Origin: Octopus vulgaris
Taxonomy: Eukaryota
Direction of reading: 5' to 3'
Assembly: GCA_951406725.2 (NCBI GenBank)
Contig: OX597823.1
Span: 80,538,001 to 80,602,000, forward strand
Length of the DNA: 64,000 bases
The notes below the pieces were generated by a model. The model searched no databases and was not told the origin of the DNA. It saw only the letters and a list, made by a program, of their open reading frames with translations. Positions 1-64,000 of the stretch are shown piece by piece; position 1 is the first letter of the stretch, and every line of letters begins with the position of its first letter. Position numbers and translations under genes: made by a program.

Positions 1-1586
1 AAATCTTTTTCAAAATTATTTCAGTTTTATTTTGCAGATATATAGGTGCTGTGTGTTGATGTGTATGTGTGCGCACCCACCAATTTCTTTTTTCTTTTAT
101 TTTTCACATCAAATTCCGATGTAATCGTAACCTACACCAAGACGAATTTATAGAAAATTTAATTTTTAAATAATCCAGAAAGTCGGTGTGGGGGGCAAAC
201 TTGTTAGGTGTGCCGTTTTGTTTTGGGGGTATTTTTTAGGATCACATTACTCACTGTCTCTTTACATTTCTTTAATTCAGAAAGTAGGGCGTGATTTAAA
301 AGATCCATTTAAGGTGTTATTTTAACTGCTATTTTTAGCCGGTTGAGCTATTACATAACGGATCCCTCTCGTTTTTGTTTTTTTAATATTTTAACGTTCA
401 ACATCCACGAAGTGAGCCTGTCCCAAAACTTTATAGGGATATTCTGTGTTCACTTCTATGACTAAGATAATGTTATTGAGAAAAAAGATCAGAATGAATG
501 TCACACAATCTTAATCTTCTATCTATGAATCTCATGCCTTGCTGCTAAGTTTAAAGAAAATTTATACAAAACCCACTCTATTTATAGCAACTTGTATTGT
601 ACATTTTACACGAGCCAACCATAGAGCCTCTACGCGGTCGTGCGACCTGTTAGAAATAGCAGCCAAATATCTCTTTTCTATTGTAACTCTAACATTCATA
701 TACCGTGGGTTCATAAAATAGTTTGTTTATTAAATATATATGTTCATTAATTTTGAGGATCTTTTCTTTTTGAAGGCCAGATTTCAACACAATTTCTAGT
801 TAACTAAACACTTTAAAACTTCGTATACTGGTAGAATGAGTCAAAAGAAAACAATTTGGATTCCTAATATTGTCACAAAATTTGTGGGAGCGTACGACTG
901 ATTAGATAAGTATTTAATTTATAAACCCCAGAGGAATATAATGTAAAATAGAGCCCAGGATTTAAAGTAACATATGAAAAAACATAGCATGGGGTATTTA
1001 ATTTGAGGTTCAACAATTTTTGTTACCTAACTACGTAATTAAATGTTACGGTCCTTCCAGCAATTATGCTAATTATGAACCAAAAAATAAAATTTATATT
1101 TTCGGCTTCTGCAATACTTATTTCAGTATCTCCTACAAGTGCAGTTAACATCACTTTCACTTCTCATTTTCACCCTTTTTTCATCTCTATCATACGCTTA
1201 TCTTTTTATTCTAATTTTAATTCCCCAATGTATTGTAATGTCCCCTCTATGTAAAACCTTTATGGTTAATAATATAATAAAAAATCAGTATCTCCTCTAA
1301 GTATGGTTTTCATATTCAACATTGAAAGTATTTGATTCTTGCTTTGTAGAGAGATATTTAATGAAATATGCGAAAAAATTAGGAAAATGTGAAGAACTGA
1401 GGTTTATAAAGTTTTATTGAGGGTGTCTTCACCGCTTCTCGCAGTTTAAGAGCTTCTTTTTTAAATGGTAATAAATTTTAGCCAACGCTTTTTGAGTTTA
1501 AAGGGTTAAAGCTGAATCAGTTTGTTATGGGTTATTGACTGTAAATCTGTCACTGCTTCTAGACGTAACGACCTTTTCAGACACAT

Positions 1587-1672
1587 ATATATCTCCGGCT
1601 GACGTTTACGAATTCATAAGTGAATGTGAGGATTACTCAGAAGCAATTCAAACTCTGGAGGGAGTACTTGAA
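1587..1672 (+). mobile_element. Possible Ty3/gypsy gag fragment
   Basis: Translates ISPADVYEFISECEDYSEAIQTLEGVL, resembling gag N-termini of invertebrate gypsy elements (from memory); no flanking ORF. Confidence 0.35.
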
Positions 1673-2099
1673 ACCTTATAATAAGCTTTTAAACTTTGAT
1701 ATTTGAGTTTGAGTTTATAACAGGTACGATTTTGAATACCTACCTAGTTGTGAGTAACTGCCTTGAGAGACAAAGAAAGACAAAGGAGTAAACTTGATCA
1801 TCCAGAATAGAGCTACGATGGAAGTCGACAATCTCTAAGCAAATCTTGTAGCCACTTTGGATACAAGTACCATTTTATTGTTCAGCACTTCTTTGCACAT
1901 CAACAATGTTGAGAAGGAAATGCCTATGTCTGGACCACTCGGCATCTCTCTGCATTCGGCCCACTCGTTCGTTGGCGAGGTCACTTTTGTACACTGTGAA
2001 AAGCTGAGCAACAACACATCATCATCAACCCTTGGACATTGCTAGAGTCCTAAGACTTATAGCCTGGTTTCCATTGAAACCAGAATTACAATAAGACTT

Positions 2100-2290
2100 A
2101 TAGCTTGTTTTCTAAGTGACCTGAATGGGTAGCAAGTCCGTTTGCAGGATTACTCATTTACTGCCGAATGGACTGGAGCAACATGAAATGAAATGTCTTG
2201 CACAAGAAGGCAACGCACCGCCCTGTCCGGGAATCGAAACCACGATTTTGCGATCGTGAGCGCAACACCCTAAGCACTGGGCCACGCGCG
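2100..2290 (-). mobile_element. tRNA-derived SINE (CORE-like body)
   Basis: Minus strand reads GTGGCCCAGTGCTTAGG (A box) ... GTTTCGATTCC (B box); related copies near 24890-25180, 34060-34315 and 56370-56690. Confidence 0.7.
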
Positions 2291-3239
2291 TACACAACTG
2301 TCGGCTTTGCCGCCACTCAAATTGTGACCGGCGCCATAACCCTCTTGAGATCGATGTAAGTCAAAAGAAAGAAGAAAAAGGGAAGTTTATTTTATTGAAA
2401 AGGTAATTTTCATTTATTATTACCGTCTGCATTTACCACACCAAACTAAAGTGACCTGGCTCTAAATAACAACAGTAATATTTCTGAATAAGTCCGGGCC
2501 GTTATTAATGAATGTTTATCCAGTTGCTAAGTACGAACTACATCTCAGTAATATTTGTGCTTGGCCACCCGTAAACCTCACACAAACAGAAGGAAGAAAA
2601 TAAGATTTTGTTTAAACTTCTGTATGCTCACTTATCTCCTAGGATATTAATTCACAACATTATCTCTTGAATAAAAAGAAGTGGAGAACTTTTTTTTTTT
2701 GTTTATCTTACCCCCAATAATTAATTTTTATCTTCCTCTTTAACTTCCTCCCGTCGTTATTATAACAGGGTGTAAACTTATTTCTTACCACTCGACAAAT
2801 TTTACACTTGCTTTGTGATAATGATGAAAGTGTGTGACTTAGTGGTTAGAGTGATCTTTCATAGCAATAGCATATCAAATATTGGTAAAACTGCATATCA
2901 AAGGTAGGATTTCTTTCTACTTAGAGTCTAGAACATACTTTGATTCTGATCAATTATCCACTAAAAAGCAAAATCTCGGCCTTCATTAAAGTACTACTTA
3001 TGTATTTGGGAAGCTCTTGTTACTCTACTTATAACATCCTGAAATGTGTCTAGACAATCTTGATAGTCAAATATTCCTACATCAGCTAATAAAAGTAAGT
3101 TTCAATGAAACTGTTTATTCCCGCCATTTGTTTTATTAATATTATATGACATGAAACCAGGATTACAATAAATTATCTCTAATAACGGATTGCAATACCC
3201 CCTCACACACACATACAATATATTATTATTATTACTATA

Positions 3240-3385
3240 TATTCCGCCGAAGTCGACTTAGCCTTTCATCTTATCGTAATCAATAAAATAAGTACCAGCT
3301 GAGAAAAGGGTCAATGTTATCGACTAGTCCCCTACACCAGACTTGATGGCCTTATGCCAAAATTTGAAACCATCATTATTATTAT
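3240..3385 (+). mobile_element. SINE family B, 5'-truncated, (ATT)n tail
   Basis: Shares gtcgactt-gcctttcatc...aataagtaccag body and ggccttatgccaaaatttgaaacc tail with the copy at 49598-49810. Confidence 0.65.
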
Positions 3386-3468
3386 TGAGTGAGAGAGCAA
3401 TGCATGTCATAAAAGTGACACTGGGGTACAAATATACGAAACCCAATATACCCATCATGGCTACCCGT

Positions 3469-3876
3469 CTGATACTGGTACACCAGGCACATGCATCACA
3501 ACGATATATGCGTAACATGGTAATCTCATCTCAAGATAAACACCGCATGACCTTGCAGGTGAAGCCCACTTAGACTTTTCTTCGGGTTAAGTAGCCTATC
3601 CCGCTCAAAAAACACCTGAATTAAGTTTGTTTCAGAACAATAAACGAAACACCTGGTGAATTATTCAAACCCCAAAGAATCCCTCTCAACAAATGGCTGC
3701 ATCATGATCAGAGTTGCACACATCGTCAGCCACTAGGAGACATACTCAAGTGGTTATGGTCAAACAACTGACAAGCAAATCTGTTGTACTGAGCAGAATA
3801 TTTGCTGTAGTCCAAAGACAAAGTACATGATAACGCATATATGGTTCTGATGCATGTGCCTGGTGTACCAGTATCA
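3469..3876. repeat. ~50 bp inverted repeat pair flanking a repeat remnant
   Basis: tgatactggtacaccaggcacatgcatca (~3470) is the reverse complement of tgatgcatgtgcctggtgtaccagtatca (~3848-3876). Confidence 0.75.
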
Positions 3877-3879
3877 ACA

Positions 3880-4094
3880 ACTCCAATATTCTTAATATGT
3901 CTTTCAAAGCCCTTGGAACTGCTCCTAATGCTCCAGTTACCACTGGTATCACCATTACTTTCCTATCTCATTCCACAGTGGATGGTATTTCTCAATCTTT
4001 TTTTGTTTCCTTACATTCCACCCTCAAATCACATGGTATTGCAACATGTATTATCTTTATTTCTTTTTCATTTCTATGGATTATTATTATTATT
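3880..4094 (-). mobile_element. R4/Dong-like non-LTR retrotransposon fragment (restriction-like endonuclease C-terminus)
   Basis: Minus strand, frameshifted: IIIHRNEKEIKIIHVAIPCDLRVECKE..IEKYHPL..EI..VIPVVTGALGAVP, matching the RLE IDVAIP..KE.EKY..VIPVV.GALG pattern. Confidence 0.7.
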
Positions 4095-5380
4095 CTTTCT
4101 TCTTGAGAGGACGGACGTGTCTAAAGCTGCGAAAGTTTATATATTTTTCGATATTTGTGTGGCCAAGCCAACTAACTTCTAGCGGAGCTAGTTGGCTCAG
4201 CAAAATTTAACCCTTAATGGGGTAAAATTTGCATTTTTGAACTTTGAAAACTGTTAAATGTATACACATTATTTCAGAAAACATGGCTATGAAGCGAACA
4301 GTCGGCTGAACGGTTCCAAACCGCCCATTTCGCACCTTAAAAGGCAACAAAGAATCGTCAAATGAACCTGCCAGCATGTGCAGCGTTCAGAATGAAAATG
4401 CAAAACAGGACATCACTTTTAACGTCATTGAGGATTTCCCTCCTCTTCCCTCCACCAATGCTCTGGTACCAGAGAGGGAGGAAGAGCAACCTATGAACAA
4501 CACAACCAACAAAGACACCACCACCAGCAACAACACTGAACAACATCATAACAATTTCGCCTCTGCTGCCAAGCAGGTCTCGGAAGAAATAAAAGTTACA
4601 ATGCAGGAAATCAAAACGGCCAAATGTTTATTGAAAAAACAAGGCAACCAAATTTACCTCAATACACCACAAGAACTCATAAAATAGACAAACAGAAAAA
4701 CAATAATTTACAAAATTTTCGAAAGAAAATACAGAAGAATAACTAACGCCACACCACAACAACTGGAAATAGCTCTGAAGCCCATTTGGGGTCAAAAGAG
4801 CTATGTGACCTAGGGGAAGCGGTTTGGAACTGTGGAGGTTTGTTTCCCAACGGAGGAGGATGCAAGGAGACATGCCTCTTCGCCCTTGCAAACCTAAAGT
4901 TTGGTGGCAGCTGTCCTCTATGACATAGAGGACACTGCCACTATTCTGGATGTACGCAGATTAAGGGAGAAGAACTGGTCTGGTATGGCACAGATCCAGC
5001 AAGAAAATATAAATTCAATTCCCGATTCCATAAATTTGCTGGACGGCACCAGATTGCACGTTGCTGTAGAGGGGCGAAGGCCAAAGTGCTACCTCTGCAG
5101 CAGCGAAAGCCATCTGAAAAAAAGACTGCCCCATTTACAAGCAAAGAATGAAGGCACAGAAAAAAAGAAACAGCAGCAGCAACAACAACAACAGCCGGAA
5201 ACACCAAAATTTGCCACAACACCATCACCACCACCACCACGAAGAGCAACACCACTTCCAGTCACCACCAAACCAACACCAAGAAGGACCAAGCAGAAGG
5301 AAGCACCAACACTGTCACCAACAACTACAGCAACAGCACCATTTCCCACAAACAATAATGATTTTTGACAAAGAATTAAT
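4095..5380 (+). mobile_element. Tx1-like element unit 1 (5' UTR + partial degenerate ORF1, no ORF2)
   Basis: Same 5' motifs as unit 2; ORF1 ATG 4283 with stops and deletions; RPKCYLCSSESHLK knuckle; ends aagaattaa(tta)n. Confidence 0.85.
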
Positions 5381-5629
5381 TATTATTATTATTATTATTA
5401 TTTCTTCCAACGCTGATGGACGTGTATCCGGAGGCTCTGTGATTTTTGCACCAATTTCATTGGAAATTTATTGATAAGTCTTAATATTTTTTAATATTTT
5501 TGTAGCCAAGCCGACTAGCTCTTTGCAGAGCTGGTTGGTTAGGCAAAATTTTGCCCCATTCGGGGTGAAATTACGTTTTGAAATTTTGAACATTTGAACA
5601 TTTAAACATTTTGAAAATTACAAAAAAAC

Positions 5630-7420
5630 ATGGCTATGAAGCGAACAGTTGGCTGTTCCTTCCTTCCAAATACATTCCCTCCGCAAACACACACAACTCG
5701 TCCAAAACACCCACTTCACGCCTTAAAAGGCAACAAAGATCCTCCTTCCGAACCGGAGAGCACGCGCTCCGTTCAAAAGGAGAATACAAGCCAGGACGTC
5801 GCGTTCGACATAATTCCCGATTTTCCCCCTCTGCCTTCACCCAATGCTTTGGTACAGAAGGAGGAAGAAGGAAAAACAATTACCAAAATTATTACAAACA
5901 TGAACACAGAGAAAAATGAAAAAACTTCCAACGATTTTGCTTCTGCTGCGAAGCAAATTTCGGATGAAGTTAAGATCACTTTAGAAGACATAAAAAAAGC
6001 GAAGGAATTATTGAGGAAGGATGGCAACAGCATCTTCCTCAATACTCCACAAGATGTAATTGACAACACCAACAGGAAAACAATTACATACAGAGTTTTC
6101 GATAGAAAACTGAAAAAAATGACAAACGCCACACCCCAACAGTTAGAGATAGCTCTAAAGCCCATTTGGGCCCAAAAGAGCTATGTAACCAAGGGGAAGC
6201 GTTTCGGAACCGTGGAGGTTCGCTTCCCAACAGAGGAGCAAGCAAGGGCAAACGCCATTTCGCCCTTGCAAACTGAGAGTTTGTTACTCGTCCCAACCCA
6301 CCTCGGGCGAAGAGTGACAAAAATAAAGATTGACCTTGCCCCCCCTGAACTAGATATGTCATGGCTGGTGGCAGCTGTCCTCTGTGATATAGAGGACACT
6401 ACCACCATTCTGGATGTCAGGAGAGTGAGGGAGAAAAACTGGTTGGGGATGGGAGTGCTGCTTCTTGCTCAAATTCAGCAAGAAAATATCAGCAAGGTCC
6501 CAGATTTTGTGAGTTAGCCGGACGGCACCAGGCTAAACGTTGCTGTAGAGTGGCGAAAGCCAAAATGTTTCCTCTGCAGCAGCGAAAGCCACTTAAAGAG
6601 GGACTGCCCCATTCAAAAAAAGAGAATGGAGGCTTACAGCAAGAGGCAGCAACAACAACAACAACAGAAACAACACGAAACACCAAAAGCTGCCACACCA
6701 CCAACACCATCACCAGCACCAAGACGAACAACACCACCTCCAACAACAACAACCACCAAACCAACACCGACACCAGTACCTCGAAGGTCGACAGCAGCAA
6801 CATCAACAGCAACAGGAGCAGCGGCACCACCGATACCGGCGGAACCAACAACCTTTCGTCCTGCTGCTGAAGCAGACCGCTCAACCATTCCTTTGCCGGA
6901 TGAAGAGTACTCGGATTGTGCGAGCTCTGATTCCAACAAAGGAGAATGGAGCACAGTGCCTCCAAAAAAGAAAAGGAGGAAAAAACAAAAAGATATACAG
7001 GGGAAGCACGAACAAATAGTGCTTCCAAACATCAACAACAACATCAACGACAACACACATTCACAACAACAAACAACAACACTTTCGACACCACTACTGC
7101 CATTGCCACTGCCACAGACACAAACCCACACAGACACAATTACAGCAATAAATACAAAAAACCAAGAACTGGTTGAGTATTTGAAAGACAAAACAAGCAC
7201 AAATATAACGGATTTCGTTATACCAACACAAAACACACCACCAGCACACATTCTCACAATAAAAATAAACAAAACAACATATAATGAAATCAAACAAAAT
7301 TTCCCTAACGATGTGGGATCGTTAGGGAAAAGTTTCTCTAAGAAACTATATAAAAATATTGTGGAAGAACCCATGCAAAAGCACAAGGGAGCCACCCCCA
7401 CCACCAACAACAGTAAGTAG
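5630..7420 (+). pseudogene. Tx1-like ORF1 (RRM-like region, CX2CX4HX4C knuckle, Q/P/T-rich linker, PPKKKRRKK basic patch)
   Basis: ORFs 5630-6517 and 6626-7420 are in the same frame, split by one TAG at 6515-6517 (other copies encode L in NLPDG); KCFLCSSESHLKRDC knuckle near 6565-6607. Confidence 0.88.
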
Positions 7421-7457
7421 AGCCTTTTTTCTCCTTTTTTTCCCTAACTTTTGAAAC

Positions 7458-10400
7458 ATGGCAAATCTTAGAATCGGTTGCTTGAATGTGAGAGGCCTCG
7501 GGTCACCTGTTAAACGACCTGAGGTTTCATGATGTGGATGTAGCAGCCATCAGTGAAACCAGGCTCTCCGACCCGCAGGAACTCGCAGCCCTTTTCGGCG
7601 GATACGAGATATTTCTATCTCCGTGTCGGCCGGGAGCGGGCGGTGGTAGTACTGCGGTGTTGTTTCGGAAGGGCCTGGACTTGAAAATAAGGACAGTCTT
7701 CTTGGATCCGGAAGGTAAGTTGGTGGTCCTTGACGTGGACGGTAGTGACGGCGGTGCTTTCAGACTGCTGGCTGCCTACGCTCCGACAGGAGCAGGGCAG
7801 TCGGATTATTTAAAACGTCTGGAAGTTTTCCTGGGAACGTCACACACTCTAGTGCTAGTTGGGGATTGGAATGCTGTCTTAGACGAAAGTTTCGATCGGG
7901 TGGGCAGGGGAGCGTCTGATAGGAGAGGGGGAGGGTGCAAGATCCTCGCCAACCTACTCGGCCGCTTTCAGCTGTCCGACAGGTTTCGACTAGACAACCT
8001 GAATGTGCCAATGTGGACTTGGACCAACCGCATCGGGTCGTCTAGATCGTACTTAGATAGAGTGTTTTGTAGGCCAGCGGATAAGGACAGCGTAGGGTGT
8101 CCACAATTCCACCTAGTCGAATATACGGACCACAAATTAGTGATCTGTACGGTCGACTTAGATAGGCTACATAGACAGGGACCCGGCTACTGGAAGCTGA
8201 ACGCGTCGTTAACGACGTGCAAAGCTTACAGAGACCGGATTAGTTTACTAGTTAAGCGGGTGCTCACGGGGGCAATCATCAACAACAACTGGTGGTTTGC
8301 CCTCAAGAGAGCAATTAGAGTAGAGTTGATTAGGTATAGTAAGACTCTAGCTATTGAACGTAAGAAGAGAGAGCGGGATTTAGTTAAGAAACTAGACGAG
8401 GCTCTTGACACTGGCATCGCGACCGACGTATTGGTGGCAAGGTTGGCCCTCGACCAACACTTCGACGCCAAACACGAAGGCTGCGTTGTCAGAGCTAAGG
8501 CACGTTCGCTAAGCGGGGAGGGGACTAGAGCCGCTTGATGGGCCCGCGTGGCGGAGGCGAAGCGAGGCAACAAAGCAACCATTCGGTCTTTGGTGGACTA
8601 GAACGGGCGCGAGGTTACCGAACCGAAGCAGATGTGTACGGTGTTTCAGCGGCGCTTTGCTCAACTGTTTGAGATGAGCGGTGGAACGGACAACGGTGCA
8701 GACTTCGGTGTGTACCTGGACAGCCTACCGCAACTCTCGGACAGCGAGGCAGAGTGCTGCAAAGGACCGATATCTGCCTGGGAAGTGGAGGAAGCGATGA
8801 AGAGTTGCACGAGAGGTAGATCGCCGGGTTTGGATGGTCTGCCCTACGAGCTTTACGTTTCAATGCCAGACTTGTTTGCGGGCCTGTTGGCAAACGTCTA
8901 CTGCAACTGGCAGCAAAACGGGAGAATTCCTGCTTTTGTCTGTCGAGGGGTGGTGGCTTTGCTGAAGAAGGACCCAAACAAGGGGGACGTTATAGGGAAT
9001 TTCCGGCCCATCACTCTGCTCAATGCAGAGTTGAAGATTTTGGCCAAGGTGCTAGCCAAGAGATTGGCGCTTGTCGTGGACAAGCTGGTCGGCGGGACGC
9101 AGACATGCGCCGTGCCGACCAGGTCGATACACGACAACCTCCATCTCATGCGCTACATCATAGAGAAGGTGGGTAACGACGCTGGCGCGGGTGGGGCTTT
9201 GATCAACTTAGATCAGAGTAAAGCCTTCGATAGGGTCGACCATCGGTACCTGGCAGCTGTTCTCAAGGCAGCCGGCTTCGGTCCAGTGTTCCGCGGGTGG
9301 ATAGCTGCTTTATACAGCAACAGCTGCTCGGTGATACGGGTGAATGGTCACCTTTCGGAACCGTTCAACATCTCGCATTCAGTCCGCCAAGGATGCCCTC
9401 TCTCCTCCCTCTGGTACATATTGTCTCTCGAGCCATTACTGCACAAGTTGGAGGCTTTGAGGGGTATCCCGCGCGATCTAGTAGACGGAAACAGCGTGTC
9501 TGCCTATGCTGACGACGTCACCGTGAGGGTGTCTAGCCACAGGCACATTGGCCTGATTGGCGAGACACTAAACGAGTATGAAGCGGTGACAGGGGCAAAG
9601 ATTAACGCGGAAAAGTCTGTGGGCTTGCAACTGGTCACCTGGAGAGGCAAACCCATGCCGTCCAACAGCGTCGTAGGGCGCTGGACAGACGGACCCATTA
9701 AACTGCTCGGGGTCTGGTTCAGTCCGGACCTCCAGGTGGATAAAAACTGGGAAGAGGTGACGAGCAGGGTGGCACGTCTCACCCAGAAATGGGCCGAGAG
9801 GAAGCTGTCCCTGAAAGGTCGAGCAGAGGTGGCGAATGCGTACATCGCATCCGTCATCTATTACCGCTTGACCGTCGTCCCTTGTCCCGACTGCTGGTTG
9901 GCCAAGCTGTTACGCCTGCTCTTCGACTTTTTGTGGAAGGGTCAGGTGCCACTGGTCAGGCGATCCATCTGCTGTCAATGACCGCTGAACGGAGGCCTTG
10001 GAATGCCGTGGTTGCTGATGCGCTCAGGCTGCGACATCTCAAGCGTTTCCTAGATGGTGAACAGGTGTGGTCGTCTTTTGTCAGACGCGATTTTCCGCAG
10101 CTAGTCTCTTTGACAGAGCTGCAGACCTGGATCAAACGTAGACTGAGAAAGGGCGCTTGACACCTCGAGTGCCGTCAAGCTCCTTCCACCAGGCGGGCAA
10201 TGCGATCGGTTACAGCTCCACTCTAGCGTTCTATAGAGGGTTAGTGGAGGAAAAATGCGACGACGTTCTTGGGGAAACTCTAGGCGTTGACTTTAACGAA
10301 CTGAGCGGTCTGTTCGGAAGGACTTTCGGGCCGGGGCCGATGGATAATTTCCAGAGGTCGCTCGCCTGGCAGTGGTACCGAGGGGCTCTGCCTGTTCGAG

Positions 10401-10855
10401 ATAAACTCTACCGGCACGGAAGTGCCGTTGGCCGGGCCTGCCCGAGGTGTTGCCAGGACGACGAAACCGTTCTGCACGCACTCGTCCAGTGCCCAAGTAT
10501 TGCTGAAATATGGGTTTATGTTGAACAACTACTGTCACATGTAGGACAGATCCGACTATCGGCCGAATCCATAGTGAAGATTGCCCCGCCGACCTCCTTT
10601 AACAAGGAGGGCGAGGCCGTTTTCTTGTGCCTAGTGGCTGTGGCGAAAGAGGTGGTGTGGTGGACTCGTTTGAAAGGGCTAAAGTCAGACACTTTCCTCT
10701 TTGGTCAAGGCCTCATCAACTTTTTCAAGTTTTGCTTGAAAAGGAAGATGAGGTTAGAGAGGAAAGTGCTGTCCGATAGCAAGTTTTATGAAAGGTGGGT
10801 AAATTGTGCGAGACTGGCCAGTATAAATGGACCAGTTCTCAGGTTTCGCCTGTGA
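7458..10855 (+). pseudogene. Tx1-like ORF2: AP endonuclease + reverse transcriptase + C-terminal zinc finger
   Basis: MANLRIGCLNVRGL start; SET, YAP, GDWN, YLDRVF and TDH APE motifs; SPGLDG, FRPITLLN, DQSKAFD, VRQGCPLS and YADD RT motifs; CPRC..ETVLHALVQC; frameshift ~7515, stops at 8536, ~8598 and 9979, further frameshifts ~10020-10190. Confidence 0.95.
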
Positions 10856-11143
10856 TTTCAAAAGGGTAATATAAAAGGAGAAAAAAGGGACTCTCTACAC
10901 CCCTTTTTTGACCAGGCTCCCGTTGGCTTTTATAGGGTTTTTTCCACCAGGAACCTTTCATAACGCCTCCCCCTTTTGGGAGTTTTTCATTGTTAATGTT
11001 TTAAATGTTATAAAGTTTTTACTCGGATTTTTCAAAAACGGACAAAACCCTTTGTAACCTTTCGTCCTGTTTTGTCGTTTTATGTAATCATGTATGTTAG
11101 CCCTTGTGGCCAATAAAAAGAATAAATTATTATTATTATTATT

Positions 11144-13393
11144 CTTTCTTTCCGACACGACGGACGTATGTGAAGCAGCTCTGTGAGTTTTGTGCCAATT
11201 TTATTGAAAATTTTTCTAAAAGTTGTAATATTTTTTGATATTTGTGTGGCAAAGCCGATTAACTTCTTGCGAAGCTAGTTGGCTAGGCAAAATTTTACCC
11301 CTTTGGGGGTAAAATCACTGTTTAAAATATTGACATTTACATTTTATTTCATTTGAACATTTCCAAAATGTCTTTAAAAAGAGCAGCTGGCTCTTCCCTT
11401 CTTTTAACACCACCCCCTCCACAAGAAGAAAAAATTTCGTTAGCGGTTCCGAACCGCCCATTTCGCGCCGTAAAAGGCAAAGAAAATATTGCAATGGAAC
11501 GTGCTGGAAAGCAAAACGTTCCAAATGAGAATAAAAGAGAAGACGTCACTTTCGACGTCATTTTAGATTTCCCTCCTCTGCCCTCAACCAATGCTATGGT
11601 ACCGAAGGGGGAGGAAGGGAAAGATATGAATAACAGAGAGACAAGTAAAGAAGAGAGAAGTGAAGAAGATTCCAAAGGTTTTACTTCAGCTGCGAAGCAG
11701 ATTTTGGACGAGGTAAAAGTTTGGGTAGAAGACATTAAAATGGCAAAGGAGTTGTTGAGAAAAGAGGGAAACAGTGTCTTCCTCAACACACCTCAACAAC
11801 TCATACATGACACTAACAAAAAAAACAATTTTTTATAAAGTTTTCGATAAGAAAAATAAAAGACTGGTTAACGCCACACCCCAACAATTAGAAATGGCTC
11901 TGAAGCCTATATGGAGCAAAAAGAGCTATGTGACCAGAGGGAAGCGTTTCGGAACCGTGGAGGTTCGCTTCCCAACAGAGGAGCAAGCAAGGGCACATGC
12001 CATTTCGCCCTTGCAAAATGAAAATTTGTTCCTCGTTCCAATGTACCTCGGGCGTAGGGTCCAGAAAATAAAAATTAACACAATACCACCCGAACTAAAC
12101 ATATCATGGCTAGTGGCGGCTATCCTCTATGACATAGAGGACACTGCCACTATTCTAAATGTTCGGAGGGTAAGAGAAAAGAACTGGTCAGGTATGGGTA
12201 TTGAACTGCTGGTACAAATCCAGCAGGAAAACATTAATGCCATACCTGACTCAGTCATTTTACTGGATGGAACCAGGCTAAATGTTACTGTAGAGGGGCG
12301 AAAGCCAAAATGTTATCTCTGCAGTAGCGAAAGCCACCTAAAGAGGGACTGCCCCATTCAAAAAAAAAGAATGGAAGCAAACGGCAAGAGGCAGTAACAG
12401 CAACAACAACAACAACAGCACGAAACACCAAAGGCTGCCACACCACCAACACCAGCACCAAGACGAACGACACCACCTCCACCAACACCAGCACCAAGAC
12501 GAACGACACCACCTCCAACAACAACCAGCAAACCAACACCAACCCCAGCACCAAGAAAAACAACTAAAAAACCAGTAGAAACACCAACATCGTCATCATC
12601 AACAACAGATACAGCAACACCACCGCTACCAAAAGAACCAACAGAAATCTTTCGTCCTGCTGCTGAAGCAGACCCATCAACAATTCCTTTGCCGGATCAC
12701 GATAGCTCAGATTGTGCGAGCACTGATACCGAAAAAGGAGAATGGCACACAATACCTCCAAAAAAGAAAAGGAGGAAAAAACAAAAGGACATACAGGGGA
12801 AGCACGAACAAATAGTGCTTCCCAACATCAACAACAACAACACACACTCACAACAACAAACAACAACAACACTTTCGACACCACTACTGCCACTACCACA
12901 CACACAAACACACACAGACACAATTACATCAATAAATACAAAGAACCAAAAACTAGTTGAGTACTTAAAAGACAAAACTAGTACAAGTATAACAGATTTC
13001 GTTATACCAACACAAAACACACCACCAGCACACATTCTCACAATAAAAGTAAGCAAAACAACATATAATGAAATCAAACAAAATTTCCCTAACAATGTGG
13101 GATCGCTAGGGAAAAGTTTCTCCAAGGTACTATAAAAGGAGAAAAGGGGCCCTCTACCCCCCTTTTTTGACTAGGCTCCCGTTGGCTTTTATGGGTTTCT
13201 TCCACCAGGAACCTTTCGTAACGCCTCCCCCTTTTGGGAGTTTTTCGTTGTTATATTATTTGATTGTTATACAGTTTTTACTCGATTATTTTTCACAAAC
13301 GGACAAAACCCTTTGTAACCTTTCGTCCTGTTTTGTCCCTTTATGTTTTTCTAATCATGTGTGTCAGCCCTTGTGGCCAATAAAAAGAATTAA
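11144..13393 (+). mobile_element. Tx1-like unit 3 (ORF1 + 3' UTR, ORF2 deleted)
   Basis: ORF1 remnant 11368-13135 (frameshifts); at ~13125 it joins the 3' UTR homologous to 10860-11125. Confidence 0.9.
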
Positions 13394-13420
13394 TTATTAT
13401 TATTATTAATTATTATTATT

Positions 13421-15912
13421 GCTTTTGAAGCGGACAGACGTACTTCCTGAAGCTGCGTAAGTTGTTGACCATTTCTGCCTGAAATTTTGTAAATATTTTT
13501 GGATATTTGTGTGGCCAAGCTGACTAACTTCTTGCAGAGCTAGTTGGTTAGGCGAATTTTACCCCTATTATGGGTAAAATTTTCGTTTGAACTTTTAAAT
13601 TTTTGCATACATTTCCATTTCATTTTACAAAAAATGTCGTTGAAGAGAGCAGTTAGCTGTTCCCTTCTTCAAACATCACGCCCTCCACACAAACAAGCAA
13701 TTTCGAAAACGGCTCCAAACCGCCCATTTCATGCCTTAAAAAGCAAACAAGAAAATTCATAAGAACGTGCCGGCACGTGCAACGTTCCAAATGAAAATGG
13801 TAACGAAGGCGTCACTTTTGAAGTCATCGAAGATTTCCCTGCTCTTCCCTCCACCATTGCTCCAGTACCAGAGAATGGGGGAAAGAAGACCAGCAACGGG
13901 GAAAGAAGACCAGCAACGGGGAAAGAAGACCAGCAACGACACCGACACCACCACCAGCAATGACACAAAAAGTGAAAGCCATCGTAACGGTTTCACCTCT
14001 GCTGCAAAACAGAGCTCGGAGGAAATAAACGTTACGATGGAAGAAATTAAAAGTGCAAAGAGTTTGTTGAGGAAAGAAAGAAACTGTTTTCCTCAACACA
14101 CCACAACAACTAATTAATGAAACAAGCAGAAAAACAATAATATACAGAGTCTTCGAAAGAAAATATAAAAAGTTGAGCAATGCCACACCACAACAACTAG
14201 AGATAGCTCTAAAGCCTGTATGGGGTCAAAAGAGCTATGTAACCAAGGGAAAGCGGTTTGGAGCCATGGAGGTTCAATTCCCAATGGAGGAAGCGGCAAG
14301 GAAGCATGCCATTTCGCCCTTGCAGACAGAAAATTTGTTGCTCGTACCAACATACCTTGGTTAGCGAGTGACAAAAATTAAAATTGACCAGGTGCCGCCC
14401 GAGCTAAGTATATCTTGGCTAGTGGAAGCTGTCCTCTATGACATAGAATACACTGCCATTATTCTAAAAGTGCACAGGTTGCGGGAGAGGAACTGGTCAG
14501 GTATGGGGGTGCAGCTGCTTGTACAAATTCAGCAAGAAAATATAAATGCCATACCTGATTCGGTAAATTTGCCGGACGGCACCAGAATACACGTTGCTGT
14601 AGAGGGGCGAAAACCAAAATGCTGCCTCTGCAGCAGCGAAAAACACCTAAAAAAGGATTGCCCCATTTATAAGCAAAGAATGGAGGCAGAAAAAAAGAAG
14701 CAACAACAACAGCATGTGACACCAAGGGTTTCTGCACCACCACCACGAAGAGCGACACCACCAAACTAACACCAAGAAAGAGCATGCAGAAAGAAACACC
14801 GGCATCGTCACCAACACCAACAATAATAACCGCCGTTTATAACAGAATTAACAGCATTTCGTCAAACTGTTGAAACAGACCCGACAAACGTCCCCTTTCC
14901 AGACCAAATCAGCTCGGATTGTGCGAGCACTGATAGTGAGACAGTGCCACCAAAAAAAAAAGAAAAGAAAAAACACAAAGAATCACATGACACACTGGGG
15001 AGGTGCAAACAAATAGAGCTTCCCAACATCAACAACACTTTCTCCACTACTGCTACACATCAATACACGCACAGACACCATTACAGCAATAAACACAAAA
15101 AATGAACAACTTGTTACATACCTGAAAGAAAACAGACACGAAAATTACAGATTTTATTATACCAACACACAACACACCACCAGCACACATTCTCACAATA
15201 AAAATTAATGAAAATAAATACATTATCAAAGAGAAATTCAGAAACGATGTTGGGTCGCTAGGGAGAAATTTCTCAAAAAAACTATACAAAAACCTGGTGG
15301 AAACACCCGTGCAAAAGCACAAGGGAGCCACCCCACCAAACAACAGTAAGTAGAACCTTTTTCTCCTTCTTAACCTTTTAAAACATAGCAAAACTCAGAA
15401 TTGGTAGCATAAATGTGAGAGGCCTCGGATAGCGAAAGAGGTGATATGGTGGACCCATTTGAAAGGGCTATAGTCAGACACTTTCCTCTTTGGCCAAGGC
15501 CTCATCAACTTTTTCAAGTTCCACTTGTAAAAGAAGGTGAGAGTAGAGAGGGAAATGTTGTCTCGTCACAAATTTATTGAAAGGTGGGTGAATGTCAGTA
15601 AAATGGCCAGTATGAACGGACCAATTCTGAGGTTACACCTGTAAAAAAAAAAGGTAAATATAAAAGGAGAAAGGGGCTCACTACTCCCATTTTGACCAGG
15701 CTCCCGTGGTTTTTATGGGTTTTTCCATGAGTAATCTTTCAAAGTGCCTCCTCCTATTGGGAGTTTTACTTAATTATATATTTTCGTTGTTATCTTGAAT
15801 TTTACACGGACCTTTCTATTGGACAAAACCCTTTGTAATTTTCGCCCTGTATTTGTCCTTACATGTTTTCTTTGATTTTTGTTAGCTCTTGTGGCCAATA
15901 AACAAGAATTAA
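13421..15912 (+). mobile_element. Tx1-like unit 4 (ORF1 + both ends of ORF2, ~3.1 kb internal deletion)
   Basis: ORF1 remnant 13634-15353; aatgtgagaggcctcgg (cf. 7485-7501) fused at ~15429 to gcgaaagagg (cf. ~10643). Confidence 0.9.
13878..13938 (+). repeat. 20-bp tandem repeat x3 inside unit 4 ORF1
   Basis: (gggaaagaagaccagcaacg)x3. Confidence 0.9.
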
Positions 15913-15936
15913 TTATTATTATTATTGTTGTTGTTG

Positions 15937-17990
15937 TTTTCAAAGCTGACAGACGTGTCTCCAAAAGCTCCGTAAGTTGTTGGCCAATTTCATAGGAAAA
16001 TTTGTTTCAAGTGTAAATATGTTTGTATATTTGTGTTGCCGAGCCAACTAGGTTCTTGTGGAGCTAGTCAGTTAGGTGGAATTTTGCCCTTTTAGGGGCG
16101 AAATTTTCAATTTAATATTTGTAAATTTTGTAAAAGTGTCTTTGAAGAGAGCAGTAAGCTGTTCCCTTCTTTGTGCACCACACCCGCTGCAGACGGGCAA
16201 CTTGACAAGTCAAACATCAAATGTTGATTCAAACTGCCCATTTCGCACCTTAAAAGGCAAAGAAAAGAATATAGAAGAGCATTCCACCATGTGCAGCACT
16301 ACTCAAGTAAATGAAGGCTGTTCCTTCAACTGCCTTTCTGACCTGCATTTCCCAGCTCTCACCACCACTATTGCTCCCACACCGGAGAAGGAAGTAGAGA
16401 AGAACATAAACAAGAAGAACAAAGAATCCAACACCAATGACACCAGCAAGACCAACAACAATCCATTGTAACAATTTTGCCTCCACAGCAAAGCAAAGCT
16501 TGGAAGAAATCAATGTTACAATGGACAACATTAAAACAGCAAAAGAGTTGTTAAGGAAAGAAGGTAACAATGTCTTCCTTAACACTCCACAGTCACTAAT
16601 ACAAGAAACAAACAAACGAACATTAATATAGAAAATTTTAAACTCCAAATACAAAAAATTGGAAAGTGCAGTTGGAGATAGCACTCAATCCCATATGGGG
16701 CAAAAAATCCTTTGTAACAAAAAGGAAGCGGCTTGGAACCGTAGAAGTTCGGTTCCCAACGGAAGAAAAAGCAAAGAAACATTCACCATCGACCTTGCAA
16801 ACTGAAAATTTGCTACTCGTGCCGACATACCTTGGTCTGCGTGTAACCAAAATCAGAATAGACCAAGTGCCGCCCGAGCTTATATACTGGCTAGTGGCAG
16901 CTGTCCTCTACAACATAGAAGACACTGCCACTATTTTGGAAGTGCATAAGTTGCACAGCCAGAACTGGTCAGGTATGGGAATGCAGCTTCTTGCACAAAT
17001 TGACCAAGAAACAATAAATTCCATACCCAACTCTATAAATTTGCCGGACGGCACAAGGCTGCATGTTGCTGTAGAGGGGCGAAAGCCAAAATGCTACCTC
17101 TGCAGCAGCAACAAACATTTGAAAGTCGACTGCCCCATTTACAAAGAAAGAATGGAGGCAGAGAAAAAGAAGTTACAGCAGCAACAACAACAACAGGTGA
17201 TGCAGCAGAAGCAAACACCAAAGGCTTCTGCACCACCAACACCATCACCACCACCACGAAAAGCAACGCCACCTCCAACCATCACCAGACCAACACCAAC
17301 ACCAAAGGCAATCACACCAAAAGGGACAATAATACCATCACAAACACCAACAATAGCAGCACCAGTTTCAACAGAAATTACGCCATTTTGAAAGACTTGA
17401 AACGGACCCCAAAGACATCCCCTTTCCCGACCAAATCAGCTCAGAAAGTGCGAGTACTGGTAGTGAGAAAAGGGAGAAACACCTGAAAACTGGGGATGCA
17501 TGAGAAAATAGAGCTTTGCAACATCATCAACAACAACAATAACATGCACTCACAACAATTAACCCCTTCTCCACCACTACCACCGCACACACCAATACAC
17601 ACAGACACCACCACCAATACAAATGTTACAGTAATTAACCCAAAAAAGGAACAACTAGTGACATATTTGAAAAACAATACAGACACAAACATTTCAAATT
17701 TTGTCATACCCACACAAAACACACCACCAGCACACATACTCTCACTGAAAATTTCACAAGACAACGATATCAAAATAAAAGACAAATTTCTGGACGATGT
17801 TTGATCCATGGTTGCAGCTCTGTAACCTTTCAAAGTGCCTCCCCCTATTGGGAATTCTTTGTAATTGTTATATTTTTCGCTGTTATTTGAATGTTTACAC
17901 AGACCTTTCTTTTTCGCAAAACCCTTTGTACTTTTTGTCCTTACATGTTTTTGATTTATATTAGCCCTTGTGGCCAATAAAACCAGAATT
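15937..17990 (+). mobile_element. Tx1-like unit 5 (ORF1 + distal 3' UTR)
   Basis: ORF1 remnant ~16136-17804 with KPKCYLCSSNKHLKVDC; joins the 3' UTR at ~17825; ends cccttgtggccaataaa. Confidence 0.88.
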
Positions 17991-17998
17991 ATTATTAT

Positions 17999-19722
17999 CA
18001 TTTTAAAGCGGAAGTACATGTCTTCATGAGCTGGAGTTTTTGTTTCATTTTCACAGATAATATTGTTATACCTGTTAATTTTTTTGATATTTCAGTGGCA
18101 AAGCCGTCTGGGCTCTTGCTGAGCCTAGTGGTTAGGCAAGACTTTGCTCCTTTATGGGCAAATTTTTCATTAAAAAATTTTCAATTTCTCTTTTTGATTT
18201 TAAATTTTGTGCAAAAATGTCCTTGCAGAAGAGTGTGAGCTCTTCTGTGCTTTGTGTATCACACCTTCTGCTGTTGAATAACAACAAAAAAGTTCCGTTA
18301 ACTGTCTCCGCCCACTCCACGCCTTAAAAGGCAGAGAAGAGAATGAGAAGATATGCTCCAGCACATGCATTGGTCGGGAGAAAAGAATGTAAGCTTTTCA
18401 GAATTTTTCGCTTTGACCGGCAGATTTTTTAAATAATTTCTTTGTAACTAAACACGTTTAAACTTCATATACTGGTAAAATGTGTTACATAAAACATCTT
18501 TTTCTTGTGGCTTTCTTCGGAAAATGCTGTAGTTTATAAGCTATTTGTTGTTTAATTTCTTGCATTTTGGCAATTTCAACCAATCAATGATGGAGAGGTA
18601 AAAGCCCAACAAACTTGCTCTGACATTTCCAACAGTGATGGGTATCAACTGGATTTCCTGGATGTGCCAATGTGAATATGGATGAATCACACTGGGTCAT
18701 CCAGGTCATATATAGATAGGGTATTCTGTAGGCCAGTAGACCAAGAAACTATAAGTTGCCCACTTTTCAAACTGGTCGGCTACTCAGTCCACAAACCTGT
18801 GATCTGTACGGTTGACCTACATAGGTTTAGAAGGCAGGGACCCTGTTACTAGAAGCTAAACATGTCACTCTGAATGTGCCAAGCTTACTGAGACCAGATT
18901 AGAGAATTAGTTAAGAGGGTGTTGACAGGGCCAATCGCTAACAACAAATGGTGGTTTACCCTGAAAAGGGCAATTAGAGTAGAATCAGATTTAGTAAGGC
19001 ATTAGCGATAGAAAGGAATAAAATAGAAGGGAATTTAGTTAAAGACTAGTGCTTAAGAAATGCATTGCAACCAACATGCTGGCTGTGAGATTGGCCCTGG
19101 ATCAATTCTTCAAAAAGGTTGCATTGTCAGAGCTAAAGTGTATGCTCTAACACAATAGGGAGTGTAAGCCACTTATTAGGGCCCAGGTGACAGGTGCATC
19201 ATGGCAACAAAACCACAATTTGGTCTTTGGTGGACCAAAATGGGTGCATGATACTTGAGCCCAAGCAGGTGTGTGCGGCATTTCAGCAGCACTTCACCCA
19301 AAAGTCTGGGACGTAGGATGGACTTCAGTGTCTACCTCAACAGCATACCACATCTCTTGGAAAGTGCTCATGGAGTGTTGTAAAAAGCCAATAACAGCTT
19401 AGTAAATACAGGACACAATGACGAGTTGCATAGGGGGCTAATTGCCTTGCTTGGATGGTCTGCCTTATGAGCTTTACTGCTGTATGCCAGACTTGTTTGG
19501 CAAATGTCTACCACAATTGGTAGCAGAATGGGAGAATTTCCAATTCTGTAAGTTGAGGAGTGGTGGCACTTCTAACAAAGGGGATCAAATAGAAAATTTT
19601 AGGCTCATAATTTTGCTGAACATAGACTTCAAAATTTTGGCCAAGGCATTAACAAAGAGGTTGGTGCTTGTTGTCAAGGAACTGATTGGTGGTGTGCAAA
19701 CATGCACAATCCCAAGCAGATT
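17999..19722 (+). mobile_element. Tx1-like unit 6, most decayed (5' UTR, ORF1 start, part of ORF2)
   Basis: 5' hairpins and ATG 18217; foreign repeat at ~18405-18590; 18640-19720 is homologous to ~7970-9125 (LDGLPYELY, NFRLIILLN). Confidence 0.85.
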
Positions 19723-20828
19723 AGGCATAGTAATATTTATAGCCTGGTGTTAGAATTCAATATACTTATTTAATGATACTCGCCATAAGGATTTCATTAA
19801 AAACTGCAATGTAAATTAGCTAAAAGTAACAATTCAAATAACAATGTGTAACAATTTTTTTTTTGTCTTTGCTGTCAGTAAGTGTTATTTCCAATTTGCT
19901 TCTATCTAGAAATCAAAGGAAATGACTACTATTCCCTTCAAACTTTGCTTTTCTGACCCGGACATCAATGTTTTGAAACTGATCTATTTTCCATTACATT
20001 TCAGACAGATTCAGTGCTGAGTTGCTGGAGCAGAAATATCGTTATAACAAATATTTTCCTCAGTACCACAGATTTGCTGGTCAGTTGCTTGACCATAACC
20101 ACACCTAGTGGCTGACACAATATGTGCATCTCTGATCATGAACAGGAATGGTGGGGGAGCATCATAGCCATGTGTTAACAGGGATTCTTTGAGGTTTGAA
20201 TAAATGTAACAAAGTTTGAAGGAAATATTAGTCATTTTTCATACTTTCTAGGGGTAAGCAAATAGGAAATAACAGTTACTAGCCAAGGACAAAAATCCTA
20301 GCAGGTTGTTTAGTTTCATTTTTGATGTTTTTAAAAGAAAATATGACTCTTGTTCAAAGATCGCATGTAACTACTTAAATCAGCCAAAAATAACTGTTAC
20401 AGTTCTGGAGAATCCAAAATCTTTAAATAGTCAAATCCTATATGCATCCCTTTTCAATATATAATACATAGTCTCTATCAAGACACGATCCGTGAACCAG
20501 TAAGAAAACGATTGAATAACCTATGAGCTGGTTTAGTTTCATTTACATTCTCTTGCTGAAATTTGTGATTGTATTGCCTGGTTCTTGAAGCATAATATTT
20601 TGAACATTTTTTGAAAATGTTGTAAACCTAGAAGCATTATGCAATGTCTCAAACATTAAAGGTTAATATGACAAAGACCAACATTTTATTTAACAACAGA
20701 CAGGAAAAAATTTCATAGTCTTTTTCAAAGTAGTCCTACTCAAAATGTATGAACAAAGATGGTATACATACATACATACATAAACACACACACACACACA
20801 CACACACTCACACACACACATACACACA

Positions 20829-20985
20829 TACATAGATACTGGGATTCTTTCAGTTTCCATCTATCAAATCTGCTCACAAGACTTTGGTCCGAGGGGTATA
20901 GTAGAAGACACTTAGTGAAGGTGCTATGCTGTGAGATTGAACCCAAGACTACATGGTCGGGAAGCAAGATTCTTAACCACACAAC
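20829..20985 (-). mobile_element. tRNA-SINE family A, head portion
   Basis: Reverse complement of the 39528-39685 head; abuts (CA)n/(TACA)n microsatellites. Confidence 0.75.
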
Positions 20986-21034
20986 ATATCAATATACATG
21001 TGTATATTTGTATATTCCTATCTCTCTCTCTCTG

Positions 21035-21066
<32 letters not shown>

Positions 21067-22292
21067 CATACATACATACATACATACATACATACATACA
21101 TACATACATACATCATACATACATACATACATACATACATACATTTGTAAATATAAATATATGTATGTAGTATATTTCTGGTTATGGCTTATAATTGGTC
21201 AGAAGGCTACTGTTGAATTCGTTTGGCAATAGATGACCCATCAGACATACTGGCTGGAAGCCCATAGCATCTTTAATTCATACACACACACATTATCCAC
21301 ACTATCGTTCCCTTTTTTTAAGGAAACTATATGAGCTAAAGGAGGTATAGCTGCTATTTCTAGTATATCAATGAACCATGTTGCCTCATTTAACAGCTTA
21401 GCTATGCTAAGTGTAGGGAATACATGCACACAACCAAAAGCTGTATGAAGATATATGACTTGCTGACAGAACCAAGGGTAGCAAACAATAGAGGTTCCCT
21501 TGAAGTGAAGTCGATGCCATTGTCAGGTGGTGTTTTACAATAGTTGATAGTTTCTATTACCTAGGTGACCTAATTACTGCTACAGACTGATTGAAGCAAA
21601 AGCTAAGGAGCTCAAGGTAAGGCAGGGGCATGTAGAAATTCTGACAGTTATTGCTTATGTTCGTAACAATGGTAGGACAGTCTGAATAAGAAGCAGTAAG
21701 TTATTGTGTGGCTGAGGCTTTGATCTGTTGCATGTTAATCTACACAAAGTTGTAGGGTGAATTTCAAAGAAAGGTAGCACAAAATGTTTAAAAAGTACTA
21801 GATTTGCGTTAAAAAGTTGCCCAAATTATACATTTTACTTGAAATCTAATACACGCATGCATACACTCACTCACTCACTCACACATGTATATACATAGAA
21901 AATAGATACATACATAGATGGACAGAGAGTCAGACAAGAACATACACACACATATATATATGTAGTTCAAATTTATAAAAAAACAAAAGACGAAGACATG
22001 TAGGAACAAAAGCAGGTGTGTTAATTCAACACGCAGGGAAAAATATATATATATATGCATACGTACATATAAATCATCATCATCATCTTTGTTATTTAAT
22101 ATCCATTTTCACTGCTAGCATGGGTTGGACAGTTTGACAGGAGTTTGCCTGTCGGGGAGCTGGCATGAGTGCATTTACGTGCCACCGGCACAAGTGTGGT
22201 TACACAGTTCCAGTATGAGTGCAACTTACATGGAACTGGCACAAGTACGTTTTATGCAATGCCGGCACCTGCAAAAGGCATGTATATATATA

Positions 22293-22665
22293 TCTCTCTA
22301 TATATAAATGGCAGTTTGTCTGTGCGTGTTTCTGTGTGTCTGTTTGCTTGTACCCTCACCCTGACCACGGCTTTCAACCGATTCTGATGAAACTTGACAC
22401 ACACATAGCCCAATGTCATAATTCAAAACTAACGCAGCGAAAATTTTGAAAAGTTCCCCCAGTTCTGAAAAAAATCGATTAATTCGACATGGGGTCGAGA
22501 ATCAGAAACACAAACCGCAAACTGTCTAGGGGACGCAACTCCACCTTTTTTTACTCTCAAAAAAAATTTACCATCATTTTTTCCCATTTTTTGGCTATAA
22601 CTCTCTAAAAATGCTTTATAGTTATTTCCCTTACAAACCTGAGCAACGCCGGGCGATACTGCTAG
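22293..22665 (+). mobile_element. Non-autonomous Helitron
   Basis: 5' TC(tctctatatataaa), subterminal hairpin cctgagcaacgccggg, 3' CTAG, inserted between A and T in (TA)n with no TSD. Confidence 0.75.
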
Positions 22666-22686
22666 TATATATATATATATATATAT

Positions 22687-23070
22687 TCTTTTACTTGTTT
22701 CAGTCATTTGACTGTGGCCATGCTGGAGCACTGCCTGTAGTTGAGCAAATCAACCCCAGGACTTATTCTTTGTAAGCCTAGTACTTATTCTCTCATTCTC
22801 TTGTGCTGAACTGCTAAGTTATGGTTGTCAAGCGATGTTGGTGGACAGACACAGACACACAAATATATACACACACACATGCATATATATATACATATAC
22901 ATATATATGACAGGCTTCTTTCAGTTTCCGTCTACCAAATCTACTCACAAGGCTTTGGTCGACCCGAGGCTATAGTAGAAGACCCTTGCCCAAGGTGCCA
23001 CACAGTAGGACTGAACGCGGAACCATGTGGTTCATAAGCAAGCTACTTACCACACAGCCACTCCTACATC
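22687..23070 (-). mobile_element. tRNA-SINE family A, near full length
   Basis: Reverse complement of 39528-39890, with internal (TA/CA)n. Confidence 0.8.
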
Positions 23071-23095
23071 TATCTAATATATATATATCTTTTAA

Positions 23096-23315
23096 CCCTT
23101 TCGTTACTGTATTTCTTATGAGATGCTCTGTGTTTCTTTTAATTACTCTAAATATAACAAAATATTTAGTAAAATAACTTAGTTATCATTGAGCTAGTGT
23201 TAGGAACATAAATTGTGACTAAGGTTTGGTGGAAGATTTTAATTCAAACCTTATGAAAACAAGACATTTATACTGAGAGCCAGAGCCGGTTTCAGCCGGG
23301 TTGGTAATGAAAGGG
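23096..23315. mobile_element. piggyBac-like MITE
   Basis: TTAA|CCCTTTCGTTAC...GTAATGAAAGGG|TTAA; second copy, inverted, at 50758-50978. Confidence 0.75.
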
Positions 23316-23459
23316 TTAAATTAATTTATGGTAACATTAAGAGAATGCAAATAAAGCTCCTATTTCATTATGCTGGCTACTTTCTAATGATGCTGACTAG
23401 TGAATCAGTTTTTCAGGGTTGCATCATGGTTATACTGATATAATGTAGGATAAATAAGA

Positions 23460-23790
23460 TAATAACAATAATTCTAAGATGGAATTTATAAATGTTTATT
23501 ACACCACTACAAGCATTTCCACAAATCACATGACTAATATCAGAGTCTTTATCCTTGGAGTGAGTACAGTATAGTCCATAAAACATCCCTCTGTGATTCA
23601 TCCACTTATGCAGTATCGCCTGATGAAATGAATCAATGATGATAATCAACTGGATGACAACAGATAACACGGACTTTACTGTACTCACTCCAAGGATAAA
23701 GACTCTGATGTTAAAGTCATGTGATTTGTGGAAATGCTTGTAGTGATGTAATAAACATTTATAAATTCCATCCTAGAATTGTTGTTATTA
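23460..23790. repeat. Fold-back element with ~118 bp inverted arms
   Basis: 23460-23578 is the near reverse complement of 23671-23790. Confidence 0.85.
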
Positions 23791-24011
23791 TATATATATG
23801 TGTGTGTGTGTATCTCAATACACACATATTGTAAGCTTCCACACTGGTCTTCATCTACCAAATTCATTCACAAAGAGTTGTTTGGCCTCAGGCTATAGCA
23901 GAAGACACTTGCTCAAAGTGCCACATGGTTGAAAAGTGAGCTTCTTAACCACACAAATATGCCTGCACCCTATGTATAAGTTTACATATGTGTATATAAT
24001 ATTATCACAAT

Positions 24012-24366
24012 AATATAATAATAATAAAATTATTGTATAAAGTGCTCTGGTGCACCACAACTTGTCAAAAGTGCGTATAAAGCATATGCAGTAATGTACA
24101 AATGTCTGGAAAGTGAACAGTGTATGAGTCTGATACATGCTTGCGTGTGTATGGAGGGGAGAAAATCAGGTGTAGTGTTGGTGAATTTCAGGAAGCATGG
24201 AAGTTTTGAAGGATGCAGTGCTCTGACAACTAACAACTGATGCTGGCAGTTTGTTCCATGCTTCAGCAACTCTTAGCGTGAAAAAATGTTTCCGAAAGTC
24301 ATGGGAGCTGTGCTGTTTCCTGACTTTGTAAACATGTCCACGGGTGTTAGACGGGTGGAGTTTGAG
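24012..24366 (-). mobile_element. CR1-like LINE 3' end
   Basis: SNTRGHVYKVRKQ..FFTLRVAEAWNKLP; near identical to 40360-40817. Confidence 0.85.
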
Positions 24367-24645
24367 AAACATGAGAAGCAAAAATGAAATCGAAAGCCTG
24401 AGCTTGAAGTAGCCATTTTCACATATGTCGCAAAAGAAGATAAGGATAAGCTTTTCCTTCAAACAATCATTTCCAATTTCAAAAATTATTCAGACAGTGG
24501 ATATTCAAGAGAAGACCAGGCTCGATTTACCAGCTGAGGATCAGAAACGAGCAACACAGTTATTATGTATTAAAGAATACCTTACATTTGTATTGAGTCC
24601 TGTAATTTATCATTTCTGGTGATTTAACAGAGATTAAAATATATG

Positions 24646-24830
24646 CAGGTGGCACGTAAAAAGCACCCACTACACTCACAGAGTGGCTGGCGTTAGGAAG
24701 GGCATCCAGCTGTAGAAATATTGCCAGATTAGACTGGAGCCTGGTGCAGCCTTCTGGCTTCCCAGAACCCCGGTCGAACCGTCCAACCCATGCTAGCATG
24801 GAGAACGGACGTTAAACGATGATGATGATG
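24646..24830 (+). mobile_element. SINE-like family C with (GAT)n tail (RTE-type 3' end)
   Basis: ggcacgtaaaaagcacc...catgctagcatggagaacggacgttaaac(gat)n; other copies at 35455-35670, 48597-48850, 55370-55760 and 60640-61018. Confidence 0.8.
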
Positions 24831-25199
24831 TTAATGTGTGTGTGTGTGTGTATATCTATATATATGTGTGTGTGTATATAAAGGGTAAAGGCCCCTTTGT
24901 TGAATGATCATGGGATGTACCTAGAAAGTTCCCCTCCAAGACACAAGTCTGGGCAAGGTTGTTTATGAAAGACCAGCAGTTGCCCATGCATAACAGCCTC
25001 CCTTCTCCATACTACTGATGTTGTCCAAGGGAAAGACAAAGGCCGATACACAATTAATTTCTACAGCTGAGTGAACTGGAGCAACGTGATATAAAGTGTC
25101 TTGCTCAAGAACACAACATACATCTTGGTCTGGGAATTGATTGTGAGCTCAATGCTCTAACCATTGAGCCTTGTGCCTTCATATATGTATATACATGGT

Positions 25200-25795
25200 C
25201 TCATCCTAGCTCACTTCCACTGTTTACAGCAGTGCTTGAAAGGAAGGTGTGTAGTATGTGATCGTCGCATTGACCATGATGGAGAAGGTTGAGCAGAGAA
25301 TCTGCATCAAATTTTGCCAAAAGCTTGGCAATACTGCTCAGAGGCTTATGCAAAGTTTTCAAAGAGTTTTCATCATTCTGGTCACAATCAAGGAGATCCT
25401 GTGCAATTAAAATCCCTCTTTGGTCAGCTGAAAGCAGTTTTGGCAGACACACATCTCATACCCAAATCTTCAGTGATAATGGACTAAACTGAACCATATC
25501 TAATCTGCACATTCTCTGATAACTCACAGATGGTGATTTGACGATTTCCCCTCACAGATGGTGATTCAGCAATTTTCCTTCACAGCTGCACACACATTTG
25601 CACAGTTTTTCTCAGTTCTGCTGGTTGTAGGTCTCCCAGAACATTTGTCAATATTGACATTTTTTCGACCATCTTGGAAACATCTGAACCACTCATACAC
25701 TTGTTTGTGGCTCATACACTCCTCTCCATACACTTTCTGCAACTTTGCACAGGCCTCTGAGCAGATATCACCATGGCAACTTTCTTTGTCATGGT
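25200..25795 (-). mobile_element. Degenerate mariner fragment
   Basis: LQKVYGEECMSHKQVYEWFRCFQDGRKNV..SGRP helix-turn-helix region; same family as 33161-34034. Confidence 0.8.
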
Positions 25796-26502
25796 ACCAG
25801 TTATGCACTGGGGTCAATACATTCAACTGCGTGGCACCTTCTGCAAGTGCCTTCTACTATAGCCTTGGGCTGACCAAAGTTTTGTGAGTGGATTTGGTAG
25901 ATAGAAACTGAAAGAAGACTGTCGTATATATTTGTGTTTGCCCCACTTCCCCACCGTCATGTTGACAACTGATGTTGGTGTGTTTATGTCCCCGTAACTT
26001 AGCAGTTCAGCAAAAGAGACTGATAGAATAAATACTAGGCTTATAAAGAATGACAAACAAGGAAAAGAATTTATTTATATATTTATCTCTCTCTATATAC
26101 ATATATATATATAAAATATAACATGGGACGAATGCAAAACATCCAGACAGACAATACAAAGAAACCAAGGACGGGTCATTTGAAGTTTTCTTTCCTCAGT
26201 CAAGTACCAGATTACCTTTGCGATTTTGGCTGATTATAATTGAGATTGCTCCAATCTGGCCAGCCCCAGTTAGGTGATACAAAAATGAGACAATATAACA
26301 CCCACACATGTATGTATGTATTTGGTATATTCACAAAGAAACATTTAACATTAGCAGTTTTTGCAGCTTTCATCAAATAAATTTATATTACAAATTACAA
26401 ATTCTAAACCAAATTTGATAGAATTTTTTCAAAAAAATTTTTTAAATGTAAAATTCACTAAAAAAATCTCTAATTTCTTATATTATTAAGTAATATTTTT
26501 AA

Positions 26503-26715
26503 GACAGTGAGCTGGCTGAATTGTTAGCATGTCAGACAAAATGCTTCGTAACACTTTTGACTTATGTTCTGAGTTCAAACTAAACTGAAGTTTGCTTTGC
26601 CTTTCTTTCTTTTGGGGTCAATAAAATAAGTAGCAGGTGAGTACTGGGGTTGATGTGATTGACTATCCCCTTCCCCAAAATTTCAGGTCTTGTGACTATA
26701 GTAGAAAGAATTATT
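26503..26715 (+). mobile_element. SINE family B
   Basis: A/B-box head gagctggc..gagttcaaa, ggggtcaataaaataagtag body, tail caggtcttgtgactatagtagaaag. Confidence 0.7.
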
Positions 26716-27467
26716 TTGTAATATTTTTGAGTTAGAATAAATATAATTAATCTCCTGTTATCATTTTCATCTGCTGATGAAATATTATTAAAAGGACATT
26801 TCTCATCTGGTTTAAGCCGAAGGAAAACAATTACATTTGTTTTATAAGTGATTATGTTTACTTTTAATTAGCTATTGAGATATTTCATGTTTTTAATCTA
26901 TTATATAATTGACGGAGAAAAATGGAAAAATCTTCAAGAATTGATTCATCCTGTATTTTAGAAGATACTGAAAAAGATTTATTTATTTGTAAATATTTTG
27001 TTGCATATTTAATAGATTATAAATGTCAATAGACATGTATGTGTTTGTGTATACAAATATCAACAATATATTTTGTTTATTTTTGATGGCTTTGATTTGT
27101 TTTTTAAGAAGCAATTTTCAAACATGAAGTAGAAAAATATTTCCTCTTAGCAGCAGCTAATTATCATTTGTTCATAGTTTAATTAAAGGAATTCAACACC
27201 TTAAATCTGTAAGATATTTAATAATTATCATTATGTATTATACAAAGTTAATTGCACAAGCTAACTAGGAGTTGTCACCGGTTTCTTGGTTTTTCATCAT
27301 TGTTCATAATCTTCACTATAATGCATCAGAGAAAGATACACACACAAAAATATGTATCTGCCTGTCTGTCTGCATATACATGATGTCAACTTTTTCTCTC
27401 TTTCTCTTTTACACACTATTGTTTATAGCTTTATCCACTTTGAGATCCACTGTTCCAAAATGAATTT

Positions 27468-27510
<43 letters not shown>

Positions 27511-27743
27511 AGAGTTTACGAAAAAAAAAAGATGAAGACAGGTGGTGTACATAACAAACAGATGTATTAGTATAACACTCAGGAATAGAAAAAGTCTTTT
27601 ACATTTTGAGCCTACGCTCTTCTACTGAAAGGAACACAGAAAACAAGGAGAGAAAAAAATGTGTAGTGGCTAATGATCTATCATGACTAGCAGATACACA
27701 GTGTTGCTCAGGATTAAAATGGCATAGTTTTTTTTATTGTTTT

Positions 27744-28016
27744 ATTTGTTTCAGTGATGTGACTGTGGCCATGCTGGAGCATCGCTTTTAGTCAAACAAA
27801 TCGACCCCAGGATTTATTCTTTGTAAGCTTAGTACTTATTCTATCAGGGTCTTTTGCCAAACCACTAAGTCACAGGGATGCAAACATAGCAATATTGGTT
27901 GTCAGGTGATGGTGGGGGTACAAACATACACACACACACAAATATACACATATATGACAGTCTTCAGTTTCCATGTACGAAATCCACTCACAAGGCTTTG
28001 GTTGACCTGAAACTAT
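27744..28016 (-). mobile_element. tRNA-SINE family A
   Basis: Homologous to 39620-39890. Confidence 0.75.
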
Positions 28017-28415
28017 AATATATATATAAGGCATGAAAGAAAAATGGAGAAGAGATTCAATTGACAAACATCAGTAAGATTTATTTATTATAATCATAGG
28101 AATAAATAACTACAACTCCACTCTTACAGCTAAAGTTGACATGTCATACAAAAACTGAACTCCAAAGCTTCATCAGAGAGTCGGTAAGTCCATAATGGTA
28201 AGGATACAAGGTAAAAAGTGAAGTCCAAAGCCATATTCAGAAGTTGTGAGATCACATCTTATTGCAATTTGTTTACCTCCACTTGTACATATTATTCAAT
28301 TGTACTATTGCCTTGCAACAGTAAGCTTTTGAATATAAATAGGTATCTCTCCCGTAGTATATTAGATATTTATTATCCCTTAGATGGTTATCTAACCTCT
28401 AACTCGCATATACTT

Positions 28416-28448
<33 letters not shown>

Positions 28449-28543
28449 TCCCCCCAAAAACAAGAACAAATACATGAAAAAACAATGCGAGGATGTGGTA
28501 CATGCAAAGTATTAGCAGATACTCAGGGAAGGAAAGAAAGGTG

Positions 28544-28578
28544 GTTTTACGTTTCGAGCAAAGCTCTTCTTCAGAAAC
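28544..28578 (-). ncRNA. Minimal type I hammerhead ribozyme motif (Penelope-type)
   Basis: GUUU CUGAAGA A GAGC uuu GCUC GAAAC GUA AAAC: complete core, stems I and II, palindromic ACGU stem III. Confidence 0.65.
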
Positions 28579-30089
28579 AGGAGACAAGAAAGTCCAAGAG
28601 AAAAGGAAGATGGAGGAAAAAGAATTTGAAATGACCAGAAGGAAATGGGTGTAATAGCATGTGTATGTGCTGTCTGTTTATGTGTATGTGTGAGTGAACT
28701 TTGTGTCTCTTAGTGTTGGAGGAATAATTCAGGAGCATGATTCTGTCTTAGGAAAGTCATTACACCAATAGTAATAATAACACATGCACAGGTTCAATGC
28801 ACTGCCTTAATTTTAAATAATTTTGGAAAATAATGAAGAATTTAATAAAATGACTTTGCCATTATTAAAATGGAATGTTTTATTTGAAATTACTTGAACC
28901 CTTCAGCATTCAAATGAACCATATCCAGCCAAAATACTCTACCTGTTTTATGTTCAAACTGGCCAGATGTGGCCTCTCACATCAACCTTACAATATCTTT
29001 GTAAAATTTAACAGTTGCTTCATCAAAACCTCCTAGCTACAAGATTAATTTACATGATTAATTTAAAACAATGTGAACAAAAAAGCATTACTTTTGACAG
29101 AATAATCTCGGTGCTAAAGAGCTGAAGAAGAAGTTTGTATCATAGAACCAAGAGCAGTCTCAGGTGTGGGTTAATATCAGAAGGGTTCAACTAATACTTA
29201 ACTGCATTACAATTTATATGGGTTCTAAATTTGAACCAGTATGTAAACAGAGGAGCCAGTTTCACTCAGAAATGCACTGAGAGGAAGCTATTGCTGAAAG
29301 TTTGAGCACTGGTACTGAATATTTACATCCCCTCTGTTATATATCACTAGCTGACCACTGTGTCTTGCTTTGGTTTTCTTCTGACCAAACTAGAGTACCT
29401 GCTCTTTCATTTCTACTTAGGCAGTCCATCAGCTATTTATGTCCACCGTGTAGAAGGCTCAGTGTGCCACCACTGATGATGTATTTACATGCACTGAGAC
29501 TAAGAAACTGTCAGAGATTCCTATGCTGCTAACAGGTGTGGTCATCCTTTGTCTAGTTTTGTTTCTTACAACCAGTGTATTTGACTGGGCTACAGTCCTG
29601 TATTGAATGAAAACCAGGCCTGGGAATTAGGCATCTGGAATGTTGTCAAGTGCTCACAGCCCTCTACAAGTTGGAAGATATGGTTGGGAGAATTTCCACA
29701 TTAACATTTTTTTAGAAGACTAATGAAGAAGAAAAGACGATGATGTTTTTGGAGAAAGCTTCAGGCTTAGACACACAACAGGAGTCATCATTTATGTATG
29801 CGATTATCATTTACACACGTGCACACACACACATACATGTATGTCAAATGTCATATATGCACACACACGCACATGCCTGTTGATTTCTGTGACTCAATGG
29901 ACACATACATACACTTGCATCTACTCTTGACACAGCCACACATAGACACATACACCAAATATACACAAATTAAAAACAGTCACACAAATACATACTAATG
30001 CACATGCCTGCATTCAAAAGATGCACACTCACTTCTGAAATCACACACATGCATATATACAATAGCTTTCTCTCTCTTTCACTCACTCA

Positions 30090-30150
<61 letters not shown>

Positions 30151-30877
30151 ACACACACAATGAACATTAGTTCTGTTAATTGTTCAACATTGAATACCAC
30201 ATCATTCCCCTTCTCCTACCTTGCTTGAAAATATGGCCTTTTCCTAAACACACATGGATTAACTTGTCTCCTTTTTTTTGTTTTTGTTTTCTCTCTTCAC
30301 TCACTGTTCGTTTTTTCTTTTCTTTTTGCTAAAGAACAAATAAGCCTGAAATGTCAAACATTTCTTTTCTCCTCCCATTCACTGTCAAACAAATACAACA
30401 TTTCTGTCATGTTATTTTCTGTCTGTGTTGTTATTACACATTTGAATACATACATGTATGCATGTATATATGTATGTGTGTATGTGTATGTGCATGCATG
30501 TATGTATGTGAAAAGGCATGTCAAAAGACTTCATACTATGGCACCTGTTCCCTCTGCCAACCAGTGCAGTCATGCATTATACAATAGAGTGTGCAAATCT
30601 TTAGCCGAGCTCAAGAGTCATACAAGGGCCTCACATTGTCTTCATCAATGGCTTGTTTCAATAATTCTTTCTAGCAATGACTTTCCACAAGAAAGCAGCT
30701 ACTATGTATGTATATATGTGTGTATACATGCATGTATGTATGTGTACATATGTATTTGTAGATATGTATGTATGTATGCAGGCATGTATGTATGTGGTGG
30801 GGTATGTATGTGTGTGTATATACACACAAATACATTTATATGTATGTTTACACATTTGTATGAATATATCTGTATAT

Positions 30878-31240
30878 AGTGGCGCTCCGTCGGTTATGAC
30901 GATGAGGGTTCCAGTTGCTCCGATCAACGGAACAGCCTGCTCGTGAAATTAACGTGCAAGTGGCTGAGCACTCCACAGACACGTGTACCCTTAAAGTAGC
31001 GTGACACAGAGTGGGACAAGGCTGGCCCTTTGAAATACAGGTACAACAGAAACAGGAAGAAAGGGAGTAAGTTGTGGTGAAAGACTACAGCAGGGTTCGC
31101 CACCATCCCCTGCCGGAGCCTCGTGGAACTTTAGGTGTTTTTGCTCAATAAACACTCAAAACGCCCGGTCTGGGTATCGAAACCGTGATCCTACGACTGC
31201 GAGTCGGCTGCCCTAACCACTGGGCCATTGCACCTCCACA
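30878..31240 (-). mobile_element. tRNA-SINE family D
   Basis: Head is the reverse complement of 38541-38700; tail shared with 56585-56688. Confidence 0.8.
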
Positions 31241-31958
31241 CATATAACTATAGATATATTATATAATACACACACATGTTAACTTTTGAATCATTAGCAG
31301 CAGCTCTAATAAAGTAATCATTACTGGTGTCATATACTAAATGTATGTTTTGTTCATGCATTTATTAGCTGTGAGATCACATCAGGAGGAAAGTACCTTT
31401 AAGACAATGAATGTTAAAAAAGACGGAATATCTCAAGTCAGGTAAAACAACCCACTCCATAGACGAATGAGAATGATGCATATCAATATTTTGCTATTAT
31501 TTTGGCCCATCAGCATTGTGTACAGCGAACTATTGATATCCATGCATGAATGATGGTCTTTCAGTTTCTGTCCACCAAATTCACTCCAGAGGCATTGGTA
31601 AGCTTAGGGCTAGAATAGAAGACACTTGCCTGAGGTGCCAAGCAGTGAGACTGAACCCCAAACCACGTGGTTGGGAAATATATATTTCTGATATATCAAA
31701 ATGCTAAATCTAAGCATAGTTATAAATATAAAAGACACAATAAGGAAGAAAACTGGTGAACATCTGTTGAGATTTGAAGTTTTCCTTCCTTGTAACACCT
31801 TATCTATGAATGTCTGTGAATAGATTAGATTTACTATTTAAACATTAAATGAGCTTTCAAAAATGACTGATAAACAAAAATAGTTTATTCATTTGAAGAT
31901 GATCCAATCGATACTTGAATATTCCTTTCCTCTTTGATAAGCTGCATTGATGAAAGTA

Positions 31959-32428
31959 CAGTGATCCCTCGCTACTTCGCGATTCAACTCGCAGATTCAT
32001 GACTTCGCGGATTTTTAAAATATATATATATGAACGCCTAAAATTTTTCATTAAATCCATTAAAATATTAATAATAAATATTATTTCCTAGTCTAGGAAC
32101 AACAAAACAAGTGTAAAATAGCAAAAAAGCATATACAGGGGTATTTGAAGTTAAGACAGGCTGTGATTGGTGCAATGGTGAGAGACGACAAATCTCAGCT
32201 TTCTATTTTGTAATCTGGCCTGTGTAACAGTAACAATCTTTTTTTTTTTAAATCTAAAGTGTTATTGCTTAACAGTCGTCCTTGTTATTAATAGACTATT
32301 GTAATGGGTGGGTTGTTAACAGTACAGGGAGGGTTTTAAAAGTCCAAATACGCATTAAATAAATACTGTAAATATGGTGTCCCTACTTTGCAGAAATTCA
32401 ATCTACCGCGATAAACAAGGGTTCACTG
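31959..32428. mobile_element. Tc1/pogo(Tigger)-like MITE
   Basis: TA|CAGTGATCCCTCG...CAAGGGTTCACTG|TA. Confidence 0.7.
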
Positions 32429-33160
32429 TAGCATTCATTTTCTAAGTTATTCATTTTTTCTCAACCAATCAATGAGCCATTCTTTTTAATTTCTGTCTAC
32501 CAAATCCCAAAGTAGAACCTTTCAGTGTTAAAATCAAACCTCCTACTCCTTCTCTGCTGCCACTGCCTCCACTACCACCACCATTACCACAGCCACCACC
32601 ACCACCATCATCATCATCTGATATATGAAAATTCTCATTGTTTCATTTTAGTTCAATGTCAGTTGGTACAATGAGAGAAAGCATAACTCACCACTTCAGG
32701 CAATGAGGGTACTTCTATATTAACAATAGTTACGCAGTCTTGTTTTGCTTATTTGGACTTTTTCTGAGTATAGAGCTTCAAGAAGATGGGATCCACCAAA
32801 TTGTTGCTAAATTTAATAATCAAGAATCCTGTTTAATTATTTCTTATGTTAATAATATAATATTCATGTATACTGAACTTATGTGCACAAAAAACTCATC
32901 ACAAAAATGTAAAAGTAAGAACAGAAAGTATTAATAAGTTAAGTACAGAATCACGGAAATGAAATCCCAAACTGCATGCAATGTAGCACAATACATAGAA
33001 TAAAACACAAAAATGACAGGAAAATGAAAAGTAAAAGACAAAAGGGTGTGTAAACATGTCAAGTGTAGAGTTTGTGAATTTTGGGAAGCAGGGAAATTTT
33101 TGATAAATGCAATGTCCAACAACTAACTGATGTGGGTAGTTCATTCCATGCTTTGACATA

Positions 33161-34034
33161 TGAGGTCTGATCAATAAGTATCCAGACTGTTGCCATAGTA
33201 ACAAAGCTACAGCACAGTGGGAAGCCACTTAGCACAGATTGACTATGGACTCGGCTGTGCATGCACACTGAGTTCCAACACTAGCTCACTTCTGCTGTTT
33301 ACAGCAGTGCTTGGAAGGAACATGCGAAGCGGGTGATTGTTACATTAATCATGACAGAGAAAGTTGTCATGGTGATAACTGCTCAGAGGCTTACGCAAAG
33401 TTGCAAAAAGTGTATGGAGAGGAGTGTATGAGCTGCACACAAGTGTACAAACGTTTCCAAGGTGGTAAAAAAAAATGCTGATAGTGATGAACATTCTAGG
33501 TGACCCACAACTAGCAGAACTGAGAAAGACATTGCAGATGTGCATGCAGCTGTGAGGGGAAATTGTCAAATCTCCATCTGTGAATCATCAGAAGATTTGC
33601 AGATTAGTTACAGTTCAGTTCAGTCCATTATCACTGAAGATTTGGGTATGAGATGTGTGTCTGCCAAGTTTATGCTTTCAGCTGATCAAAAAGACACTTG
33701 GTTTGCAGTTACACAAGATCTACTTGACTATGTCAAGAACGATGAAAACTTTTGGAAAACTTTGCGTAGGCCTCTGAGTAGGTATCGTCAAGCTTTTGGC
33801 CAAATTTGATGAAGATTCTCTGCTCAAATTTCTCTGTCATGGTCAATGTGACAATCTCACATTACACACGTTCCTTCCAAGCACTGCTGTAAACAGTGGA
33901 AGTGAGCTAGAATGATAAAACTTGGTGTGCATACACAGCAGAGTTCAAGGTCAATCTGTGCCAAGCAGCTTTACTCTGTGTACTTTAGTTTTGTTACTAT
34001 GGCAACAGTCCGGATACTTATTGATCAGGCCACA
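33161..34034 (+). mobile_element. Non-autonomous mariner with long inverted arms
   Basis: TA|TGAGGTCTGATCAATAAGTATCC ... GGATACTTATTGATCAGGCCACA|TA; internal transposase N-terminal remnant (EDLGMRCVSAKF); inserted in a CR1 3' fragment. Confidence 0.85.
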
Positions 34035-35804
34035 TATGTCAATATGTAAAAATTAAAAAAAAGGTAAAGTTACTTTCTCAAGTCATACCGACTAATAAGG
34101 GCTGGGTTCTTGGCTTCATGGCATATAAATTCCTCACACAGGATGGATCACAGGTCCATCACAGGATTACTTATTTTTGCCAGCTGAGTGGACTGGAACA
34201 ACATGAAATGAAGTGTTTTGCTCAAGAACACAATGTGTCACCTAGTCCAGGAATCAAAACCATAATCTTACAATCATGAGTCCAAGCCCCCTAACCACTA
34301 AGCCATGCACCTCCACATAGTTCAATGTCAATATGTTCCACTTTGTAGTTTGCTTGCAACCTCTACCTCTAACAAAATGGCTTCAACAAGCATACAAGTT
34401 TACCTTCCCTTATCAAATCTATTTTTGCTTTTATACAGCTTAAGGTTATCTCAGCTTGCACAATTTCATTGCCAGTGAGTTCTCCATTGGTCACTAAACA
34501 TTGAAATAAGCAATTTTCAATAGGAGTCTCTTTCCTCCATCCATCCATTTTCTCCACTCACTATTCCTGAGAAGATCATCAGGTAGAGTCCACAGGCACT
34601 TCCTTCATAGGGTCCTATCAGAAACAACCATCATTGCACTCTCTGGCTGGATTCCCAGGTGTGAACAACTGAGGCTGTGGATATTATCCAACCATCCCTT
34701 TCTTAGCTTACCCTCTGAATCTCCTGCTGGTTGGCTTGATTTGAAGAATTTATTTTTCCTGTGGTTCTTCCCTGTGACATTATTACCACATGTCCATAGC
34801 ACTAGAGCTGAAACCTCTCGATGTGAAAATGCAGTAGCTCAGTTTGGAGAGACTTCCTGATCTTTGAGCTACTTACCCTGTTGAGTAATGTCACTCCCAA
34901 GATTCTTCAGAGGAACTCGATTTCAGCTGCTGATTCACAGTAATACTCTTTCAGTCGTTATCCAACATTCATGACTAAGTGAAGACAGGCATGGAAACAA
35001 AATTGAAGAGAGTGAATTTGGCTTTTTGTTATTGTATTCAAATCTCGAAATTGTTTCCAACACAAAGTATGCTTTCCATTTAATAAACTACTCCTTTAAA
35101 TTATTTCTGATTTCAATATATACTGACTACTATATAAAGCAGCAAGCTGGCAGAATTGTTAGCATGATGGGCAAAATGCTGAGTGGCATTTTGTCTGTCT
35201 TAATGTTTTGAGTTCAAACTCCACCAAGGTCGACTTTGCTTTTCATTCTTTAGGGGTCAATAAAGTGAGTACCAAATTGCCGTCCTTGTGCCAAAAATTG
35301 AAATCAATAGATACTGACAACATAATTTGGTTCTTAATATCATCTTTGGCTTCAACAAACAGCTCTATTAACTTATCTATCACTCTCAAACGTATTCTCT
35401 TTATCGCACGGTCTAGGCTTCTTCTCATATATTATGTAACATATAATGTTGCTGGTGTGATGTAAAAAAAAGCACCCGTACTAGTACATATAAAGCATGT
35501 GTTAGCGCCACGTAAAAGTACCCACTGCATTATGTAAAGTGGTTGACGTTAGGCAGGGCATCCAACTGTAGAAACTATGCCAAAACAGATTGGACCTGGT
35601 GTAGCCCTCCGGCTTGCTAGTTCCCGTCAATCTGTCCAAACCCTGCCAGCATGGAAAACGATCGTTAAAAAACAATTGGCAATGGATTATATTTCAACAC
35701 ATTATCATCCTTTACATGAAACTTTGTAAGACAACGTAGTAACGTGTCGTTGCTGGTGTAGTCTAACCCTTGTCGAGCAGACCTATATGATCAAAAACAT
35801 TCTT

Positions 35805-36024
35805 ATTTCTTTATTGCCCACAAGGGGATAAACATAGAGGGGACAAACAAGGCGATTAAGTTGATTATATCGACCCCAGTACGTAACTGGTACTTAATTT
35901 ATCGACCCCGAAGGGATGAAAGGCAAAGCCGACCTCGGCGGAATTTGAACTCAGAACGTAGCGGCAGACGAAATACCGCCAAGCATTTCGCCTGGCGTGC
36001 TAACGTTTCTGACTGCTTGCCGCC
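35805..36024 (-). mobile_element. Young full-length SINE family B with Tx1-like tail and 17-bp TSD
   Basis: TGATCAAAAACATTCTT at 35788-35804 and 36025-36041; CpG-rich body; B box GAGTTCAAATTCC. Confidence 0.9.
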
Positions 36025-36799
36025 TGATCAAAAACATTCTTGCTGGACGATCACGTTTGATGTTCTATTTATTTATTATTTTGTTGTTTTGCAGCTATAG
36101 TGTAGAATGCAAGATCTTACCACACAGTGTTACAGTTCGTTTTTACGGAAATAGGATACGACATAAGGAAGATTTAGCGTTTTAGCAGTTAGGCGACCAC
36201 AGATAATTCTTCGTTCATTTGTAATAATTAAGTAATATTTCCATAGGTTATCGCTGAATTTCACGATTTTTCTCCCCAACAATTTGATATAAACTTTACA
36301 ATTTGGAAAAATAAAGTTATCTCCCATGCCCAAGTAGCCTCCCTTACATTACTTGCCTAGCCTCAAGCACTTAATGAAATGAGCTAAGTTCTTCTTCCTT
36401 TCTTTCTAACTGTATTTGCCAAAATAATAAATGCCGTGAAATGGTAGTGTCGGACTGTATACTGTATCATTTGGTCGTGTTTTTCCGTGTTTATTATCTG
36501 GGTTCAGCTTTCGCAAGGTTTTATTATGCTTTGGATACACTAAGTACTATCTATATGCTGAGATAAAATTGGATCATCTTACACTCTTTCACGACTTTTT
36601 CGTTTCAGAGTCAAGAAAAGACAGTAAAAAAAAAAAAAAAAGATAACAAGGGAGTGAATACTATGGATGGAACACCTTATAGTATTCATCTAATCTCTCA
36701 AAGTAACGAATTGAAACCAACTTTGCCTTGTATCTTTCCCGGTTGATATACCTTGAACCGTTAATATATTTGAATGTTAGACAACCGATAGTGTTCTTC

Positions 36800-37000
36800 C
36801 AAAGTAATGATCATGTGATGTAGATGGATGTAGACAGCTCCATAAAGAAGTACCGATCATTCAACCTGGATGGAACTCGTGGAAGAGGGAGACCCAGAAA
36901 GACATGGTACTGAAGGACGATCTTAGAACACTGAACTTTATGGATGAGATGACAAAGGACCGAGATATTTGGCGCCTTGCTGCGCTAAAGAGGACCCTAC
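36800..37000 (+). mobile_element. RTE-like LINE 3' ORF remnant
   Basis: HVM*MDVDSSIKKYRSFNLDGTRGRGRPRKTW. Confidence 0.7.
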
Positions 37001-37046
37001 TTTCACAGCAAAAATGTTAATGTTGCTCTTCCTGCTGAAGGGGATT

Positions 37047-37451
37047 GGAATCTTTTCGGTTTGAACGGCAGTTTTTTCTAGCTGTGTCATATGAAATTGT
37101 CACCCATAATTATGACCCTAGTATCGATCTATTGCATTTCAATCTGTTTTAGGGTTAGGGTTAGGGGTGGGGGAAGGGTATCTTATTTTCTTCACAAATG
37201 TAAATAAACCCAATCTGTTTCTTAAACGAGGGACATATTCATACAGCACAGAATGCTTTTTAACTCAATAGACGTCAGTCATTGGTTGAAATTCCAGAAA
37301 TTGAAGAAAATATCTTACAAAATATAGAATTTTCTCAATAAAGCTAAGAGAAAAGATGTTTTATAAACACATTCTACCAGTATACGAAGTTTAAAAGTGT
37401 TTCGTTACCTTGAAATTATGTTAAAAACTGCCGTTCAAACCGAAAAAATCC
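37047..37451. mobile_element. TIR element (MITE) containing TTAGGG repeats
   Basis: TIRs ttttcggtttgaacggcagttttt / aaaaactgccgttcaaaccgaaaa; flanks ggggatt / gaggatt; related fragments at ~760-860 and ~18405-18590. Confidence 0.8.
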
Positions 37452-38540
37452 GAGGATTGGCATGTAAGAGCCCTGTGCCGGGGCCACATAAAAAGCATCT
37501 GTGCCGGCACCATATAAAGTGCACCCATGACACCACGTAAAAAGCACTTCCCTTCTCTTCCCTTTAGTCTTCCTTTTCCAAAAAACCACTTCTCTTCCCC
37601 TCTCTTCGTTATGTATTTATACTTATTGCCTTTCTTCGCTCCCCCACTTGCTTGTACCATTCTTTCGGAGTTTTGCTTTGTTATAACCAGAAATTACTCT
37701 AACGAAAGTAGCATTAATTTTGTTAGTCGTTCAATTTTTCTCAATCAGTCAATAGACCTTTTCTTTTAGCTTCCGTCTACCATCCACAAGGCTTTAGTTA
37801 GCCCGAGACTAGAATAGAAAGATACTTGCCCAAGGTGCCACGCAGTGGGACTGAACGCAAAACCACGTGTTTGGGAAGTAAACTTCGTACTACACAACCG
37901 TACCTGCGCCTGTGTCTTACCACAGTATGTTACCTTTTTGTAAATTATATTCTTTAGCAGTTTTATAAGTAATTACCGTTAAATAAATAAATTAGTGTGC
38001 AGGTATGAGTGTGTGATTAAGAAGCTCGTGGTTCCATGTTCACTCCAACTGCCACAGCACAGCACCTTTGCGAGTGGATCTGGTAGGAAGAAACTGTGGA
38101 AGCTCGTTTTCAGCTGGTGGAACTGTTAATCCTGGCGCCTCTCTCTCTTTTTCTCTCCTCTCTCACTATCTCTTATCTATCTCTCTTTCTCTCCTCTCTC
38201 TCTTTCTCTCCCCCCCTCTCTCTCTCTCCCTTTTTTCCTCTTATCTCTTTCTGTAGAAGAGCGTAGGCTTGAAACGTCAAAGACTTTTTCATTTTTCTTG
38301 AGCGTCAAACTTATATATTTTACATACATACATATATATTTTTTCTTCTTCTTGGTAGTCTATCGATCTCTGATGAAGACGTAATCTGTGGTCTCGGCAG
38401 TCAGCATTGGGAACGCATGTGGATCTGCAACCTAAAGCCGGAAGCACACAGGCGCCCGTGGGCCGGACACTGGTAGTCTGTGATCAGGACTGAAGATGCG
38501 AGGCATTGCCGTCTATCCTCCTCAAAGGCAGCTACAGCAG

Positions 38541-38900
38541 TGGAGGTGCAATGGCCCAGTGGTTAGGGCAGCGGACTCGCGGTCGGAGGATCGCGGTTTC
38601 GATTCCCAGACCGGGCGTTGTGTGTGTTGTTTATTGAGCGAAAACACCTAAAGCTCCACGAGTCTACGACAGGGGGTGGTGGCGACCCCTGTTGTAATCT
38701 TTCGCTCCAACTTTCTCTCACTCTTTCTTCCTGTTTCTTGTCCCCGACTTCCTACGCAACCGCTGAGCCTGGATGCGCATTCATCCACCCATCGATGCTT
38801 TCGGTGTCGGGGATTGACCTGCTTTCTCTTCTGCGGGTCTTATGAATAGCAAAGGACCACGTTTGGGACTTCTCCCACTACAGGGACGAAGACCGCTTAT
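38541..38900 (+). mobile_element. tRNA-SINE family D
   Basis: TGGCCCAGTGG A box, GGTTTCGATTCCC B box; near-identical copy at 59143-59475. Confidence 0.85.
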
Positions 38901-39169
38901 TTTTTTAAAAGTCTACTACTTATTCTATCTGTCTCTTTTTGCCGAACTCTAAGTTACAAGGACTTATTCTTTGTAAGCCTAGTACTTATTCTATTGTCTC
39001 TTTTTGCCGAACCGCTAAGTTACGAGGATGTAAACGCATCAAAATTGGTCGTCAAGCGATGGTGGGGGGACAAACACAAACACACATTTACATGACGGTC
39101 TTTCAGTTTCCCTCTACCAAATCCACTCACAGGGAAAAATTCAATTTAGAAATATTAAATCAAATTTCG

Positions 39170-39243
<74 letters not shown>

Positions 39244-39527
39244 AGTTGACGGGCTTCTTCCAGTTTCCACCTACCAAATTCACTCACAAGGCTTTGGTCG
39301 GTACGAAAGTATAGTGGAAGACACTTGCCCAAGGTCCCCTTACCGCTTGGCAACCAGCGTTGGCTTGTTTCCGTCGCCATAACTTAATGGTTCGATAAAA
39401 GTAATTGATAGAGTAAGTACGAGACTTATAAACAAATGCAGGGATCGATTTGTTCGACTAAAACCCTTTAAGGTGGTGCTCTGGTATGGTCGAAATTCAA
39501 TGACTGAAAAAGAAAAAAAGATTATCA

Positions 39528-39890
39528 GGCGCAGAAGTGGGTGTGTACTAAGTAGCTTGCTTACGAACCACATGGTTCTGGGTTCAGTCCCATTGGCACC
39601 TTGGGTAAGTGTCTTCTACTATAGCCTCGGGCCGACTAAAGCCTTGTGAGTGGATTTGGTAGACGGAAACTGAAAGAAGCCCGTCATATATATATATATT
39701 TATGTGTCTGTGTTTGTGTCCCCAACATCGCTTGACAACCGATGCTTGTGTGTTTACGTCCCCATCACAAGAGAGACCGACAGAATAAGTACTAGGCTTA
39801 CAAAGAATAAGTCCTGGGGTCGATTTACTCGACTAAAGGCGGTGCTCCAGCATGGCCGCAGTCAAATGACCGAAACAAATAAAAGAATAG
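39528..39890 (+). mobile_element. tRNA-SINE family A, full length
   Basis: ggcgcag head, ggttcagtccc B box, caccttgggtaagtgtctt core, tail gaaacaaataaaaga; fragments in both orientations at 38910-39520. Confidence 0.85.
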
Positions 39891-40359
39891 ATATATTTTC
39901 TTGGCTTTTGAGAAATCTTCCATAGGCAGAGAGTACAACTGATTATACCAACCAGATGTTAATCACAGTTATCTCCCATGCATCTTGCATTTTAAAGTTT
40001 TACGTTTTTAATTTATATGCAAAAAATAAGGGATTTAGAAATATTTTGGTAAGTCTCAAAGAATAATTTGAACAAAAATTATAAATGAAACACTTCTTTA
40101 TGTTTATAGATATATATATGTAAGAGATATTTACTGTAATAGTTTGTAGTTTTATTTAAGGCTCACTCATTGTAGAAATGAATATACAACTTAAATCGAA
40201 TATCAGTTTAAATATATATTAAAATATATTTGTAACAAAGATAATAGGCGGTATATATTTCACTGAAAGTATTCTTAAATCATGTTCTGAAAATATATAG
40301 TTCATCTCTCTATCAGAAGTTTAATTTTCGATATGTTTTTAATGAATTATATAAATATA

Positions 40360-40817
40360 ATGGACACATTGAAACTCCGACGTCTGGCAGCTGACTTGGT
40401 AGACACCCGTAAAATTATTAACCATCTTACAAACAATAACTCTGAGCACCTTTTCAAACTCCACCCGTCTAACACCCGTGGACATATTTACAAAGTCAGA
40501 AAACAGCACAGCTCCCATGACTTTAGGAAACATTTCTTCAAGCTGAGAGTTGCTGAAGCATGGAACAAACTGCCGGCATCAGTTGTTAGTGGTCGGAGCA
40601 CTGCATCCTTCAAAACTTCCATGCTTCCTGAGATTCGCCAACACTACACCTGATCTTCTCCCCTCCATACACACACAAGAATGTATCTGACTCATACGTC
40701 GTTCGCTTTCCAGACATTTGTACATTACTGCATACACTTTATACGCACTTTCTGATAAGTTGTGGTGCACCTGAGCACTGTGTACAATAATTTCATTATT
40801 ATTATTATTATTATTAT
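40360..40817 (+). mobile_element. CR1-like LINE 3' end with (ATT)n tail
   Basis: LKLRRLAADL..TRGHIYK..FFKLRVAEAWNKLP, then 3' UTR and (att)n. Confidence 0.85.
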
Positions 40818-41967
40818 TAGAAGACCTTGGTTTTCTATATCCGTAATTAAATTCAAATGGTATGGTTGTGTTGCAATTTTGTTGGACTTATTCAAAATGG
40901 TCATCAACTTCAGCTTATTAACTTTTATAATGCAGCAATTTGTGACAGATTTTGAGGAGTTAAATTTTTTAGAAGTATACTAACTTGGATGTGGAGGTAT
41001 TCATGCCTTTCCACGCGGGTTTTAATAATGCCAAATGAAGCGAAATAGTTACGACTGGTTAACAAAACAGGAGTTTTATACTACTCGACTCACTCAGACA
41101 CTTGTTCGAGAATATATGTATCTCTTAATTAATTAAAGAATGAAGATTTTGACGAAGTCGTAATGTTGCTGTTATGTCATGCTCCTCTCCACCGACTTCG
41201 TTTCCTCATAACTTCTCAAAATGCATATATTTTGAATGAAATTTTCCATTGATATGTTTCCAAGTACAGAAGATACATTTTTGATGGTGTAGAATACAAT
41301 TATGTCTATAAAATTTGTTGAAAATGTTAAGGGAGCGAGAGTTTCGGATAATTAACCTTCGTTTCTTAAAAATGCTAATTTTTTATTGAAAATTTCCAGG
41401 ATTTTAAAGAAGTGTACCCCTTTGACTCTGTTTTCCCCCGACATTTTTTGAAGTTTAATAAAATTTATCGTAATATACACTTTGAAAAATACATCTCTGG
41501 AAAATTTCATTGGAAAATATGTATTTAATAAGTCCGGTAAGGAGAGAGTGATTGTCCAAAAACAATTTTTCCCACCATTTTCTTCTCTTAATTTTAATAT
41601 TCATCATCTCAAATGTATTTCTGCAAAATTCCCTTAATAAATATTCATTTTGAAGAAAGTTATGTAGAAACAGTGTTGCCCACCTGAACAGAAATATGCT
41701 CCACATGCTTCGTTTTCCAAGAAAACTTTTTTGTTATTTTTATCAACATAATCGTAATCTACATCCCCAAAACAAATTTTTGGAAAACTTCATTAAGAAA
41801 TATGCATTTAAAAAAGCCCAGCGGAGATTTTTCATCTTAAAGGAATTTTTAAAATCCTCCCCTCCCCACCCCGAAATATTTTTTCCCTTTTTCTCAACAT
41901 AATCGAAATAAAGGGTAAAAGGGTAAAGACCCCCTTCTGTCATGATTGTTCATGAGATCCAGGGCTA

Positions 41968-42140
41968 TAGGCATAGGTATGGCTGTGTAGTAAGAAGCTT
42001 GCTTCCCAACCACATGGTTCTGGGTTCAATCCCACTGCATGACACCTTGGGCAAGCGTCTTCTACTATAGCCTCAGACTGACCAAAGCCTTGTGAGGTGA
42101 GTGGATTTGCTAGATGGATTCTGAAAGAAGCCCATCGAAT

Positions 42141-42173
<33 letters not shown>

Positions 42174-42634
42174 TACACACATACATACATACATACACAC
42201 ACATACATACACACACATACATATACACACACACATACACACACACACACATTCATACATACACACACACACATACACACACACACGCACATACATACAT
42301 ATGTTTTTGTGTGTGTATACCATCATCATCATCATTTAATGCCTATTGTCCATGCTGGCATGAGTTGGATGGTTTGACTGGGACTGACAAGCTGGAAGCT
42401 GCACCGGTGTGTATGTCTTTGTGTCTGAGTTTGTTTCTTCACCCCACCACTGCTTGACAATTGGTATTGGTGTGTTTACATCCCTGTAACCTAGCAGTTC
42501 AGCAACAGAGATTGATAGAATAAGTACCAGGCTTTAAAAAAAAATGTACTGAAGTCACTTCCTTTGACTAAAATTCTTCTAGATGGTGCCCCAGCATGGC
42601 CGCAGTCTACCGACTGAAACAAATAAAAGAGAAA

Positions 42635-42636
<2 letters not shown>
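41968..42636 (+). mobile_element. tRNA-SINE family A with expanded microsatellite and nested family C fragment
   Basis: Head 41968-42135, (TACA/CA)n, tail 42410-42636. Confidence 0.75.
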
Positions 42637-42670
<34 letters not shown>

Positions 42671-43413
42671 GAAAAGATATATATATACATATATATCTTT
42701 TCTCTTTTATTTGTTTCAGTCGTTAGACTGCGGCCATGCTGGGGTACCATCTAGAAGAATTTTAGAATATATATATATATATAACTAAATTCTTGTAGTG
42801 CCATACATTGAAACTTTTACAGATATGTTATTTTTGTTAATGTTGTTTAGCCCCAGTTCAGTTCCCAATTGAGCAGATCTATGCGCAAAGATATTCCAGC
42901 TATTATTATTGAAATTACTTCATTTTACTTCATTTGAAATATAATTGGATTGGATTGGATTGCTTATGTTCAGACCACTGCAGGGCAGAGGCCTCAACAT
43001 GTTTTCTCCACCAACTATGGTGGTCTGATGTGGAGGCTGTGAATTTGAGCTTGAAATCATACTGGTTTGATGAGCCTACTCTGCTACGTTGGTTCAACAT
43101 GGCTTGTAGTTTTTATACTCATGCCCAGGAGTAGTTAAGTCGATTACATTGATCCCAGTGTCTAACTGGTACTTATTTTATTGATCTTGAAAGGATGAAA
43201 AGCAAAGTTATCTGTGGTGGAATTTGACCTCAGAACATAAGGAGAGATGAAATACTGCTAAGCATTTTGCATGGTGTACTAATGATACTGTCAGCTTACC
43301 AATTAAGAGAAACATGAATGTCACAACCTTCTATACACTACTTTGTAACCTTAAAGCTTCATGCTTAATTAAAATGTTTATTCTATTATTTTTATAGACC
43401 CTGAAGTTCAAAA

Positions 43414-43444
43414 ATGGCTACAAATATCAAGCAACCAAAATATA
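43414..43444 (+). CDS. MSH4: MSH4 putative first coding exon (MATNIKQPKY)
   Basis: Acceptor tttatag at 43397, aaaATGg, donor gtaagc; phase 1 fits the next exon. Confidence 0.6.
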
Positions 43445-43639
43445 GTAAGCAGTTATTTTATTTTCATTAAATAATTCATTTTTCTGTTGTATTTCTACAT
43501 TTTAGAAATCAGTAATATTACTTCCATTATTTCTTAAACAAGTTTGTTATGTTTCGCATTGTTTCTCATAAACAAGAATTCATTTTGGTAATTAAATTTT
43601 TTTTAAATTGGGATTATTTCGATATTTAAGAGATGAGGA

Positions 43640-43977
43640 ATTATGTACATTATTTACATTCAACGGATATTTGTCCGCATCTTGTTTGTTGTTAACACAA
43701 TGTTTCGGCTGATATACCCTCCAGCCTTCTTCAGGTGCCTTGGGGAAATTTCGAACTTGGGTTCTCATTCCTAAGGTATTCTTCGATGTTGTTATTATTA
43801 TTATTGTTCAGGTCACTGCTTGGAATCAAACTTGGAATCTTGGGGTTAGTAGCCCACACTCTTAACCACTACGCCATATGCTCACCTGAAGAAGGCTGGA
43901 GGGTATATCAGCTGAAATGTGTTAACAACAAACAAGATGAGGACAAATATCCATCAAATCTAAATAATGTAAATAAT
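43640..43977 (-). mobile_element. tRNA-headed element with hammerhead-like tail and inverted tail copy
   Basis: Arms 43640-43737 and 43883-43977 are inverted; minus-strand A/B boxes at 43815-43881; CUGAAGA..GAAA core. Confidence 0.7.
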
Positions 43978-44184
43978 GAACATCTTACTCAAACAAGCAA
44001 AAAATCATAAAGGCAAAATCTTGTAAGAAGTTGAAAGGGAATGAATGTAAGGAATGAAAGGGAATGAATGTAAACAATATTGTGATTACGATTTTGTAAC
44101 CATTTAATTTTATTTACTGAAAGAGAACATTTACTTTTGACATTGTCCAAAGAGAGGGTTAATTTCAGGATATTGATTATTTTT

Positions 44185-44530
44185 CACTCCTTTCAGTCAC
44201 TTGATTGCAGCCATGCTGGAGCACCGCCTTGAAGGGTTTAGTTGAATAAATCCATTCTAGGACATATTTTAAGTTTGGTACTTCTTCTATCAGTCTCTTT
44301 TGCCAAACTGCTAAGTTATGGGGGTGTAAACAAACCAGCACAAGTTGTCAAGCAGTGGTAGTGGACAAACTCAAAGACACACACACACACACACACATAC
44401 ACATGATGAGCTTCCTCATAGTTTCCATCAACCAAATTCACTCACAAGGCATTGGTCAGCCTGGAGCTATAGTAGAAGACACTTATCCAAAATGCCATGC
44501 AGTGGGACTGAACCTGAAACCATGTGGTTA
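44185..44530 (-). mobile_element. tRNA-SINE family A
   Basis: Reverse complement of the family A sequence at 39528-39890. Confidence 0.75.
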
Positions 44531-44661
44531 TCTGAAGAAAGGATTAATTTCAGTGTATTGAATGTGGATTTAATTTGGTTGTTTTGTCATTGTTTTAAAT
44601 TAAATGTTTTAATATTTTCTTCATTTGTATTTAATTATTCTTGAAATGAAACTCTCTTTAG

Positions 44662-44818
44662 ATTTTGGACTTTTACAAACACCTGCTACTTCTGATGAAT
44701 CAGAGCTTTCAGATACATCTGCCAGTATCTTCAATAAGAAGCCTATATTTATGGGAACCAAGAGGAAACAGCAGAATTTGGGCCAAAGAGAGGATATTAC
44801 ACCATATTCAGAACAAAG
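44662..44818 (+). CDS. MSH4: MSH4 exon 2 (low-complexity N-terminus)
   Basis: ctctttag acceptor, open frame FGLLQTPATSDESEL..PYSEQ, AG|gtactg donor; phases fit both neighbours. Confidence 0.7.
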
Positions 44819-44899
44819 GTACTGAATTATCTATTATGTATGAGGTGTGATTTAAGAGGGCACAGGCCTTACTTTTCATGTTACATAAACAAAAAAAGA

Positions 44900-45512
44900 A
44901 AAATAGCTAGTTATAAAATCTCAAGAAGAGATAGAGTAGTAACATATACTATACAGTACAGCGAGTAGCCATATCAAAGTGGCAGATGAATGTTACTACG
45001 AGTTTAACCCCAGGTGGATTATCCACCAGCTGGTTTTCAGTGCAAGCTCTGCACCCTTTATGTACAATACATCACTATTAGGGGAAGTGAATCCCTACTA
45101 CCCTCCAACAGCTGGCAAGATCGTGGGACTGGGGTTAAAATAGTAGTAACATTCATCTGCTACTTTGATGTGGTTACTTGCTGTACTGTTTAGTATATAT
45201 TACTATTCTTGTGATTTTATAACTAGCTATTTTGCTTGTTGGAAATCAGTGACCGATGGTAAGTTTGTATACAATATATTGCTGGCAGAAGCGGATCTTA
45301 ACTACACTCGTGGCTGACGTGAGCCTATTAGCTTGAAACTGACCGGTCCCACGATCCTGTCAGCTGTTGGACAGTAGTAGGGATTCGCCCCCCCCCTTTT
45401 AGCGATGCATTGTACATAAAGGGTGCAGAGCTTGCGCCGAAAACTGGCTGGTGGAAAATCAGCCTGGGGTTAAACTAGTATTAACGTTCATCTGCCACTT
45501 TGATGAGGCTAC
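44900..45512. repeat. Nested inverted-repeat (Penelope-like) structure containing a hammerhead motif
   Basis: 44900-45013 inverted vs 45129-45233; 44965-45132 inverted vs 45343-45512. Confidence 0.8.
45308..45354 (+). ncRNA. Type I hammerhead ribozyme-like motif (A9U variant)
   Basis: UCGUGG CUGACGU GAGC cuauua GCUU GAA ACU gacc GGU C CCACGA. Confidence 0.55.
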
Positions 45513-45885
45513 CCAAAAAAGAAAAAGTCTTTGCATAATTATCCAATCCATGATTTCATAAAGCCTGCAAAATTAGTTATTGTACTAGAATTCTGGCCAT
45601 AAAGTTATGAGTTAAAATGTTAATAAAACCACTTTTATCTTTTAGTTTTTATCTGCTTCGGTTATTTGACTGTGGCCATGCTGAGGCACTGCCTTGAAGA
45701 ATTTTTAGTTGAACAAATTGACCCAAGTGCTTCTATTTTTTTTTTTTAAGTTTAATACTTATTCTATTGGTCCCTTTTACTGAACCACTAAGTTACAGGG
45801 ATGTAAACACAATAACACTGGTTGTCAAGCGGTGGTGGGGGGACATCCTCCATCACAAAGATACACACACACACACACAAGTTTT

Positions 45886-46136
45886 ATGTATAGTATTAAA
45901 TATCCATCATGGTTGATCTTACTAATTGGTTTCGCATAAAGAATACAGTGGAGTGTAAGGTGAAAATCTGATTATATAATTTTACACTCATCAGAGTTAG
46001 CCAATATAGAAAGGAATATTGGCTAACTCTGATGAGCGTAAAGTTATATAATCGATTGTTGCCTAACACTTCATTGTATTCTTTATGCGAAACCAATTGG
46101 TAAAATCAGCTGTGATGGATATTTAATACTATACAT
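45886..46136. repeat. 251-bp palindrome made of two inverted hammerhead-containing arms
   Basis: 45886-46007 is the near reverse complement of 46016-46136. Confidence 0.85.
46021..46110 (+). ncRNA. Type I hammerhead ribozyme motif with extended stem II
   Basis: CUGAUGA (46029) GCGUAAAG...CUUUAUGC GAA ACCAAUUGGU A (GUA at 46100-46102); stem I weak. Confidence 0.6.
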
Positions 46137-46222
46137 TTTGGATGGTATACCCATTCTACTGACAGATATATGAGTGTATCTTTGCTCTGACTTATGGTCT
46201 CTTAGACAACTCACGTGTATGT

Positions 46223-46266
<44 letters not shown>

Positions 46267-47353
46267 CGGGGGTTCTTTCAGTTTCTGTCAACCAAATCCA
46301 TTTACAAGGGTTTGGTAAGCCTGAGGCTACAGTTGAAGACACTTGCCCAAAGTGCTGCACCATGGGACTGAAGCCAGAACCATGTGGTCGGGAAATAAAC
46401 ATTTTACTATACAGCCATGCCTGCACCCACTGTGCATTATTTTGTTTTTCTTGAATCCTAGTTTTTATAAGGCCCGTTACTTAGTTTCCATGACACATAA
46501 GTGACTAAGGTCATAACATTTCTCCTCAATGGGATACCACTCTGTTGCAGAGTTCAAGGTCAGCTATTTTCAAAGGGAGGGAGTAGGTCGATTACATTGA
46601 CTCCAGTACTTGACTCAAACTCTATTTTATTCACCCTGAAGATATAAAAGGCAAAGTTGACCTCAGTGGGACTTGAACTCAGGCTGTAAAGAGCTAAAAG
46701 AAATGCTGCTAAGTATTTTACCTGACATGCTAATGATTTTGCCAGTTCACTGCCTTTACTGTGTGTATTTGGACAAAGCATATTGTCCTACATATGTTAG
46801 TTTGTTTGACCAATATTTACTATTTCAGGGTCATCAGAAGTTATCAATAGAAAAGGCGTCCAGCTGTTTCAAAATACATTCCAATAATTTTGCATAAATT
46901 ATCTCATCCATGTCAACATGAAAACAGAGACATATAAAAAAAAAGCATTGTTTTTGGTGTATGTGTTTGTGTATGTATATATGTTTGTGTGTTACTAGTA
47001 TTTCACTGATAAGAAGACAATTTAACAGGTCATTAAGGAATTATAATTACCAATAAAATTTGTCATTAATTGTCTTAACAGTTGTGGTCAATGAATTTTT
47101 AAAATAGACATAATGTCTCAGAATATTATTATTAACCAAAAGCCACTGTTAAGTTGTCAACCTTAAATTATAATCCTCTCTGATCTTTATACAGAAAGAA
47201 TTTTCTAATAAATATAATTTAATTTACTCAGCATTAAATATATTTTTCTAATTTTGATTATTGCTAAACTGAATCTACAAGAACTAGTTAACTATTTACC
47301 TGTCCTGTGTATTACATGTGACACACAGGACATATTTCCCTGGCATCCATGTT

Positions 47354-48595
47354 TTAGGTTGTTGTGAAAATAATGGCTGCTCTAAGTGTTGTGTTTTTAA
47401 ACACAGTTTTATCATAGTATTTTAATTATATTTTATGTGAATTTCGACATGCTTAATAATTGATGTATGTTCTTCAATAATTTTCTACTTATTTCAGACA
47501 GAAAACGTTCTTGAAGCATAGGCACCCTTAATTATGAACATGACAAAAAAGGACATTCGCTTACTTGCCTGAGTTCAAGCTTAGGCACAATGCCTCCCAA
47601 ATTGCTGCCAATATTAACAGAGCATGGGAAGAGGGTCCACAAGTGACCACACAGTATGAAGGTGGTTTCAGAAATTCTGTAGTGGTGATGAGAGCCTTGA
47701 AGATGAAGAAGGTAGAGGAAGGTCATGCAGTCTTGACAATGAGAAATTGAAAGCAATTGTTGGACAAAACTCATGTCAAAGTGTTAGGGAAATGTTTCAG
47801 GCACTTGGTGTCAGTGTTCCAACAGTCTCACACAATCTGCAAAAGATTGGTAAGGTGAAAAAGCTTGATAAATGGGTACCACATGAGCTCAATGAAAATC
47901 AAAAAGTTTGGTGTTTTGAAGTGTGCTCGATGCTCTTTCTGTGAATCACCAATGATCCTTTTCTTGACCAAATAGTCACTTGTGACAAAAAGTGGATCCT
48001 TTAAGATAACCATAAATGATCAGGTCAATGGCTTGACCATGATGAGTTCCCCAAACATTTCCCAAAGCCAAAGTTGCATCAGCAAAAGATTATGGTGACT
48101 GTCTGGTGTTCTGCAATTAGTGTTGTCCATTACAGCTTTCTGGAAGCCAATCAGAGCATTACAACAGAGATTTACTGCAATCAACGCACTGAAATGCATG
48201 TTCACTTGCAAAAAAGGAGACCTGCATTAGTGAATCGGTGTGGCCCAATTCTGCTCCACAATAATGCAAAGCCACATGTTACAAGAATGACACTGCAGAA
48301 ACTCACAGATTTAGAATAGTAGACTTCACCATAGCCTCCATATTCTCCTGATCTTTCACCCACTGAATACCATTTTTAAAGCATTTAAACACATTTTTAA
48401 GTGATAAAACTTTCAGGTCCAAACCAGAGGTGGAATCAGCTTTCAAAGATTTCTTAGCATCAAAGCCAATAAGTTCTTATAAACAAGGCACAAATAACCT
48501 CGTTGATTGATAGCAGAGATGGTCACAGCTCATACTTGAAGTTTTCCAGAATAAAATTGTTTCTGAAATCGGTCATTATTTTTGGAACAACCTAA
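47354..48595 (+). mobile_element. Full-length degenerate mariner (DD34D-type) transposon
   Basis: TIRs TTAGGTTGTT..AAAATAATG / CATTATTTT..AACAACCTAA; WVPHEL, IVTCDKKWI, LLHNNAKPH and PYSPDLSP motifs with stops and frameshifts. Confidence 0.92.
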
Positions 48596-48914
48596 TCTCA
48601 TCATCATCATCATCATCGTTTAACGTCCGTTCTCCATGCTAGCATGGGTTGGACGGTTCGACCGGGGATCTGGGAAGCCTGAAGGCTGCACCAGGTTCCA
48701 GTCTGATCTGGCAGTGTTTCTACAGCTGGATGCCCTTACTAACGCCAACCACTCCGTGAGTGTAGTGGGTGCTTTTTACATGCCACCTGCACAGGTGCCA
48801 GGCGAGGCTGGCAATGGCCACGATCGGATTGGTGCATTTTACATGCCACAAACTGAGAATATATATATATATCTATTTTAACATCAACTAAGATAGTGAA
48901 CTTCTTATAACAAT

Positions 48915-49215
48915 TAGTTTCAAAATTTGGTACAAGGCCAGCAATTTGGGGAGAGGATTAAGTCAATTATTGACCCAGTGCTCAACTGGTACTTGTTTTA
49001 TTCTTTTCTACTCTAGGCAAAAAGCCCGAAATTTTTGGGGAGGGGGCCTGTCAATTAGACCGACCCCAGTATGCAACTGGTACTAATTTTATTGAGCCTG
49101 AAAGGATGAAAGGCAAAGTTGACTTCAGCGGAATTTGAACTCAGAATGTAAAGACAGGCGAAATGCCACTAAGCATTTTGCCTAGCATGCTAGCAATTCT
49201 GCCAGCTCACCATCC
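48915..49215 (-). mobile_element. SINE family B, two nested or adjacent copies with different tails
   Basis: Tail types tttcaaaatttggtacaaggcc and ttctactctaggcaaaaagcc side by side. Confidence 0.7.
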
Positions 49216-49597
49216 TGTGTAATAATATTATAAAATGCTTAGCAGCACTTCTTGACTTTACAATCTGATTTCAAATACTGCTGAGGCCAACTTTCCCTTT
49301 CATCCTTATGGGGTCCCAGAAATGAGTACCTGTTGAACACTGACTTTCTAGGAGAATTGATCTTCATCTTTATGGTATTTTTTCTTCTCATTGCAAGTGT
49401 AATTATAATTAAAATTTTTTCCTCCTACATTAGGTATGTTAATACCAACTTAATTACTTGTTTTTCATTCTGAAAGCATCATTAATTCATTTACCCAGCC
49501 AATGAAGTCAAACTGCAATTTGTATAGTCAAATCTGCTTCAAAGCACATCCTACTATCTTAAAAAATTACAACCATATTTATATAATCTGGTTCTAG

Positions 49598-49810
49598 GGT
49601 GGTGGGCTGGCAGAATTGTTACCATGTTGGGCAAAATGCTCTGTGGTATTTCGTCTGTCTTTGCGTTTTGAGTTCAAATTCTGCTGAGGTTGACTTTGCT
49701 GTTTATCTTTTTGGGGTCGATAAAATAAGTACTAATTGAGTATTGGGATTGATATAATTGCTTTTTCCCCTCTCAAAATTGCTGGTGTTGTGTCAAAATT
49801 TGAAACCAAT
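49598..49810 (+). mobile_element. SINE family B
   Basis: ggtggtgggctggcagaa head, ggggtcgataaaataagtac body. Confidence 0.8.
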
Positions 49811-50140
49811 ATACAGAAATGAGGTAAAATCAGATAGTAATGACCAGAAATCTGCGAAGTCAGGGTTAAACTTGGGTTACCTAATGAAGGTAACTATATT
49901 TAATCAAAGAATTGTGCCTAATTTTTCATTTGATTTTAAAAAAAAGTACTGCTTTTTGTGACACTGTTTCCTTTCATGAAATTAAGGAACAGTTAGGTTT
50001 TTTTAATTGAGTAACATTAGAGCACAATCTTTTTATGTGTAATAAGAAACAAAATGAAAAAAAAAGGCAGTAGTTAAATGATTAATTAGTTTAATAATTA
50101 ATTAAGATTATGAATTGAATCATGTTGGCTTTTTTTCCAG

Positions 50141-50265
50141 GTTGTCTTCCTCATCAAGTGATCGTCTTAAATTAATCTCACCTGCTCAGACTAAAACATC
50201 TGCTGTGAAACGGACTCCATATACATCATCTACAACAAACTCTGATAATACCGCAGTTATTGCAG
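50141..50265 (+). CDS. MSH4: MSH4 exon 3
   Basis: ttttttccag acceptor, LSSSSSDRLK..NTAVIA, G|gtgag donor. Confidence 0.85.
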
Positions 50266-50929
50266 GTGAGATATTTGCTGTTTATAACTTTTTTCCTGTT
50301 ATTATTAAGTGTTAATTATTTATTTACTGTTTATAATTTCTCAAGTAAATCAACTGAATAATTAATCAAAATTAATTGCTGGTAAGGACACCATATTTCA
50401 TTATGCAACCAAAATATACTATCAAGTATATTGGTTTCAAATTTTAGCACAAGGCCAGCAATTTCAAAGGAAGGGGCTAGTTGATTACATTGACCCCAGT
50501 ACTCAGCTGCTACTTATTTTATCAACTTGAAAAGGATGAAAGGCAAAATTGACCTCGGAATTTGAACTTAGAATGTAAAGATGAATGAAATGCCACTAAG
50601 AATTTTACCTGGTGTGCTAACAATTCTGTCAGCCCACTGCCTTATATACTACCCTTGGTAGAATTATATGTCTTGCTGAGAACATAATGCTGTGACTGTC
50701 TGTGGACTTGGTTTTGTATTATAGCACCAGTGAGCAGTTACACTTGTGTTGCTTTAACCCTTCCAATTCCAGCCCAGCTGAAACCACCTCTGGGTCTATA
50801 GTACAAATGTCTTGTTTTTATAAGTTCTGAATTAAAATCTTCTACTAAACCTTAGTCCCAATTTATGTTCCTAAAGCTAGCTTAATGATAACTAAGTTAT
50901 TTTACTAAATTTTTTGTTATATTTTAAAT

Positions 50930-51175
50930 AATTGAAAGAAACACAGAGCATCTCAAAATAAATATGGTAACGAAAGGGTTAAACTCATCACAGGTCTCAG
51001 AATCTCATGTGTGTGTGTGTCTATATATATGTTTAATTGAAAGAAACACAGAGCATCTCAGAATAAATATGGTAACGAAAGGTTTAAACTTATCACAGGT
51101 CTCAGAATCTCATGTGTGTGTGTGTGTGTGTTTGTCTATATATATGTTTAATTGAAAGAAACACAGAGCATCTCA
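50930..51175 (+). repeat. ~105-115 bp tandem duplication (2.3 copies) of a MITE end plus flank
   Basis: aattgaaagaaacacagagcatctca recurs at 50930, 51035 and 51150. Confidence 0.85.
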
Positions 51176-52861
51176 GCAGAAATACAGTAACATAATGTAA
51201 CTTCTATTATTTGAAGTCTGCTAAGTCCGGGCTAATCTTGGATTAAACAACAACTACTGTAGAGGAATGAAGGTAGACACTGGAACCAGAAGTTGGGGAA
51301 AGTGATGTCTCTCCAAAAGAGGGGCAATCAGAACTGTATCCAGCTTTGCTTCATAGGAATCAGCAGAACTCAGTGATTGTACTTTCACTTGTGTACTATC
51401 CCAGCCTCTGACCAGAAAACTACTCTCCCTAAATGTGCCCCACCTCTTGATGTGAATGTCACTTCCCCTTGCTTCTGGTTCCAATCTCCCTTCATTCCTC
51501 CACAACAACAGTATATACCTAATGAAGATGACTATTTATCCTGAAAATTGTATTTTTCATTTGGTTTTGAAAGAATATTGCTTTTTATGAGACTATTTTC
51601 CCCCATGTAAATCAAGAGAACTCTAGGATTTTGATTGTGTAACATTTTAAAACTGGATTACATTTTACTCCTTATCTATAATCTGGAGCAAAAAAAGGAA
51701 AGGGAAAAAAAAACAAAGGCATTTAATTCTAATTCTGTTTGGAAAAGACACTTGCCCAAAGTTCCACACATTGGAACTGAACCTGGAACCATGTTTCAGA
51801 AGCAAACATCTTATCACACAGCCATGCCTGTACCTGATTTATTTATTTCAATGATAATGTTTATGGAAGCTCTAATACAAACATGTTGGCTTTACTTTAA
51901 GATGTTTTCTTTTTGACTTATGGATTCAAGCCCCACTACTTTGAAATTAATAAATTCCAGTATATTGTTTGCTCTATTCAATCAACTGTCATGCTTGTTC
52001 CTTAAAAAATGGCCTTGTCCATAGTCCAAAAAATTCAATATTTTTATGGTACAAATTAATAATTTTTCATTGTAATACTGCCAATCTGATAAAAACTTTG
52101 ACTGGTGGTGATGGCAGTTGATTTATCTCCTGCTAACAGGAGATAACGAAGAGTGCTTATATGCACTACAAGTCCAAGTGAGAGGTTCTCTCATGGTAAT
52201 TATTGCAGTATTCTGAGTTCTAACACAACATCCACTTTTCAGTGGGGATAAATATTACCCTTTGGTATTAATACGGCTTCTGTTGCTATTAATTATTTTA
52301 TAGGTAGAGGGGCTCTGAAAGGGGTCTCAAGGAGTAGCATCCCTGCCTTCCTGAGCTAGTTTTCCACCACATTTCTTAAAAATTGAGGTAGAGGCCTTGT
52401 TCTCGGGACCACTCATGTCTGGAAACTGAGGTTGGGGATAAGCAAGAGCATGCTCCCTGTAGAAAATCCAGTTCCAAAAAAGCCTCATGGTAGCAAAGGA
52501 GAATGAGCACCAGCCAGCCCAAAGGTTGGGGTGGGCTGCACCTGGCTACCTTGGTTGCTATGGCATTGAGGTAGATTCTGCCACCCCCTTTAATGGGGAC
52601 AAAACCCGGATTTAAAACACTGGATAATGATGATGATGATGATGATGAAAGCATACATATTCAGGGAAAAGTGATCATCAGGGATAAAATTAACTTCACA
52701 TATAGGCAGGGCTGGATTAAGAGCCATATGGGCCCTAAGCACTTAAAAGATTTTGGTGCCCCCTGGAACTAGAACCCCCATTGTTGTAACTGAGGGAGAG
52801 AGCTAGAAGGATATGATTTAACTAATGGAATTTATTTGCTTTTGTAATTTTTTTTTAACAG

Positions 52862-53010
52862 CTATTGTTGAAGGCCGAGGCCTAGCAAAGGGAGAAATTG
52901 GAATGGCTAGTATTGATCTGAAATGCCCAGTGTTAGTACTGTCCCAGTTTTCAGATAGCCAAACCTATGTAAAAGTCATGACTAAACTTCAGATCCTACA
53001 ACCAATTGAG
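52862..53010 (+). CDS. MSH4: MSH4 exon 4 (MutS connector domain start)
   Basis: [44 protein letters not shown]; ag/gtaagc. Confidence 0.95.
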
Positions 53011-53322
53011 GTAAGCTGGGTTACCTTTTGTTATTTTTTTTATCTTTTACTTGTTTCAGTCTCAGGACTGTGGCCATGCTGGGTTGCCACCTTGAAGGGT
53101 GTAGTTGAACAAATTGATCCCAGCATTTATTTTTTTAAGTTTGGTACTTATTCTGTTGGTTTCTTTTGCTGAATTGTTAAATTATGGGGATGTAAACACA
53201 CCAACACCAGTTGTCAAGCTGTTGTGGGGGTGACAAGCTCATATACAAAGACATTTATACACACACACACACACACTCATACATACACACATTTATTTAT
53301 AAATGTATATATGTATGTATAA

Positions 53323-53371
<49 letters not shown>

Positions 53372-53404
53372 TATATGTGCATTATTTGTTTTTGTTGACT
53401 ATGC

Positions 53405-54165
53405 AGTATAGTAGGGTCAGCTGGGCACAGTCTGTGCCCAAAACAGCACCATGACACAATTTACTCTGCCAGAAATTTGGAAACGAATGCTATATTACTT
53501 GGCATTCATGCCAGAAGCTCCCAATACAAACACTACAGTGTTTGGGTGTCGATCTGAGAATATGTACTGAGAGTGATAAAAATCAAGCATCCAGTCAACA
53601 TCATAGTGTTTGGAGTGATCACTAGTGATGGTGACATTATACCTCCAGTCATCTTCCCTCACAGCCTCAGACTCAACACTGAGGCCTACATCAAGTGCTT
53701 GGAAGAGATAGAGTTGTCCTGGGTGAAAAGGGTAGCTGCTGGAAGACCCTGTGTATGGCAACAGGACTCTGCACCATGCCACACAAACAGGAGAACTCAG
53801 TCATGACTGTCAGACAATTTCTGCGACCACATCACCCCTAATTTCTGGCAACCTAACTCCCCAGACTGCAACCACCTTGATTGTTATATATGGGATGCAG
53901 TTGAGTGAAAGACCAACAAAACTACTTGTAACACCAAAGATGAACCGAAGGCAAAGATTATGGCAGCATTCATCAAGGAGAATGTCCATAAAAGTTGCAG
54001 AAGATTCCCGAGTCGTCTAGAGCCCATAGTTGAAGCCAATGGCGATTTTATTGAATGAATTTACTCTTTAGTATTTCAAGATATTTTTATGTAACTTTGG
54101 TAAATATATCTGTTAAAATGAGATGCTAGTGTTATTTTAGATGACAGTATATTCACTACACCCTG
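53405..54165 (+). mobile_element. Tc1/mariner DD37D (maT-type) transposon remnant
   Basis: VFGVITSDG..WQQDSAPCH..PNSPDCNHLD with 37 residues between the last two Asp; ends CACCCTG|TA. Confidence 0.8.
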
Positions 54166-54212
54166 TATATGTATTTTATATGCATATATATTTGTATGTA
54201 TATATGTGTGTG

Positions 54213-54257
<45 letters not shown>

Positions 54258-54974
54258 TGTATGTACTTCAATTCCATTGTTTGAAAAATCAAGTAATGCT
54301 CCACTTTTGTTTGTTAATAAATTTTTATGTAGTTTGAATAACGTCGGTGATAGATGTGTGATATTTTTTGTATTTACTAAGTATATAGTACTATGACAAA
54401 ATAAAGCAAAAGTGAATATGATGGTAGGTGTGCCTAGATGAAAGGCTTCTTTCAGTTTCCCTCTATCAAATCTATTGACAAGGATTTGGTCAATCCAAGG
54501 TTATAGTAGAAGACACTTGCCCAAAGTTCCACACCTTGGGACTGAACCCGGAACCATGTGGCTGGGAAGCAAGCTTTTTACCACACACCCATGCCTGCAC
54601 CTAATTTATTTATTTCAATGATAATGTTTTTGTTTCTTCTCTCTTTTCTTAGTACAGGCATCCCACATTATGGAAGCAGTATGCATCTGAAAAATCTTGC
54701 TGTAACTAAGAATGCCACAGAATTCCTTAATTTGGCAAGATTTTCAGGAATGAAACATTTCTGTAATAGGGGTTATACTTGCTGTTTGTGCGATGTTGAA
54801 TGTTGTTGCTTAGAAATTTACTCAAGAAAAATCAAATATTATCCAATATAAAATTTTATAAAGTTTTTACTCAAAACTATTTGCATATAATATAAATATA
54901 TGAATTTTTTTCCCCAAAATATTGTATTGCATCACTTTTCTATTAATATTTATTTAATCATTTGTTGATATCAG

Positions 54975-55098
54975 ATTGTGATACCAAGTACTGCTTGTGA
55001 AAATGGAAACATGTCTAAACTTTTCCAAGTCATATCTAATAATTTCTCAAACTGTTGTATCTCAACAGTTCAAAGGAAATATTTCAATGAATCCAAAG
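54975..55098 (+). CDS. MSH4: MSH4 exon 5
   Basis: IVIPSTACENGNMSKLF..TVQRKYFNESK; cag/gtaaat. Confidence 0.95.
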
Positions 55099-56925
55099 GT
55101 AAATGTTTATAAAATATCCTCAGAAAATTTTGTTTATGATTGCAAAATGAAAGTTTAACTATTCTCTTATAATTGCTCCTGTAAACTATTTTGAGCAAGG
55201 AACCTCTTCTCTCATGTGTGTGTGTATCCCCAGTCTACCATCTACCCATCCAGTTCCACATCTATTCCTCTGTCCACCCACCCACCCGCCCATCCAACTA
55301 ACCGGCCAGCCAGCCAACCAACCAACTCAGTCTAGACCTGGTAGTTTGAGAAACATCAAGTAATTGAGTCATCATCATCATCGTTTAATGTCCGCTTTCT
55401 ATGCTAGCATGGGTTGGACGATTTGACTGAGGACTGGCAAACCAGATGGCTGCACCAGGCTCAAATTTTGATCTGACAGAGTTTCTACACCTGGATGCCC
55501 TTCCTAATGCCAACCACTCCGAGAGTGTAGTAAGTGCTTTTATGTGCCAGTCAGCTGGTACCGGCAACAGCCACACCCAAATGGTGTTTTATTTTTACGT
55601 GTCACCTGCACACCAGCACAAGTGCCAGTAAGGCGACGCTGGTAACAATCATGCTCAAATGGTGCTTTTTATGTGCCACCGGCACAGACGCCAGTTAGCC
55701 GCTCTGGCAACGATCATGCTCGGATGGTGCTCTTAGTGCTCCACTAGCACAGATGCCAGTTATCGAATTAGAGATTCACTAGTGAGTGTCAAGTCCTATT
55801 GGCTTCCATATAGGTGAGTGCACTACCCACCTTTTACTAAAGCGTAAAAAAGTCTATAAAACAGCTTGTCTTCTAGGAACACCTACAGAAAAAATTAAAC
55901 TTAGTGCTGCAAACTAACAAAACACTTGTCAATTTTTAAGTGTTGCTGCTGATTGTAGATAACTTAGATATACTCTGGCCAAAAACTGGCCCAGGCCCTG
56001 TCTAACTTAGTAGCAAAATATTGTTTCTACTCAGCAGAGTCTACTTACAAGTAAGTGGACTTAGGTGTTTGGGGGTTAAGTGTATGAGCTACAGAGAGCT
56101 TCTTAACTGGTTTTATGCTACCAGTGATCCAAAATAGTTGATATTATTTTGAGGAATCAGCTTGATTCATTAAGTTCCCTCATCTCTTAAGTATTTTGTA
56201 GTAATCTATAATCAATTAAACAAGGTATTTAATGAAGAAACCTTGTCAGGCAGCGACCTGCTCTTGCTGTTACGCAGTAGTTATTTGAAGTTATTGATTT
56301 AGATACATATTGGCTTCAAATTTTGGCACAAGGCCAGCAAGTTAAAAAAAAAAAGATTTTGTTTTTGAAGGTATGTGGCTTAGTGATTAGGGTATTCAGC
56401 TCATGATCATAAGGTGGTATGTTCGATTCCTGGTGGTGTGTTGTGTCCTTGAGCAAGACACTTTATTTCACATTGCTCCGGTCCACTCAGTTGGCAAAAA
56501 TGAATTGGACCTGTTATTCAAATGGCCAGCCTTGTTACATTCTGTGTCATGCTGAATCTACCTGAGAACTACACTAAGGATATGCATGTCTGTGGAGTGC
56601 TCAGCTACTTTCACGTTAATTACACAAAATGGCTGTTCCATTGATTGTCTCATCTGGAATCCTTGTCATCGTACTTGACGGAGCACCAGTCAGTTTTATG
56701 AAACTGGTCAAAATGTCAAATTTATTAAAAGATAAACCAGTAAGTTGATAATTATTTTTTAAGTATTTACTTTCCTCTACCATATCCAAAGTTTTTATGA
56801 ACCTTATATTCATATTCTGATGATATGTAGGTGCTACAATAAGAAATGCCTTTTTAAATAATGATCCTATAACAATATTATTTCATTTAGAAAAACATTT
56901 ATTTAACAAAATATGTTTTCTTAAG

Positions 56926-56992
56926 GGCTCCAGTTTATCAGGCAACTCTGTTTACCAGACTACTGTTCAGTGGAGATGGAAGTGGCTTCAAA
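56926..56992 (+). CDS. MSH4: MSH4 exon 6
   Basis: GLQFIRQLCLPDYCSVEMEVASK; ttttcttaag/gtaaga. Confidence 0.92.
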
Positions 56993-57107
56993 GTAAGACA
57001 ATATTTCATATCATAAATGACAACTTTTTACTGTTTGTTCTAAATTATAATATATATAAATAATCCTCTATTTATCTAATATTTAGGTCTCATTCTTTTG
57101 TTGTCAC

Positions 57108-57203
<96 letters not shown>

Positions 57204-58092
57204 TGTATATATGTATGTATGTATGTATGTGTGTATATGTTTGTGTGTCAGTGTTTGTCCCCCCCACCATCGCTTACAACCAATGTTGGTGTGTTTACAT
57301 CTCCATAATTTAGTGGTTCAGCAAAAGAGACCGGTGGAATAAGTACTAGGCTTACAAAACATAAGTCCTGGGGTTGGTTTGTTTGACTAAATGTGGTACT
57401 CCAGCATGGCTGCAGTCAAATGATTGAAAAGAATAAAAGAACATATATATAAATGTGTGTGTGTGTGTCTGTGTGTGTATATGTATTTGTGTTTTTGTAA
57501 GTCCCTGTCCCAGTGCTTAACAACTAGTATTGGTTTATTTACATCCTCTGAGCTTATCAGATTCAACAAAAAAGAATAAATACTTGACTTAAATGAGCGG
57601 GTTTGATATTTTTTTCTGCTAAACCCTTCAAGGTGGAGCCCCAGTGTAGCTACATTCCAATGACTGAAACAAGCAAAAGATAAAAGACATTTCTTTTATT
57701 TTTACTAACTGACATGGATAATTCAAATTCTGTATCTTAGCATAGGAACTCTTCCTTCTACATAAAGATGCCAACCCAAAATTGTCTCCATCAAATGTGC
57801 TGCATTTGTGCCCTTCCTGAACCCAATTCTCAAATTCCCTTTGTAAACATTCAGACATGCACTGTTGCACCCACCCTTTCACTGTTACATTCATCTTATC
57901 AATATCATCAACCCCTTATCTGTTATGTGTTACCCTTGTCTCTCACCTAGATGTTCTCAAGTTAAATGTTAATCCTCTTCCTATATGGTGTTCTTTGAAG
58001 TAAATTTTATCTTATTGCAAATGTTAATTTTGTCTTGATTAATTTTATGTTGCTTTATCATAAAAGTCTCGATGATCTTTCTCATTCATTAG

Positions 58093-58214
58093 GTACTACT
58101 GCTTAGCCACTGCTTCTGCTTTGCTTAAGTATGTTGAATTCATCCAGAATATTGTTTATGCACCTTCTACTCTGAAAATTATTTTTAGAGGCTGTGAAAA
58201 TACAACAATGATTG
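58093..58214 (+). CDS. MSH4: MSH4 exon 7
   Basis: [40 protein letters not shown]; tag/gttagt. Confidence 0.95.
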
Positions 58215-58859
58215 GTTAGTGGCTTGATTTCCTATTATGAACTTTTTCATTAAAAAAAAACTTAATTATTTATCCGATTTTCTAAGCTCTCCTCACTGCC
58301 TTCCTGCTTTCACAAATTTCTTTATTTTCTGTAGATTACCAATGCAAGCAGTGCTTATATGTGTGTGTGTGTGTGCATGTGATATTTTTAGATGGAATAA
58401 TTAAAGGTTAATTTCTTATGTATAAGCTTTAATTGAAAATTTAGCTGACAGATGAAAATTGTCCAGTAACAGCAGCTGGTGAGAATGTTAGATGAGCCTT
58501 TCTGCCCCTCTGCACATTGTCAATAGCATATACTTAAAAAAGCCACCTGCATACAATGATGAAATCTGTTATTGCTGATGTAGGAAAACTTTGTTTTCCT
58601 AGATATTATCTCTGGATAAATGCCATAGTAAACTTGCGTTTTTGCAATGTATTTACATTAGATATGATATGCAGAAAGCTATTTTTATCTAATTCTGTTT
58701 CTGTTGCATGTAATCAGATATTTCAAAATATATTTTATTTTCCTTCTAGTCGGTTACATGTAGGAATGTACCAAGTTCATATTCTGTTTATTATTTATTA
58801 TAAAATTTACAAAATATTAAATATTTTATAATTACACCCTTATATCCTTTGTATTACAG

Positions 58860-59003
58860 ATGTTACTACAGCAAAGAACTTAGAGCTTGTTCAAAATTTA
58901 AGGGATCCTAAAAGCAGTCACTCATTATTTGGTATACTCAACTATTGCAAAACTCCTGGTGGAGTCCGATTGCTTCGAGCTAATATTCTTCAACCACCTT
59001 CAG
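58860..59003 (+). CDS. MSH4: MSH4 exon 8 (MutS core domain)
   Basis: DVTTAKNLELV..SLFGILNYCKTPGGVRLLRANILQP; cag/gtttat. Confidence 0.95.
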
Positions 59004-59142
59004 GTTTATAAATGATATTTTTCTATATGTGCATTTGAAGATAGTTTGTTGAATTAGGTTATTGCCTTGTTAAAAGAGGAAAAATTATAGCAGATCATCA
59101 TCATCATCATCATCACCACCACTACCAGCAACCGCAGCAGCA

Positions 59143-59475
59143 GTGGAGGCGCAATGGCCCAGTGGTTAGGGCTGTGCACTCGCGGTTTCGATTCCCAGAC
59201 TGGGCGTTGTGTGTGTTTATTGAGCGAAAGCACCTAAAGCTCCACGAGGCTCCGGCAAGGGGTGGTGGCAACCCCTGTTGTACTCTTTCGCTCCAACTTT
59301 CTCTCACTCTTTCTTCCTGTTTCTTGTCCCCGACTTCCTACGCAACCGCTGAGCCTGGATGCGCATTCATCCATCTGTCGATGCTCTCGGTGTCAGGGGG
59401 TGACCTTTTCTTCTGCGGGTCTTACGAATAGCAAAGGACCACGTTTCGGACTTCTCTCACTACAGAGGACCGCTT
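59143..59475 (+). mobile_element. tRNA-SINE family D
   Basis: Near identical to 38541-38900. Confidence 0.85.
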
Positions 59476-60639
59476 TGCTCAACATCAACATCAACAGCAG
59501 CAGCAGCAGCAGCATTTAATGTCCATCTTCCATGCTGACATGGGTTGGACAATCTCACAGGAGTTGGCAAACCAGAGGACTTCTCCAAGCTCCACTGTCT
59601 GTTTTGGTATGTTATTTTTTAATGGTTGGATGCCCTTCCAAATGCCAAGCAGTTTACAGAGTGGATGCCTCTTTCATGGCACCACTACCAGTGAGGTTAT
59701 AACAAAAATCCTTTTAGAGGTAATATTGGAGGAGATGGTTTTGTGCCAGGGGATAGTTTTTGTTTAAACCCAGGTTAACCCTTATGATCTAAAGATGTTT
59801 CAGACAGTACATGTAAAATTATATATCCAATTTGCTCTTACTTTTTTTCTCAAGATAAGGTATAACTTGAGGAAGATTTTACCATTTTTTTATAGTAGGC
59901 CAAGTGATTAAGTAGGAAGAAAATGATTTATGAGAACATAAAGAGAGATCATTAAGCAAATATTCTTCAGGAATCTTAAAATGCTTGGCATTTTAATATT
60001 TAATTAAGGTTTTTGCTGATATTTTTCTGTGAAGCAGGGAATCATTTTGAAAGTTCAGCCTCATCTGGTGTTGGGGAATGGTAAGGCCATCTAGAAATTT
60101 CTTTTATAATATATACATGTCACTCAAGCACACAAGTAAACTTTTATATGGTTTCTTGTCTTACTAGAAATAGCAACCAAATCTCATATAAATTACACCC
60201 ATCAGTTTTATAATATCAATTGAATAATATAGTTCTCCTTATCTTAAGATGAAATTATCATGGCTAGAATGTACTTCATACATAGAATATATGGCCACCA
60301 CCAATTAAAATAGAATACAACAAAAGACAGGTCATTCTGGTTACCATGTGGAAGTCATAGGTGATATTCCACAGGAAACTAACCATTGTTGGATCTACGA
60401 AGACTACTGAAGAGACAGCAGTTTGCAAAAAATAGTTGCCAAATTCCCCTCAAACCACACTTTACTATCTTAAAAAAGGAAGGAGAAATATTGGATAATG
60501 CAGCCCTGGAATGCTTTGAGCATAGGTAGAGAAAATGTGTATTGTTGTTATGGTTACTGCAAAATCTATTTGTCACATATAACATTTGAGAAAAGATTTA
60601 TCAATTTTCCCTCTTGTCCTTTGTTTCATGAATATTTTT

Positions 60640-61018
60640 GGCACGTAAAAAGCACCAACCATTCATGGCCATTGCCAGCCTACCCTGGAACCTGTGCTGG
60701 TGGCACGTAAAACGCACCATCCGTATGTGGCCGATGCCAGAACCTCCTTGACTGGCATCCGTGTCGGTGGCACGTAAAAACCACCAACCAATTGTGGTCG
60801 TTGCCAGCCTCCCCTGGCAGCTGTGCCAGTGGCACATAAAAAGCACCCACTCCACTCACGGAGTGGTTGCTGTTAGGGAGGGAATCCAGCTGTAGAAGCA
60901 CTGCCAGATCAGACTGGAGCCTGGTGCAGCCTCCTGGCTTCCCAGACCCTGGTCGAACCGTCCAACCCATGCTAGCATGGAAAACGGATGTTAAACGATG
61001 ATGATGATGATGATGATG
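60640..61018 (+). mobile_element. SINE-like family C with four internal ggcacgtaaaa repeats
   Basis: Repeated ggcacgtaaaa(a)gcacc units, then the common 3' body and (gat)n. Confidence 0.8.
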
Positions 61019-61331
61019 AAGTCTATTTTCATTTGAAGGTAAAAATAACCATTTCAAATTTTGGCACAAGGGAACAATTCTCAGTGGGAAGGGGAAAATC
61101 AATTGCATCAACCCCAGGGCTCAATTAGTACTTATTGAGCCTGAGAGGGTGAAAGGCAAAATCAACCTTGGTGAAATTTAAACCCAGAATGTAATGAGTG
61201 GAAGAAATTCTGCTAAGCATTTTGTCCAACATCCTAATGGTTCTACCAGTTCACTGCCTTAATTTGAAGATAAAATAGCATATGGTTCATATTATCTAGT
61301 TTCTTATTCATGTACTCATTTTTATTTACAG

Positions 61332-61603
61332 ATATAGAAACTATTACTTTACGTCAAGATGTGGTCTCAGAACTAACTGACAATGAGGACCTCTTTTTTA
61401 ATTTGCAATCTATATTAAAAAGGTTCTTGGATGTTGATCACCTGCTGTCTTTGTGTGTACAAATGCCAAAACAAGAGACAATAAGAACAGCAGAAAGTAA
61501 GATTACAAACATCATTTATCTAAAGCATATCTTAGAAATGCTACCAGCGTTACAAGATGCCCTGAAGGAATCAGATAATACTTTACTGGTTGCATATTCA
61601 AAG
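61332..61603 (+). CDS. MSH4: MSH4 exon 9
   Basis: DIETITLRQDVVSEL..RFLDVDHLLSLCVQMPKQ..AESKITNIIYLKHILE; cag/gtgaga. Confidence 0.95.
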
Positions 61604-63249
61604 GTGAGAAATTTTTTCTCTATAGGTCAACAACTTTGAGGGGAGTGGGAAATTGATTACATCAACTCCAGTACTTGACTGGTCCTTATTTCATTGGCCC
61701 TCATGGGATGAAAATGCAAAGTCAATTTGGACAAAATTTGAATGTAGAGCCAAAATAAATACTATAATGGAGGATTAAGCATCTATACTATACTATAATT
61801 AGGTATGTAACAGTTAGTAATAGTACTTAAAAAAGGCAATTATTAAAGGGTTGACCATCTAGAAATATTTTTATAAATTCATGTTCTGAGAAGTTTCCTA
61901 TAATTTCAATTCCTGAAGTTTATTGAAGTTTTTTACTCCAATTTCTTGCAAATTTAAACATTCATTGCATGTAAAAACATTATTTATTGAATGAAAAATT
62001 TTTAAAATACCTGTATAATTTTTGTAAAAAAAATTTTAAAGTGATTTCGTTGTTATGGCTGTTTGGAACATTAAGTCTTACAATAATAACTATTTGGACC
62101 AATTTTGGGCATTTTCTTTTTTAACTTAAAAACCATGGGTGGAGCCTTTTCAGTAAAAAAAACAAAACAAAACAAATTGTAAATATTTTCAGAGGAAAAG
62201 GTGAACAATTCAAGAAAGGTTTCGCTGTTGTTTCTAGCACAACCCAAACTACCCTCTCTTTTTACTTTCACATATATTGATGTTTTTTTCAATACTTTTC
62301 TCCCATTGAACACATTTTATGGAAAATTTGCTGCATAATTATACAGCAATTACTACAATATTGTGGTTGCACAATATCCATTAAAAAGAGAAAATTTTCT
62401 GCTTTGACAATTGTCCTTTGCAATTTAAAGAAATCTTGAGCAAGTTGAGAGAATTGTGGCACAATGCTACAATTCTTAAGGTGGTCTATGGACAATTCAG
62501 TTGACTCCTATCACTGACTGGTACTTTCTTTATGAACTTATGAAAGATGAAAGGTGAAGTTGACCTAAGCAGGATTTGAACTATACCAATTCTGTCAATG
62601 CCCCCTTCTCCAAGAAGGTAATACTAAAAAAAGTAGATCACACAATGTCCTCACCTTCTGTTAAACTGAATAGGTTGAAGGTGGATTATTTTGTAAACTA
62701 ACACACCAAACACAATCTGAAAATTGATATTTAAAAAGTTGTAATGATTTAGTTTGTTATATAGTTTTACTATTCATTTGCATTTCAAAATTTATATAAC
62801 CAAGAAGCATGAAATTTATGTTAATTGATTCATTAACAGTTGTCTGAGGTTTGCTTCCAAAAGGATATTTAATTTATCTAAATCACTTTATTACTCTTAT
62901 TTAAATCTTTGTCTTTACAGTTCATTAATTATCAATATCAGTATTTTAAAGTTACAGTGGAAGCTGTATATTTTAGTAATAGATAAAGTTATTAAATGGT
63001 TATAGTTATCAAGATTAATGTGTTCTAAACAGAGTAAGAATATTTACTGTTATTCACTGGTTATTCTTTTCTTAAAGAGACTGTCTTAAAGTGATCTAGA
63101 CAATCCACTGTATATGAATTTATTTGACTCTATTATCCATTGTGGTAAATTTTATCTTGTAATTTTAAATTTTAAAATAAACATTTTCTCTTCAATTGCA
63201 TGAGATTTTTTCCACATGAAATTTTGATTTTCAAAAGATATTTTTATCT

Positions 63250-63460
63250 TTTATCTATTTTGAGCCATTGGACTGAGGCCATACTGGTGCACCACTTCGA
63301 AAGATTTTAGTCAAACAAATCAAACCCAGGGCTTATTTTTAAGTCTGTTACATATTCTGTTGGTCTCTTTTGCCAAACCACTAAGTTGAGGTAAACAAAC
63401 CAACATCAGTCGTCAAGTGGTTGGGGAGGGGCAGTTACAAACCCAAAGACACACACACAC
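63250..63460 (-). mobile_element. tRNA-SINE family A tail
   Basis: Reverse complement of the family A 3' half. Confidence 0.65.
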
Positions 63461-64000
63461 ATATATAGAAATGTGTGTGTGTGTGTGTATGTGTATCAGC
63501 ATCATCATCATTTAATATCCATTTTACATGCCGGCATGGGTTGGGTGGTTTGATCAGAGCTAGCAATCCAGAGAGCTATACTAGGTTCCACTTTGATATG
63601 GCTTGGTTTCTATGGCTGCATGCCCTTCCTAAAACCAGCCACTTAACAGTGTGTGCTAGGAACTTTTTAACATAGCACTAGTATAAGTGCTTTTATGTGT
63701 GTATATGTGTGTGTGTATGTGTGAGTGTGTGTGTGTATGCACAACAGGCTTCATTCAATTTCCATCTACCAAATCCATTTACAAGACTTTGGTTAGCTCA
63801 GAGTTATTTATTTCTCTGTTAATTTTACATTAAGTCAGTTCATGGTTTACTCATAAAATGATTGTAGACATGTTAAGAGGTATTAAAAATTCTAAAGAAA
63901 ATAAACTGAGACTGTAATATATAGCCATGACTAAAATTTGACTACTTGATATAAACAATGATTCATGTCAGAATATAGCAAAGAATGTCATGTCTTAAAT

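Follow-up and report, generated by a model that had tools for sequence, protein, structure and literature searches.

Among the described LINEs that target a simple repeat, Dong carries a restriction-like endonuclease. According to excerpts of two papers (PMC3812793, PMC3774820), Dong inserts into TAA repeats and its RNA is processed against upstream TAA repeats. The octopus array described here occupies the same microsatellite, but Dong is a relative of R4 and carries a 5′ ribozyme, whereas the octopus element has an APE domain and two ORFs, is oriented the other way relative to the repeat, and has no ribozyme match in Rfam (three weak matches to ribozymes or known RNAs in the heads fell far under gathering scores and were taken as chance). 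Membership in Dong/R4, with a single ORF and a restriction-like endonuclease, was therefore rejected. As excerpted, Kibi, Koshi, and the crocodilian (TTCC)n/(TTTC)n families are microsatellite-associated and, like the octopus units, are Tx1-type APE-RT LINEs with the microsatellite on both sides (PMC4494074; PMC3812793). Kibi and Koshi use (TC)n/(TTC)n rather than (ATT)n, and the octopus RT forms a separate lineage. In the same excerpts, a Tx1 family counts as target-specific when the target is found in >20% of its flanks (PMC4494074). We found no (ATT)n target for Tx1 in the literature searched.

Other systems share the arrangement of the array rather than its repeat, again as the excerpted sources describe them. 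Repeated insertion has produced tandems of R1, the P element, and SINEU-3, whose units are likewise split by a piece of target the size of a target-site duplication, and duplication that preserves any target is a known source of tandems (10.1101/158386; PMC4494074). The reported non-LTR tandems mostly join a tail to a truncated copy, whereas the octopus joins run from tail to head between unit lineages at dS ~1. HAL1 (half-L1) kept ORF1, lost ORF2, and arose more than once, as in the octopus units (PMC5753468), but these are Tx1-derived and stacked with a complete relative, and their mobility as a family is a candidate property. Hebe of Adineta vaga likewise has no 5′ truncation, microhomology deletions, and an internal-promoter-type head, but it belongs to the Jockey clade and has a poly(A) tail, its own CATT initiator, small deletions, and no microsatellite target (PMC2861651). 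Finally, target-bearing RNA ends yield precise 5′ joins in R2, a model for clean joins through annealing of a target-derived cDNA end (PMC3774820); R2 is co-transcribed with rRNA and uses a ribozyme, whereas the octopus element has a predicted polymerase II start inside the repeat.

Within the window (the whole 64-kb stretch of DNA that was analyzed), we found six co-oriented Tx1-type LINE units, U1 to U6, arranged head to tail at 4095–19722 on the + strand, as are all features given below. All six unit heads are mutually alignable (59–74% identical), and directly 5′ of each is an (ATT)n run with n of 3–9 (4080–4094, 5379–5402, 11126–11143, 13393–13420, 15912–15926, and 17988–17998 for U1 to U6), confirming the original prediction of six same-strand units each preceded by (TTA)n. 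The chance of six runs at six heads is ~1e–15 if they are independent. The remaining 48,310 bases of the window hold 11 (TTA/TAA)≥3 runs and, by self-BLAST, no family sequence. All five joins (5/5) are tail to head, and at each of them an ATT stub is present and poly(A) is absent. Contigs from three runs with three organism labels span the U5/U6 junction (X2 17945–18296, X3 17945–18294, X4 17934–18296), and contigs in 4/4 runs span the right end of U6 (19272–19903); an assembly artefact is excluded at these two bridged places. No telomeric array was present among the listed repeats, where (TTAGGG)3 at 37149 was the only such sequence. In our reading, the six Tx1-type LINE copies stacked here descend from lineages that were separate and once active, and they probably accumulated through repeated insertion at one (ATT)n site; complete relatives probably supplied the enzyme that copied the ORF1-only units. 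We place the probability of this reading at about two in three.

U2 (5403–11125) is the sole full-length unit, although it now carries stops and frameshifts. Its ORF1 (5630–7420, one internal stop at 6515–6517) comprises an RRM-like region, a CCHC knuckle, and a Pro/Thr-rich linker; its ORF2 (7459–10855) comprises an APE endonuclease (PF03372, 5e–16), an RT (PF00078, 2e–28), and a zf-RVT (PF13966, 1e–8), the APE, RT, and C-terminal zinc motif expected in ORF2 of a Tx1-clade LINE. The 3′UTR (10856–11125) lacks poly(A) and has AATAAA at 11112. ORF1 is separate, with an RNA-binding fold and a CCHC knuckle: it carries a CX2CX4HX4C motif, for which zf-CCHC scored under the Pfam cut-off (E 0.007–0.035), and with the Octopus sinensis homolog as query its Atlas look-alikes were CCHC/RRM clusters (best 0.93). 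The APE region gave 0 matches against the PDB. In an RT tree with deep-node supports of 0.2–0.4 and without named references or an outgroup, the element groups among loci in U2 snRNA, 5S rRNA, and (CT)n and with a protein named 'Transposon TX1'. Together with the ORF2 domains, this supports the predicted Tx1-like identity, and the element likely belongs to Tx1. Its RT is a long-branched lineage of its own (support 1.0); as it is not monophyletic with the (TC)n/(TTC)n-flanked elements, and its link to the (CT)n-flanked loci has a support of 0.34 only, membership in the Kibi/Koshi lineage was rejected.

The other units are shorter. In U1 (4095–5378), the head is followed by the N-terminal two thirds of ORF1, whose 202 codons hold 3 stops and 1 frameshift; an AAAGA microhomology then joins mid-ORF1 to the final ~9 nt of a tail. 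U3 (11144–13392) encodes ORF1 only, with a deletion at 13126–13137 that fuses U2-equivalent 7353 to 10865. U4 (13421–15911) has a complete ORF1, the opening codons and the final 71 codons of ORF2, and the 3′UTR (7501 fused to 10643). U5 (from ~15927 or 15937 to 17987) is ORF1-only (7320 fused to 10952). U6 (17999 to ~19722) is a decayed fragment, with the head and start of ORF1, an interruption by an unrelated repeat at 18395–18567, and a decayed ORF2 piece at 18641–19722, its 3′ end lost. Thus, U1, U3, U4, and U5 are short elements of 1.3–2.5 kb without ORF2, which makes the retention of all six 5′ ends, borne out by the heads, less puzzling than the original prediction had made it. The original prediction had five units ending in agaa-t(a)a(tta)n; a true 3′UTR tail is present in 4/6 units, while in U1 the 'agaatta(tta)n' has no 3′UTR before it. 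The loss of ORF2 by deletion and the layout of the promoter had also escaped that prediction.

In U3, U4, and U5, the end of ORF1 is followed directly by the ORF2 end or the 3′UTR; like HAL1, these units encode ORF1 only and keep both ends. Such units could have moved as they are, or six complete insertions could have lost ORF2 in place by later microhomology-mediated deletion, in which case the ORF1-only units would never have moved in that form. The latter, which is compatible with serial insertion and has a precedent in the excerpted account of Hebe (PMC2861651), is a real possibility, if one short of even odds. Microhomologies lie at the U3 and U1 breakpoints, the missing 3′UTR of U1 and 3′ end of U6 point to local deletion, and the listed joints included no multi-copy junction lacking ORF2, although the window's own U3 joint is also absent from that list (one listed 223-nt contig was not assignable to U3, with 22 differences reported vs 15–17 expected). 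Against in-place loss, three deletions excise ORF2 cleanly and spare almost the whole of ORF1 and the tail: they start ≤100 nt from the ORF1 stop and finish ≤212 nt from the ORF2 stop, a placement with p = 0.005 for one random deletion, in a window picked after viewing the data. A further weak hint against it is that, in U4, decay is heavier in the ORF2 remnant (2 stops in 71 codons; dN/dS 0.50, interval 0.21–1.14) than in ORF1 (2 lesions in 238 codons), at p = 0.23.

The junctions themselves read ATTA + (ATT)8 at U1/U2 (5375–5402), (ATT)6 at U2/U3 (11126–11143), ATTAATTATTATTATT in two copies at U3/U4 (13389–13420), (ATT)5(GTT)4 at U4/U5 (15912–15938), and (ATT)3AT at U5/U6 (17988–17998). The doubled 16-mer is a candidate 16-bp target-site duplication, and the same 16 bases form the U1 tail at 5375–5390. 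This duplication sits inside a repeat, and other readings fit it too. The ATT stub at the joins fits either a tail that recreates its target or an ordinary target-site duplication, which are inseparable here. The exact tail motif had 0 matches in metagenome contigs. Summed contig depth, which does not equal copy number, was 674–3,348 (X1) and 1,819–4,070 (X3) for the U3 head and 12,043–31,863 (X1) and 56,102–140,565 (X3) for the U2 3′UTR, which hints that many family copies may be without this head, although 0/6 lack it here. (ATT)n targeting by the family is a candidate property proposed from this single locus; it is not clade-wide, because only 5/80 loci of distant relatives hold (TTA/TAA)≥4 anywhere.

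The real target could be longer than the bare microsatellite, being either the family's own tail (AAAGA-ATTA-ATT) or a run of Ile codons in an RLE-type LINE. Consistent with this, the doubled 16-mer includes the ATTA of the tail, 0/11 of the other TTA/TAA runs in the window bear the element, and the (ATT)5 before U1 (4080–4094) reads IIIII on the minus strand in the frame of the left-flank fragment, where it is maybe coding. We call this fragment RLE-like, putatively, by a sequence motif; no database match identified its family. Tx1L and Tx1-Mar also insert into other transposons (PMC4494074). However, no family tail precedes the U1 head, and the RLE-like frame was not found continuing right of the array (though the 3′ deletion of U6 could have removed it), and we regard a longer target as rather improbable. 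The 16-mer bears on another proposal, that a single event copied a read-through RNA of a complete element and its ORF1-only follower (U2 + U3, ~8 kb) from a source locus: the 16-mer lies both before U2 (5375–5390, the predicted U2 start being 5391) and after U3 (13405–13420). Arrival as a block would preserve the heads of all internal units, and U2 and U3 are equal in lesion density and 92–93% alike in their 3′ parts. Two single insertions would yield the identical sequence, however, the much older U6 and U1 would go unexplained, and no second U2–U3 join turned up among contigs in which 11112–11153 was masked, making block arrival a rather improbable account.

Serial insertion is well supported by the coding sequences. 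Across 10/10 pairs of ORF1 cores, dN/dS was 0.13–0.24 (upper 95% bound ≤0.36) at dS 0.60–1.34, whereas neutral simulations gave medians of 0.61–0.86 and a lowest 2.5% bound of 0.40. The U2–U6 comparison of ORF2 gave 0.24, and differences between units gather at third codon positions; what separates the units thus arose under coding selection. U3 is a mosaic, with 77% likeness to U2 in the ORF1 core vs 92–93% in the 3′ part, and the part shared with U2 has a dN/dS of 0.20 (interval 0.06–0.52). Lesions per 100 codons range tenfold: 6.0 in U6, 2.0 in U1, 0.87 in U5, 0.84 in U4, 0.42–0.7 in U2, and 0.42 in U3. U6 differs from U2 at p = 4e–8 and is the oldest unit, while the ages of U2 to U5 are statistically inseparable (U4 + U5 vs U2 + U3, p = 0.45); U1 vs U2 + U3 gave p = 0.056. 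Because of the low dN/dS and the spread of lesions, we conclude that the units are separate once-active lineages inserted at different times, not one dead copy duplicated, which supports serial arrival. The predictions that the copies are too diverged for a recent segmental duplication and that the array grew by serial insertion are both supported. Amplification of a single insertion by unequal crossover with neutral decay of the copies would fit the head-to-tail order and the resemblance of the 3′ part of U3 to its neighbor U2, but it is very improbable given dN/dS far under neutral in all pairs (the U2–U3 shared part included), unequal decay, and a U2 ORF1 93% identical to an O. sinensis protein that the codons of other units match at only 66–78%.

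How serial insertion might proceed is suggested by the two ends of the element. A DPE-like motif, GGACGTGT, lies at 4113–4120 and recurs at 5418, 11162, 13436, and 15951 (RGACGT in 5/6 heads; degenerate at 18014). In DPE-type internal promoters of LINEs, the motif lies at +28 to +32 from a mapped start, as excerpted (PMC4748587), and this spacing places the predicted transcription start within the upstream ATT repeat. The run is in the same phase to the motif in 5/6 units, with U6 one base off. These phases share ancestry, and a start would fall on an A one time in three. Only 3/6 heads have G at +24. Two 5′UTR hairpins (4162–4230 in U1) occur in all six heads (z –3.1 to –6.9), with marginal covariation (4/27 pairs; 15–27/500 shuffles equally high). 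At the other end, AATAAA lies 6–9 nt upstream of the downstream repeat in 4/4 tails without poly(A). Structure in the 3′UTR was unsupported (z –1.2 to –1.5, no compensatory change).

By general LINE biology, the APE domain would nick the target on its (AAT)n strand. Cleavage of the RNA downstream of AATAAA would fall within read-through (AUU)n, and the RNA would pair through this (AUU)n end with the nicked target and prime reverse transcription, so that no poly(A) would be copied. The repeat, duplicated or split, would remain on both flanks, and the site would therefore stay open to further insertion. Each head would carry a polymerase II promoter reduced to its downstream half, and RNA started in the upstream repeat would open with 1–4 AUU units, whose cDNA may anneal to the target and favor clean 5′ joins, as proposed for R2. 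New arrivals would land just behind the U1 tail and shift older units to the right, which fits the lesion counts. Taken whole, this describes an (ATT)n-targeting Tx1 lineage that borrows both RNA ends from its target, the repeat completing a half promoter as its initiator and also providing the priming sequence at the tail; only in-phase copies would be transcribed, each insertion would restore the promoter of its downstream neighbor, and ORF1-only satellites would ride along. We hold this fuller account tentatively and consider it unlikely in its entirety.

Microsatellite-targeting Tx1 elements, tandems by repeated insertion, half-LINEs, and DPE promoters are known already. The novelty would lie in an APE-type element on an AT-rich repeat until now tied to Dong, and in a single microsatellite that serves as landing site and transcription start, which for target-specific LINEs would link the choice of target to expression. 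A repeat-nicking APE domain, if true, would enlarge the set of natural sequence-specific LINE endonucleases. If both RNA ends are indeed borrowed from the target, such arrays would be self-sustaining source loci that recruit new subfamilies over long times.

The array comprises six related Tx1-type LINE units (U1–U6) in one orientation, head to tail from 4095 to ~19722, in agreement with the original prediction. Heads could be aligned in all six, each directly preceded by an (ATT)n run (n = 3 to 9), as had also been predicted; the 48,310 bases outside the array hold 11 comparable runs, and self-BLAST of this remainder of the window found no family sequence. U2 (5403–11125) is the sole complete unit, with ORF1 followed by an ORF2 carrying APE, RT, and zf-RVT, its reading frames interrupted by a few stops and frameshifts. 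U3, U4, and U5 lack ORF2 but retain the head, ORF1, and the 3′UTR, U1 passes from mid-ORF1 to the final nine bases of a tail, and U6 is a decayed piece containing a foreign repeat and lacking its 3′ end. A dispersed repeat inserted in U6 (18395–18567) has relatives at 751–841 and 37289–37453. The U5/U6 join is crossed by contigs of three runs that carry three different organism labels, and the right end by contigs of all four runs, which shows both parts to be real and shared. No contig piece among those listed spans the whole array. We conclude that the array is real.

If a single copy had been duplicated and then decayed, differences between units should be neutral. We found dN/dS of 0.13 to 0.24 at dS 0.60 to 1.34 in 10 of 10 pairs (ORF1 core, 189–233 codons, five units), and 0.24 for U2–U6 in ORF2; these values lie far under neutral simulations (0.61–0.86) and rule this origin out. 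Thus, the differences between units arose in lineages that were still active, and the claim that they are too unlike for recent duplication stands. Lesions (stops and frameshifts) numbered 18 in 301 codons in U6, 4 in 202 in U1, 2 in 230 in U5, 2 in 238 in U4, 1 in 236 in U3, and 7 in 1,141 in U2 (leaving out a frameshift at the ORF2 start). The units became inactive at different times, although only U6 is set apart statistically (p = 4e-8 against U2; U1 versus U2+U3, p = 0.056; U4+U5 versus U2+U3, p = 0.45). CpG observed/expected is 0.98 in U2 ORF2 (7982–9108) but 0.15 over the corresponding stretch of U6 (18641–19705), a contrast that suggests methylation-driven decay increasing with age. 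U3 is a mosaic, its ORF1 core 77% and its 3′ part 92 to 93% like U2, and U2 and U3 possibly inserted as one block; serial insertion is the simplest reading of how the array was built.

The three ORF2 deletions (U3, U4, and U5) start ≤100 bases from the ORF1 stop and end ≤212 bases from the ORF2 stop. A single random deletion would fit these limits with p = 0.005 (post hoc), and U4 and U5 may share one ancestor. This placement would suit elements like HAL1, which likewise consist of ORF1 only (PMC5753468), and the short RNAs of such units would more frequently be copied in full. The rival is deletion of ORF2 in place, as in Hebe (PMC2861651), which probably explains the losses in U1 and U6.

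The ORF1 core had only two matches among 3,463 candidates, both Octopus sinensis proteins (93% and 74%), which marks the window as octopus-type DNA; one O. sinensis gene model (P0220) ends in a piece of this family's ORF1. The closest relative of the U2 RT is an unnamed protein at 71%, followed by a group at 45 to 51%. In an RT tree of 101 sequences (U2, 40 proteins chosen of 120 listed, and metagenome loci matching >300 residues), the U2 RT and its nearest relatives form one lineage (support 1.0), placed among loci in U2 snRNA (L001:701–817, L003:554–716), 5S rRNA (L007:5892–6010, which we take to be Mutsu-like), and (CT)n (L006, L008, L009). The U2 snRNA and (CT)n loci are Keno- and Kibi-like, after the names for such Tx1 elements in PMC4494074, and the array element falls outside the Kibi/Koshi branch of this tree, whose deep support is low. 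Because deep nodes are poorly supported and no outgroup is named, Tx1 membership is likely but not proven. Further contigs with Tx1-type RT place it by a tRNA (L029:5276–5330) and by an (ATT)4 run (L014:5425); distant relatives mostly lack the repeat, which is present in 5 of 80 metagenome loci. A separate ORF2 fragment at 29533–29712 is 50% like the protein P0001 across 60 residues. L1-Tx1 elements are recognized and recently active in O. vulgaris (13 families, 421 insertions; PMC13282606) and expanded in coleoids (PMC8967140), and the available text of neither source states their insertion targets.

Targeting of (ATT)n is a candidate reading, with flanks known from one locus. The U3 head has several- to tens-fold less summed contig depth than the 3′UTR; such depth does not give copy number, but the difference hints at frequent truncation or head turnover among family copies. 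At the end of ORF2, 10640–10770 has several-fold higher depth than its surroundings and is perhaps a short derived repeat. Left of U1, a very high-depth repeat (3388–4079), whose minus-strand reading frame is presumably RLE-like by motif, is bounded by (AAT)n at 3376–3384 and 4080–4094. Because the repeat at 4080–4094 reads in frame as isoleucines of this fragment, the target could be another transposon and not the bare repeat; alternatively, the fragment could be a truncated Dong/R4-like LINE joined to the same repeat in opposite orientation. It also contains a 44-bp inverted repeat (3470–3513/3833–3876, 95% alike), and a second repeat pair (24009–24368/40451–40812, 92% alike across 362 bp) ends in (TAA)n/(TTA)n. 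In the available text of PMC4494074 and PMC3812793, reported Tx1 targets are (TC)n, (TTC)n, (TTCC)n, and (TTTC)n, in contrast to the (ATT)n beside these units, whereas a TAA repeat, as here, is the target of Dong, which differs from our Tx1-like element. In the literature searched, we found neither an (ATT)n-targeting Tx1 nor such an octopus array, although Kojima and Fujiwara 2004, Repbase, or the PMC13282606 supplement/Zenodo library may already record the family.

All four true tails carry AATAAA, then 6 to 9 bases, then the repeat, and none has poly(A); of the five units for which the ending agaa-t(a)a(tta)n was predicted, U1 has only the last nine bases of a tail, with no 3′UTR before them. 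The (ATT)n stubs at joins (11–28 bases) have a size typical of target-site duplication, and a 16-mer present twice at the U3/U4 join is identical to the U1 tail. Insertion that preserves its target, so inviting the next, is established (10.1101/158386), with tandem SINEU-3 as precedent (PMC4494074). The proposed self-regenerating tail is accordingly plausible but not special, being indistinguishable here from target-site duplication.

The best-conserved early head motif is RGACGT(G/A). It resembles the DPE, which occupies +28 to +32 in jockey, Doc, G, I, F, SART1, and TRAS1 (L1Tc has CGTG at +25 to +28; PMC4748587), with strict spacing (PMC4180977). Applied here, the +28 to +32 spacing makes the predicted start coincide with an A in the upstream repeat for five of six units (4086, 5391, 11135, 13409, and 15924) and one base out in U6, a phase agreement kept despite unlike unique spacers of 15, 18, and 24 bases; L1Tc-type spacing likewise falls within the repeat. 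This start is a prediction from spacing: the units share ancestry and an A is a 1-in-3 chance match. Two hairpins lie further inside all six heads (z −3.1 to −6.9; 0 of 200 shuffles equally stable), with marginal covariation and no match on comparison with Rfam. If transcription does start within the repeat, as motif spacing predicts, the RNA 5′ end would carry target sequence, and the model proposed for R2, in which such sequence yields precise joins (PMC3774820), could apply to this family.

Follow-up and report, generated by a model that had tools for sequence, protein, structure and literature searches.

A SINE copy in the window studied here (the whole stretch of DNA analysed, 64,000 nt from Octopus vulgaris) closes with 51 nt that are similar to the 3' ends of four LINE units of L1/Tx1 type lying at 5.4-18 kb. 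We consider it probable that this SINE has been copied in trans by a LINE of the Tx1 group, the two forming a SINE/LINE pair of the stringent type. What is new here is the form that the likeness takes: the shared tail block is predicted to fold as a hairpin with a CUUGU loop, and its stem appears to carry compensating changes. A first-pass annotation of this DNA had put forward a candidate SINE-LINE pair because of the shared 3' tail, and that proposal is supported in part: the likeness joins both termini in the same orientation and extends to an apparently covarying hairpin.

The SINE copy and its family

The copy, which we distinguish from its siblings by its tail (tail C), has the following parts.

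35805..36024, minus strand: SINE copy with tail C, 220 nt, consisting of a Pol III-type head, a family body and a Tx1-like tail
36025..36041: TSD on the SINE 5' side, 17 bp
35788..35804: TSD on the SINE 3' side; the first T5 run lies inside it and is a candidate Pol III terminator
36003..36014, minus strand: A-box position, degenerate in this copy
35941..35950, minus strand: B box, pattern matched exactly
35827..35855, minus strand: tail block 1, pyrimidine-rich, 22/29 against the end of LINE unit U2 (13323-13351)
35810..35827, minus strand: tail block 2, a CCC/GGG stem with CUUGU loop (35817-35827), then AATAAA

Short, non-coding and bounded by TSDs, the element fits the SINE size range of 80-500 nt. 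Its two TSD copies are identical at 17/17 positions and begin with AAGAAT in SINE orientation, just as had been described. The head was examined with patterns that we take to represent the A and B boxes; the A box lies within one mismatch of its pattern in 7/8 sibling heads and is mutated in the tail-C copy. ARAGORN reported no tRNA gene, and no tRNA family was among the four Rfam matches up to E 10. SINE heads are frequently missed by tRNA scans of this kind. The head is putatively tRNA-derived, as judged from its A and B boxes, and the earlier name tRNA-SINE holds to that extent.

The copy had also been called young, for which the perfect TSD speaks, three siblings having TSDs identical at 15/17, 19/22 and 15/17 positions. 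The CpG richness that it shows is common to its flanks, however, and its A box is mutated, so that the TSD offers a slight hint of youth and the other two features none. The copy holds 15 CpGs, with a CpG o/e of 0.80 and 0.95 in the flanks, and CpG retention was dropped as an age signal as the entire 35-42 kb block is CpG-rich. Its non-CpG distance to the sibling majority (13.0%) is ordinary among siblings at 10.1-18.8%, and this measure was likewise dropped, since subfamily differences are mixed into it and it gives no date.

There are 14 further head/body matches in the window at E<=1e-3, which makes this an interspersed multicopy family. Tail C was found on 0/14 of them, so that the major subfamily named in the first-pass annotation would have this copy as its single member in the window; tail A occurs at eight places and tail B at two.

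50424..50642, minus strand: sibling SINE with tail A (example), majority stem UGGC/GCCA with CUUGU loop
Ends near 3380, 35312, 46533, 48905, 49817, 56302 and 61040: the other tail-A siblings
26502..26712, plus strand: sibling SINE with tail B (example), hairpin in the same register, 19/22 TSD
49000-49215, minus strand: second tail-B sibling

Octopus tRNA-SINEs named OK, OR1 and OR2 were reportedly described by Ohshima and Okada in 1994. The two main classes of octopus SINEs are tRNA-Core and tRNA-Deu, and in the accounts consulted no LINE partner is named for either (PMC8967140, PMC13282606); the tail-C SINE is likely to belong to one of them. The core CCTTGGG, a hallmark of CORE-SINEs (PMC5786205), is absent from the tail-C SINE and present in the window's other SINE family, and for this reason tRNA-Deu is the better guess for its class. 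An 11-nt motif of the SINE body was not found in the accessible portions of the supplements of two mollusc SINE papers. As a separate observation, the heptamer CCTTGTG occurs without a stem in the CORE-type SINE family, at 7/19 sites.

The array LINE and the target site

The four LINE ends belong to an array of six head-to-tail units that spans 4.1-18.4 kb, the last of which (U5) is partial.

4095..5378, plus strand: U0, partial ORF1, no tail hairpin, AAGAAT end before (ATT)n
5403..11125, plus strand: U1, full-length but broken, L1/Tx1-type, hairpin at 11100-11110
5630-7420, plus strand: ORF1 of U1, one internal stop
About 7458-10855, plus strand: ORF2 of U1 with EN, RT and zf-RVT, at least four stops and two frameshifts
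11144..13392, plus strand: U2, ORF1 directly joined to the 3' UTR, best tail match, hairpin at 13367-13377
13421..15911, plus strand: U3, internal deletion in ORF2 near 15428 with most of ORF2 gone, hairpin at 15885-15895 with a U-G pair
15927..17987, plus strand: U4, ORF1 and a short 3' UTR, hairpin at 17964-17974

No intact ORF2 was found in the window. The ORF2 domains stand in the order N-terminal APE endonuclease (PF03372), RT (PF00078) and C-terminal zinc finger (PF13966), and in phmmer the RT scores 239 bits against a fish protein named TX1, 134 against human L1 ORF2p and 81 against R2. Its closest named relatives are in Argonauta hians (68% identity) and Acanthosepion pharaonis (49%). 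A gag-type CCHC knuckle in ORF1 is a feature of the Tx1 clade; one is matched by PF00098 in the ORF1 of U2 only, at E 0.007 and 16.9 bits, under the cut-off of 20.8, and the spacing C-x2-C-x4-H-x4-C is seen in the ORF1 of U1. ESM Atlas returned no clade information on RT or ORF1. Tx1-type is the best label that these sequences allow, drawn from pairwise scores and domains, and the earlier description of the partner as Tx1-like is in keeping with the domain order and with RT scores that favour the TX1-named protein.

An (ATT)n tract stands at every unit junction of this one locus, in line with the target preference of the Tx1 clade, which is often for a microsatellite and produces tandem arrays, and the units have diverged considerably, by 20-33% in the ORF1 core, 28-41% in the 5' UTRs and 10-34% in the 3' UTR outside the terminal block. 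Because the ORF1 cores are 20-33% apart and each junction carries (ATT)n, the array would represent a series of targeted insertions and not a recent tandem duplication. Only 0-1 of 19 sites differ among the four LINE units in the terminal 19-nt block, a near-invariance which suggests that this block is still in use. AAGAAT follows the tail in 3/4 tailed units and is also present in the tailless U0 (4/5 unit ends). The SINE target is unlike (ATT)n beyond AAGAAT, and the earlier statement that the SINE sits at a non-(TTA)n site is upheld, only the first 6 nt being common to the LINE junctions; one tail-A copy does occupy an (ATT)n tract.

These observations bear on an alternative that we regard as unlikely, though less so than the others considered below, namely that the tail was left over, as a relic, from a Tx1 ancestor or is a motif that more than one LINE group reads, and that the real mover is CR1, RTE, L2, Dong-R4 or a relaxed mechanism reading the A-rich end. 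A site outside the array's (ATT)n, LINE copies here that are all broken and the presence of CCTTGTG in a CORE-type SINE would all suit such a mover, as would the reports that CR1, RTE and Dong-R4 are active too in O. vulgaris (PMC13282606) and that mollusc SINEs swap partners (PMC11481361). The CR1-like tails of the window do not match, however: as donors of tails C and A, the CR1-like elements at 24.0 and 40.8 kb were rejected (1104-3347 of 4000 shuffles as good), and with theirs being the only other LINE end recognised in the window, no other LINE family was found there to match better. The continued use suggested by the LINE terminal block also counts against a relic. Furthermore, a 17-bp TSD with a pyrimidine/purine nick site, as at the SINE, is presumably of the L1-group endonuclease type and so compatible with a Tx1-group mover.

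Tail similarity and the predicted shared hairpin

Aligned without gaps to U2, the SINE matches at the 22/29 positions of block 1 (35827-35855 against 13323-13351) and at 16/17 in block 2 (35810-35826 against 13368-13384), two collinear blocks split by 16 nt of U2 that the SINE lacks. It was U2 that had been quoted when the SINE 3' end was first said to align with the LINE end, which it does, the '..' of that quotation having hidden the 16-nt gap. The 17-mer, allowing up to two mismatches on both strands of the window, is found only in the SINE and at the LINE ends 11101, 13368, 15886 and 17965. When a profile built from the four LINE ends is searched against the window (nhmmer), the SINE is the top non-training match (E 6e-4, the next at E 1.4), and a PWM of the terminal 18 nt gives it 23.4 bits against 13.0 for the next of 127,964 positions. 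When gaps are tolerated, 11, 0, 3 and 13 of 5000 tail shuffles are as good or better for the four units in turn. Without AATAAA and what lies downstream the counts are 825, 4, 879 and 867 of 4000 and the nhmmer E is 7.1, so that only U2 (4/4000) and a further fragment, element X (20/4000), remain notable. With the blastn settings of Martelossi 2024, the criterion applied to bivalve SINE/LINE pairs (PMC11481361), E is 0.010 for a 15-kb library and 0.62 scaled to 1 Mb.

Of the 1140 tiles of the window, the ten with the highest non-self scores fall on the four LINE ends and on element X. Between the SINE body and the LINE units no likeness was seen (59-163 of 200 shuffles scored as well). Resemblance to the LINE sets in at the point where similarity to the sibling SINE bodies stops, and the two observations together form the pattern expected of tail replacement. 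Profile and PWM place the SINE first, the match being weaker without AATAAA, in a comparison that covers the array units, the CR1-like ends and element X of a single window. Judged on sequence, the tail match is real but modest.

1141..1284, plus strand: element X, a 144-nt pyrimidine-rich, 3'-end-like fragment
1123-1140 and 1285-1302: direct repeats of element X, 16/18
1255-1267, plus strand: hairpin of element X, 4-bp stem, decayed loop

The last 45 nt of element X, which was chosen after the tile scan, align to the SINE tail with hardly a gap and keep the spacing of the SINE, sharing 14 identical bases in block 1 (0/5000 shuffles). Direct repeats of 16/18 have a background of about 2% (67/3000; 84/4744). 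The fragment may be the truncated 3' end of a second family that shares the SINE spacing, its clade being read from the tail alone as it lacks an ORF. Two other readings of it were rejected. It does not appear to belong to the array's family, its upstream part being unlike the four 3' UTRs (748-1467 of 2000 shuffles scored as well), nor is it the better match overall, because in single-sequence profile searches it ranks (E 1.2) under U2 (0.051) and U1 (0.45).

In the predicted fold, the shared block is a stem of 3-4 bp closing the 5-nt loop CUUGU. The stem is GCC/GGC in the LINE, CCC/GGG in tail C of the SINE and ACC/GGU in element X, while around the same loop tail A has a majority stem of UGGC/GCCA and tail B has GGC/GCC. 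The third stem pair is thus G-C in the LINE, C-G in the SINE and A-U in element X, and the second is C-G in all three of these and G-C in tails A and B. The lone mismatch in the 17-mer is compensated by the base immediately 5' of it; a single compensated pair is weak by itself, since chance would supply a partner in about one case out of five. Across 17 anchored tails, 53/68 cells pair (77.9%) and 12 cells have changed on both sides, values of which neither is reached in 500 shuffles, where the cells count copies rather than events and the shuffle ignores relatedness. Slid registers give 24-49%, and pair-count and type-count measures over the same 17 tails are not significant (273 and 59 of 500 shuffles). 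Permutation across lineages (LINE, C, X and A) returned p 0.021 for three pairs and 0.007 for four, with about four lineages, a register picked by eye and tail B left out. The hairpin alignment does not include tail 61742, which could not be aligned.

The window contains 165 CTTGT pentamers, and the five that are closed by three Watson-Crick pairs are all at retroposon 3' ends; with G-U allowed, 15 are closed and seven of these are retroposon ends. By comparison, a 3-bp Watson-Crick stem round any 5-nt loop occurs at 2.0% of positions (2526/127,950). In folding energy the tails do not exceed their own shuffles (z -0.96 to +0.84). Taken by itself, the SINE tail favours a different fold, whilst in the whole SINE and in a 29-nt window the terminal hairpin does fold, with its register shifted and a lower stem of 5 bp. 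As plain sequence, tails A and B do not significantly match the LINE tail or tail C (655, 504 and 192 of 4000 shuffles). Across about four lineages, the stem appears to vary in compensating pairs among the LINE, tail C, tails A and B and element X.

Considered together with the alignment, the hairpin also speaks to whether tail C could be a one-off chimera, in which RT, having copied the 3' end of a Tx1 element, went on to a SINE RNA by template switching, with no tail-C subfamily behind it. We find this improbable. A single tail-C copy in 64 kb, with none among the other family matches, is what a chimera would leave, and template switching onto small RNAs has been described for Tx1 and L1 (PMC4494074), but the head is complete and starts where its siblings start, the 51-nt tail differs from every LINE unit by a gap of 11-16 nt and a compensated pair, and the hairpin register is also found on older siblings. 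Convergence or chance between pyrimidine-rich ends with a polyadenylation-type hexamer is equally improbable, for although significance drops sharply once AATAAA is removed, blastn is weak at the 1-Mb scale and 3-bp hairpins are easily found, the two collinear blocks lie exactly at the 3' end and in the right orientation, the PWM score lies 10 bits over the next match, U2 keeps its 4/4000 without the hexamer, and the loop sequence is common to three SINE tail types.

Proposed mobilisation and relation to known systems

Copying in trans by a Tx1-group LINE, the reading that we favour, would proceed as follows. A Pol III-type SINE would have taken on its 3' end from a Tx1-group LINE, and the group's ORF2 protein would copy it in trans. 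The head would drive transcription into the flank, ending presumably at the T run, and the RNA would end in a short stem with the CUUGU loop, AAUAAA and an A-rich end, a predicted structure to which the covariation in the window corresponds. By analogy with the L2 elements of zebrafish (PMC4176376), Tx1 ORF2p may bind this stem-loop in the same way as the 3' end of its own RNA; the loop would be read, and swaps in the stem tolerated. The APE endonuclease would nick at a pyrimidine/purine step, and base pairing may form between the nicked strand and the RNA end ...AAUAAGAAU. Such pairing at priming is plausible because the TSD starts with six bases that are identical to the LINE terminus in 4/5 unit ends and also continue the SINE's short terminal repeat. 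Target-primed reverse transcription would then leave the 17-bp TSD that is observed.

Thirteen recently active L1-Tx1 families are reported for Octopus vulgaris (PMC13282606), a species with 80 listed consensus sequences of L1-Tx1 families. The first-pass annotation had named this Tx1 lineage or a relative as the mobiliser, and of the two the relative is the likelier, whereas the array's own lineage loses ground, since the array is broken and element X matches the tail about equally well and with the SINE's spacing. The SINE site, being unlike (ATT)n beyond six bases, points the same way. The active donor would probably be an array relative with a shorter spacer and looser targeting, and a truncated copy of such a LINE may survive as element X.

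Textbooks class L1-group LINEs as 'relaxed'. In the survey by Ohshima, three L1-tailed SINEs stand among 58 pairs, all of them plant or algal, and the table names no Tx1 partner (PMC3472496, PMC3747384); a stringent L1 ancestor was proposed there, and other lineages were suggested for testing (PMC3472496). The candidate octopus pair resembles ZmSINE2/ZmSINE3-LINE1-1_ZM of maize and sorghum and SINEX-3_CR-L1-1_CR of Chlamydomonas, where a tRNA-type SINE has about 50 nt of 3' end in common with an L1-group LINE (PMC3472496, PMC3747384). Also as in those pairs, the hairpin stem appears to be compensated, the loop is conserved and the LINE terminus is far more conserved than the remainder (PMC3472496). 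Unlike the plant and algal L1 partners as described there, the proposed partner here is an animal LINE of Tx1 type, arrayed in microsatellite and with a CUUGU loop. A near-terminal 3' stem-loop with a constant loop and a swappable stem is likewise known from UnaSINE/UnaL2 and from ZfL2-1/ZfL2-2, and mutagenesis of the latter two, from zebrafish, showed recognition that is loop-specific and stem-swappable (PMC4176376). Those systems are of the L2 clade and experimental, whereas ours, proposed from sequence, is of the L1/Tx1 group and has a shorter stem.

Mobilisation by Tx1-clade elements has been proposed for the crocodilian SINEU, with Tx1-Mar (PMC4494074). That link is described as resting on target preference and age, Kojima having found no LINE with the 3' end of SINEU-1, and SINEU has U1/U2-derived heads and poly(A) tails (PMC4494074); the octopus SINE instead shares the tail and not the target. 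In bivalves, which are molluscs too, the HCD SINEs have one head and body with interchangeable LINE-derived tails (PMC11481361). Their partners are CR1, CR1-Zenon, L2 and Nimb, and "Tx1" appears 0 times in the main text of that paper (PMC11481361). As far as their accessible text goes, neither a tail-sharing SINE/Tx1 pair nor a Tx1 3' stem-loop is described in the publications searched (including PMC4758252, PMC5804259, PMC4824008 and PMC9115989), which were mainly open-access, with repeat databases outside the scope.

If the partnership is true, it would provide an animal example of a stringent L1-group pair, on the branch next to vertebrate L1, and the question of stringency becomes testable with an element of 20 nt. 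It would name a driver for octopus SINEs, SINEs making up a reported 11.6% of the O. vulgaris genome (PMC13282606), and would mean that a SINE uses a target-biased LINE yet drops that LINE's target. More tentatively, and with the balance somewhat against so broad a claim, octopod Tx1-group LINEs may be stringent and CUUGU-reading in general, a major octopus SINE family (probably tRNA-Deu) having been driven throughout by successive Tx1 lineages, with tails A, B and C swapped, the loop kept and the stem compensated. Were this so, it would constitute a structure-read L1-group system in an animal and would link much of the SINE expansion in octopus to Tx1. The window itself has the character of animal DNA that is rich in microsatellites and SINEs.

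Tx1-type units and element X

Besides the SINE (the 220-nt copy at 35805-36024, -), the window holds two groups of L1/Tx1-type remnants and one further fragment:

4095-18360, +, six Tx1-type units, diverged and arrayed at (ATT)n
18607-19720 and 29228-29712, +, ORF2 fragments of a related L1/Tx1 type, older and decayed
1123-1302 including the repeats, +, element X, a 3'-end fragment flanked by a TSD and matching the SINE tail

Most of the six array units lack ORF2 and retain ORF1 and both UTRs, in which they resemble the half-L1 (HAL1) non-autonomous elements described in PMC5786205. No recognisable tail was found on either older ORF2 fragment. The match between element X and the SINE tail has the same spacing as in the SINE, and it is possible that element X represents a second partner family.

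The SINE head and other SINEs

The head of the SINE (35935-36024, -) is predicted to fold as one long hairpin rather than a cloverleaf, with a z of -4.58 relative to 200 shuffles. Sibling copies with other 3' tail types (A and B) and a second SINE family were also located:

3241-3385, +, tail-A SINE, 5'-truncated, within an (ATT)n tract
48905-49215, -, tail-B SINE with the 3' part of a tail-A copy immediately after it
22860-23075, -, CORE-type SINE of an abundant family
27994, 37790, 39290, 39643, 42089 and 44448, further CORE-type sites (at least six)

The truncated tail-A copy and the Tx1-type units are oriented alike, and the two parts at 48905-49215 form a tandem or nested pair. The CCTTGTG heptamer of the SINE tails also occurs in the 3' part of the CORE-type family, where it lacks the closing stem (the short stem round a CUUGU loop common to LINE ends and SINE tails).

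Other repeats

24009-24368, -, LINE 3' fragment ending in (ATT)n
40291-40794, +, LINE 3' fragment ending in (ATT)n
47660-48319, +, mariner-type transposase remnant, domain matches
25566-25853, -, mariner-type transposase remnant, domain matches
33504-33809, +, mariner-type transposase remnant, repeat similarity only

The LINE fragments are 93% similar and had no Pfam match; we take them to be CR1-like from a C-terminal motif. The domain-bearing mariner-type loci matched Transposase_1 (E 6e-19) and HTH_48 (E 1e-7).

A probable host gene and the CpG landscape

52822-53169 and 61274-61636, +, frames that carry exons and match MutS_II (E 1.7e-4) and MutS_III (E 1.9e-7)

These frames presumably belong to an MSH4-type gene. 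CpG o/e reaches 0.67-0.86 in the block 35001-42000, flanked on either side by CpG-poor regions (mostly 0.1-0.5), and the block is probably an unmethylated promoter or intergenic stretch separating two gene bodies. The SINE sits at its edge, close to exon-like frames at 34372-34838 (-).
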